Shown: piece by piece, positions 1-64,000 of the stretch | Layout: every line of letters starts with the position of its first letter | How positions within the stretch are numbered: the first letter of the stretch is position 1 | Assembly: GCF_964355755.1 (NCBI RefSeq) | Contig: NC_092678.1 | Span: 3,302,422-3,366,421, forward strand | Direction: 5' to 3' | DNA from: Antedon mediterranea | Taxonomy: Eukaryota > Animalia > Echinodermata | DNA: 64,000 bases | Notes under the pieces: model-generated | What the model saw: only the letters and a program-made list of their open reading frames with translations | Told to the model about the DNA's origin: nothing | Database searches by the model: none | Translations under genes and position numbers: made by a program

Positions 1-3000
1 TGGTCCCATTGCCGACACCATCAAAATATCAATCAGCTGTAAAACGCTTGTGTCTTTACGATCAAACCAATACCCGTGATCAATCCACTGTCGCAATAAC
101 TCAATTGGGGGCTGAGCGCCATATTTCTCCTTAGCGGGCATGTTCAAGTCATCAACAAAAACAATAAGCTTCTTTCCGATTGGTGGACCATAAGTGCCCT
201 TCTTTCTTCGGTCCAATTTTGAAAATATAATATCCTGTGTTTGGTTGGCACTTGTCTGCGCAGAGAAGTTCACATTATTTGGAATGTAGTTCTGTGCTGC
301 AAGATCTAGCAGAAAGTTGTTTGTGATTGCGGACTTGCCTGTGCCGGTTGGACCAACAAAAAGAAGTGGTTTTCCTTGTAACAGAAACTTGCGTAGGAAA
401 TAGAGCTGTCTCTCGGTTTCTACGGTTTTAATAATAAGCTCATTGACCTATAAAGAAATGGCATAACCCAAGTTAAATTATGTAACTATAGATAGATCTA
501 AATCAATTTTTATCAATAGATTTTAGACAAAAATTATTTTACAATAGTCAGTAAATTTATAATTAGGTGATACAGTAGAACACTCATTCACAACCTTATT
601 AAAGGGACACTTCCTGTGAAAGTAACAAGGAAAGATATGTTTCAACACTACAAAGTTCTTATTTACAAATAGCTTAGATCACGATTGTTTTTAGATGTTT
701 CTCTTACCATAACCTGATGCATGTCATCAGCCTTGAGATGAAGCCAGTGAGAAGTATAAGAAGTGAAGATAAAAACAGCAAGATGAAAATCAAAGAATGA
801 GAGTGATTAGTTCACAACAAATAGAATAAGAATAAAGAATATAATACCCCTTTCATACCAAAAGCAAAACTCCGGAGACACTCCGGAGTTGACGCCCCGC
901 TGTTTGGTGTGAAAGGTAAAATCAAGCAACTCCGGAGTTTAAAACTGCGGGGTTGAACAGCTGAACGGAGAGCGAACTGCGGGGACACCCCGGTGTTTTG
1001 GTGTGAAAGGTACCAACATCAAACTCCGGAGTGTTTCGGGTCAAAAGGTTATCCTCGCAATCAATTATTTATTTAGTTTTATTTTAAAACACTATAAATA
1101 TTTGTAAAAAATATATAGCGGGTCTAGAAAATAATAAGTAGTATAAATAAAACATTATATTACTTCTGAGACTTTTGAAAGTAATTATTAAATTTAAAAT
1201 ATTATTAATTAAAATGATTCTAATGATCGTCGCTATGTAAACAAACAAAATAGAGGGCGACATTTGCAATTTTATTTTATAAACCCCGGTGTTGCTAGGT
1301 TGGTGTGAAAGGGGTATCTCCGGAGTTTCTCGACGTTTTGAATGGTCATAAACCCTGGGGTGTCTCCGGAGACACTCCGGAGTTTTGGTGTGAAAGGGGT
1401 ATTACACTGTGCTAACATACCGTATTGAACAAACCAAAACTTGGCATAGTGGGCTATTGGAAGAATTGGAGTGGTCTAATATTGGAGGAAAATTGGAGTG
1501 GTCTAATATTGGGGCATTGGAGTGGGCTAGCAATTGGGGGCATTGGAGTGGGCTTTATACCAATATGGTATAAAGTTAGTACAAATTTTTCAAGAAGATA
1601 AATAGAAAATATAAAAAGTTTGTGGTGAATAATTAGCAAATAATATAGATTAGATTTTGATAGAAATCTATTCTCATGGCCCATAAAAGTAAAGCATTAA
1701 AAAAGTAGTTTTTATCAATTTTAAAAGCAGTACAACACACATTAAAAGCAAAGGTAAAACAGCAAAATAATTTAGCTCAAATAATCAATTTTAACAGCAA
1801 GTACACACATTAAAAGCAAATGTTTTTTCTGGTTTGAGAAAATTAATTACAAAGAGAAAAGCAAAACAGCAAAATACTTCAACTCAACAATGTATTTCCT
1901 ACCTGTGTTTTAGGACCAAGCTCTGGTTTTTCCACCAGATTTTCCCAAGAAGTCCATGATCCGTAGGTTTTCCGCATGAATACAAAATCATAGACGGACC
2001 CTTTCTTGGGAATGATCAAGCTACGCTGGAATTTCAAATCCTTGGGTCGTGGGAATTTGCCAGTTGTGTCCATGTCACAGAGTTGCTTGAAGAACTCACT
2101 AAAGCTATGAAATAACAGTGTGAATATTTACTTAAAAGTAGGTGTTCAACATGGTTGCCTAAGAATCACATATTCCTGGGATATATTCTAGATTCTGCCA
2201 CAGAACCAACGGCATTGATATGCGCAAGCCTTATGACAAGACTTGTCTAAAAGCTCTGTCTACACTATGAAACTAGTTTGACAAAAAAGTGTGATGTACC
2301 CAAATATGATAATTATGTCATCATGTCCATGTATGAGCCCATCACATTATATTTTGTCACATTAAGTTTGATAGTGCGGAGGGAAGAGGGTATGTGTTGA
2401 CACTGTTCACTGTCACTTAGGATGTTAGACGTTGCTGCTGCAGCAACTGGTTGCACAATGCAAGTTCAAAACATTTGGCATTGATTAAAACATACTTTTC
2501 TCTTGAGGATCCTTCGACAACGCCACCTACTGACCAGACAATGCTGAAGAGGAAGTAACATATGACCATATTGGTTCTCTCATCATTCAACTTCTGCTCA
2601 GATAAAGATGGAGTAGAATTATCTGCATCCTCCTCTTCTCCAAAATCGTCATCTGTGTCCTCTCTGAAATTTGCAAATACAACTGAAACTTAATGCTTTT
2701 TGAAATATCAAATTCTATGGATATGAATATCATAGTTAAATTATCATACAAACAATTATGAATGTCAAATTTGACATTTGAATACAAAATCAAAATTAAC
2801 ATGCAATATTTTATATTGCCTTTATACAATAACTGTCATGACCAAATTAAAACATCTACTGAGTTTGTTTACAGTTTGAATGTGGATAATGAACATGCAT
2901 ACACTTAATTATTTGACTATGTTGGAAGAATATACATAAGAAACTATACAAAATAATGATAAAACATTTTTTACATATAATAGACGATGATGAACAAAAC

Positions 3001-6000
3001 ATATTTTACCCATATATGGAATAAAAATGTTTATTCTTCCTGTATTTGAATAAATAGCAGCAAAAATGTAGAAACACAATTAAAACTGTTAATTTTATTC
3101 ACAATTGACTTATAGCCATGCTGAGGATCATTTCTTTTTCATTCTAAGCGCCATGCTCGGCATTGTGGGACTTTTTTATAAGTTAATAAATATACTTCTT
3201 CAAATAAGAAAAGCAGAGTACAAAGGTCACCAAATCAAAGACGCCAATTACGGGTACATTTTGTCAAAGTCGGTTTGCTATGTGGCACTAAGTTGCTAAC
3301 ACTCAAAAATAAAAATAGTACAAATTTAGTAAGCAGTATCAAAGAAAATAATAAATCAAATTAATTATAAATAAGATACTTTAATAATAAGTAATACAAA
3401 TATATAAAAAAGTCTGAAATTTTGAAATGCATGATGGTTGGTTGTTACTATATGCAATGATAAAAAACAAAATGTAAACAAACAACAAAAACAGCAAAGC
3501 CTTACCTATTTCGAATTAGGCTGCAAAAAAAGCAAAAAGCAATCGTCACATGGTGAACAAAAACAAACCAACATCAATCAATGTGAAACAACAACATTAT
3601 ATATATCACATAAACATTATATTATTAATGATAACAATAAGTATTAATTATTAATAAACAATGTACAAAAGTCAACAGATAAATAATATTAGTATTAATA
3701 AAGCTTGATTGTTATCAAAAATATTATAAACAAATACAGTATTAGAACAATTACATTTTGATTTGAAAAAGCAATATGTATAAAATATATATATATAAAT
3801 TTACAATTTACAATAGGAAATCAAAACATATAATTATTAATAAGAACATATTTTATATGAAAAAGCACCAAATTTACACTAGTAAATTTCCATTGTTTCA
3901 AATTAAAAACATTTTTGGTAATGAAACCAACAGTGATTGCATTATATTGGAGCTGTGTATGTTTATTTCTTACCGCACATCATTTAGTAAACAACCATAG
4001 AGTTTAATCATGGACATTGTCAGGTGCATTGGAGATGCTTGAACGATTAGACGACAATTCTTAGTCACATGGTTTAAGCAGGGAGGAAGTAACCAATCAT
4101 AGAGAAGCTGTTGACAAATTAAAATAAAAATTTATTAATTTTTTATTTATTTCATACGCATCCAACAGCGAGTAACTCACCAATTACAGTTAAACATAGA
4201 ACATTTTTCAAGTAATAGCATGGATTTTTCATGTATAGTATATGGACATTTAAAGATTTTTAGCACAAATATATGACTTTACAAAACTAGAAAAAGTGTT
4301 CTTTCCTTGATTGTGAGTTGTTGCTGTTTGTTTATAAAGTCAGGCACGTCATTCTCCAACCAAGATGTCACTAGAGGTGACCATCCAAGCTGCAATGGCT
4401 CCATGTAAATCATACCACATCTGGTAAAATACAAAATCGTATTTCTTATATATGTGTTGGAGTTAGCTGAGCAAGGAAACAACTAGTCCACATTGAAATG
4501 GATGTTATAAAGTCCATTCTAAACATGAAACTACTTAGGTGGAAAATACATATTGTGTAAGTTTCAACCTACCTACTGACTGTTGCAGGTGATGCCTGCT
4601 CCAAATCTTGTGGTTCAAAGATCATGTTTTGTTTGTTGTTCATCTGAATTATTTCACCACTCATCAGACACAGCTGCAAGATAAAGAAGAAAGGTAAATG
4701 CAGGAAAAATCTCTTATTACAAAGTTAGGAGAAAGACAACTGACAGTTTCCAGTTTGCAATGACCTAGGAGCATTGTGTCGTCAGTCGTCATCTGGACCT
4801 AGAAAGAACCAAAGCACGTTCAAAAATTCCCTGAATGCCAACAATGAAACGATCTAACTTCTTGTTAGTCAGTCTTCGCAAATCGAAAGCTCCCTGATGA
4901 GTCATTCTTACGAAACCTAGGATTGGTAAAATAGAAGAACATCTTATTTATATATACCATATTCCAATGTATCAAGCATACCTTTTTATTGTCATCTAAC
5001 ACTGTGTTCATATTCTCAATCCACACTGCATCAACAGGGCCATCAAATACTAACCACTTCCGGTTATCAGAAGTATCGCTAGCATGTTCACGGAAAATGT
5101 TTGCAAGAACACCATCTGACCATTCATGTGAGATAGGGTCAAAGCGTCCATACAGCTGACCCATGGTTATGGCCTTCGGATTCATAATTCGATAATCAAC
5201 CTTAGAGAAATAAAACTTTTGTTTAATAACTCATTCAAATTAAATTGAGTGGGGCAGGTGTGGGTGATAAAAGGTGATAAATCGGCACAGGTTCAAGGCT
5301 CTCAATTGTTCTAGTGGTAAAACATCTTCTTAAGAAGATAAAAACTTCAACATAGAGGTCCAGTGTACACATATGGCTTATGTGCACTTTAAAGAACTCA
5401 GTTCATCTTTTCAAAGAGTAGGGAGTAGTACTGGTCCATCTCAGCCCCCGTCGTTCAAGGTAGGCACTGCACTGTTGGGGTAATAATGTTCAGCACTTAG
5501 AGGTTTCACAACATTAGGCGCTATATAAATCCAGGATATTATTATTATTATTAGAGGAATTCATCCAAATTTCCTCAATTCAGTTGAATGATGTAAACAA
5601 AAACCAAACAAGTAAAATGAAACTAAAAGATTGAACAAAGTAATTAAAAAGTTACCATAAACTCCTCCATTTCCTTGTTGACACAAAGGTCATGTAGAGC
5701 GCCAGCCAATACCTTGAATGCACTCGTTTTACCACCAATGGTTTCACCCACAATCATCAAACCATGCCGCACTAGTATCATTTCATAAATCTTACAATAC
5801 AAATAAAAGTAACAAGAAAATTAGGAGAGTAGTAGCAACTAAGAAATGGAGAGATAAGTACCTGTGATTGTCCATTCTTTATTGTCCAACTTTATCAGGA
5901 TAAAAATGAGCCACTACCTAAGAGTCTAAACAAGACTTAATGTAAAAATACATAGATTAATTTCTATCCTGTAATTGGTTAAGTGTGTGCTGTGTAGAAC

Positions 6001-9000
6001 CATTCTCAGATAACAGTATGCTAGTTGTTCTTCAACAGATAACTATTCTTACCTGAACTATCTTTTCAATGAACCAAGGCACAGGTTGTAAGCCTCTTTT
6101 AGCTATGTTGCTAATAAGAGCATTTTCCAAAATGCTTCTGTCAGGTTTTGGTAACTCCAAACCTGGAAACAGGTCAGATATTATGCCTTCGAAAAGAGGG
6201 ATGTCAGGAGAGAGGAACTAAAGAAGTAAAAGACGGAATAACTTATTCATACATCATGAATATCATTATAAAAAGGCATTGCCAAAAATAGAGCTAAATG
6301 AATCTTGTAAAAGAGTCATTGAATAAATATAAAGCGTACCTTTGGTAAATTAACATCCTTGATTGATCGCAGAACCAGGACATCTTCTGGTGTGTCTGGG
6401 AACTTGAGCTTGAGGTTACCAGCAGCTGTCAGGACAGACTTCACTGCCCTCATGCCATAATCATAGTGGTGTTGAGAAGATAACTGGAGAAAAAAGGCAG
6501 CTTGTTAAGACTTTGTTAAAGCAAGATTTACCTAACATTCTGACATACTATTTCCCAATTCAGTAGAACCCATCTTAAGGGGGAGCAATTAAGGGAGCTC
6601 TTTCTGTGGTCCCTGAATAGGAGTTCTGCTGTGAAGCACACAAAACATACAAGTACCTGTTCAGAGCAGAGCTTGTAGGTAGCGACAATCTTGGTAGCGA
6701 GCCCTCTTGCACTCACAAATCCCATAGAGTACAGACTAATAGCAGCAATCAAGGCATAGTCTGGTACCATCATAGCAACAGTACGGAATAACACCTGTAA
6801 ATGTAAAGTTAAACTAAATAAGTAATTAAACCATAGTGTGAATGTAGATAGTGTGAAAATCTGAGCATGCTAGAAATCAATTGCCATTGAGACAGATTTT
6901 TCCCATCAAACGAAACTCTGGTGCTGTTGAGTTGCCGATCGGTTAAGGCAGGAGCACAGCAAACCATAGCAATAAAATCAGTATAGGTTCAATGTCCACT
7001 TCAGCCATAGTTTTGGTGGTCGAAAAGATAAGGACTTAAAACTGGAGTTTCAGTTTACACACCTGACTTTTCCTTACTTTAAAGAACCCAATGCACCTTT
7101 CGGAAGTCCCCAGTGTACTGGTTCATCTCAGCCCTCATCATTGTGGACAGATAGATGAGCTTCATTTGTTGCTAGCTTGACACAAAGAAGTCCCCATATG
7201 TGCAACTATACTAAAAATAAAGATCTAAACACTAAAGGAAGGTGATGCTGATAATAAAGTTGCTGTTCTTCTTTACCTTTAAGTTATCAGGTAGCTCTGC
7301 TCTCCCAGCATACCCAGGGTTCATTGTGATGAACATTGTGCACGATGGATCCAATGAGATCTTGGTGCCTTCAAACACAAATGTCTCTTTACGCTCTGCT
7401 ACTGCTCTCTGGATACTCTGAATCTGCTGAGCAACCACAGACAAAACCTCCAATTCTATCCTGTTGAACTCATCAAAACAAGCCCAGGCACCAGACTGTG
7501 CGAGTCCCTTGAAAAACTTGCCCATGGCTTTGTAGTCTAGGCCATCGGAGCAGTTGAAAACAACACACTAAATAGGAAAAAAAACAAAGTAAAGTATTCA
7601 ATCATCAAATACTTTCTAAGCTGAGGTAGTGGCTTTATGTTAGCAAGGATTTAGCATAGCACCCATAGATTGTATACCTGTTTTGCAACTGCCTTAGCAA
7701 GATCTTTACAAGTTTCGGTTTTTCCAGTACCAGCTGGACCTTCTGGGGCACCTCCAAGATTCAGTAAAAGAGCTCCCATTAGAGTCCTGCAAATAAAACA
7801 GATATAAATTAAGACAAATTTCCACAAGATTTTAGAGAAGGTGGATAAAAAAAAATTCAAAATACTTTTTACAAAAGTTTATATTTAAAAGTTTGCCTCT
7901 TTCTACTGACAATTGTCCAATGAGTGATTTCCAAACTGTGGCCACACTAACCTGTAACATCTATCTGTAAGAGGTGTGATAACAAGTCTTCCTGTGTTGC
8001 CTAGATACTCATAGCCATAGGGTACGGTCGTCGTAATCATGCGTACAGCTACTGTGCTCTCTTCGAAGTAATAACGAAGCTGACTTATCCACGCAAAGCA
8101 CAGCGGGTCACTAATGTTGTTGTCGTGGAGACTGGTGACAACATCCCGAGCTATAAGAAAATTGATTGATTGAGTATACAATTTGTTTTGGCATATCAAA
8201 CCAGTTTAAATCATTACAATAAATGACATACAATAACATTACACTACCCGCATCTGTTTTGTAGACGTTAATATTGTGGGTGGTCTAAAATGATTTAGTT
8301 GAATGTTTGTCAACATCAATATCATGTCTTACCGTGTACATCAATAACAATAAGTGCACCTAATGTTGTACGCGTCATTTTGCTCTGTCTGCCACGTACT
8401 AAACAAACGATATCATCTATTTGTTTATTGCACTGGTCAAGATATAGTTTCAATCCATCTTTTTTACTTATAGCCTGGTAAATAAGAATAACACAAAGTT
8501 AAAAAGATAATTATTTTTATTTCTCTATTTGGTAGTACCATAGAAAACTTAATACGTAACTATCATGGAGTAACATTTTCTTTGAAAACAAGTTCACAAA
8601 AGAAAAATAAATGATCAGCAAGAATTACCTCAGTAACATCCAATGTCCAGTAAGTTGTGCCAACAGCCAGAACTATTTGTCCAGGCCATTTCAGCACCCA
8701 GCTTTCCCTTGGTGCCTCTGCATACGCTTCCATTGATTTGATCATTTCTTCACGTAAACTCTTTTTCATCATTTCTTCTACCTAAAAGAACATGAAACAT
8801 TATCTTTTTAGTAGATTTAATAAGGAAATGGAAAAAAATATGTTGCTGAAACATGAATGTGCATAGATTTATTTGAGGTTCAAACTCATCACTCTCTTTT
8901 TAAAAACCATATGTATGTCATCCTAATAATGAAAATGGACAGTGTCTTGACAATTAAGATGTGTCTCAAAATCAATCATACTTTTGAATGAAATGTAAAC

Positions 9001-12000
9001 GCTAAAAAACACATCCAATAAAAAAAACCCATAAACATCATAGTGTTTAAAGAGACGAACCTGAATCAGCCACATCTCCACGAGACCTTTAGCATCTGCA
9101 GGAATGATCTTATTACTTAGTGTAACCTTCTCTTTTTCCGCTGATTCCATCGCCACAATCTCCTTGTCTTCTGTAAATGTCAACTGTGCGATTCCTTCAA
9201 AGCACTTCTTAAGATGTGGTTGGACACGTAGAGGATCTTTGGTTTCGGAGAGAATCTCAAGCAGTTCATCGTTGGAAAGAAAGAAGAACCTAATAAAGAA
9301 ATCAAAATAAATTGGTTAAGTCTACAGGCTGTCGTCTTTCAAACTTCCACTAAAATTAGTAACTAGTAATAAATAATAATAATAATAATAAGATTTTTAT
9401 AGCGCACATACCACTCCAGAGTGCTCAAGGCGCATTTAAAAATAAAAAAGAAATAAAGAAAAATATGCGATATTAAACATTACTGAATAGTAATTGGCTC
9501 TTAATAGTTTTCAATTTAAACTTTTCTGACCTTGGAAAAAATAACCTCTTCTTCTCCAAGTACTCATTAAGCCCTCGTTGGATGTTGTCTAGCAGACTCT
9601 CAGAATGCTGCAATTTCTCCAGCATTTGTTCTTGGGATGTCACAACAAGCGCCTTTGTGTTTAGCACAGAGGTTGTCATGACTTCTTTCCTAGGAAAAGC
9701 AATAAAATAAACAACTTTATAAATATTGTAATAAATTACCATTCCCTAACATATAGAGTAACATAGTATTTACATGAACAATTCTAGAATAAGATGTTTT
9801 GATTTAAGAAACCATGTATAGTTAATAAGAACAATCAAGAACATTCCAGAAGTGCTATTAATAGAAACTGTAATCATGTAATAATGAGAAGTATAAAGAA
9901 TGATCTAGAAGGATAGGAGCATCTTGTATATAAAGGGATGTAAACTATTGTAAGGTTGTTGGATTAGAGGTTGGATAATATATTGTAAAGTTACTGTGAA
10001 GCTGTTGTTTAAAGTGCTTACTCGATTGTTAAAAGTTGAAGTTGATTGAAATTAAAGCTTTGTTTTTTAGTTATTTTACAACTTTGTGGATTTTGTGTGT
10101 ATACTTTTATGTCACAAGGGAGTTCCTAAAGTATTTTCAACCGCTCGGAAACATACGTGAGAGGAGTTCGTGACAATATATATTTACATTTCCATAATCA
10201 GATGACTAAAAAAATATAAAAAACAAAAACCAATGTGTTTTACCAGTTAGCATCAACTATGGTGAACATTTCTCCTTCAATTGGAATTTGTCTACGAATG
10301 TCCTCTGAGCCGAAAATCGGTTCTAAATAAAGCCACGCTGCTTGTACTTTCAACCAGGAATCAAGGATGTCTCGCATGCGATGCTGGAAAGAAATTAACA
10401 ATTCATACAGTAATTACAACATGTAGAGTGGGAGTGAGTCAGTGGGATACAGAGTTGGACAAACAGCTCTGGGATTTGGCAACAATGTTTCATATGGATT
10501 TTGTAATTCATTGAGGTACGAAGTGAGGTTAGCTTCTGAGTAATCCTGAGCATGTCATAGCTATGCAGGCTAATCCTTTCAATCTCTATTAATCATTAGC
10601 AAAATAAAGGTGGACAGATAAAAATTCAATTAGTACATGTTTCACACCCTGTTGCTTCTCAGACAAAAGTACAATAAGCAAGTGTACCTGGACATCCAGA
10701 AAAACTTGGATTACTCACCAAACCAACTTCCCACTCTTTGATCTCTGCCTCGAATGGTGCTATGAATGGCGATCCTCTCATTGTGGAAGTCTTGACCACA
10801 TGATCTTCAAGAAGCACCTGAATGTCATCTGGTGCTGAGAGGATGCTTATCTGTGTGTCTTTGTATGGAGTGAAGTTAAAGTTCATCTCTTCCCAGTCAC
10901 CTTTCATCTTAATTAGGGCCTACGCATGTTAAAAATAAAACAACTGTAAACATAAACAATGCAACCCAGAAAAGCTGTGTCAGTTTGAACTTTAACCTGA
11001 TGAGTGTATCTAGCGTGCTGGCACTACATAATTGGGAAGGAAAGATGAGATAGTAATTTAATGACAGAATTGTAAGTATTAGTCCTACCTTTTCCAAAGC
11101 ATACTCTTTGCTTGCCTGTGAGCTGATTTCACTGAGATCTTCTAAATTCTTTTCAAGACCCATCTGAAGGCGTTCAATCAGTGGTGTTTCTGGTGATGGT
11201 GTCATATCAAATCCAACCTAAAATAAAATTCACTTATGTTAGAAGATTCAATTTAGTATGGTAGGACTTTTACTTTTTCCATAATAGAGAAAGCTGCCAT
11301 TACAGTACCTTTTGACTCATCATATCCCAATGGCGTTGTTTTATTCCTGGGTTACAAAGAGCGTTTATCAGTGGCATGTTAATCTTGAACTTTTCTAGCT
11401 TCCCTTTGATGGTTGCTGCAGCACGCATCGGACCCATAAACTCTGGATGTGCAAAGATCTTTGTCAACTTGTAACTTGTCTTCCACATGGTCTGTACTTC
11501 TTCTTCAACATCTTCAGCATTGACTTCCAAAAGAGGACCATTCATCCATTTGTCGTACATGAGGTGGAATTTTACGGCGGCACTCCAGAGTTTGTCATAC
11601 GGTTCTTTAGCTTCTTTCATTTCGTCTAACTGAGGGTACTGACTTACTTCACCGACGTCCAACATCTGTTCCTCTTTGTTGATTTGTAATTTCTAAGAAG
11701 GTTGAGAAGTAAAATAAGTAAGAATAAAAATTACTTATGCATATGGTAATTAGTAATCGTATATGGGCTTTAAACTGGAAGTCCAGTGTATTCATCTCTT
11801 TAGAGATCCCAGTGCATCTTTCGAAATCTTATCTCAGCCCTTGTCAGAACACAAAAAGACCCTTAGTGGAGATGAAAGTTGTTGTACGTGATGTCTACAC
11901 CATTGAGCAATTTAGCTCATTTAGCCAGCAACTACTAACCTCTTGGTAAAACTCCTCAAGTTTTTGACCAATCACATTCAAGGCATCTTGATAACTATTA

Positions 12001-15000
12001 GCCTCAGACATGCGGTCTTTAGACTTAAATGATTTCACTTCATCAATGATCTCTTTTTTTATTCGAGCTGTGAATTTCTTCTTCCAATCGTTGAGTTTTG
12101 ACACAGCATAGTCATGCTCCTTCTGCAGCTTGGTCTCACTAACAGTGGAAAAATTATTACAAAAAAAGTTGTTTCTCTTGAGTTTAGATTAGCAGTTGAC
12201 CCTTTAGGGTACCATTGCCTTGGGTGCACTGTATACTACTTTTATTCAATATCTTCAGGCTTCGTATGATATTGTCCCTCATGCGGTTATTCACCCACCA
12301 GGCTATCAACCACCAGGCCATGACCCACCAGACTATCACCCACCAGGCTATCACCCACCAGGCTATCACCCACCAGACTATCACCCACCAGACTATCACC
12401 CACCAGGCTATCACCCACCAGGCTATTACTCACCAGACTATCACCCACCAGGCTATCACCCACCAGGCTATCACTCACCAGACTATCACCCACCAGGCTA
12501 TCACCCACCAGGCTATCACCCACCAGGCTATCACCCACCAGGCTATCACCCACCAGGCTATCACCCACCAGACTATCACCCACCAGACTATCACCCACCA
12601 GGCTATCACCCACCAGGCTATTACTCACCAGACTATCACCCACCAGGCTATCACCCACCAGGCTATCACTCACCAGACTATCACCCACCAGGCTATCACC
12701 CACCAGGCTATCACCCACCAGGCTATCACCCACCAGGCTATCACCCACCAGGCTATCACTCACCAGACTATCACCCACCAGGCTATCACCCACCAGGCTA
12801 TCACCCCTCCAGGCTATCACCCACCAGGCTATCACCCACCATGCTATCACCCCTCCATGCTATCACCCACCAGGCCATTTCACCAACTTACCTGTTTCTT
12901 ATAAGTGGAATAATCCTATTCGGCCAAGTAAACGTATTATCATTCAGCATTATATCATCTTTAGGAAGGTAAGCATAGTCCATCAAAAAAAGAACGTTCG
13001 AGGCTGCGATTTCAAGTTTTTCTCGCAACTGCAATAACTGTCCTGTACGGAGTCTGTCTACATACTCTTGTAGCCCTACGAGTTGATCTGTGCTTTCGGA
13101 CTGTGCGGTAATCTTTCGTACAATGCCGTCATATTCTTGGCAAATGCTACGGTTGAACTTGCGACTAGTACTTGTGATTTTGTTGATCATGATGGAAGCT
13201 AGGTTTCGTGCTCTTGCAATAAGCCACTGGAAAAATAAAAAACATATTGATATAATCAGTTAGTGGTTATTTACAAAATGTATCCTACACAGTACATGGT
13301 AACACAATACAGTGGAACACAGCTTTTGGGACACCAAGGGGATACTTGCGCAAAATGAACATAAGGAAGTATATGTTTCATTTCAACCCCTATTCAACCC
13401 ACCTAAAAAGGGACACTTTATGAAGCCCAAAGGCATCTCTGTAATAGGTTATACTGTAATTATAGATACAAATCTTTGCAGTATTTTGGTTGTTGTTGTT
13501 GAAACCATACAAGAAAGAAAACTTACACTATTTATATTGTTACAATCTAATAGAAATAGATGCATTGGAACAAAGACGGGTAGTAGGGCAGCTTCATCTG
13601 CCATTGTTTTTAATTTCTCAATTTCACGAACGTAATCACGCAGATGTTGCTCTTTGTTGACAAACTTTTCAACTTTTACGTCAGATTGTTTGGACAACAA
13701 ATATTCAAATGGTTGATAAACACTTGTGTACCTAGAGAGAATTTAAAGGAAATTTAAGTTTTAAAAATGATTAATTCATTTACTACAAAGGTAAATTCAA
13801 AATACAATTATTAATAACCATGCATACCTATTGGGACCATGGCCATTAGCATATATCACAACTTCTATTCGTTGCTTGGCAACATCAACAATCTCTTCAT
13901 CTCTTTTTACAGTACTGATGAATGGAATTTTCAATTTATCAACAGATTCAAACAGCAACGACTCGATCCTTGGAAACTCTTCCATGCTTTGAACAATCGT
14001 GTCAACTGCTTGATGAGTGATGCCAATGACCTCTTCAAATGGCGGTACAAACCGGCAAGCCACGTTTTCCGTAAAGGCTTCCATGAAGACAGTGAAGGGA
14101 TGTTCCATAACTGGGAAACTTAGACCACTTTCCTTGTATTCAACTTCATAGCTGTTCCCCTTGAAATACAGCTCTAACCATGTGACAAGGTCATAGATTG
14201 ACCTCTTTATAGCACTACGCATGCACTTTGACATTAATGTTGCTATAGAACCGAAGAAACAATCCATTTCATTCATTCTAAATACCTTTGAAAAAAAAAT
14301 TTATTGTTTTTAATTAGAAATTTTACTTAACGATGAATAGGAGGAAGACAAATAAGATAATAATATAATATAATTTGTATAGAGCATTTCCAAATTGATC
14401 AAGGCACTTCACATTCTAATGCTTTATTTTAAAGATATCACATATTAAACATATTTTTAAACTCATAATAATTACAAGGAAGATCTTGCAAGATACTGTA
14501 GGATAGGTAGTTAAGTATTCATTTTACAATTTTTAGGCTTCCCAAATTTAATAATCATAGATCTAAACTTATTATCTAATAATTAATTTAAGAATAATAA
14601 TTACTATTGACAGACATTTAATGTATAGATCAATAGATATTAGTAAACTCGTTGATTAAACATGTTTTGGAAAAACAATTTTCATTAGTGCAGAGATACG
14701 GAACTAACACTGTATTACCGAATGAATCTATAACATTAAATATAAATTTCACCCAACAATCAAGCGTTAAATGAACTTAAATGACCTCATCCTCTGTCAT
14801 TAGTTCTTCAATATTTGCTCTCTGATCACCGACAATATTAGCGCACTCAACCAACCACTCGTTTTCAAGTCGTTGTCGCCCTCGTCGGCATGATTCAACA
14901 ACATACTCAAAGAACTTCTCTAGCGTGATGGGTTGTATGGATTTTAAGCCTGGGATGTCTATGAGTCGAAAGTCGATGTACCTGGAAAAAAAAATTTAAT

Positions 15001-18000
15001 TTACAGAACATACTGTTTGTTGGCAAAGTTTGTACTCAACTACTTGTCACCTTGTACTTACAAAAATCCTAATCCAGAGAATTATAAGCTTCTTTTCCCA
15101 ACTGTAAACATAACATTGACGAATGACAGAACATCATGTCAACGTCAGTTGCGTGACCAAGGCTACTGTAAATAGCCGAAACGTAGCAAGTAAGTACTTG
15201 ACAACTGGTTTAACAAAAAAGTTAACATTTATTTTCTAAATAATATTTCACATTTTATATTTAGTATAATTATAATAAATAGCACTAGAATTATTTCCCT
15301 CACAGCAGAACATAAGGCATTTGTAAAGCCAAACTCAATCCCTTTGTTGTTTTTGTTTTGGCAAATAAACAAACAATTATTTTGAAATAGTACAGAAACA
15401 CCCAACATTGTAGCCCAAGCACAGCACCTATTCTTATGCTTTTGTTTCAGGGCATAACATCTTTTAGAGGATAAGGGATCTTTGATATGTTCTCTGGTAT
15501 TTTGCTTAGAATAGAAATTAATCTTATTATTTATAATGCACAACCTATATCATTAAAGCTCTAGTATCTTAAAGCTCTGCCTACATTATCAAACCAAACT
15601 ATAGTTTGACAAAAAATGATGTGCATAAATATGGTAATGATATGCCCAAATATAACATCATCATGTCCATATATGGCACACAACATTTTTGTTTTAAATA
15701 AAGTTTGATAGAGTAGACAGAGTTTAAAGGCTGATTAGTTGAAATTAATGCCTACCACATTCGAGAAAAAAATAATATGTAATCGTTTCGAATATAATCA
15801 TCATTATCATTGAAACTAGTCAACGCAATAACATCAATGCATCAAGCACAACATAGATGCACCTTGATGACATTAATGGTTATTAGATGAGAGTAGGAAA
15901 TGAGGGGGTTAAACAGGCAGCAAAAAAAATAATTGAAAGGTTTTTTTTTTCTAATTTCTAGACCTTCTAATATAAATGATGATTTAATCAATATTCAGCT
16001 TATTGGGAGTGTTAATCACTTGATACTGGCCTATATTTCATTACTATGTTGCATACATTTGGACAACATTTGAGAGCTAGAGCTAATGTTTTAATCTTGA
16101 AGCAATGGTGTCCGGATTGATTGTTTGATCATAATTAAAAACAGTATTATTTTAGCACTTTTTCTGGATGTTTTTTCTTTCCAGTTAAAATTCACCTTTA
16201 ATTAGTTATTAATGAATGGCTGGACTAAACATAATGCTTCAATAATACAATTAATGAAGTGACTAGGCGATTAGTATAATTAATCTTTAGTATTTATACA
16301 TTTCTAGTCTTTTTAACAAGCTTGTTATTAATTTTAAAAGTTTGTCTTCAAATACCCATATTTTGGCCTGCTTGTGTATTTATTCATACTAGCGTAATTT
16401 TGTTTTTTCACGCTGCTGCTCTAGCCCGCTACGTCCCATTAGGACTACTCAATCAGAAGCTAAAGCAAGCAGCAGTTATAGTTCTAAGGACAGACAGTTT
16501 TGTGAAAATGGAAACTCCACTATGATTTATTGATTCCAGCTGCTACAGTAGACCCAAAAAACGGCTGGGAAAGAGTCTATTAGGACATGTCATGCTAAAA
16601 TTACAAATCCCTATATTCACTGTCAGATATTCATTGAATTATTATCGAAACAGTCCATTAAAGTTTGTGTTTGTAATAGGATACTTCACAATTGAAATAT
16701 CTAGGGTGATGAAGTGACCCCCAGATTTGACCTTAGCAATAAAATTAACTAAAGTGACAGAAATTGAGTATTCACTTCTGTCACAAAAAAGTAATATTTA
16801 TTCACATATAAAAAATGAAAAGAAACCCAAAAACCATTGTCTGACAGACAATTTAAGTATTTGTTGCTTTAAATTACATTTTTTCAGGTAAAATAACTAT
16901 CTATTATGTGACAATAAAATGACACATTCAAAAACATTTGAAATAAAAAATATTTTTCAATAAGCGAGCAGCGTTTTTTGTAAGAAATATTTCTTGTTTA
17001 GTTGTAAATAGTAATTGTTATATGTGTGCAGAAAAACCCCAAAAAAAGTAGAATAAAAGATCATACTTTGTTTCCCATAGGAATAGAATTTCCGACATAA
17101 TCGGATGTGTAATGTACAGATGTTTCTCCATAAAATTGCGGGCGATGATTACAGCTGTTTTCCACGGAAAAGCGTCTCTTCCTGCTGGGTTTGTGGTCTT
17201 CTGTGGCAATGGAATACCAAGCCGTTGTTGTTCCAAAGGGTCTCTTAGAATGTAGTCCAGCATGCTTTGTTTTACGCTTGATGTATAGTCTGTACGCATC
17301 TCCTATAAGAATAAAAAAATGTTTAGAAACACAGATACTTTGAAAAGGTACATAATGCAAGTGAACTTAAGCTCTGTATAGACTATCAAACTTCAGACAA
17401 ATGTGATGTGCCTATATATGGACATAATAATGTCATATCACTATCTGGGCACATCACACTTTTTTTGGCAAACTATTTGATATTGTAGACACGAGCTTAA
17501 ATGCTAAAGTAAAAAATCAAAAACAATTTCAGAAGTTGTTCAGTAATGTAAGTGGTTAATTTTTTCTAAAATAAATATTAGGAGCAATTAATATCAAGTA
17601 GGTAAGTTGATTTTCTAGAAGGCAGGAAGCAAATGTCACTGTTATCTCAAATAACAACTCCCAACTATTTGGTAAACAAAGTTAAATGTAAAACAATGGA
17701 CCTAAAAATATGAATGACAAAAGCCTATTGCATCCCAAACAATGGGTGAAGCAGGGAGTTGTTAATAACAACTCCCTGGGTGAAGCTTGCATTTTAAGGG
17801 TGGACACCTCACTTAAGCATCACAGTCTAGAGTTTAGCATCATTCTAGCTTCTGCAGTCATCGGTATAACATCTACTTCTACGCCTTGCATTATATCTTA
17901 TCTTAGCTCTTGATTGAAGATTCTAGCTGCTACGGTTTCAGCATACTGTACAGTACAAGGTAAGTTAATTAAGTGAACACTCCACAGATATAAAGATTAC

Positions 18001-21000
18001 TAGAGTATTAATAATGATCACTTCCTTGGTTGTTGTTTAGAATGCTGTACATTGGTGATCTTGGTACTTGCCTCCAATCCCAAGGTCCGGGGTTAAATTG
18101 GATTGCCGTTCAATTTATGTGTAACTTTTGTAACTCACAACTGTTAAATTACTTCACTCCAGGGGATGCAAGAATAAGACTTTTTATGAAGGTTTTATAA
18201 GCAGTATTATTCATTCTGTAATTCTTCTTTAACTGGCTGTTAGATGTGAATAATACAAAAGAATAGAGTGGAAATCAAAACATTTTGGAAGCTGATATTA
18301 CAGCTTGAAATTAATTCTGTTTCAGATGGGGAAAAGAAAGCAAACAAAAAAACCAACGAAAGAGAAAGGCTCCAAGATACTAAAGCTAGATATGGAGCAG
18401 ACAACTGCCAGTATCAAGGAAGGAAGCAATTTGAATAGTGTAGTCAACTCAATGTCCACCAATCCGACAAATGAAGTGGTTAATCCGGTGTCTGTCAATC
18501 CACCAAGTAAAGTAGTCAACCAAGAGTCCACCAATTCAACAAGCAAGGTAGTCAACCAAGAGTCCACCAATTCAACAAATAAAGTGGTCAACCCGGTTTT
18601 TGTCAATCCAACAAATGTATCAAGTGGCGCTGCTACTAGCATTACAGCAACACCTCGTTCTGGAAAAATGGTAAATTTCTGATTTTTATTTAATTGTTAT
18701 GTTGCTATATTATTATTTCATGGAGCAATTTTACTGAAATTCATAGATTTTACAACATGATTTTAGTTTTCATCATAAAAAATGAACAAATTTTAATGCT
18801 GATTCTCAAGATTATAACCTACTTTATATACTGCCGCAGAAGCACATTGATTAATCATTTACAATTTGAAACTATAAAAAGCTATCATGGTAAAAACGTA
18901 AAGCTCTGTCTACACTATCAAACTTTATGTGACAAAAAAAATGTGATATGCCCATAAATATGGACATGATGATGTCATATCACTACCATATTTTAGCACA
19001 CCCCAAACTAGTTTGATAGTGTAGACAGAGCTTAAGACACAGGGTGAATTTGTTATAGTCTGATAATAGTGTGCATACATTCATTATTTATTTTCTGTCT
19101 TTAGTCTACTACAACAAGCAATGTACAAACAACAGCGAGGGAGACCAGTACATCAAGTCAGAATGCTACTGCTCGTACAAGAGAGCTTCCATTATGCATA
19201 GCACCTGGTAAAAGAGGTTTCATAACTGTTGGTAGTATCTGTACATTTTCAAAAGTAACAGTGTTGGTTTATGACATGAAATACTCGGAAGGGGGCGGGA
19301 TTGCCGATTGCATGGTCTGCGAAAGGATTCCAGGCTCACATACGTTGGAAAGTAAAAGTTCTTGTATCTTACGCTGTCCTGCAAATGAATTGACAGCAGT
19401 TCGTAATACTTCAAAAAGTTTATCATTGGCATATTATTGTGCCAAATATGCATCAACATCAATGGACAAAGTCCTTAATGAATGTGTGCACAATATTAAT
19501 TCTAAGTACTTAAGTTACAGCTATAAATTTGAACTCGGATATTTCTTTTGTGATTCATTTAATAGTCTTTTTGATAGTCAATGTGAAAGAAGTAGCTTTA
19601 TAATTCCATATAATGATAGAGTATTGAAATTATTTGGATTGGAGCCAATCTATTTTCAAAAGACGTTCTATATTAAAAGTGACTACCATATACTAGACCC
19701 TATTTTTGGGCCATTCTGGGATGTAAAAGAGAAAAGGACTGGGGGTTTCTCCTATATTCAATCACTAACATTTCATATGCAAGAGTTTGTAATTACTTGC
19801 TATGTTAATATAGTAACTTCAACCAACAAATTTAGTAAAAACTACCGTACTGTTGTCGCACCTCTACCATAACAATCTGGTGCTTGTGTCAAATTTTCGG
19901 CCCTCTAATCCATAAGGTGAACAGAAAATAAATAGTTTTTATGAAAAGTCGATAACAAAATGTAAATAATTTTACAAACTGATACACAGGTTATTAATAA
20001 TATCTTCTATGTTTCACTGCCTATGAATAAAATCAAAGTTGTTTAATTCGTGTTTTATTTTGCTGCATCTAAATAAAATTGATATTGTTTTGATTAAAGT
20101 GTTCATTTTGTGTTTTTTTAGCATTTAAAGTTGCATACAGTCTGCTCTCCCATTCTTAGATTCTCAACGGAAACTAAACAAGAAATATTTCTTACAAAAA
20201 ACACTGCTCGACATTTCAAAATTATTCATTGTTCTTTCTTCAGATATATTTATGATTAATTATTGAAAAGATGTCCTTTAAATGCCAAAAATACATACAA
20301 ATCAAAGATAGTTCTTTAGTTATGAATCACATGCCCATTTAAAAATGGTCAATTTTGAACTTTAATGTGCTGTGTGTGTGACCTCAATGTATGCAACTGA
20401 ATACCCTCTAGAGACAACGTGACTTCAAGCAATGAGCGATATATATTCTTTGTTTGAAGTGAGAAAATTCTATCCAGTCTGTTGATTCGCGTCAACCAAT
20501 AAAAGGGCAAGAATCCAAAATCGTTCAACCGTGAGCCCTCATAGCAGCTGGGATCTATAAATTATAGTTGAGTTTACAAATTAGCAAAAATGTCAGCCTC
20601 TAGTACTACTGTATAACTGCAGAATCTCTTGTGGGGGCTAGAGCAGCAACTTGGAAAAAAAAACCAGAGTTTCCTAAAGCTGTCTACACTAAAACAATGT
20701 GCCCATATAAGGTAGTGATATTCCCAAATATGGTAGTGATATGACATCATCATGTCCATATATGGGCACATCACATTTTTTTGTTACATAAAGTTTGATA
20801 GTGTAGACAGAGCTTAAGATGTTCCAGTCCTCCAAAGATACCATTGGGTTTTTGGGAGGGTTTGAAAATGATTTTTTTTTAAATAGTTTTCATGTCAACT
20901 TACATAAAAATGATACACCTTTCAGTTGGAAAAAAATATCGGGAGGCTTTATCAAAGCATGTGCAAACTATAGAGGGCACTATAAAGAGAAAATAATAAA

Positions 21001-24000
21001 CCACCAACCAGTGCCTATAAAAGTACCTACGTAAAAGAGCTAATAAAGTGCTTTCTCGGCTAATACAAAAAGCTGGTGGAGACAAATAAAACAGTTTCTC
21101 GGACTAACTCAGGTTTTACTAATGAGTGGTACTTTTATGATACAATATTATTTTAACAACGAGGTACAAATGAAATTTTGTTGGTTGGTTTACATTTTGA
21201 TTTACATACAATTATACAATGAATAAAAAAAAAATGTGTAAATACTATTAAATATGTGAATTGAATTATAAAAAAATGATTGTCGGCAGCTTTTAGTGTT
21301 TTGATTCAGAGTGATCAGTCTACCAGTTTGGCTAGGCTTAAAGAATTTATTTAGAGGGTGATCAGGTCCTGGCAAATTTTATTTTACAGTTTTTACACTT
21401 TCATGAAGTGAAATAACAGGCTAATGCCGATGATTTTACTGTCCCACTTTACAATTTCAGCTAGTTTGCTTTTTTCCCCTTGAGTAAGATTCAAGAACCA
21501 GACAATAGAGCAGAATACAAGAACACTTCTAATAACGCTATAAAAAAAAGTTAAGAAATTGACATGTGATATGAAGGTTTTAAGTTTTCGATGGGAAAAA
21601 AAACATTCTCTAACTTGCTCTTTTGGTTATAGTGTTGGCTTCCCAGAGGTCTATTGTCTCTATCAGTTATACTAATTGGAAGTGTTCTTTTAGAGCATCT
21701 AAAGTAAAAAATGATCTCTTTAGTTTTATCTGATTTTTATTTGTTTTTTAAATTGTTACTATACCAAAAGATTTTGGCCGAGACGGTTTAGGGTCAACTT
21801 GACCTGCACCCCTCTATGCATTAATTGACTAAGTGAATAAGTTTTTTACTAAAGGAATTGCATAAAACAAACAATAAAATATCTAAATAAAATTAAACAT
21901 AATGTTAGCATATAATTGATAACATTCTTTTTCATAAAACCCTACCATGTGCTGTAGAAATTAAGACGACCAACAATTGATAAGTTGTCAGTAATATCTT
22001 CAGTTTAAAAAAAAGTTGTTAATTTTTTTTGGAAATGCAATTTTTTCCCCCGTGATTTTAAGGAAAATAAGTAACTCTTCTTCAGAATGTAAATAATATT
22101 ATAAATTTTAAGTTGATTTTCTAGAAAGCAGGAAGGAAATGTCACTGTTATTTCAAATAAAAACTCCCAATATAAACTATTGGTAAACAAAGTTAAATGA
22201 ACTATATAAAACAATGGACCTAAAAATATGAATGACAAAAGCTATTGCATCTCAAACAATGGGTGAAGCTTGCATTTTAAGGGTGGAAACCTCACTTAGG
22301 CATCACAGTCTAGAGTTTAGCATCATTCTAGCTTCTGCAGTCATCGCTATAACATCTACTTGTACGCTTTGCATTATATCTCTATCTTACGTCACGATTG
22401 AAGATTTTAGCCGTTACTCTTTCAGCATTTACTCTACAGTAATTGGTAAAAGGTAAGTCTTAATTAAGCAGCTTAAATTTGAAAAATCACACTCAGTGTG
22501 TCTAGAGGTAGAGTAGCTTATCTTGGATTAGGCCAAGTTGAGCCACCGACAAGTTGAGCCGCCGCCAGAAAAACGTTATTTTCTATGAAAACGGCAAATG
22601 CTAACTTTCGCTGGTGCTCGTTTCTTTTTAATAGAAGTTCTATTTATATTAGGGATAACGATGTACATTCAAAAGTTTAAATATCACGGTTTTTAGTATA
22701 TATATTATTAATTAAAAAAATAATTATGAAAATCTGGCTTGTAGATTCCTTGTGGATTAGGCCAAGTTGAGCCGCCGACAAGTTGAGCCGCCGCCAGAAA
22801 AACGTTATTTTCTATGAAACGCCAAATGCTTACTTTCGCCGGTGCTCGTTTCTATTTAATAGAAGTTCTATTTATATTAATTATTAGATATAATAACGAT
22901 GTATATTCCAAAGTTTATATATCACGGTTTTTAGTATATATTATTAAATATTATAATTAAAGAGAAATAATTATGAATATCTGACTTGTTTGTAGATTCC
23001 AAAATATAAGGCCTAAAACATGACTGAAAGTGATCGTTTTTAGCCAAAAATGACGTAAACATGTTGCCCCCTTAGGCGGCAGTTGTATGAACTAGGCCTA
23101 CTCCATTTTTCGGTAAAATAATTGCATAAAATCACCGTTTTTTAGTAAAATATTCTGTGTATTAACATTGTAAAATTCAATCAAATATGATATTAAAAGA
23201 TAGTAGATAAAAAATAATAATTATTTAACCTCATTCGAAGAGTATCAATACTCTATTAGTCCTGAGAGACAACGTGATTTTACGCGAGAAAAAATATTAT
23301 GGAGTGCAATTAAAAACAATTAAATTATTAAATATGACTACTTTCCTTTGCTGTGTTGTTATGGCGGTTCAAACCAACAAAATTGTAGTATGTAATTATT
23401 ATTTATTTTCATGACACAATAAACCTAAAGACCATGAACTTATGTACTAGGAAACCCCTCTATCACTACGCAAAATGTCGTAAAAGACGCACTGGGCGTT
23501 TCATAGAAATTACCGGCGGCTCAACTTGTCGGCGGCCCAACCGGTCATATCCCCAAAATATAAGGCCTAAAACATCACTGAAAGTGATCGTTTTTAGCCA
23601 AAAATAACATAAACATGTTGCCCCCCCCCCCCCCCCCCACCCAATCGGCAGTTGTATGAACTAGGCCTACTCCATTTTTCGGTAAAATAAATATTACTAC
23701 TTTCCTTTGCTCTGTTATGGCGGTTCAAACCAACAAAAATTTAATATGTAATTAAATATTATTTATTTGCATGACACAATAAACCAAGACCATGAACTTA
23801 TGTACTAGGACACCATCCTAATCACTACGCGAAATGTCGTAAAAGACGCATGCACTTGGCGTTTCATAGAAATCACCGACGGCTCAACTTGTCGGCGGCC
23901 CAACCGGTCATATGCCCTTATCTTATAGAGGTGCTTAATTATGGAACTACTAAGTAACGATCTCAAAACAATTAAATAAATGTTCACATTTTGCCTATCA

Positions 24001-27000
24001 ATTAGTATATTAAATACAATGTTGATTAAGTTGCGTAAATAATAATCTGTTCGCTTAAAAGTAGTTTTAGTTATTTTGTTTTTATATTTGTAATCTAGTG
24101 AAATGTAATTTTTGTACTTATTTTTCTATTCTACTTGTATTCCATTAAAATTAAATAAATTATTTACAGTCTTGTTGTCACCGCAATCAAATAAAGTATT
24201 ATTATTAAGACCAAGTTGAAGTATTTCCTTTTTTAAACTAGCTTTTCTTTAATTTAAATAATTGCCATCATCTATTTTAATTTATGTAACAGCGAATCAA
24301 GATATATAAGATTATAATATGCGCTATATAAGAATGAAATATTATTATTCTTATAGTATTGTATTTTTTATTTATTTTACATTTATTCGGTAATAAAAAA
24401 TCACAACAATCCCAGCGGGCAAACCGGTGATTTACAAATACAAAACAAAGAAGAACACAATAAAAAAAGCAAGCAAACAATCTTAATTACATATGAAAAA
24501 AAAAAACGAAAAAAAGAGATTATAAAAAAACAAAAAAAGGAGATGATAAAAAAACGGAAAAAGGAGATTATAAAAATATACTAAATTATTATTATTTACC
24601 AATTGAAACTATTTATTTTTCAGATGGCGAAAAGAAAGCAAACAAAAAAAACAACAAAGAGCGCCAAAATACCCAAACTAGATAAGGAACAGATTCCATG
24701 TTCTGACAATGAAACCAAAGAAAAGCAGGCAGCTATTAAAGACAATCAAAATAGTGTAGTCAATCCAGTGTCCGTCAATCCGAAGCCAGTCAATCCAACA
24801 AAGAGTGTAGTCAATCCAGTGTCCGTCAATCCGAAGCCAGTCAATCCAACAAAGAGTGCAGTCAATCCAGTGTCCGTCAATCCGAAGCCAGTCAATCCAA
24901 CAAAGAGTGCAGTCAATCCAGTGTCCGTCAATCCGAAGCCAGTCAATCCAACAAAGAGTGTAGTCAATCCAGTGTCCGTCAATCCAAAGCCAGTCAATCC
25001 AACAAAGAGTGTAGTCAATCCAGTGTCCGTCAATCCGAAGCCAGTCAATCCAACAAAGAGTGTAGTCAATCAACAAAATGGGGTGGTGAAAGTCATCTCG
25101 AAGTCTACTAATCCAACAAACAGAGTCGTCAATCCGGTGTCCTTCAATTCATCAAATAGAGTAATCAATTCGAAGTCTACCAATCCAACAAACAGAGTCG
25201 TCAATCCAGTGCTTGCTAATTCATCAAATGGAGTAGTCAACGCCAAGTCTATCAATCCAACGAACAAAGTCGTCAATCCAGTGCTTGCTAATTCATCAAA
25301 TGGAGTAATCAACGCCAAGTCTACTAATTCAACAAACGGAATGGTCAATTCAGTGTCTGCCAATTCATCAAATGGAGTAATCAACTCGAAGTCTACCAAT
25401 CCAACAAACAGAGTGGTCAATCCACCAGTGTCTGCCAATTCAACGAACAGAGTCATCAACCCAGTGCTTGCTAATTCTACAAACAGAGTGGTCGACCCAG
25501 TGGTGGTAAGTTCAACAGGCACTGTCAATGAAGGAGAAACTATTGTGTTTAGACCGAGTATAACAAGCAGTCCTGTTAATGCAACACCACAATCTGGAAG
25601 CACAGTAAGTTTCTGCCATTTCTACTTCCTTTATTTCTCGTCATTCCATTTTTTTATCTTCAGTTTCTGTGTTTGAATTCCCTGTATAATTGTTCTTTTA
25701 TCTCGATGTTCTCTTTTCATAGCTTTGGATGTTGTACTAGTAATTTTAAATAATCTTTATTTTTTCCATTTTGTCTTGTTAATGTTACAAAAAATGTTTT
25801 TTTTTCTCGTGTCAGTTTTTAAAAATCTAACTAAAATTAGTTCTTCAGTTTTAACAACAACCAATTTATCATTTACAACAATGTGAATAATTACAAATTT
25901 GATACTAAATATTTATCAATTTGTTTTAAAATAAATGAAAGTTGATTCGACAGCAAATAAATTGTCATACTGCAGGTAGAGTTATAGTTTCAAACTTTAT
26001 CATACTATAACAACCATCATGGTCAAACATAAACCCAGATTTGAGAGTATTTGATAGTATGTATGCATGCATTATTTATTTATCTTCTGTTTTTTAGACG
26101 ACACCAAGTAACGTTCAAACGACAGTGAACGAGCAAGTAAACTCTGCTGTTCCTCATACAAAACAGCTTCCGCTGCTCATAGCACCTGGTAGAAGAGGTT
26201 TCGTAAGTGTTGGTGATGTCTGTATTTTTTCCAACCTAACTGTGATGGTTTACGACATGATATACTCCAAAGCAGAAGGCATCATTGCCGGTTGTATTAT
26301 CTGTGTACCAGCAAATACAGGTTTGTTAGACAGAAAGAATTTTTGTACATTAAGCTGCCCTGTAAATGAATTAGACGTACTCCAGAATCCTCCAAGAAGT
26401 CAGCCACTCAGAACATTTGGTAAGGAATGTGCATCAAGATCACTGGAGATGGTGCTTATTGAATCTCTTGAAGCTGATTCTACCTATTTACACAATACCA
26501 ACAAATTTAGGCTCGGACATTTCTTTTGCGATTCCTTAGATAAGATTCTAGGACATAGAAGTTTACTTAACAGCTTCTATTTTCTGTACGATGATAAAGT
26601 ATTGCAATTGTTTGGACTGACAAAGGGAAATAATTTTTCTAAGACATTCTTTATGAAAAGCGACTTCCATCTTCTCGATCCTATCCTAGGATCACTCTGG
26701 GACGTGAAGCAGAATGGTGAGCTCACCTACTATGTCCAATCACTAAGATTATCCGTAGACGGTTCCATGATTGTTTGCTATGTGGATTTAACAACTACAA
26801 GGAAAAGATTATGCCACGACTACCGTTCTGTTTTTAGCTATAACACACTTTTGTTATAAGTATGTGCACAAATATTTTGTCGCAGTTTTGGTCGTAGAAT
26901 GTTCATGAGGTACATGCTTCTGCATATAGTTAATGTAAATAATTATTATAAACACTGATACACATGTTGCTAAATCATCTATGTTTTACTGGCTCTGAAT

Positions 27001-30000
27001 AAAGTTGATTCATGTTTTACTGCATATAAATAAAATTGCTATTGTTTTTTTAAAGTATTAGTTTGTGTTTTTTTAGCATTCAACGTTACTGTACAGTCTA
27101 ATCCTAGCCAGGTTTTCTACAAGTGGAAACTCCAAAAATGTTTTAAAACATTCCAGTCCTCCAAAAACTGGATACCATTGTAATAGTTTGGGTTTTTGGG
27201 ATATCTGGAACTTTTGAAAACTCTGATTTAGAGTTTTCTGTCATCTGTGATTTTTTATTGATGATAATAAATGTTTAAATATTGAATCAAAAACCAATAT
27301 TCATACCTCAGTTACTCTTTCCAAACATTTTTTAAGGAACTTTGTTTTAAGATGTTGCGGGATGAATCGATACGCCCCTTGGATACTTCCTTCGGACAAT
27401 GCTGCCACCGACTTGGTGTCAATTGAATCATGCAAAAGACTGTAGTATCTGAAATACAAGAAAAGACAACTATTTACCTGCAAATTGAAATCACGAATTT
27501 GAATAACGATACAGTGTCGTATCTGAAATGAAAAATGTACTATAACAAAAGTGCAACGCAAGTGATTGACCAATGACAAGCAACAAGTTAAATAATTCAT
27601 TTATTGTGATTGCTCAAACTACTTGCATTGCGCTTGTGTCCTAGTGGGAAGCAAGGTTTGATTTGAAGAAAATACATACAAAGCGATAACATAAATTACG
27701 GACATTACAAATAATACATTTATAAAAGGTTTTCCAGGATAGCCCAAAAAGCTTATCAGCTTATTTCCATTGGGATCCTTTACAATCTAAAATAAAAAAT
27801 ATAAACATTACAAAGTATTGCATTAAACACGTAAATATAACAAAAACAATAATATAAAAAACAAGTTAAATTAAAGACTATGATTGACTTATATAGTTAT
27901 TTGGTAGAACAGAAATGTGATTTAACATATTTCTTTAAATTAAATTTGTTTTCTATTTGCTGAATGGAATGAGGTAGGTTATTCCATGCCTTTATGCCTG
28001 TATAATAAAACGTTTTAGATATTTGACTATCAGATTTAGGAACTGAAAATCCATTGACACTACTTCTAGTCATATAATGGTGGTTAGATGAAACTCTTTC
28101 AGTTAAATAAGGTACTGATTTTCCATAAAAAATCTTATGAACATGATTAAGTTTGAGTTGGCAAATTCTATCCTCTAGACATAATTGACCGATTTGGTTC
28201 AGTTCGTCTTTACCAATATGTGCACGATTATTTTTATTTAATATAAACCTAGCAACTTTACAGACCACACAATTAAAATGCGGTTTAAGAAATCCAGAAT
28301 GATTAATTCAACCACTAAAAAATTATCAAGAATATGTCAGAAGGAGCCCACAAACATCGAGATGGATCAGTACACCGAGGTAACCGGTAACTACTCTTCT
28401 GTAAGATGTACTGGGCACACAAGCCAAACGTGTATACAATGAACCTCCAGTTTTAAGTTCTTGACTTGTATTACCATCAGAACTATGATGTAACATAGCC
28501 TTGAATCTGTGCTGATTTGATTTGAAGGCCAGGTGCGGGCAAAAAATTTCTATTGATCATACATTCCAATAATTATCGATCTATAGTTTCCCCTATGTTT
28601 CATAATTTTTTGGATTTTATTTGTGTTACACGAGCTTGTTGAAAATAAGCACTTTCTTATCAGTGGGTGGATAGTTCAAATTACACAGTAAAATCTCTAT
28701 TCTTTTGTACACAAATTTTGTAAATAGAGAGGCATTTTAAAAAGCTATGAAAAATAAACGGTGTGGTAAAAAATGTTATCAGATGACTAAATGCCATCCT
28801 GAGATGAGTAGTAGTAATTTTGTTTATTTTATTTATTTCATTTATATGTAATTTACTTTCTATGGACAAGAGTTTCCGAAATAAAAGATTGAATGAATGA
28901 ATAATATAACTTGAATTTTACATTTCTGGTATTTTTATTCAACTTCAGATTTTTATTTTCATGCTATAGCAAAAATTATCCACCGTATATCCACTAACTT
29001 TTTTCACCTTCTAGGGAGTCACCAGACATGTTATTACATTAGGTTAAACTACCTAACTACTAAAAAAAAAGTCTTCCTGGTTTTTATGGCAGAATTATGC
29101 CAAATTTTGTATTTGACCATATTAAGGGAAATTCATGTTTTTTCATCTTGATTTCTGTTACAAATATTTGATTTATGTACAATTAACCAGATATTATATT
29201 TAAAAGTATCTATGAAAGTATCTTTGCATACCTCTCTTTATCAGGTTCATCTGGTGTAGCAGGCCTTGAGAGACCTAGGGTAGAGAATGTGTAGGAAGGG
29301 AAGACGACACTAAGAACTGCTTTAGTAGGCTCATCAAATTCTCTGCTAGATTGTTCTATATCAATGGTGCCATTCAGTTTTGTGGGCTGAGAACCTGAAA
29401 AAAATTATAATTAAATATGTTAGATACCATAGGTCGTGCGTTTGATGTACTTGGTTTCTCGGAAACCTGGATAAATAAGAACACGCCAATTGACTTATTA
29501 AATATCAATGGATACAATATGTACACTTGTAATAGAGAAGGTAGAGTCGGTGGTGGAGTTTGTCTATATTTAAAAGAACAAATCAACACCGTAACACGTG
29601 ATGATTTTGTATTTAACGATAACTCCATTGATTCACTTTTTCTAGAAATAATAAACACAAACGGCAAAAATACTATTGTAGGTATGTTGTATCGACCACC
29701 AAATTCAAACGTCAACTCGTTTAAATCTGATCTAGAAGAAATCTTACATAAACTTAATCGCAAAAACAAAAACTGCTATATCTTAGGAGATTTTAATCAA
29801 GACTTATTAAAATATGACATTCAAAAAACAACACAGGAATTCACAAACATTATTTACTCAACATCTTTTAGTCCATTAATCAACTTACCCACCAGAATAA
29901 CATCGTCTTCTGCTACAATTTTAGATAATATTATTACAAATGATGATAACATTTCGCATTGTAGAGTAATAGTCACTGACATTACCGATCATCTACCCAT

Positions 30001-33000
30001 TTTCATGACAACACACTTGTCATTAAATACTAACACACAAGCTCCAATTACAAAACAAAAAATAATTAATGATACAACATTAAATAACTTGCTTATTGCT
30101 ATTTCTAATGAGGATTGGGGTGAACTATATTTATGCACAGATACCAATACATCATATAACCTATTTATTAAAAAACTATCCAATCTCATAGATAATAACA
30201 TACCTACAAAAAGTAATAAGCCAAATGGTAATACAAAGAAAAAACCATGGATCACAACAGGAATTTTGATTTCAATAAAAAAGAAAAATAAACTTTATAA
30301 AAAATACCTTAAAAACCCAACACAATTATTAAAAAATATATATAAAAAGTACAAAAATAAATTAACTCATTTAATTAGAATTCGGAAAAAAACAATATTA
30401 TTCCAAAAAACTGGATGCAGCTCGACACGATTCAAAGCAAACATGGAAAGTTTTAAATGAAGTTCTAAATAGAAAAAAATCGAGTGTTAAGCCAAATGAG
30501 GTAATTAACCATAGTAATAAAACTTTGGTATGTGATCCAAAAGGTATGTCTGACGCTTTTAATGACTTCTTCTCCAACATTGGAAATGAATTAGCAAACA
30601 AAATACCAAATGTAAACAATTCTGACTTTAAACAATATATGAGAGAGAGTCAATCCCAATCCATATTTTTCAATCCTACGAATGAAGAAGAGGTCATTGA
30701 AATAGTTAGTCAAATCAAAAATTCAAATTCAGAAGGTGTTGATAACTTAAGTAATCGCATTCTAAAACATATTATTGCTGCTGTGGCATCTCCTCTTGTA
30801 CATATCTTTAACCTCTCTCTTGAGACAGGCATGGTCCCTGATAGTATGAAAGTAGCTAGAGTAGTTCCAATTTTTAAATCTGGCAATAAAAGTGACGTCA
30901 GTAATTATAGGCCGATCTCTATTCTGCCTACCGCTTCAAAAATTCTTGAAAAAATTGTTCAAATTAGAGTAAATAATTATATCACAAAGTTTAACATCCT
31001 TAATAATGCACAATATGGTTTCAGAAAAAACAGTTCTACTTTTATGGCCGTTATAGATCTGGTTGAACGAATAACCGATGCGCTTGATAAGAAAAAAAAT
31101 ACCATCGGAATATTTATTGATTTGTCAAAAGCGTTTGACACCATCAACCATGATATACTTCTTAAAAAATTGGAACACTATGGCATAAGAGGCACGGCCC
31201 TTAAATGGTTTAGAAACTATATTAATGGAAGGAAACAATTTACGTCTATTGATAACACAAGTTCGTGTTTGATGGATATAAATTGCGGTGTACCACAGGG
31301 TTCAATTCTGGGGCCTCTACTTTTTATTTTGTACATTAACGATGTATTTAATTGCTCAAACTCGTTATCTTTTGTTTTATTTGCTGACGACACAAACATA
31401 TCTGCATCTCACGAAAACTTGGATACGCTCATAGAACTAGTTAATGGTGAACTAAAAAATGTTTCGGATTGGTTCATGTGCAATAAACTATCAATCAACG
31501 TTAAAAAAACTAATTACATAATTTTCCGCAATCAGCGAAATCCAAGTAATTTAGAGAATGTAAATATTTATGTCAACAATAAAAGAATAGATAGAGTTAA
31601 ATCGACTAAATTCCTTGGAGTACATATTGATGAATTTCTCACATATAAGAACCACATCAATGTTACAGCTAGGAAAATATCTCGATATGTAGGCATACTA
31701 TATAAAGTAAGACATTTTTTACCAACCTATGCTCTCTGGACAATATACAAATCACTCATTGAACCAGTATTAAATTATTGCAACATAATATGGTGTAGCA
31801 CATTTCCAAGTTATTTAGATGAGTTATTTAAACTCCAGAAAAGGGCATTACGAGCTATAACATGGTCAAAGTTTAATGATTCAATGACTGAATGTTTCTA
31901 TAAATTTAAACTTCTTAAAATTGCGGATATCAATAAGTACCAAATTGGGCTTTTCATGTATAATGTTACTACTAATCAGGACGTGCGTTTTTCATCGCTC
32001 TTTATTAAAAATGGTTCTTACCATAATTATAATACAAGATCTAAAGACAAAATGATACTCAGAAAACGTAATCGTACTTCTACTAGTTTTACTGTGTCAT
32101 GTGTGGGACCCAAATTGTGGAATGACTTGAATTACGAACTACAAAGTACCAAATCAATATATATATTTAAATCATTGTTTAAAGAACATTTATTATCATT
32201 TTACAAATAATTTTAAAAATAATACTTGTTGCAGGATTTAGCTTTTTTTATTATTTATGTTTTAGGTTTTTAGGCTAGTTTTTAGGGACATAGGGGGACA
32301 CAACTAATCAAGCTCTTTTGAGTTTTTATGTGTTTCCTTTTCATCTTTTTTATGTTCTCATATATTGTTGTTGTATATTTTCATGATTGAGGATGAATAA
32401 AGAATATTTGAATTTGAATTTGAAATATCAAGGACAATTACATTTGAGTTTATTGTGATAAATATTTCTGACACAAAAAAAATGAAAAAATTATTGAACT
32501 ATATATTGTTGAATAATGATTCATATAGGCAGACAACGTACATTTCCATTCTCAGACTTTATGACCCCATTTATGATTATGATTGGGTCCTGGACCGCTC
32601 CAGGATCGTGTCCAAATTTAATTGTTTGGTGTTTACCCTTGGATTCCAAATGATGGCCTTTACTTCAATTTCTTAAGCCCTTGGTCACGGTTCACTGCAT
32701 AGGTTGGCCCAAACATAAAAGTTACTCCTGGATCCACCTGGGCAGGCCCAAATCGTAAGTGTAAAAGGGGTCTATGATAAAGAAGGCTGAGTTGGTTTGT
32801 ACGTACCATTACTTTCAGGGGAACTTGATGAAATGGAAGACCCATTCTGTGATTGTCTTCGAACATTGCATGCCGACCCGGTCCGACTAGAACGTAGGCG
32901 AGGACTTGACAATGGTCTTGGATTCAAACCTGCTTCAAGGCGGTCGCTGAGATCTTGGCGTGGACTCAACGGTCCAAATCGGGGTGAAATGTCATCTTGA

Positions 33001-36000
33001 CGTGGACTTGGTGGTGTGCTATTTATTGGCGGTAGAGTGTATACTGCAGATTGAGTTGCTGTTAAAGGTCTTTGAGTTGTTAGGCTAGCGGCAGGCTCAG
33101 AATGTCTTCGATTGTGGTTAATATCTCGAGGGCTGAAAAAACAAAATAGAAAAATATTGGTTGTTTTTATTTATATACAGTAAACCGCCATCAAGCATCA
33201 AGGACACAGGCTTTTTTACATTCTATAGCAATCAGGTTTCCCCCCGTGCACATCAGCCTTCATTAGAAAAGTTCACATTCATTTTGATTCGCTTTAACTG
33301 TATTTTGTCTTTATGTCTTTTATGTGTAAACTGACTTTGGGGTTGGGTCAACCGGCTCAGCTACAGTTCACTTAGGTTGACCCTGGTCTTCCCCAATTTG
33401 AAATAGACTGCGTAAATAATGAAATAAAATGAAATTCATCCTAATACCGGACAACTTTTGGCTCAGGGCCAAATATGTCTGGTTTTCCGGAAAGTCTGGT
33501 ATTCAAAATGATTTAAATAGAAAATGAATTTAGGACTGTTTGGGAGAGTTGACTGTATACAATAATATTATAAATAGGAGTTGGATAGCTGTGTGGTTAG
33601 GACACTTGACTGTCATACAGATAGACCCGAGTTCAATTCCCGACAACTCCCAGTCCACTGAGCTGTAAATGAGTACCTGGTTAAAAATAATTGGGAGAAA
33701 AAAGGCGGCGTGGAAAGGAACTGGCCACCCTACCACATAATGCCGAGGCTTAGTACAATGAGCTCCTAACAGCTCATTCCCCTACATTCAGAGAACACAG
33801 GACTCACCTTTACCTAGACAGTATATTTATTATTACATTGGATGGTCAAAAAGTTAATTATTTTTTTATACCGGTTTATTCTTTGATAAGTGGAAATTTG
33901 TGACATGTTTTTTTTTTATCTGATTGATAAAAATGTTTGAATTGAAAATTATGAAATATTTAGTCATATGCTGAAATATGGACTGTTTTGTGTTGATGTC
34001 AATCATTGGTTTAGACACACAGACACGCACAGATACTATACGTTAATTGTCTGTATCACAAAACTCATCTTACCAATGTAAATATTTGTTGAACGCAAAC
34101 ATTGATAGTACTCTATTCACTGAACACATAGGTAGTGTTTAATAATAAATAATAAAACTTATACCTAATCTTCTAAAATCCCCAGGGATATGTAGACACT
34201 GTGTACAGTTGCCCATAGCAATGGACAACAAAACGTTTTTGTTAACAGAGAACAAGACATTGTGTGGGCAACACCTTAATATCTAAGGTAGCATTACATG
34301 AATAAACATGATCATGATTTGTGGTTTATAGTTTGAGATTATTATGTAAAACATTAATTGTGCTGCCATACAATATAAGGTCTAAATTTTAAGCCCCGTA
34401 CAGCATCCGATTCTTTGTATTGTATCTCCACATATGGCATTATATGCCCATGATCATAGGCTAATTCTGTAATAAAATGCAACATGTTCATCACATTTGA
34501 AACCTGTATTTATGCTTATGATAGGCAATTGTCAAATGTGACACTCTATCAGCGAATTGCTTGTAAGACTGTACAAAAAAAAATTGTTCTAAATGCCAAC
34601 TTTATGTCAATGGCTACCAGATGTCTTTATGAAGATGGTAACCTGAACCAGTCCCATTGTTCAACCAATTAATTATTGGACTTTATTGTACCAACCAACT
34701 GTTAAAAGGTGTAGAAGAAATTATAGGAGATCTACACTTTTCTCATCTTAGAATTATGGCATTGAAAGAACTAGCCACTTTAAATACTGTTTAATGCGAT
34801 CTTAACAATTACATATGTCTAGATGCTAGTGTCTTCCTAAATTATCATGGTGTTGTTTGATAAAGTTGCGTCTATTTATAACATTATGTAAGGTACATTA
34901 AGTCAAACATTTACAGACGTACTGTGAATGCTAAAGCTACCGACACTTGATACTTCACCAGCATGTTATTCTACACTCCACTAATCGGTTCAATGAAGTA
35001 GGCAGATAAAACGACCGTACTTAAATTTCACTTTGCTGTAATTTCAATGCAGAATCACAGTCTTTTACGGATAATTAATTAAATGAAGTGTTAGATTCAC
35101 CATAACAGTATCAGTAGCTTTATATCATCCGACTTAATTAGGCGTAACATATTATTTTTGATACAAGATAATTGCCCGACTTTTTTTGTTTATTATAAGT
35201 GCAATGTACTTTGAACATGTGACGTATTCTGTCTGTTTAGATTCAGGATTTATAAATATTTTAAAGATTTAACTTATTTAAATCATTCATGTGTGAGGGC
35301 TTTAAATTCAGCCTAGCAAACTAGGAATTTCCTAGTTGATTTTTCATAATTTATAGCCAGTTCATGTTTCTGGTTGTAATGTATTTAAAATAGTTTTGGC
35401 TCGAACTGCTAATTTGTAAAAAATATTATCAGTTTAAAGAACTACGGTGAACATTTAAATATTTCTTAATGTTAGTCGACCTACTGTATCTATCTATTTT
35501 CATTATAAGTTTATTATTTTCCACGGCAAAATGTCTTATATGTATTGATTTACAATGCCAACCAATTTACCGGCAACCACTTACATAATATTAATAATAG
35601 ACGTCATTTCATCCAAGCACCTTTATCAAACTAAACCACGCTCATTAAGACTAACAACAGGCTTGGTTATTTTTAAGATAGAAGTATTAGTTTGAGCTAA
35701 CCTTGCATTCAAAATGCAATATCAAATTACGTAGCATATTTGCTAAGTAATTTCGCAAACATTGAGTAGGCACGTTTTCTAATATGTGTGAATATGTGTA
35801 AGTGCTGGATTGAGTAAAAGTACTTTAATTAGAAGAACTTTAAAATTAAGGCCATACGAAATTAATTATTGTTTAGCTAAACATTGTTCAATAGCGAGCT
35901 TTTGATTTGCAAAAACCTACAAACAACATTATGTTATTATACCCATACAGAACATTACGATTTGCTGCCTGATTCCTCTGAACAGTTAGGTCTAATCGAA

Positions 36001-39000
36001 AGCTTCCATTTAATTTTTTTTTAATTTATAAGTTAGGCCATTGTTAGTTAAAGACAGGCTGCTTTGTATTTCTTGTTGTAGATGTCTCGTGGTTTTTAAT
36101 CATGGGGAATATTACTATAGGCCTACAGTATTTATACTGCCTCTATCTGACCTTGATGTCAAACAGTTACCTCCAAGACTCACTCAATGATAAGCAAATA
36201 ACAAAGAGCCTTGTGAGCTTCATTAATAAAACATCCATAACAATAGGGAAAGAATTAAATGTACCTGAACTCTTAAATACTAAATGAGTCTGAATGAAAT
36301 GTTATCTAAACACTAGGAATGAGGATAAAAGTGATGAACAAGTCGTCCAAAGCTCTGTCTACACTATCAAACTAGTTTGATCTGCCCAAATATGGTAGTG
36401 CTATACCCAAATATGGTGATATGATATCATGCCCATATGTGGGCATATCGCATTTCTTTGTCACATAAAGGTTGATAGTGTAGACAGAGCTTAACATAGG
36501 TTGATTTAAAGTTGATTGGATGATTGATTGAAAGAATATACTCAACCTTTTTCTTGATGTAGGTCGTGTCTTTTCAGGTAGCATTATATATTCTGGTGAT
36601 ACCGATCGAAAGCGCACACTGTCAGAGTGACTTCTTCGCGGGCTTGTAACGGATGATTGACCATTCTCGACTGCGAGTCGTTCTGTAACGACAAGTAAAT
36701 TAAACATTTAAAAACGTAGTAAAACAGAGTAACCCAGACTGGTTATAGATAAAGAGTAGGAGGATAGGAACAACATGGCACAGACATGTACCTCCAGTTT
36801 TAAGTCAGAGAAGACTTGTTCTACCACCAGGAGTGACTTGAAACTGTGCTGATTGTATAGCTATGGTTTGCGGTGCCCCTGTCTTAACCGCTTGGTCACT
36901 CAACCTGACCACTTCTACCAATTTTATTAGTTTTAATAATGAACAACATACCTTGTTTTTTCGTTATTTCATATATATAAGAGCTGGTGAGGTTACGAGC
37001 CGTTGGAGTGTAGTTGTTTGCTATGGCATCACTAACACGACGGTAAAACTTCTCTTCTTTAAAAGGTACTGCTTTCGTCCAGGCACCACTTTGTACTATT
37101 TTGGGGTTTTTACTAAACGCAGGCTAAAAAAACATTAAAATTTGATAAATATTAATAACCATTTTTTAAACAGGGGGATGCTCTTTTCCAACAAAAGGGG
37201 CAAACCTCGTCATAACCTAGGCTGGTTAAGCATATCCACTTTTTCTGATAGTCTTTAGTTTCAAAAGGGCACTTTCAGGAAAACTGACAAATTATTAATA
37301 TATTATTTATAGACATATATTTTTAGAACCTTATATAAAAAATGAAAAAAAGAAAAACATTAATAAGTCTTGTTTAGTTCATTCATGTTTAAAACCAATC
37401 CCGTAAAGCCAGTTGTTTTTTCTCGGAAATGTCAAAAGAGATCACACATCCTGTATAGGCTAGCAACGCGCGTCAGACAATAGAACAAAGTTAATTACCG
37501 CAGCGCAATCACTGAAGTTCAATATTCCCCTCCACCGCACACCTGTCGTCTATATTGTGACAGTAATTTATTGTTGCTGTGATAAATCACCAAAGAATAG
37601 CCAAGGTTCCTCTTAACACATTGAAAAAAAGACCCCAGCATTTCAAGCATTTATCATTAAACTTAAATTACACCTAATTATTTTCCCGTCAATTTTATTC
37701 GTAGATGCTAAATAATTTTTTTCTATAACACCTGTCTATTAAGCAAACCTTTCAATTAATATTATTACTACTTTAAAACTTAGCAATTTGAAACTGTGGT
37801 ATACATTTTGTAATCACTATTTTATACTGTAAGTAGTTAAGATTTTTGATATGATATGATCCCATCAACCAACATTATATCAGGATTTTCTGAATTTAAA
37901 ATTGAGTGAGGTGTATAAATAATGATTATACCTGTCTAGCACTTAGAGGTGGCAAATGGGATATTATATCTGGCCTGTGGTTTCGTTCAAAATCATTCGG
38001 CTGTGACGGACAATGGCGTACATGAGCCTAGAAAGAAATAAAAAATGTTGTCATGGTAAATAAATCACAATAGAATTGAATACAAAATAATACAGAGTTA
38101 ACTTTACTTTTACTCACAATTTCTATAAATGTCAGACACAAAAAATAAAACCCTTTTTGTTGATATTTTAATTGTATTAGTTATTTTTATTTCAAAACAT
38201 AAAATTCTTAACAGTCTCATTAAACTGTTTCAAGGCAATATAAATCTTTTAGAAATAAATTAAAATCCATTTTACGACCTTACTAAACAAAACTACATAT
38301 CATATTTTACAAAGTTCATTGTTCCTATCAATCAAACTATGATTTCAAAAGCTCAACTTCAATCACCTCTCTGCACCACCTCATCAATAAAGTCTAATTA
38401 ATTTTCTCAGTTGTTAATTTCTCACAACCTTCGTGACATCCACTAAGATGCCAAGACAATAAATATCAATTTTTACTTCTACTCTGATAATGTTAGTACA
38501 GTAACAATGATGTACACAAGAAAAATACGATTCAATATTTTAAATATATTCATTTTGTTTCAAATTGATATTAAATGCATAAATCTGTATTGAATAATCT
38601 TATATTTTTAGTTTTTAGTTTTTTGTTATTGTTTGTCGTCTTGTTTTGTTGAGGACTCCATAACATCAACTTAGATACTTGCTAGTTCACCCTCTTGAAA
38701 TATAGTGAAATAGTAAATAAATAATTTTAGTTTTCATTAAATTATTACAAATCTCTTAAAGCAAACCATTAAATAATGGTATTACCTATCTACGCATATT
38801 TATTTGAAATTAATACTGCTAAAAAAAACTGTATAATTAAAGTCTTCTGGATATCAGAATTGTAACACTAGTAGTGAAAGAATTGATAAATCAATTATAT
38901 ACTAGAATTAGGATGTATAACAATAGGCTTACAAAAACTGTAATGGGATTAACTTCAGAATATCTCTATCTAATCCGTTACTTAATCGGATCAATATTAT

Positions 39001-40572
39001 CTTATCTGCGCTTTTTAACATTGTTGTTTTAGTCAAGTGTAGGGCTTAGGTATAAAATATCACCTGCACTATAAATAGAATCCTGTCAGAAGACGACATA
39101 TATCTATAAATTTTATGTCAAAAAGGGAACATTGTTTATACTGTACTTTGTACTTAAGCAGTTAAATCAACAGTATGGGGGATGGTATTGTGGCTTGGTG
39201 GTTATGATGCTTGGTGGTTATGATGCTTGGCTACCAATCTAAGGGTCCTGGGTTCAAGTCCTGTCATATGTCAGGGTTTTTTTCTCATGACAATTTACAA
39301 CTCCACTCCCAAAGACTTAATAATAAGTCTTTGTTTATGTAGAGCATCTTGTGTATATGTTTGTCTTGTGAATGGGATTGCCACCTTTGAGAAGGATAGT
39401 GAATGAATTCACTTGTGGTAATCCTTGGCAATTTGCCTAAAATGAGAATTAAAAAAAAAAAAAAAAAAAACATAACATAAAATAAAATGGTTAAAATTGT
39501 TAAGTAGATATATATTGTATACAATAGCTCAAAACAAAAACCTGTCTTTAAATAAAAATAGTTTATGTAAAATTAAGTTATTACTTGTAAAAACATACTT
39601 ATTTCTTTATTAACATTACTTTTAAAATATGGCCTTTAGAATGTAAACATTAAAGTAGGATTATAATACTGTGTGATGTGTAAACTAGCATTGCGTATTT
39701 GTTGTCAGTGTGATCGTAACTTAAGTAAATGTTGTTTATCTTATCCAATCAATGATAGGCTTATGGTCATGTAGACATAAGATTAAGTTGCACACACTTA
39801 AAAATACAGTAATTGAAAAGATGTTTAACAGTGGTCAGTTGCAAGTGTTTTAGGTCTCTGAGTATTAACCGCCTTAATGTCAACCTGAAATTAAACTCTG
39901 TATAAAAATGCACTAGCGCTTAAATTACAAATCACACTGCCTTGTCCAATGTGAACCTGGAACTAAACTCTGAAAGTGTATTAATGCTTAGAGCTTTTAA
40001 AAATAATGAAACATACAGTACACATTTTACCACTAACATTCCGAATACCAGATTTATGAAAACCACAGATATTTAGGGACAGTTCAATTGTGCATTGAGT
40101 TCCAAAAAATGCCTCAACATGGACTTAACAGGGAGGTTATAACATTTGAGAAAAGCCCTGGTTTGTACCACTACTTTCTATACAAAAGGGGGTTCTGATT
40201 CTGAATAAAAATAATGGGGTTATTCATTGTCAGTGTCACCCTGTCACTGTATTCGGGGGTATAAGACTTCACAGTCACTTACGATACTGTGTGGGGATGA
40301 ATGTTTTAAATTGGATATAGACAGTGCAAAAGTAAAGTAGCGCCAATGTTGCTGGAAAGGTTAATTTAAATAAACTATATAAATTTCAAACCCGGAGGTA
40401 CGCTTTAAATTATCCTATAGTAGGGCCTACACAATTTTTGTATAGCATAAATACAGTAGCATAATATTAAATATACTTTTTGTACCTCAAATGAACAATT
40501 AAATTACAAAATAAGTAAATAAAATATAGTAATACAATTGATACTCACATCTTGTTGTGTACGTCTCGACAT
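1..40572 (-). CDS. DNAH3: Axonemal dynein heavy chain, DNAH3-like (inner-arm class); N-terminal tail through AAA3, truncated at the window's left edge
   Basis: Phase-consistent exons: 40549-40572 ([11 protein letters not shown]), 37932-38027, 36952-37123, 36547-36682, 32807-33132, 29232-29394, 27307-27448, 17067-17302, 14786-14981, 13828-14285, 13527-13731, 12892-13226, 11940-12138, 11309-11692, 11089-11217, 10719-10919, 10244-10383, 9531-9689, 9061-9289, 8629-8781, 8333-8474, 7952-8150, 7678-7786, 7277-7567, 6657-6794, 6340-6483, 6053-6217, 5656-5790, 4982-5200, 4573-4673, 4306-4420, 3974-4107, (3506-3520), 2496-2663, 1903-2104, 1-447. Motifs: [23 protein letters not shown]1 [62 protein letters not shown]3 GPTGTGKS. 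N-terminal [24 protein letters not shown] resembles the DNAH3 N-terminus as I recall it. The dynein call is firm; the DNAH3 orthology is less so. Confidence 0.9.
845..1401. mobile_element. Non-autonomous DNA transposon / MITE with terminal inverted repeats
   Basis: Left end TACCCCTTTCATACCAAAA..AACTCCGGAG; right end CTCCGGAGTTTTGGTGTGAAAGGGGTA; internal copies of GGTGTGAAAGG and CTCCGGAG; no ORF. Confidence 0.75.
1455..1555. repeat. Short degenerate tandem repeat (ATTGGAGTGG-containing, about 28-bp unit)
   Basis: Repeated attggagtgg(t/g)cta..attggg units. Confidence 0.6.
2252..2378. mobile_element. MITE family A copy (AGCTCTGTCTACACTATCAAAC TIR), right end degraded
   Basis: Same TIR and internal gtgatgtgcccaaatatgg motif as the other family A copies. 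Confidence 0.7.
3506..3520 (-). CDS. Candidate 15-nt frame-preserving microexon of the dynein gene
   Basis: Minus strand reads gattgctttttgctttttttgcag|CCTAATTCGAAATAG|gtaagg; phase 2/2 matches both flanking exons. Confidence 0.6.
   Translation of the reverse strand, partial: PNSK
5250..5552 (+). mobile_element. Decayed SINE with L2-like 3' tail
   Basis: Body ggtccagtgtacacat..tgcactttaaagaac is shared with copies near 6915-7150, 44815-44995 and 49140-49310; ends aggcgctatataaat..(att)n. Confidence 0.55.
12287..12872. repeat. 15-bp intronic minisatellite (GGCTATCACCCACCA)n, about 39 units
   Basis: Direct reading; explains the repetitive ORFs in four frames. Confidence 0.95.
13308..13458. 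mobile_element. Tc1/mariner-type MITE relic (TA-CAGTGGAAC...CTG-TA)
   Basis: tacagtggaac..gggacacc..taataggttatactgta; related fragments near 571, 6561-6631 and 52655-52723. Confidence 0.45.
15573..15724. mobile_element. MITE family A copy
   Basis: TIRs agctctgcctacattatcaaac / gtttgatagagtagacagagtt, flanked by TAA. Confidence 0.75.
17370..17497. mobile_element. MITE family A copy
   Basis: TIRs agctctgtatagactatcaaac / tttgatattgtagacacgagct. Confidence 0.75.
18326..19872 (+). CDS. Nested gene copy A: uncharacterised protein of about 370 aa (basic N-terminus, N/S/T/V/P-rich repeats, globular C-terminal domain of about 230 aa)
   Basis: Non-coding exon ending at 17959 (aag|gtaagt); coding exons 18326-18670 (ttcag|ATG ... 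ATG|gtaaat) and 19105-19872 (ttag|TCT ... TAA) join in phase 0; AATAAA signals downstream; clear paralogue at 24624-26859. Confidence 0.8.
18902..19032. mobile_element. MITE family A copy, intact, TAA target-site duplication (PIF/Harbinger/Tourist-like)
   Basis: taa|AGCTCTGTCTACACTATCAAACT ... AGTTTGATAGTGTAGACAGAGCT|taa. Confidence 0.85.
20678..20814. mobile_element. MITE family A copy
   Basis: Family A TIRs and internal motif. Confidence 0.75.
22525..23916. mobile_element. Non-autonomous DNA transposon with imperfect TIRs of about 37 bp, 8-bp TSD and internally duplicated ends
   Basis: CTTATCTT flanks both sides (22517-22524, 23917-23924); ends GGATTAGGCCAAGTTGAGCC.CCGACAAGTTGAGCCG and CGGCTCAACTTGTCGGCGGCCCAACCGGTCATATGCC. 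Confidence 0.8.
24624..26859 (+). CDS. Nested gene copy B: uncharacterised protein of about 580 aa, paralogue of copy A with an expanded repeat region
   Basis: Non-coding exon ending at 22452 (aag|gtaagt); coding exons 24624-25604 and 26098-26859 join in phase 0; shares LPLxIAPGxRGF, VYDMxYS, LGxFFCDS and KSDxHxLDPIxGxxWDVK with copy A. Confidence 0.8.
24752..25070 (+). repeat. Coding 51-bp tandem repeat ([17 protein letters not shown], about 6 copies)
   Basis: Near-identical 17-codon units in exon 2 of copy B, followed by degenerate 12-aa units. Confidence 0.9.
27657..28270 (-). mobile_element. 3' fragment of a CR1/L2-type LINE
   Basis: ORF2 C-terminus [25 protein letters not shown], 3' UTR hairpin region and short TCAAA-repeat tail. 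Confidence 0.75.
29401..32424 (+). mobile_element. CR1/L2-group non-LTR retrotransposon, 5'-truncated; ORF2 (APE endonuclease + reverse transcriptase) with one frameshift
   Basis: Endonuclease motifs FSETW, YRPP, ILGDFN, LDNI, TDHLPI (29417-30460). RT motifs [38 protein letters not shown] (30525-32210). The two ORFs join across the A7 run at 30386-30392. The 3' UTR has a hairpin aagctc-tttt-gagttt, AATAAA and a (TTTGAA)3 tail. Confidence 0.95.
33576..33814 (+). mobile_element. tRNA-derived SINE
   Basis: A-box-like TAGCTGTGTGG, B-box-like GAGTTCAATTCC, core gagctgtaaatgagtacctgg, tail acctttacc; an inverted copy lies at about 57940-58130. Confidence 0.7.
34208..34222. promoter_or_regulatory. 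RFX X-box-like motif in a dynein intron
   Basis: GTTGCCCATAGCAAT resembles the GTTRCC-n-ATRGYAAC consensus. Confidence 0.35.
36351..36491. mobile_element. MITE family A copy, intact
   Basis: Near-perfect family A TIRs. Confidence 0.85.
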
Positions 40573-40716
40573 TTTGATAAATTCTGTATTTGTAGGCCTA
40601 GATTGTCTTAAGTTTCCAAGTTAAGTTTGGCCTACATTATGCCTCTGGACAGGGCTACATAGGTGCAGCTTACCACACCACTGTGAGTTCGGTCACTGTG
40701 AGTTCTTACTCGTACC

Positions 40717-40736
40717 GTACACATGGACAACAAACA
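40717..40736 (-). promoter_or_regulatory. Putative dynein promoter: X-box-like motif adjacent to a forkhead-like motif
   Basis: Minus strand GTTTGTTGTCCATGTGTAC, just upstream of a putative non-coding first exon (donor at 40672-40673) that would splice to the ATG exon 40549-40583. Confidence 0.4.
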
Positions 40737-41219
40737 CAAATATTTCCCCACTAAAACGAATATTGTACAAATACGACTTTCAGATAAATATCATAATAAT
40801 CATTACATCTCGAGTCTAGTTTATGTCATTTTACAAACTTCTAGAATGTTGCATTAGAAAGTTCCAATACAAGTCTGCTTTGATTTTAGTAGCTAACACC
40901 TTGTATTGTATTGCTAAGGAAGTATATAGAGGGCGCTATATCATTTTATACTATAATACACAGTTATCATAGTATTTGTGCTTTAATGGCTGTTTGCATG
41001 AAATCTGCTTTTCAGCCTGCTTTTTATAAAACATTTTAGCAGTCTGCCATCGAAAGCTGTCTAAATCATTCTTTACAAAATGAATACAAAAAAACATATT
41101 GCAACACAATTTATTTATTACAACAGATTGTAAATAAAAATATTTCATTAAATATACACCATCACATAAACATTAAAAAGGTACAGAATCTTTCCTGTTA
41201 AAATAGAGTTCAGTTGTTG

Positions 41220-41291
41220 ATTAAACTAATCCTCAAGCAAAGCCTCCTCATCAGTGATGAGTTTAAAACTCTACTATCATTTTTTCTAATA
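41220..41291 (-). promoter_or_regulatory. SECIS element (eukaryotic type II)
   Basis: Minus strand: ATTAGA aaaa A TGAT AGTAGAGTTTT AAA CTCATC act GATGAG GAGGCTTTGCT TGAG gattag TTTAAT. This gives helix I ATTAGA/TTTAAT, the AUGA/GA non-Watson-Crick core, an 11-bp helix II fully paired with G-U allowed, unpaired AAA and a 6-bp apical minihelix. AATAAA lies about 100 nt downstream (about 41114-41119). Confidence 0.85.
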
Positions 41292-41410
41292 CAAAAAACT
41301 GAAAATTATTCTGTAGAAAGAACAAATATGAAGAAACATTTTTTAATTCATTTCTCAGTATTTTACAATTAAATTGGTTAATACAAATGTGTAATTAATA
41401 CTATTTCTAA

Positions 41411-41541
41411 ACCTCTGTCAACACTATGAAACTAGTTTGTCGAGAAGTGTGATATACCCAAATATGTTAGTGATATGACATCATCGTGTCCTTATATGGG
41501 CACATCACATTTTTTTGTCTGGTAAAATTTGATAATGTAGG
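41411..41541. mobile_element. MITE family A copy (degraded)
   Basis: Family A left TIR and internal motif. Confidence 0.65.
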
Positions 41542-41921
41542 TTAAATCCTAAAATCAAGGTTACGTTTTCAATTTTAATTGATTCACAATTTTTAATGAA
41601 TCAAATTCTTTTTTTTACTGTAAAATGATCACTTTATGATTTAAAAATAAATTGTAAATATGTAAGTATGACAAAACAAATGGATGGAGCTACAGTGAGA
41701 AAAAGAAGTCATCTAAGAATCAAATTTAGAATATTCTTAGTGTGAATAATATGTTCGATAACATAATCTAAAATGCAGCATTTAGCAGAAATTTAATCCC
41801 TGAAGCTCTAATAAGTAGTATTATATAATAATTTATTCTATTATTTTACATATATCTACATAATCGGTAAAATTTCTTCATGTTTGCTGTTCTGTACTAT
41901 AAGTTTTTTCTCCGTAAAAAT

Positions 41922-42653
41922 TTAGTTTGAATGGCTGTATAATTCATTATACTCTGGCGGCGGAGCGCTAGGCACCACATCAGTTGACTGGGCCGGGGTA
42001 GCAATGTACGTGGTTTGTGTGGGCTCTGAACACATTGGTGCACCGTGACCTTTGGTCTTCTTACCTGAAAGAAAAATATCAAATATAATATTAAGTATAA
42101 AAAGCTTTATTTTATTTGAGAAAAACTATTAGCAGTATTACACTTTATGAAATTTGGTTTATGTATGTAGGAATATAACAGGAATTGGAGGGTGCATGGG
42201 TAATATTAATTGGGGTTCAATTTACCCGTCTTTAGGACGCAACCGGAGGATGAGGCGGTAGTTTGCTTCTCATCAGAATCGGATCCTTTGACGGCTTTGG
42301 TGACCTTATTCTTCACGTAGCCCACCGCTGTTGATAAAACCAAATTGACACATATTATTACATAGGCCTACGATAATCAATAGTTTTTATTACTCCACAA
42401 TGCTGTGGTTTTATTATTATATATAGCCTAGATAGTACAACAATAAAGTCACCTTTAATACTACCCAAATATCATTAGGCCTAGGCCAACAACTTAACCC
42501 TTTTAAAGCTCACTCTGCAGCCCAATTCCGTGTACTTAATTAACCCACTAAGGGCTCTAAACAAAGACCAGATAGGCCTAAACAAAAAGTCATTATTTAT
42601 ACTATTATATTTTGTTTACAAACAAACTTACCATCAATTATTAGTCACACCAT
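41922..42653 (-). CDS. Candidate novel small selenoprotein, 88 aa, Sec at residue 3, C-terminal PSAP/PPxY motifs
   Basis: Exons 42632-42653, 42226-42327 and 41922-42064 (GT-AG, phases 1/1) give MVULIIDAVGYVKNKVTKAVKGSDSDEKQTTASSSGCVLKTGKKTKGHGAPMCSEPTQTTYIATPAQSTDVVPSAPPPEYNELYSHSN*. Strong Kozak context aagATGG; in-frame TGA at 42645-42647; SECIS in the 3' region. Confidence 0.75.
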
Positions 42654-43307
42654 CTTCTTTAAACAGTTTTACCCAATTTACAGGGTTTATTTTCGTTTAA
42701 TTATATTAAAAATAGCTTGTTTTATGAGGTGCAAATTATGTGCTAAGTGACTACTCAGCATCAGATGACGTAAGATAAACAAACTCTGCTGCCCTCTATG
42801 TTTTTAATTTGCAAAGCTTAAAGGGTGACTCCGGGTTTAAAATTTGTGAAATTAAAAAAAAAACAAACTTGTGTTTAGTTTTGATTTAAGTATTTTTATT
42901 TACATATTACAAATTAAAAAAAATTGCAAAGTTTGGCACTCGAATCAATAAAAAAAAGTTTAGGATGATAAAAAATAAACTAAAAAAAACATCGGGAAAA
43001 CAATCTTATAATATTGAATAGAGTATTGCACACTTCGATAATGGGGACATATCTAACTATGTACACTCTAAATCTTTGTGACAAAAATTGATTAAGAAAA
43101 TAAATAAAGAACATTGAATATTCACAAACTTATTATTATTATACAACTCTTCATTAATATGTTTTCCAAAAAGAAAGTTTTATTTTCTGTACAGTTCAAC
43201 AAAAATGTCACTAGCAGGATTTGTACCAGCGACCTCTCACTAACAAGGTGTGTGTCATACCGTAAAACCATATTCCATTGTTCAGTACTCAGTGTATATT
43301 ATAGTCT

Positions 43308-46300
43308 TTAAGCACAAATAATTGTGTCATCCATCTTGTAAGCTGTGTGTTGATCTCTCCTCCACAGCGATTTGTCTATATCTTCACTGTTACTGTTTCT
43401 ATCTACGACAACGATAACATCTTCATATTTTGGTGGCGGTGGCTCCGTCACCTGATTACCAGATCTCGGTCTCAACACGACTTGTTCATACGACGGTGGA
43501 CGATCATGATACAGTTGGTTTCTGTGATTGACACTCTGGTCGGGATAATTTCCTGGCCATGCTTTAAAAAATATAATTATAACAAATCATTAAAATATTC
43601 AAAGTATCAAAACATGTTTGTCAAATTGCTTTTTATCAACATAATAAAAGTTATATATAAAAAAGTAAAGCAAGTCATAAAACTTCATCGTGTTTAAAAG
43701 AGCGCTCACTTCTTTTCTACGTGTACGATTATCTTCTGAGTTTAATATGATCTGGCCCCTCAGACAATAATCTTGAAATATCTATCTTCATTTGTAATTT
43801 TGATGACGTCATCGTTTAAAAAATTGGAATAAAAGATGGGTCTCGTAATTTCATCTATAGTACACTGTATAAATTACATACTGTATATTTTTTATATTTT
43901 TAATTATTCTTATACCGTCACGTCTCTCCCAAAATTTTGATTTTATTCTTTGAATTGATGCTTATTAAAAACAAAAATATTGGTACAGTTTTAGAGACTG
44001 TATTACAGGTAATGTACAACTAGAGAGCTAAATGACATATTACATCTCCATACTAGTGGATTGCTTTTGTTTAGTTGTATTAGCTGTTAGACATACATTT
44101 TCTTTTGCACTTGTAAATCATGTAGATTATTATCAGCAGACAAACTGGAACGATCATTGTCAATAGGTACTGTGTCTTGCTACCAGAAACAGCAGTAAGA
44201 TTATTCACTGAAATATAAAAACAATGTTATATAAAAAATATATATATTTAAACAAAGTCTATTTTTTTAATGATAAATGTTGCAAACATCTGCTTTTTTA
44301 TTTGAAAAAAAGGTCTAAACTATTAGAGGCATATATGATAATGTATAAAGTTTGGTTCACCCTAGGACGTAATGCAACGTAAGCAATTTAACCAATCACA
44401 AGTAATAGATTATCCAAATTTTTACTGGTGATTGGTGAATTCGCTTGCGTGATGTGCCAATATACAGACATGATGATGTCATATCACTACCATATTTGGG
44501 TATATCACTACCATGGTATATCACTACCATATTTGGGCACATCACACTAGTTCGATAGTGTAGACAGAGCTTTAGTCTTGATGCAGACCTCACCTTCAAC
44601 CTGTTTCTGGATGCAGAATTCACCAGTATAAAGTGGCGGACAGTGACAGTAATAGCCATCTTGTGAATGGTAACACGTTCCTCCATTAAAACAGTGGTTC
44701 TGCAGAGGGCATTCATTTATTGTTCCTGTAAAATCTAATGGAAGAGAAAGAGGATTAACATTCAGTAATCAATGTCAAATCTTGCCATTAAGCAGAACTC
44801 CAAACACTTTAGTTTAAGTGAGTGAGTGGCCAAGAGTTTAAGTGAGTGAGTGGTCGAGAGAGCGGAACCCTAATATGTAGGCATAACATTGGCAAGCGAT
44901 TAAGGCTCACTCGCTTCATTGTTCTTATCGGATAAGGCTATAAACCGTAGGTCCAGTGTACACATCCAGCTCATGTGAGAGAGATGGTGCAAGACCTGTC
45001 TGTGGAATTTACTTGTTTTCTCATTGCCTCGTCTTTTGAGTGAAGCATAAACCACAGTTGGTTTTATGTACATACAATGCACATGGAAAGAGTTTGGGAT
45101 TGTCTCTCAGTGTGCTGATCATGGCTCCACACTGAGAGAACGGTCTTGTACTAAAGAGTTCATTTAGTGTGGCTCCACACTGAGAGAACGGTCTTGTACT
45201 AAAGAGTTCATTTAGTGTGGCTCCACACTGAGAGAGCGGTCTTGTACTAAAGAGTTCATTTAGTGTGGCTCCACACTGAGAGAACGGTCTTGTACTAAAG
45301 AGTTCATTTAGTGTGGCTCTACACTGAGAGAACGGTCTTGTACTAAAGAGTTCATTTAGTGTGGCTCTACACTGAGAGAACGGTCTTGTACTAAAGAGTT
45401 CATTTAGTGTGGCTCCACACTGAGAGAACGGTCTTGTACTAAAGAGTTCATTTAGTGTGGCTCCACACTGAGAGAACGGTCTTGTACTAAAGAGTTCATT
45501 TAGTGTGGCTCTACACTGAGAGAGCGGTCTTGTACTAAAGAGTTCATTTAGTGTGGCTCCACACTGAGAGAACGGTCTTGTACTAAAGAGTTCATTTAGT
45601 GTGGCTCCACACTGAGAGAACGGTCTTGTACTAAAGAGTTCATTTAGTGTGGCTCCACACTGAGAGAGCGGTCTTGTACTAAAGAGTTCATTTAGTGTGG
45701 CTCCACACTGAGAGAACGGTCTTGTAATAAAGAGTTCATTTAGTGTGGCTCCACACTGAGAGAGCGGTCTTGTACTAAAGAGTTCATTTAGTGTGGCTCT
45801 ACACTGAGAGAACGGTCTTGTACTAAAGAGTTCATTTAGTGTGGCTCCACACTGAGAGAACGGTCTTGTACTAAAGAGTTCATTTAGTGTGGCTCCACAC
45901 TGAGAGAACGGTCTTGTACTAAAGAGTTCATTTAGTGTGGCTCTACACTGAGAGAGCGGTCTTGTACTAAAGAGTTCATTTAGTGTGGCTCTACACTGAG
46001 AGAGCGGTCTTGTACTAAAGAGTTCATTTAGTGTGGCTCTACACTGAGAGAACGGTCTTGTACTAAAGAGTTCATTTAGTGTGGCTCTACACTGAGAGAA
46101 CGGTCTTGTACTAAAGAGTTCATTTAGTGTGGCTCTACACTGAGAGAGCCGTCTTGTACTAAAGAGTTCATTTAGTGTGGCTCCACACTGAGAGAGCGGT
46201 CTTGTACTAAAGAGTTCATTTAGTGTGGCTCCACACTGAGAGAACGGTCTTGTACTAAAGAGTTCATTTAGTGTGGCTCCACACTGAGAGAACGGTCTTG

Positions 46301-49300
46301 TACTAAAGAGTTCATTTAGTGTGGCTCCACACTGAGAGAACGGTCTTGTACTAAAGAGTTCATTTAGTGTGGCTCCACAATGAGAGAGCGGTCTTGTACT
46401 AAAGAGTTCATTTAGTGTGGCTCCACACTGAGAGAGCGGTCTTGTACTAAAGAGTTCATTTAGTGTGGCTCCACACTGAGAGAACGGTCTTGTACTAAAG
46501 AGTTCATTTAGTGTGGCTCCACACTGAGAGAGCGGTCTTGTACTAAAGAGTTCATTTAGTGTGGCTCTACACTGAGAGAACGGTCTTGTACTAAAGAGTT
46601 CATTTAGTGTGGCTCCACACTGAGAGAACGGTCTTGTACTAAAGAGTTCATTTAGTGTGGCTCCACACTGAGAGAACGGTCTTGTACTAAAGAGTTCATT
46701 TAGTGTGGCTCTACACTGAGAGAGCGGTCCTGTACTAAAGAGTTCATTTAGTGTGGCTCTACACTGAGAGAGCGGTCTTGTACTAAAGAGTTCATTTAGT
46801 GTGGCTCTACACTGAGAGAACGGTCTTGTACTAAAGAGTTCATTTAGTGTGGCTCTACACTGAGAGAACGGTCTTGTACTAAAAAGTTCATTTAGTGTGG
46901 CTCTACACTGAGAGAGCCGTCTTGTACTAAAGAGTTCATTTAGTGTGGCTCCACACTGAGAGAGCGGTCTTGTACTAAAGAGTTCATTTAGTGTGGCTCC
47001 ACACTGAGAGAACGGTCTTGTACTAAAGAGTTCATTTAGTGTGGCTCCACACTGAGAGAACGGTCTTGTACTAAAGAGTTCATTTAGTGTGGCTCCACAC
47101 TGAGAGAACGGTCTTGTACTAAAGAGTTCATTTAGTGTGGCTCCACAATGAGAGAGCGGTCTTGTACTAAAGAGTTCATTTAGTGTGGCTCCACACTGAG
47201 AGAGCGGTCTTGTACTAAAGAGTTCATTTAGTGTGGCTCTACACTGAGAGAACGGTCTTGTACTAAAGAGTTCATTTAGTGTGGCTCCACACTGAGAGAG
47301 CGGTCTTGTACTAAAGAGTTCATTTAGTGTGGCTCCACACTGAGAGAACGGTCTTGTACTAAAGAGTTCATTTAGTGTGGCTCTACACTGAGAGAACGGT
47401 CTTGTACTAAAGAGTTCATTTAGTGTGGCTCCACACTGAGAGAACGGTCTTGTACTAAAGAGTTCATTTAGTGTGGCTCCACACTGAGAGAACGGTCTTG
47501 TACTAAAGAGTTCATTTAGTGTGGCTCTACACTGAGAGAACGGTCTTGTACTAAAGAGTTCATTTAGTGTGGCTCTACACTGAGAGAGCGGTCTTGTACT
47601 AAAGAGTTCATTTAGTGTGGCTCCACACTGAGAGAACGGTCTTGTACTAAAGAGTTCATTTAGTGTGGCTCTACACTGAGAGAACGGTCTTGTACTAAAG
47701 AGTTCATTTAGTGTGGCTCTACACTGAGAGAGCGGTCTTGTACTAAAGAGTTCATTTAGTGTGGCTCCACACTGAGAGAACGGTCTTGTACTAAAGAGTT
47801 CATTTAGTGTGGCTCTACACTGAGAGAACGGTCTTGTACTAAAGAGTTCATTTAGTGTGGCTCCACACTGAGAGAACGGTCTTGTACTAAAGAGTTCATT
47901 TAGTGTGGCTCCACACTGAGAGAGCGGTCTTGTACTAAAGAGTTCATTTAGTGTGGCTCTACACTGAGAGAGCGGTCTTGTACTAAAGAGTTCATTTAGT
48001 GTGGCTCTACACTGAGAGAGCGGTCTTGTACTAAAGAGTTCATTTAGTGTGGCTCTACACTGAGAGAGCGGTCTTGTACTAAAGAGTTCATTTAGTGTGG
48101 CTCCACACTGAGAGAACGGTCTTGTACTAAAGAGTTCATTTAGTGTGGCTCTACACTGAGAGAACGGTCTTGTACTAAAGAGTTCATTTAGTGTGGCTCC
48201 ACACTGAGAGAGCGGTCTTGTACTAAAGAGTTCATTTGGTTTTAAGAATAAAAATAACAATAGAATGTTTTACCGTTTACTTTGATAAATTCACAAGTTC
48301 GTCCGTAGTAGTCATCGGGACAGACACAGAATGGAGTGGCGTAGATTGTGTCTCGGCAAGTACCTCCATTCTCACAGTACATGTCATGACACCCTAGTAT
48401 GTATCAAATTAAATATATAAATTGAAAAAAATAGTATAAATTCATCAGCTGTAGCTATTGTCAAAATTTTTAACATACAAAATAGATTTAGTGTCGATAC
48501 AATGCATTTGGTTTCACAGCCTTGTTATATTAAGTACTTACCATTCGAGCGTGTGCATCCAAGTGCAAAATATCCCGGAGCACATTGGCAACGAAACTGA
48601 CCATTGGTCAAGGCCTGGCAGGTACCACCATTGGAACATGTCACTCCTTGACAGGCTGTTAAATCTAGAAAAAAAAAACCAAAGAAATATATTACCATAC
48701 CACTTTGGTTTGAGCCTAGCCCTCTTAAACAGAAAAGTAGTGTCAAAGCATTTATGTACATTTTAAAAATTTGGTCTTAATATTTGGAGGCGGGCGTAGT
48801 GTATCTGTCAGTACAGTACTATGTTTGGTAAAATATAATTTTATTTCAAAATCATATGTACTGTAAAGGGCATGCAAGTACATACCATTCTCCATACCAA
48901 ATTCAAACACACCCTCTATTCCATGAGGCGATTCCTTCAAATCCTGGGAGCGTATACGCATGTACAGGTTGTTCTTTTTTGAGTTGATAGTGAAGTTACG
49001 CTGTAGGTTTGTAGTGAGCCAATTGCCTTCGAGAAGGATGGGAGATTTAGAGGTCAAGCCATCAAGAACTTGTATGTATAGGATTATGCTGTCAATTGAA
49101 CCTATGAAGAAAGAAAAACATTTTTAATAAGGTCGAGTCAAGTTGCTAAGCAGGTCAAGACTGGCACAGGGCCAAGGCTCTCCTCAACTGGTGGTAGAAT
49201 AAGTCTTCCTGGGTGAGGATTGCACTTTAAAGAACCTAGCACATCTTACAAAATCGTAGAGGGTTACCCCAGTGTACTGGTCATTCCATCTCAGCTCGTT

Positions 49301-51893
49301 GTTTGAGGAAGGCAATGTAGGACCTAATCCAAGTTTCCTAAATTGAAGGATGTTTGTTGTGGGTTAGAGTCCCATGCACGATTTATAGTACTTGCAATGG
49401 TTTTGAAAAATGTTCTAAATGAAACTTACTGGGCTCCTTGTGTAACACTACTTCAACCATTAATGCAGTTTATGGCTGTAAAATCATTGTTGTACCATAA
49501 TTAGGATATACTTACTGATGTCAACATCAATGAATAGAGTGAGGATGTGATCAGCACTAAATAACCACAACACATCAAAGTCTTCTTTGTACTGGCGTAT
49601 TGGAAAGCTAACCGGCGTTTCTAAATTCTCTGAAGTCATGACTGTTTCAACTGAAAAAGAAAACCGTATCAAATATATTAATCCATAAAAAAAACTAGCC
49701 AAGTACATGTTAAATTTACCTTTTTTTATTTAAAATATAAACTGGTCATAATTACAGTATGATAAGACAAACAAATTGTTAGTAAGGGAACCAACAAGAG
49801 TGGGGTAAGTGTCATTAATTATCAATGCACAATGTAGAAAAGAATTTACCCTGACATACCATAACACATAATAAATAGCTTGACGCCAATGGGAACCTCG
49901 CTAAAATACAAATTAATTAAGGAGAGTTATGATATTGGAGAATGTAATAAAATACTGTACATGATATCAAGCTGGGAAATAACCTCTTCATATGAAATAA
50001 CTTAACGCTTAAAGAGCATAAGGTAACCACAATAAAAAACAGCTATTCAAAACAGCCTTAAGCTCTGTCTACACTATCAAACTAGTTTGACATACAAAGT
50101 GTGATGGGCCTAAATATGGTAGTGATATGTCCAAATATTGTAGTGATATGACATTATCGTGTTGATATATGGGCACATCACATTTTTTTGTCGCATAAAG
50201 TTTGATAGACAGACAGAGCTTTAGCCTAGAATAAACCACAATCTAGATATACTTACCCACCGTATTGCTAACTTGTACATGAGGGGGCATAGACTTGTAA
50301 CTTGCACGAAACCCAGAATATTCATATCCCAAGTATTCCGATCCTACAATGTATTCAATGTACATCATTTCGGATGAAACAAATTCCAGAGGTCTTTCAG
50401 AATTTATTCTATATTCTCCAAGCAAAGGGAAACTTGCATTTTCACCATCATACACCTATAGGGAAAACGTATGATATAATATTAATTAATTATTAATTAA
50501 TTAATTCACATCATGCTCTAAAATGAGATACCATCCAATGCCTGCATGCAGACTAAAAGGCTAAACAGATGAGCGGTAACAGTAACAACAATATAGAATC
50601 TATGTTATTTCTTATGACCATTTACACACAACGCACACGAATGGCCAGGATAGATACAGGATTCTGTGTCCGACAAGCTACGCAGTTTTCCCGGTTGTCT
50701 GTGTAAATTGGCCTTAAGGGTATGTTCAGACCTATATAGTTATGATATTGTATAATAAACCGATACAACATTTTAATCTGTATCTTAACAACTCAGAATC
50801 ACTCAACTAATGTATTCATTGTTTGGTTGGTGATTTCGTTGAAACTCGTAAAATGTGTCTTACGCTAATCTCTACCTTGAGCTTTTGCATAAAACTTGAG
50901 GCCAATGTTGTAGCATTTTTTTAGTTCAGATTGATACTAAACAATTACACTGTAGGTGTGAACAGGTCCTAACCTACAGTACCTTGATTTAGGTGTGAAC
51001 AGGTCCTAACCTACAGTACTTTGTTTTTGGTGTTAACCGGTCTTAACCTACAGTACTTTGGTTTAGGTGTGAACAGGTGCTAACCTGTACTTTGATTTTA
51101 AGTGTGAACAGGTGCTAACCTACCTTTATTACATCATTCTTCTCACAGTCTATATCACCTTTACAGACTGTTAAGAAGTCATCAAATATCAAGTAAATCT
51201 GCCAATTTTCCAGGTGTGATTTTAGTCGATATGTACAGGTGTAAGGTCCAGGTGGTCGCACAAGAGGAAAATCTGGAGATTGAATCGTTTTCTTGCTCGA
51301 TTCTGTTGTCAACTGTGTGGTCTGCGTACAAGCTGTGGACAAAAAGGAAAATGATTTTTGTTAACTGAAATTTTATTCATATATGCTTATTTTAAACTGA
51401 ATAGCAAGAACAAAAATTGTAATAAACAATGCAGGCAGGTGTGAAGGTTCATTCTTTAATTGTAAAGCTATAACATTTCATGTTGCTATAGAAACAAGGG
51501 GTTGTCACTGTAACATCAATTAATGTGGAGAAGCACACCTGTCGTCGTGGCAACCTTCAAACTCGACTCAACGAAAGAAGGTTACAAATCAGTAAGCAAT
51601 GCCAAATACACGGATAGAGTAAACATGAAAACCCAATCAAGCAGATCAAGATTATCATGTATATTATTTGTCTTCTTAAGAACGCAATTCTTCTCAATGT
51701 CTCTGTAATTCATACTTTTAAATTACGGACATAAATTTTAATATCATATAAATCAATGAATACTTTTTACAATATGCATTTATTTTTATGTCTCAATATT
51801 CTGAATAGTTACCAAGAAATGAAAGTTACAAAGTTACTTACGATTTCCAAAGACAATAGCCAAGTACACGCTGAACCATAGTAACACGAGCAT
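43308..51893 (-). CDS. Single-pass membrane protein of about 512 aa: signal peptide, CUB, CUB-like, 3 EGF-like, TM, cytoplasmic PPxY motifs
   Basis: Exons 51842-51893 (MLVLLWFSVYLAIVFGN), 51124-51332, 50257-50455, 49516-49650, 48898-49101, 48542-48664, 48274-48393, 44594-44725, 44097-44207 (TM YLLTMIVPVCLLIIIYMIY-KCKRK) and 43308-43561 (PPSY, PPKY). CUB motifs IQSPDFP..C.Y, VYDG, GFRASY; EGF pattern C.NGGTC..C.C..G..C. Phases are consistent. Confidence 0.8.
44455..44571. mobile_element. MITE family A partial copy
   Basis: Right TIR gatagtgtagacagagct and internal motif. Confidence 0.65.
45121..48237. repeat. 48-bp minisatellite, about 65 highly homogeneous units, intronic
   Basis: Unit GTGGCTC(C/T)ACACTGAGAGA(A/G)CGGTCTTGTACTAAAGAGTTCATTTAGT; lies between EGF exons 48274-48393 and 44594-44725. 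Confidence 0.97.
50061..50220. mobile_element. MITE family A copy, TTA TSD
   Basis: tta|agctctgtctacactatcaaact ... gatagacagacagagct|tta. Confidence 0.8.
50954..51123. repeat. About 37-bp tandem repeat, 4-5 copies, abutting a splice donor
   Basis: taggtgtgaacaggtcctaacctacagtac(c/t)ttgatt units ending at the donor of exon 51124-51332. Confidence 0.75.
51482..51495. promoter_or_regulatory. RFX X-box motif in intron 1 of the CUB-EGF gene
   Basis: GTTGCTATAGAAAC, a close match to the 14-bp X-box palindrome. Confidence 0.45.
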
Positions 51894-54386
51894 TGTGATG
51901 GCATTGACAAAACTCTGATAACTGGAGATATACGGATGATGTAGTTTAATGATGTAAATTATAAATGAATGGTGAAAAAATATGATTAAATTTTCGATAT
52001 GCGTGATGTAAATAAAAAGTCTTACAATAATAAAAGGAGTATATTAGGATTTGTTAATGGTTTTAAATATTTATAATAATAATTCTAGAGAGAGAATTCA
52101 AGAATTTAAATAGTTTTTTGATGATGTTTATGATAGACAGGTTCATACAAATCTGAAATTAGAAAAGAACAATTACAAAAGATAAACAAGAAATGAAGAG
52201 GTTTTAAATTGATTAGCATTACACAAGGTCAGGGGTCATGATATCAATCAGCAGTCTAATTTAGTTTGTTTTAAGGCTACTATATGCATTAATACAAAAT
52301 TAATACATGCAATGAATGACAGAACATCAATTTGTCTGTATTTATAGTCTGAAATTGAGAGTTTACTGTAATTAATCAAACGCTAGCAATTTCAAATGTA
52401 AAACAAACTATTTTTGCATATATTATGCATGATTGATATACAAATGAATGTAAGGTAATGATGATATAAATAATAATATTATAATATAGATTATTAATGT
52501 ATACAAATGTTAAATTAAGTTTAGGAAAATCTAATTCAGTGTTTATTAGGCAGAATTAGAAGTATGGATCAATATATATCATACAAATGCCATTAATCCA
52601 CCAGAAACATAAACACAAAAAAATATTCAATAATATTCAAAGAACTCATCTTTTAGGACACTCCTATTCAGGGGACAATTAGTTGTGTCCCGTGGGTGTC
52701 CCCTGAATAGAGATTCCACTGTATACAATAAGCTAAAATTAATTTTAATATTTTAAAGATACAGTCATGATTCAATGATCTTTATTGATCATCATCATTG
52801 GTCATTATCATAATAACAATATTTCCATAGGCTATCTATGAAACGTATCAAGTAATAGTGAACTAATTTAATATGTAAACACTATTTAAGAAAACAAACA
52901 TACCCGTGTTGCTGTTTATTCTTCCTGTTACTGTACAGCAATCGATTAACCATTCCAATATTCTAAAGACACTAAACATAAACACCAATTTCAATTAAGA
53001 TTCTCTCATTACTAAAAAACAAAAACATCGATTTAGTATTATCTCAAGGAGATGGTAATGTCTCTAATCTAACTCTGCTTGTAGCTACGATTACACGTCA
53101 CGCTTCAGTAACCATAATATGAATATGATACTTGTGACCGTTCAAGTGTGACTTGGGTCATTAATTATAATTTCGGAATAATTGTTTACTTTCAAAATAG
53201 ATTTATTAAGTACAATATACTTTGTTAAATATGTAATTTAAAAAAAATACAATATTACGCTGTCGTCAAAAGTAACAATATATGTTACTAATTATATTAA
53301 TTTTTTTTAAAATAATTTTCATTGACACCTGTAAAATTTAAAATAATCAATAACTTTTTAAAATAATATATGTCACACATACACCATAGGAATGGTCACA
53401 CATTTCGAATAAATATCATATATAATGAATCCTGATATATCACAGACACAGCAGGCTATCAACCAGATACTAACTATGCCAACATAACAAATGTCAACCG
53501 GCAAATAGCATTGGAAAGTGTCATCTGTGATATATAGGAATTAACAGAATCAAATCAAGAAATTCTAAAGTAATTTGAGAAAGAAGAATTTTTTAACAAT
53601 GCATAGCAATATTACAGGTACAGTGAATTAATTTTAAACTTAAAATGTTATATATAGTTTACTATGTAAATGATGTTGAATGCATGGCATGTGTAGAATG
53701 TGAATAGGAGGCTAGTGTGTTATAACAGGCTCTGCTAATATAATATGAACACTGCTATCAATATTAATTTATGATAATTAATATGTATATTATTACTGTA
53801 GTTAAATGACACAAGACATATTTGTGACAGATAATGTTGATTTAATATCATAATCAGTTTTACCATTATTAATATCATGATTAACATATATGCATAATAT
53901 TAACAAAGATTGGATTAATTGAGGTCCTCCAAACACCATAATTTCCTCCAGAAAAGGTCAAATTAAAGGTGACTGTATTGGGATAGTTGACTCCAATAAA
54001 ATTTCAGTGAAATATAAAACAACATAACAGTCATTGATTATTACTAATGATATAATTATGTTTAAGTTCAAATTGTGACACACAAAATTAACAACAGACG
54101 AATACATTACAAAACAGATAAAAAAAAATCAATCATAAAACTTATAAACCTGTCTTATTTTATTACAATAATTGAAAATAATACGTTATTTTTTCTTTCT
54201 TTTTGGGATGCATTATATTATTTAGTTAGACAAGAATATATTATTTTTAACTGTAAAACAATATTACTTATCAATATGGTCTTAGGTGTAATTACTGTAT
54301 AATAATTAGTAATTTTAATTTTTGTGGGCATTTAATGCATTGATGTGATTCTTTGCAAGGGCATATCATCTTCTGTATATTAAGGG

Positions 54387-57300
54387 TTAGGAATGCGGGT
54401 CATAAGGATTTTGATAAAATGAATTGTATAGATGCCAATATGGTGCATTCCAATAATATGGCCCTGTGTACCACCAGTTAGTATTATAGAAGGGTGATCC
54501 ATAATATTGACCCATGTGGCTCATTTGATGCTGAAAGGAGCCTGAATTATCATAGTTATAATACGATTGGTAGTCACTATAGTTATAATAAGACGAGTTA
54601 TTATAATATGAAAGGTTGTAGTCATGTGATCTATCATGTGATGTGTGAGGGTCACCAGAATATCCATATGCATAGTCATGTGATATGTGAGGGTCACCAG
54701 AATATCCATATGAATAAGAATCCATGTTACTATTGTTATTATATAAAGGATACATATTATTATAGTAGTCGTAATATGCAGATGTATCACAAATTCCATC
54801 ATCCGTTAGTTTAGTATTTTTTTTCCTTCTTTGTTTTCTTTTGTTTCTCAACATTTCTTTGTTTTCATCCTCATCAATACTTGTTCCATTCGTTTCTGAC
54901 ATTTGGTAATATGTTTTCACTTCACTGTTTTCTGATTTTTCCTTTCTTTGTTCGCTACTCAATTTAGAATACTTTGCGCCGATCTGGACAACTACTCCAT
55001 CTTTAACAATAAAAATATCGCTTTCCGATTTGTCGCCCTCTTCAAAACATTCATCCTTTTCAGAAGTGCCATCATCAGTGATATTGGTAGACTGTTGGTC
55101 ACTATAATGCGATTCCACATCAATGCTAGTTTCAACTGATTGTTCTTCCCATTTTAGCTCACTTTCTTCATCCAGAATCTCAATTTCTTCTTCTTTCCTC
55201 CGAAACACGGTATTTCCAGTAGAATCAACAGACATCCTTGAAATGTTGTCAGCATCTACATTTTTCTGACAAAAGTCAGCTTTAGGTTCCTTTTCCACAA
55301 TTGTATTATCTGTAGTTTCTTTTAACTTTATAGAATGAAATAATTGATCGCTTTGCTCTGTTTCGTATACAGAAGAATTGAATTCACTGCAAACATAAGG
55401 TATAACAGATTCCTTTGAAAATGATTTAGTTTTTTCTTTATTCAACAAAGTAAGATTTGCTTTATAAGTTTGTTCTTCCAAAGGTAACATACATTCTTCA
55501 ATTTTATCTTCTCTGTATTCCTTCTGAAGTAAACAAGGACCAGGGGACTCTTCAACAAATAAATTATTTTCAGTAGTTTCGTTCATGATATGAAAGTTAT
55601 CATTCAAATTAATTTCTTCTGATTGATTCTCATTGGTTTCTATGTCACAATGCTCCAAAATAATACTTTTCTTAGAATTAGCTTCTTGAAGTTCTGAATA
55701 ATCATTGTTTTTTATATAGGAGTTACAGCTAGTATTCTCAATCACTGTATTTCCAATCTCACCTGTACTTAAAAAATGTCTAAAGTCTTTCACAGCATCT
55801 GCAAACGACCATTTTGGAGATCTTCTCAAGCCTAAAGTTTCTTTTAATGATGGTATCTCAGAGGTTATGATACTAAAAACGGAATTTGGGTCAATTGTCT
55901 GACAGCCTTTATCTAACATTACTTTCTGTAACGTTGATATCTTCCGGATAGCACCAGTATTGGACCTAATTTTATCCAAATGAATCATTGTGTCATTTGC
56001 CAGAAAAGAATCGTGTCCGTTAAAAGAGGTTGCAGAATCTTCGGAAATTATGCGGGATGGTGATGCACTTCCTTTTGACGTTGTACTGAGCTGTTTTAAG
56101 GTCACTGCTTTTTCTACACATTTTTGTGTTGTAGTAGATGCACCGTCTGTCTTTATAGCAGCAACTCCAACATTTGGACTTAAAAGGTCAGAGGGCACTG
56201 GATCTGAAAGAACAACAAAGAAACTTAAGATCAGAACCTCCACATAAGAGCACAATTTGGCACTTCTACTTTACTTTAAATTCTTTGAGGAAATATGTAA
56301 AATACTATAGTGTTACAATCCTTGATATCGTAGATAACTTTATGATGACGAGGCAAATATTAGAATTATGGAGACATTGTGCTCATACAAAGAACTTGTC
56401 AATTTCATCATAGTTCTAGATGGCAAACCAACACTAGTAAACTTTAAAGCAACATTTGCAACATACAATGTGTATTAATTCATATAGAGCAAATCCCATA
56501 TAGATATGTTTAAAAGACTTTATTACCCCGGTTATTTTTAACAAGCCAGTTATCAGCGAAGTTGGTGCTTCGACCTAAGCAGGTAACCATTTGTACACCT
56601 GTATACTAAGTATGGACTAGATTGATCAGACAATTGTGGAGGCACTTTGGAATAATGTAAAGCTCTGTCAACACTATCAAACTTTATGGGACAAAAAAAT
56701 GTGATGTGCCCATATATGGACCTGATGATGTCATATCACTACCATATTTTGTCAAACTAGTTTGATAGTGTAGACAGAGTTTAAGAATCATTTGTGAGCT
56801 AACCTGGTAATGGGCGAATAGGTACATGACACTCTTTCTGGATGCTGTGAAGCAAGAGTTCTTCTCTACCGAAACTAGCGAGTGTTATTGAAGCGCCATA
56901 GGTTCCAAATCGTCCAGCTCTGCCAATGCGATGCATGTACGTTTTGACATCAACTGGTACATCCAGATTGATCACTAGGTTCACCTTCTCAGCGTCAATA
57001 CCTCTTGCAGTCTGAAAGATCATAGTTTAACAAAATCTAAGCTGTAATTAGGCTATGAGGGCTCACTGGCCAAACCACCCAGAGGCCCCACAACATAACA
57101 GTCCCAATACTAACTAACCAGCATTGAAGGGCCTAGGAGTGCTAAATATTTTCAATTTTATTGCCAGAAATAACCACAACAATGACATTTAGAAAATGGA
57201 CAATAGGTTAATAAATAGATATTGAACACAAATTTGATAGTTTACCAGATCAGTTGAAATGAGAACTCTGCATTCAAACTTCTTAAACGTTGACATTGCG

Positions 57301-60300
57301 TGAAGACGTTGTTTTTGTTCTAACCCTCCAGAGATGAACATACTCGGCCAACCTTTCTGACAAAGAATATCACAAAGGTTTTCAGCTCTAAAAAATTTAA
57401 AAATAATTAATATTCAGTATATCACCGGGCACTTTAGAATTCGAATTTGTGCCCAAATATGGCAGTGACATGCCCAAATATGGTAGTAATATGACATCAT
57501 CATGACCATATATGGGCACATCAAATTGTTTTGTCACATAAAGTTTGATAGTGTAGACACATTTACTAATTTATTCCAGAATGAACAATACAAATAAATG
57601 TTACCTTGTATGCAAATTTGAGAAGATCAAGCACTGTTGAAAGGTCACATTAGACAAAAGGTCAATAAGATCATTGACCTTTAAAGCAAACGACTTATGA
57701 GGAAGATCATGAGATTCAACTAATTTGTAATACTGACGAATTCCTGAAAAAATGGAAAGTAAATATGAGTAACATTAGTGAAGAAATCAACATTTGAATT
57801 GTGCTAGGTGGGGCATCCAATCTAAATATACATAGATCACACACCCTGCCCCAATTTCAACATAGCACCCACTAACGAAACCTCTGGGTATCTGCAAGAT
57901 TTTCACCACTAATAGACCAATATTAACATGATTTTAGCAGTAGGTAGGGGAATGAGCGTTAAGAGCTTGTTTTACAATTATGTGTAGGGTGGGTAGTTCC
58001 TTTCCATGCCGCCTTATCCTCCCTGGTATTTCCAACCAAGTACTCATTTACAGCTGAGTAGACTAAGAGTTGTTGGGAAATAAACCCGGGTCTTTCTGTA
58101 TGACAGCCAAGTGCTGCCAGTAATCTGGTTGAAATGTTTTTATCAAGCATAAAAGAAAGCCAAGATATAATACCATGTAAAGCAATCTCTTTTGGGTTTA
58201 ATCTCACGAAGGTTGCGTCTCTCATGTACGTTGTCAAGTGTTGCGCAAGGTATTCTGGGTAAGTTGCGGAGGCAGCCACAATCTGCTTGCTGTATGGCAG
58301 CTCATTATAAATCCAACTATAAAATCAAATAAAATGGGAAATTAAAGGCATTTGTATCCTCAAACTTGCAACTGAGGAAATTCGGATTCGGCCTCTACAG
58401 ACCCACAGCAGCCAGCAGGCCTACCTCTCAAGATCAGAACACCGGGGACGATCCCCTGCTTTTTGTAATAGTGAACCAAGTTCTTTAACGTGCTCTGTTT
58501 TGTATTTCGACACAAGCTAATTATGTTAACAATAACAAAACAAACGATGATACAAGCTGTACCAGCTATTAATGATTTCAGTTGAAAAGTTAGCAATTTA
58601 AAATTTCGGGAAATTACAAGGTGGGATTATATCCGAGTATAAACGGTAGTTACTGTATATACAATATTTTAAAGTAGTGTTTTACACTTACTTGATTTGG
58701 CTTTGAAATTTGTCATCCAGTAGCTTATCAGCTTCATCTAGAATAAACAGTCTGATTGAGTCTGGAACCATCAAACCTGTTTCTATAAGCTGCTTTACAC
58801 GTCCTATAATGAGCAATAAAAAAAAACATTTGTTTATGATTGATACTTTTATGAATATTCATTTGAAAATGTTCCACAAATTGGAAGTTAACATTTATAA
58901 TATTGGATCTCCCAAGTTATTCAAAGGGAATATTTAAAATTTGTTCGGCCTCATATTAAGGCTTAAAAAGATTCTTGAACTACCTGTAAGTGCCTGTTTA
59001 TTATAGATGGCGAAGACTTTTTGTAATAGACTGTCCTCTATATTATAGAGGGCAGTCAACATTTGTGAGTACCGTATTATGTGCTGGCAGATCTGTGCAC
59101 CTTAGATTGGCAGTAAACGGAAGTACTGGTTTTTTCAAAAAATTTTTTTTTTATTTTTAGTTTCATGGTTTTTAACAAGCTCCTTGAGCACTTTGTGGAT
59201 ATGTGCAGTTTATAAATCTTATCTTATCTTAATCTCACCTGGGGTTCCAACTGCAATATGACATTTCTTCAAATTCTGTTTATCTGGACCAATCAGCGTC
59301 CCCCCGATAAACACATGACATTTGAGTTTCTCCATCACCTGACCAATGTCCAAGATGACCTGTTGTATCTGGACAGCAATCTCCCGTGTTGGTGCAAGGA
59401 TAAGGACCTGCAAAGCATTGCTGGACATGTCTAACGATTCTAGAGCAATCACGGAAAATACACATGTTTTCCCTGTGCCTGACTTTGCTTGGATTATAAG
59501 ATCTGAAAGAAATTCAGTTACCTTGTAAAATTAATGCACCTCAGGAGAGGTGCATCATTTACAAATGATGTATTTTCCCCCCGGGAGGTGCGACATTTAC
59601 AAATGAACAAAGGTGTGTCAATGGTCGTCACTTTAGCACAAAAGACAGTCATGGTGCGCCAATGTTCTCTCTAAAAGTAAAAGGTCCATCATTAATTTTA
59701 AAATGGGTGCGTCATCGTCATGTAATAAAGGTAAGTTACTTTTTTGTTGCAGGGGTGGGGTGGTATGGTATGCACTTGCGTTGGTGTGCTATATAAAAAG
59801 GAAGAAAGGTCACCGTCATACGAGACGGATGGGGAAAAACCCCGGAAGCAGACTTGGGAGTTTTTTTTTTTTTAAACCAGGCACACAAATTTGTGGCGAA
59901 GGATTATCACATGGCCTATTAGTAGTATAGTAGGCCTAATATATAGTATATATGGTAGTAGGCTTATCATAGATGGTTAGGCCCGTCTCACTAGGCCTAG
60001 GCTAGGCTATATTATTAATTATTTTTTAGTGCAAAAAAAGTTATTAAAATTTTGAAAACAGCAGAATCAAAACATTTGACTCGAGACGTTGTTATATATA
60101 GTCTTAGTATATAGTCTTTGTGTTCGTTGTTGAAACATAATTTATACAAAACAACACGTTAGTCTTAGGCCTACCTAGTCCGCAGCGTCCAAGCGGGATG
60201 GCTTTCAGTTGAATAGGCGATGGCCTGTGAAAGCCCGTCCTTTGCAATCCTTCCAACACGGGCCTAGACAACAGCAATGAGGCGAAATCAACGTTGCTGT

Positions 60301-60373
60301 TTTCCTCATTTAGAACATCATCTGTCCTAGGCCGTATTGTTATATCATGTGCAGTTTTCATTCCAGTGTTCAT
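54387..60373 (-). CDS. DDX20: DEAD-box RNA helicase DDX20 (Gemin3), about 1007 aa
   Basis: Exons 60175-60373, 59239-59502, 58692-58803, 58174-58316, 57605-57743, 57246-57387, 56804-57011 and 54387-56203. Motifs: [90 protein letters not shown]; long acidic C-terminal tail ending in a Tyr/Trp-rich segment. Confidence 0.93.
56661..56781. mobile_element. MITE family A copy, TAA TSD
   Basis: Family A TIRs; a further partial copy lies at about 57447-57560. Confidence 0.8.
57940..58130 (-). mobile_element. tRNA-derived SINE (same family as 33576-33814)
   Basis: Reverse-complement match to the core (gtactcatttacagct) and tail (gtaggggaatgagc). Confidence 0.65.
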
Positions 60374-60540
60374 CGATAATTATTATCACGAAAGTACCTA
60401 GTTAGGCCTCGTAGGCTAGGCCCCAGGCCTAGTTGAAAAACAAAAACAATGGCATGTCTCCATACACATGGCCGGCTAGAGAACGGGGAATTGAGAGAGT
60501 CCAATTTGGTCAAATTTTTAGCCTCAGGAGCAAGTCGTTT

Positions 60541-60622
60541 CTGATTGGTTGTAGCCATGGATTGAGTTCGCGTTTCTGATTGGTTGTAACCGTAGATTCG
60601 CGTTCGCATTTTTGATTGGTTG
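60541..60622 (-). promoter_or_regulatory. Three tandem CCAAT (NF-Y-type) boxes in the DDX20 promoter
   Basis: TGATTGGTTG occurs three times at about 35-bp spacing, about 170-250 bp upstream of the ATG. Confidence 0.6.
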
Positions 60623-61701
60623 CAAGTATTTTAATTGTCAGATTACCGTAATTATTTGAATAAACGCCCTACTTTTGAATAAGTGTTATATTTTTTGTTT
60701 ATATCTAGGGTGTATTTATTTGATTATACATGGTACTTCATCACCTAATTAACACCTCCCCTAAAAAAACCTTTAAGTTTAAGATGATATTAATGTGAAT
60801 AAAAGTGGTGTTTATGCCACAAAAGAGAAAAAAAATCCCTTGGGAGTGGCCATTATATAAATTTTGCAAGGTCGTTCATGAACTCAATGTTCTTAATTAG
60901 TGTGGCCAAACATTATCCAACGAGATCTACTACAGCACCCCAGAACAAATGGCCGAGCAGACATTTTTGCAAACATTTAAATTGGCCATTAAGCCATTCA
61001 TTTAATTTGAACTTTATTATTTGCATTGAAAGATAACTACAGGAAACTTGATATGAAACATAATTATGAACGATTGATGCAGTCACAGAACTCTAATTAC
61101 ATTTACTATTCATAAAACAGTAAGGGGGAATGCATGTTTAATGCTGCACCTTTGGCGTACCATATGATTCATTCTCTCTAATAAAACTTCTGTTGGAATG
61201 TATTTTACAAGATGAGTTTCTACACATCTCATACTGTTACATATATATATATATATATATATAAACTACTCAAACACTACTTTTCATATTATTTATTATA
61301 TATACAACAGTTTAGTTCCAACAACCTAGTTTCAATATCAATAATATAGTGTGATATCCATTCAAATATACTGTATCTTTTTTAGATAGAAAAAGTAGAC
61401 AAAGTTTATTGTGCCTCACATTTGTAGACCTCCATTCTTTTACCATTCAATTTATCAATAATTTTCTACATTCCAACCAAATAGTTATTTTACAGAAATT
61501 TAACGGCCTCATTTAAACAAAGTTTTACAATCTCTAAATTTACTACCTTTGTGTTTGTTATTATTACTATGGTGTTGATACACTTTAAAAATGCTCAACT
61601 TACTGTAGCCTGGTGTTGGCAGATGCTTCAGGCCTTAAATTTATTGGTTAATTACAGAATAGGATGTTGCAGAAAAAAATAATTTGCTTGTATATATTAC
61701 T

Positions 61702-62800
61702 ATGAACTTTCGTTGCTCAAGAGATTCATATGGCTCATCTGAACAAGCTACTGTTAGAAAAAATGAATGAATGAAATGTGGGAAACAAGGACATTTCGCA
61801 AAAGGAGAAGAAGGCAAAGTGTAAAATAGATGCTGGGTCACCATGTAACTTAAGTGATCAGCAATTATGGGAAGAGGTAAAGAGAAAGGGTTATATTACA
61901 AAAGTTTTGGACGTCAGTATAGGTTGTAGGATAGATAATGCAGAAAAACAGGCAATACAATTTTTTAAAATCATAAATCTTCTGTGGTACTATTCACCTC
62001 AGAACTCTTTTCACCAGAGGTGACAAGACTTTTGCAAATCAGAACATGCTACTTTCAAAACATAGGAATTGCCTCTTACAAGTTTGATCTTTCACAAATA
62101 CAATAACCTGATGATGCATTAACGTTTACAATGGTATATGGACACTTGTTAAATTTTGAAACGTCAAATAATCCAACATGGGAATCATTGTTCCAGAACT
62201 ATGATCAGGTTAATAATTTCCACATTTCTCCCGAAGTAGGAGATGGATTCACACGATATGATCCTGAATTAATTAGTCAAATAGCCAAAATAGCATAATT
62301 GAATGATATAAGGACATGGTAAAAGTTGACTTTAACTTACGAGGTACGGATGCCATTAAGAAAATGCTAAGTTTAGTAGAAGGCGCTGAAAAGGGATATG
62401 CATTTGAGACTTTGATAGACAATAGTTGCAGGCTTATAGCCATAGGAGCAATAAAAAAGTACCTTCATGGTTGGATTAAAGTATGTCACAGGAAGCTTAC
62501 TCTCTTTTGTGGAGGTGAGCCATAGTAAATATGAAGTTGATACTATCAGTAATGTGGTCACTTATGCACAGCAAAAACCAGATGCGATGATATGGATGTC
62601 CTTTGTTAAAATGTTGAAGGTTTTGACTTCATGAATTAGAAAGCAAAGATAAAGAAGCACTCTGAAAAATGTCAGAAATCCAAAATTGAGGCCAAGCAGA
62701 TTCTGACAGAAAAGAAACATCCTTTTGCTTTCATTGCCTTTCCAGCCAATCAGCTGCCTGTAGTGAGGAGTAGGCCACTAAAGCTAAGTTATCAAAGAAG
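61702..62800 (+). pseudogene. Decayed intronless ORF with an N-terminal CCHC zinc-knuckle remnant
   Basis: MNFRCSRDSYGSSEQATVRKNE*MKCGKQGHFAK followed by protein-like fragments in shifting frames with several stops. Confidence 0.4.
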
Positions 62801-63368
62801 ATAATGGGTTAAATGTACATGTGATAATTTTCTCTGAAATTTATACAGATTTTTTTTTTTTTGACCAAAAAAGGAAATGATGTGCAGCAGGAAATGATTG
62901 TGGTATTATTTATATAATTAAAGCATTAATAGGGAAAACATCAACATTCACTAAAGTTGATGGTAAAATTAATTCTCCGTTTCTGTAATTGTATCTTTTA
63001 TATTTTATTAAATCGGCAAGAGCCGTATTATATAAACCCAATACTTTTTAATTACCTTTTACAGTTATATCTTTTTTTTTTTAATTTCATATGGTAATAT
63101 CGGCTAGTGATTTAATTTTAAACAGTACCAGGTAAAAATGAAAGAATATATTAATTGTGTTTGTAGCAATCCAAATTTCGGTAGTTGTAAAACAGACTTA
63201 TCCAAGATCAAGTATAACAAAAACGATTATCTAGTGTATGTTCTATATACAGGGCCACAGCGAGAGGTAAAAAATAAATTAAGCAAAGATGTTTTAAATA
63301 TATTTAGTAATATAAATTACACAAGCTGTGTGAAAATTCAAAACTCCAGACAAGCTACAGTAACTGCC

Positions 63369-63939
63369 TCATCTGCCTTGACATAAATTTGTAGAATTTG
63401 AAAAAAATGAGCACACTCTACTAGTGCAGTTGTACAGCGTTGTATCAGTCAGTGTTTCATCAAAACTTTGACCTTCAACCTCAACATCATTTTCAACATT
63501 TTTTGCAAGTTTCAGGTTGTGCCCCTAAAAGATAAAACACAAATTAAAATATTAGAGAGAACTAAACATATTAATATCAAAAAGTAGTTCATAATGTCAT
63601 TTTAGGTGTCAAATGTGGGAGCATGCCACACAAGTGACACTCTCTTGGATCCGCCCCCTGGAAGCTGCTTTGCTTAAATAATTATAATTTATTATGACTT
63701 TCCAATAATAATTTATGTAGATACTTTGCAAAAATATTTGTTCAATATTGTAATATCTTAAGTACCTCACTTAGTTCAGGAAAGTCGTCCTGTAAACAAA
63801 ATGGACACAGACCAGTATCATCTTTACACACTGGGTTGGCATTACCAAGTTCCCCACCATGTGGACATCGACAAGCAATTTGTATTACTTGGCCAAGCTG
63901 AATCCGGTTCTCAAGCCTTTGGTTTTCTTGTTTCAATGT
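63369..63939 (-). CDS. 3' exons of an unidentified gene entering from the right edge
   Basis: Exon 63766-63939 (cag|ACA..GAG|gtactt; coiled-coil end plus Cys-rich CRCPH..C..CPFC) joins in phase 0 to exon 63369-63524 ending in TGA. Confidence 0.55.
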
Positions 63940-64000
63940 CTGTCAAATTAAAACAGTAAATAAAATAAATATAAAATCATATTTAGCATAATAGGGTAGA

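Follow-up and report, generated by a model that had tools for sequence, protein, structure and literature searches.

The window analysed here is the whole 64-kb (64,000-nt) stretch of DNA from the crinoid Antedon mediterranea, and all positions given are those of the window. On its minus strand lies a small gene of three exons separated by two GT-AG introns, as defined by one spliced contig of the sequencing run X1, and the features of this gene are collected in Table 1. Upstream of it, a gene for a CUB/EGF single-pass membrane protein (43308-51400, minus strand), which carries two PPxY motifs in the tail of its product, is spliced in X1 at a depth of 30 and ends ~220 nt before the small gene. 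Because the upstream gene has its own stop and there is a gap in the X1 cover between the two genes, the small gene was regarded as a separate unit. A tandem array of 48-nt units that spans 3.2 kb (45021-48269) has a minus-strand frame open for 1,082 codons and apparently lies within an intron of the CUB/EGF gene. Elsewhere in the window, a DDX20 gene (54390-60373, minus strand) encodes a protein of which residues 401-1007 (the C-terminal 607) are 99.8% identical to an Antedon mediterranea protein; one of its exons matches that protein at 98% identity, and the next match for that exon, from a brittle star, is at 80%. The only match in the window at the gathering level of Rfam is that to the lncRNA family RMST_9 (9060-9252, minus strand; 74.4 bits), and the exon under this match has a translation that we take to resemble an axonemal dynein heavy chain, which suggests that the Rfam family was derived from dynein coding sequence. 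Opposite this dynein gene, two related genes on the plus strand (18296-19872 and 24585-26859) each have a repeat-rich first ORF and a second ORF of ~255 codons, the second ORFs being 44% identical to each other with no Pfam match. A LINE-like element (29411-32210, plus strand) has two ORFs in overlapping frames, which are presumably endonuclease-like and reverse-transcriptase-like, respectively.

Table 1. Features of the small minus-strand gene and its 3' UTR, in window positions.
Feature	Position	Strand	Description and basis
Exon 1, RNA-covered part	42632..42715	-	62-nt 5' UTR without ATG, codons 1-7 and one base; X1 contig
In-frame TAA	42669..42671	-	18 nt upstream of ATG; closes the frame upstream
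Start ATG	42651..42653	-	A at -3, G at +4; sequence
In-frame TGA, codon 3	42645..42647	-	Sequence; putative selenocysteine codon (recoding inferred)
Intron 1	42328..42631	-	304 nt, GT-AG, phase 1; joint in X1, none in X5
Exon 2	42226..42327	-	102 nt, 53% GC; codes for a basic amphipathic segment and for a low-complexity linker that includes Cys37; X1 contig
Intron 2	42065..42225	-	161 nt, GT-AG, phase 1; joint in X1, none in X5
Exon 3, coding part	41922..42064	-	Ends in TAA at 41924-41922; X1 contig
Met52 ATG	42033..42035	-	Only downstream in-frame ATG, weak context; would yield a 37-residue peptide
High-copy dispersed repeat, 90-150 nt	41393..41540		Inside the 3' UTR; 13 HSPs by blastn in the rest of the window; summed depth >100,000
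Form 2 (type II) SECIS	41210..41302	-	Helix I, AUGA 41280-41277, 11-bp helix II, AAA 41264-41262, 6-bp minihelix, GA 41234-41233; fold and pattern search
AATAAA, likely poly(A) signal	41114..41119	-	Sequence; X1 depth 0.3 in bin

The region was covered by five sequencing runs (X1-X5), none of which is on record as RNA; the GT-AG joints in X1 are the reason why it was treated as RNA. The RNA evidence comes from this single run, the kind of which is guessed, and the DNA runs represent one sample, which may be the source of the assembly. A single 714-nt X1 contig with a depth of 626 joins 42715-42632, 42327-42226 and 42064-41539. Both of its joints, which leave out 304 and 161 nt, read CT..AC on the plus strand (GT..AG on the minus strand), the DNA run X5 has neither of them, and the X1 depth is near zero in the intron bins of the gene. 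This contig upholds the three GT-AG exons and the 88-codon ORF that had been proposed in a first-pass annotation of the locus, which had also described the start as ATG GTG TGA in a strong Kozak context with a TAA 18 nt upstream, in agreement with the sequence. An alternative donor of exon 2 at 42244, which would result in 82 codons, was ruled out because the X1 joint sets the donor at 42226. The ATG at 42653 is the first ATG in the RNA-covered mRNA (mRNA index 62), and, when the UGA is read through, the frame in the spliced X1 sequence is open for 88 codons to the TAA at 41922 and forms the only substantial ORF of the gene. The TGA at codon 3 exhibits no variant in both of the two runs X1 and X5 and none among the variants listed for X2-X4; hence an assembly error at this codon, which the first-pass annotation had named as a possible source of the signal, is ruled out by the two former runs. 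The ORF contig passes four earlier AATAAA/ATTAAA words unbroken in X1. At 25-60 nt upstream of the RNA start (42741-42773, minus strand), there are words that we take to be CRE-like and antioxidant-response-like, and an X5 variant at 42770 sits in the former.

The CDS has a GC content of 50%, whereas the values for the UTRs are 23% and 25% and those for the introns 32% and 25%. Codons 4-51 are accessible from an AUG only through the UGA, and their coding score is 9.1 bits, the mean for the coding exons of the window being 9.4 and that for non-coding sequence being -8.0 with an sd of 5.5. This score is matched by 28.6% of base shuffles, indicating that the signal is compositional and not frame-specific; another frame scores 9.8 but with 5 stops. 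For codons 52-88, which are in exon 3, the score is 7.2 in their own frame, compared with -2.3 and -6.2 in the other frames. A UGA read-through ORF of at least 88 codons was found in 659 of 20,000 shuffled mRNAs. The 8 variants listed between 41100 and 42715 all fall outside the CDS, which is a weak indication, as the chance probability is ~0.2.

The hairpin in the 3' UTR exhibits a helix II of 11 bp with zero mismatches, an unpaired AAA, a 6-bp apical minihelix, a UGAG, and an internal loop next to helix I. It folds at -24.8 kcal/mol with a z of -2.6, and 1 of 200 shuffles was equally stable. The fold and the pattern search agree in supporting the type II SECIS claimed in the first-pass annotation (AUGA..GA core, 11-bp helix II, AAA and minihelix), and the definition of the form 2 SECIS, as given in the accessible text of PMC2673426, matches the hairpin at 41302-41210. 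The annotated placement past the stop and before an AATAAA was also retained, with the distance from the ORF stop, previously given as ~630 nt, now measured as 641 nt; the distance from the UGA to the SECIS on the mRNA is ~900 nt. An Infernal comparison with Rfam, which had been suggested as a check, gave a full-length alignment to SECIS_1 (RF00031), but with 22.7 bits and an E of 0.12, the gathering score being 35, so that the element is missed by Rfam at default settings. The SECIS pattern occurs at one site only on both strands of the window (128 kb in all). Its loose and strict versions were found in 1 and 0, respectively, of 3,000 shuffled UTRs, and in 51 and 0, respectively, of 205,821 simulated UTR-sized pieces, these chance rates flattering the element somewhat because the thresholds were chosen after it had been seen by eye. 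The DNA depth over the SECIS is that of the flanking single-copy sequence, indicating that the element is outside any repeat. Two SECIS variants (X1 and X4) that change a G-U to an A-U pair were considered as support and discounted, because 38 of 64 transitions keep a pair.

With regard to the arrangement of the two parts on the transcript, an X1 contig at 41161-41439 covers the SECIS at a depth of 857, which is similar to the 626 of the ORF contig, the contig depth being a rough measure. The high-copy repeat in the 3' UTR breaks the RNA contigs, and hence no single record joins the ORF and the SECIS. Short X1 contigs overlap one another across the repeat (41410-41478, 41469-41519 and 41510-41568), and none among the X1 contigs bridges it by at least 31 nt on both sides. 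The SECIS contig carries an 11-nt deletion at 41359 and was not aligned at 96% likeness, probably because of that gap. It is likely that the ORF and the SECIS are present on one mRNA.

Homologues were searched for using single-exon, low-complexity pieces of the product, with the whole spliced protein and residues 1-7 excluded, in collections with no crinoid genome or transcriptome among them, and the blanks are therefore weak. By word search, no homologue was found for the exon-3 piece among proteins of 36-118 aa or for the exon-2 piece among those of 29-93 aa, and phmmer with the 39-residue exon-2 piece gave 0 matches at E 0.001 among 1.84 billion representatives. Neither exon piece matched an entry in the ESM Atlas, NCBIfam or PDB, or a Pfam model at E up to 1, SelK/SelS/SelW-type models included. 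Pattern searches of JGI metagenome contigs gave 592 and 589 matches, none of which was confirmed, and no paralogue was found in the window. A near-identical product of the gene was not found in the searched length bands, though the collection includes Antedon mediterranea proteins. Because of the stop at codon 3, such a gene product would be rarely entered in protein databases, and the blank searches fit a missed, lineage-restricted gene. According to the available text of PMC3753652, most known selenoproteins have Cys homologues, and TGA/Cys conservation is the strongest test for a new selenoprotein. A search of the literature within reach found no report of selenoproteins in crinoids and none of Sec as the third residue; subscription journals and supplements, which were outside this reach, could include an echinoderm selenoproteome with the candidate. 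The view that the product belongs to no known selenoprotein family, as stated in the first-pass annotation, is consistent with the blanks in Pfam, NCBIfam and PDB and with the absence of the product from the family lists compared; its description as a protein of non-thioredoxin fold likewise agrees with the blanks in Pfam and PDB and with the presence of Cys, apart from position 3, at residues 37 and 53 only.

Taken together, an in-frame UGA is located in a transcribed and spliced ORF and is followed downstream on the same strand by a SECIS with the GA quartet, helix II and apical As, as found in eukaryotic selenoprotein genes. On a base of one species and one RNA run, we therefore regard this as a transcribed three-exon crinoid gene, of no family found in the searches made, in which the UGA at codon 3 is probably recoded to Sec by the form 2 SECIS that is likely to be in its own 3' UTR. 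We also consider there to be a good chance that its product, with Sec as the third residue, represents a selenoprotein family that is new. In the main alternative, the UGA is the true stop of a two-codon uORF (ATG GTG TGA), the product, if any, is the 37-residue peptide with PSAP and PPEY translated from Met52 after leaky scanning or reinitiation, and the hairpin either arose by chance or is unused. This would be in line with the finding that short uORFs favour reinitiation (PMC9661723, in the text available), the location of both motifs and of the clear frame-specific codon bias only after Met52, the lack of homologues found, and the Rfam score below the threshold. However, it needs a SECIS to have arisen by chance, on the right strand, with a quality seen in none of the 205,821 simulated UTRs, and 48 stop-free GC-rich codons to continue the uORF frame past both splice joints, and Met52 is in a weak context with two out-of-frame AUGs before it. 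We hence regard a true stop at codon 3 as rather unlikely.

It seems improbable that the gene descends, with decay or strong divergence, from the gene of a known selenoprotein or membrane protein (it might, for instance, have been duplicated in part from a receptor with a PPxY-containing tail and have gained a SECIS) and that its read-through product has no selected function. The EGF/CUB gene upstream ends in two PPxY motifs, and its tail can be weakly aligned with the product, with the local score reached by 53 of 2,000 shuffles and the global score by 123 of 2,000. This likeness, which is not significant, hints that the gene could have originated by partial duplication, and the lack of homologues found outside would be compatible with such an origin. 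The likeness was, however, noticed post hoc and is driven by PPxY, blastn shows no DNA similarity, and neither exon piece has a Pfam match at the permissive limit used; the SECIS is, moreover, intact, and the CDS is free of the listed variants, the latter being the weak indication described above. That the SECIS serves another transcript or frame, which might be the upstream EGF/CUB gene or a +1 frame that has an AUG and then a UGA at codon 6, could be suspected from that frame and from the lack of a record linking the ORF and the SECIS but is highly improbable, because the last three exons of the upstream gene are open to its own stop, its X1 contig (depth 30) ends at 42939 with an X1 depth of 0 between 42759 and 42930, and the AUG of the +1 frame is in a weak context and, given the splice supported by RNA, this frame runs into a TAA after 32 codons.

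Under the favoured reading of the codon-3 UGA as a Sec codon, the product is predicted to be an 88-residue, largely unfolded protein. Its first 46 residues are net basic, the hydrophobic moment peaks at 0.49 in residues 5-22, and no transmembrane helix was found, the best 19-residue hydropathy being 0.99. In the acidic tail, the flexibility of which is suggested by its composition, PSAP (residues 73-76) directly precedes PPEY (77-80) at 41949..41972 on the minus strand, and the PSAP and PxY motif types were found together in 47 of 200,000 shuffles, in a count made post hoc. Single-sequence AlphaFold predictions for each exon piece (pTM of 0.13-0.14, no secondary structure) were uninformative. 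The first-pass annotation had been silent on the PSAP/PPEY pair and the amphipathic N-terminus, which are the only functional clues.

By analogy with established eukaryotic Sec decoding, an SBP2-type factor bound to the SECIS and eEFSec would deliver the Sec-tRNA at the second elongation step, and SBP2 is known in sea urchin (PMC2673426). If Sec decoding failed, the ribosome would stop after two codons, and reinitiation might then be possible at the weak downstream AUGs, two of which are out of frame and the other of which is the in-frame Met52. Since start-proximal stops evade NMD and favour reinitiation, as described in the accessible part of PMC9661723, the mRNA would not necessarily be destabilised by the UGA at codon 3. 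The efficiency of Sec insertion can depend on the position, as in the case of Euplotes SelW, in which position 9 is less efficient than position 85 (PMC3737529), and codon 3 is therefore not guaranteed to work. In mammals, Sec decoding is limited by collisions with trailing ribosomes (PMC12632765); a ribosome stalled at codon 3 would still cover the start codon, so that, as we infer, no elongating ribosome could follow. As for the protein, residues ~3-22 may form a basic amphipathic helix on the membrane, Sec3 may be a redox or acylation site that controls membrane anchoring, and the PSAP-PPEY tail may recruit TSG101/ESCRT-I together with a ligase of the NEDD4 family, in the manner described or predicted for this motif pair in LITAF. 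A function as a peripheral-membrane ESCRT/NEDD4 adaptor, and not as an enzyme, with Sec3 serving as the switch through redox chemistry or acylation, is accordingly no better than a tentative suggestion, for which short motifs are the basis. Equally speculative, and somewhat doubtful, is a new class of animal selenoproteins that are not enzymes, with Sec at residue 3 of an unfolded adaptor of the ESCRT/NEDD4 type; in it, AUG-GUG-UGA might operate as a selenium switch that selects either the full-length product, anchored to the membrane, or a short tail peptide arising from reinitiation, with escape from NMD and no collision with trailing ribosomes.

The animal selenoproteome is treated as nearly closed, with ~20 families (PMC3473315 and PMC13134290, in the text available from each). 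If our reading is correct, a new family that has no redox fold would reopen this list, and it would expose a blind spot, in that finders based on homology depend on a homologue with Cys or Sec (PMC3753652), and what gene callers detect of the candidate is no more than a remnant of 37 codons. A UGA two codons after the start should also serve as a test of whether Sec insertion works at the second elongation step and as a test of the recent collision model of Sec decoding (PMC12632765), as no elongating ribosome can queue behind codon 3.

With eukaryotic selenoprotein genes that have a form 2 SECIS, as described in PMC2673426 and RF00031 to the extent available, the candidate shares the in-frame UGA and a 3' UTR hairpin with the tandem GA quartet, helix II, unpaired As and an extra apical helix. 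It differs from eukaryotic selenoprotein genes in that its UGA is codon 3 and that no redox box, fold or Cys homologue was found; the earliest natural Sec position met in print, among families not fully surveyed, is 9, in Euplotes SelW (PMC3737529). Antedon, as a marine invertebrate, would be expected to have a rich selenoproteome like those of the marine invertebrates in PMC3473315. The layout of the candidate is found in none of the 21 marine-invertebrate families in the part of that article available or of the 19 vertebrate families in the corresponding part of PMC13134290, and the candidate fits none of the three new algal families as outlined in PMC7539508. LITAF/SIMPLE is similar as a small membrane-associated protein that has, in a flexible region, PPXY, a site for NEDD4 WW domains, next to P(S/T)AP, a site for the TSG101 UEV domain; binding of the pair to NEDD4 WW domains is described in the accessible text of PMC5142333, and that to TSG101 is predicted there. 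The likeness to LITAF is one of motifs only, as the candidate lacks the LITAF zinc domain (no Pfam match), has the motifs at the C-terminal end, which is the opposite polarity, and exhibits no sequence similarity in the comparison made. More generally, the combination of P(S/T)AP and PPxY in a flexible region, as in ESCRT-NEDD4 adaptors with PSAP and PPxY, is present in the candidate at the level of motifs. Compared with the thioredoxin-fold selenoproteins (SELENOW/T/H/V/M/F/U/L/P, GPx, DIO, AhpC and DsbA), the candidate has no box of the CxxU/UxxC type and no Pfam or PDB match. SELENOK and SELENOS each have one transmembrane helix, and their Sec is adjacent to the C-terminus. The candidate differs from these two in that it has no transmembrane helix, would have Sec at residue 3, ends in TAA with no late UGA, and has no Pfam match. 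It resembles them, however, as they are described in the available text of PMC13059024, in that they are small and largely unstructured and tied to membranes and ubiquitin pathways and, in the case of SELENOK, also to palmitoylation. SELENOK, with this link to palmitoylation, is the nearest functional precedent (PMC13059024) for a small selenoprotein of the kind proposed here.
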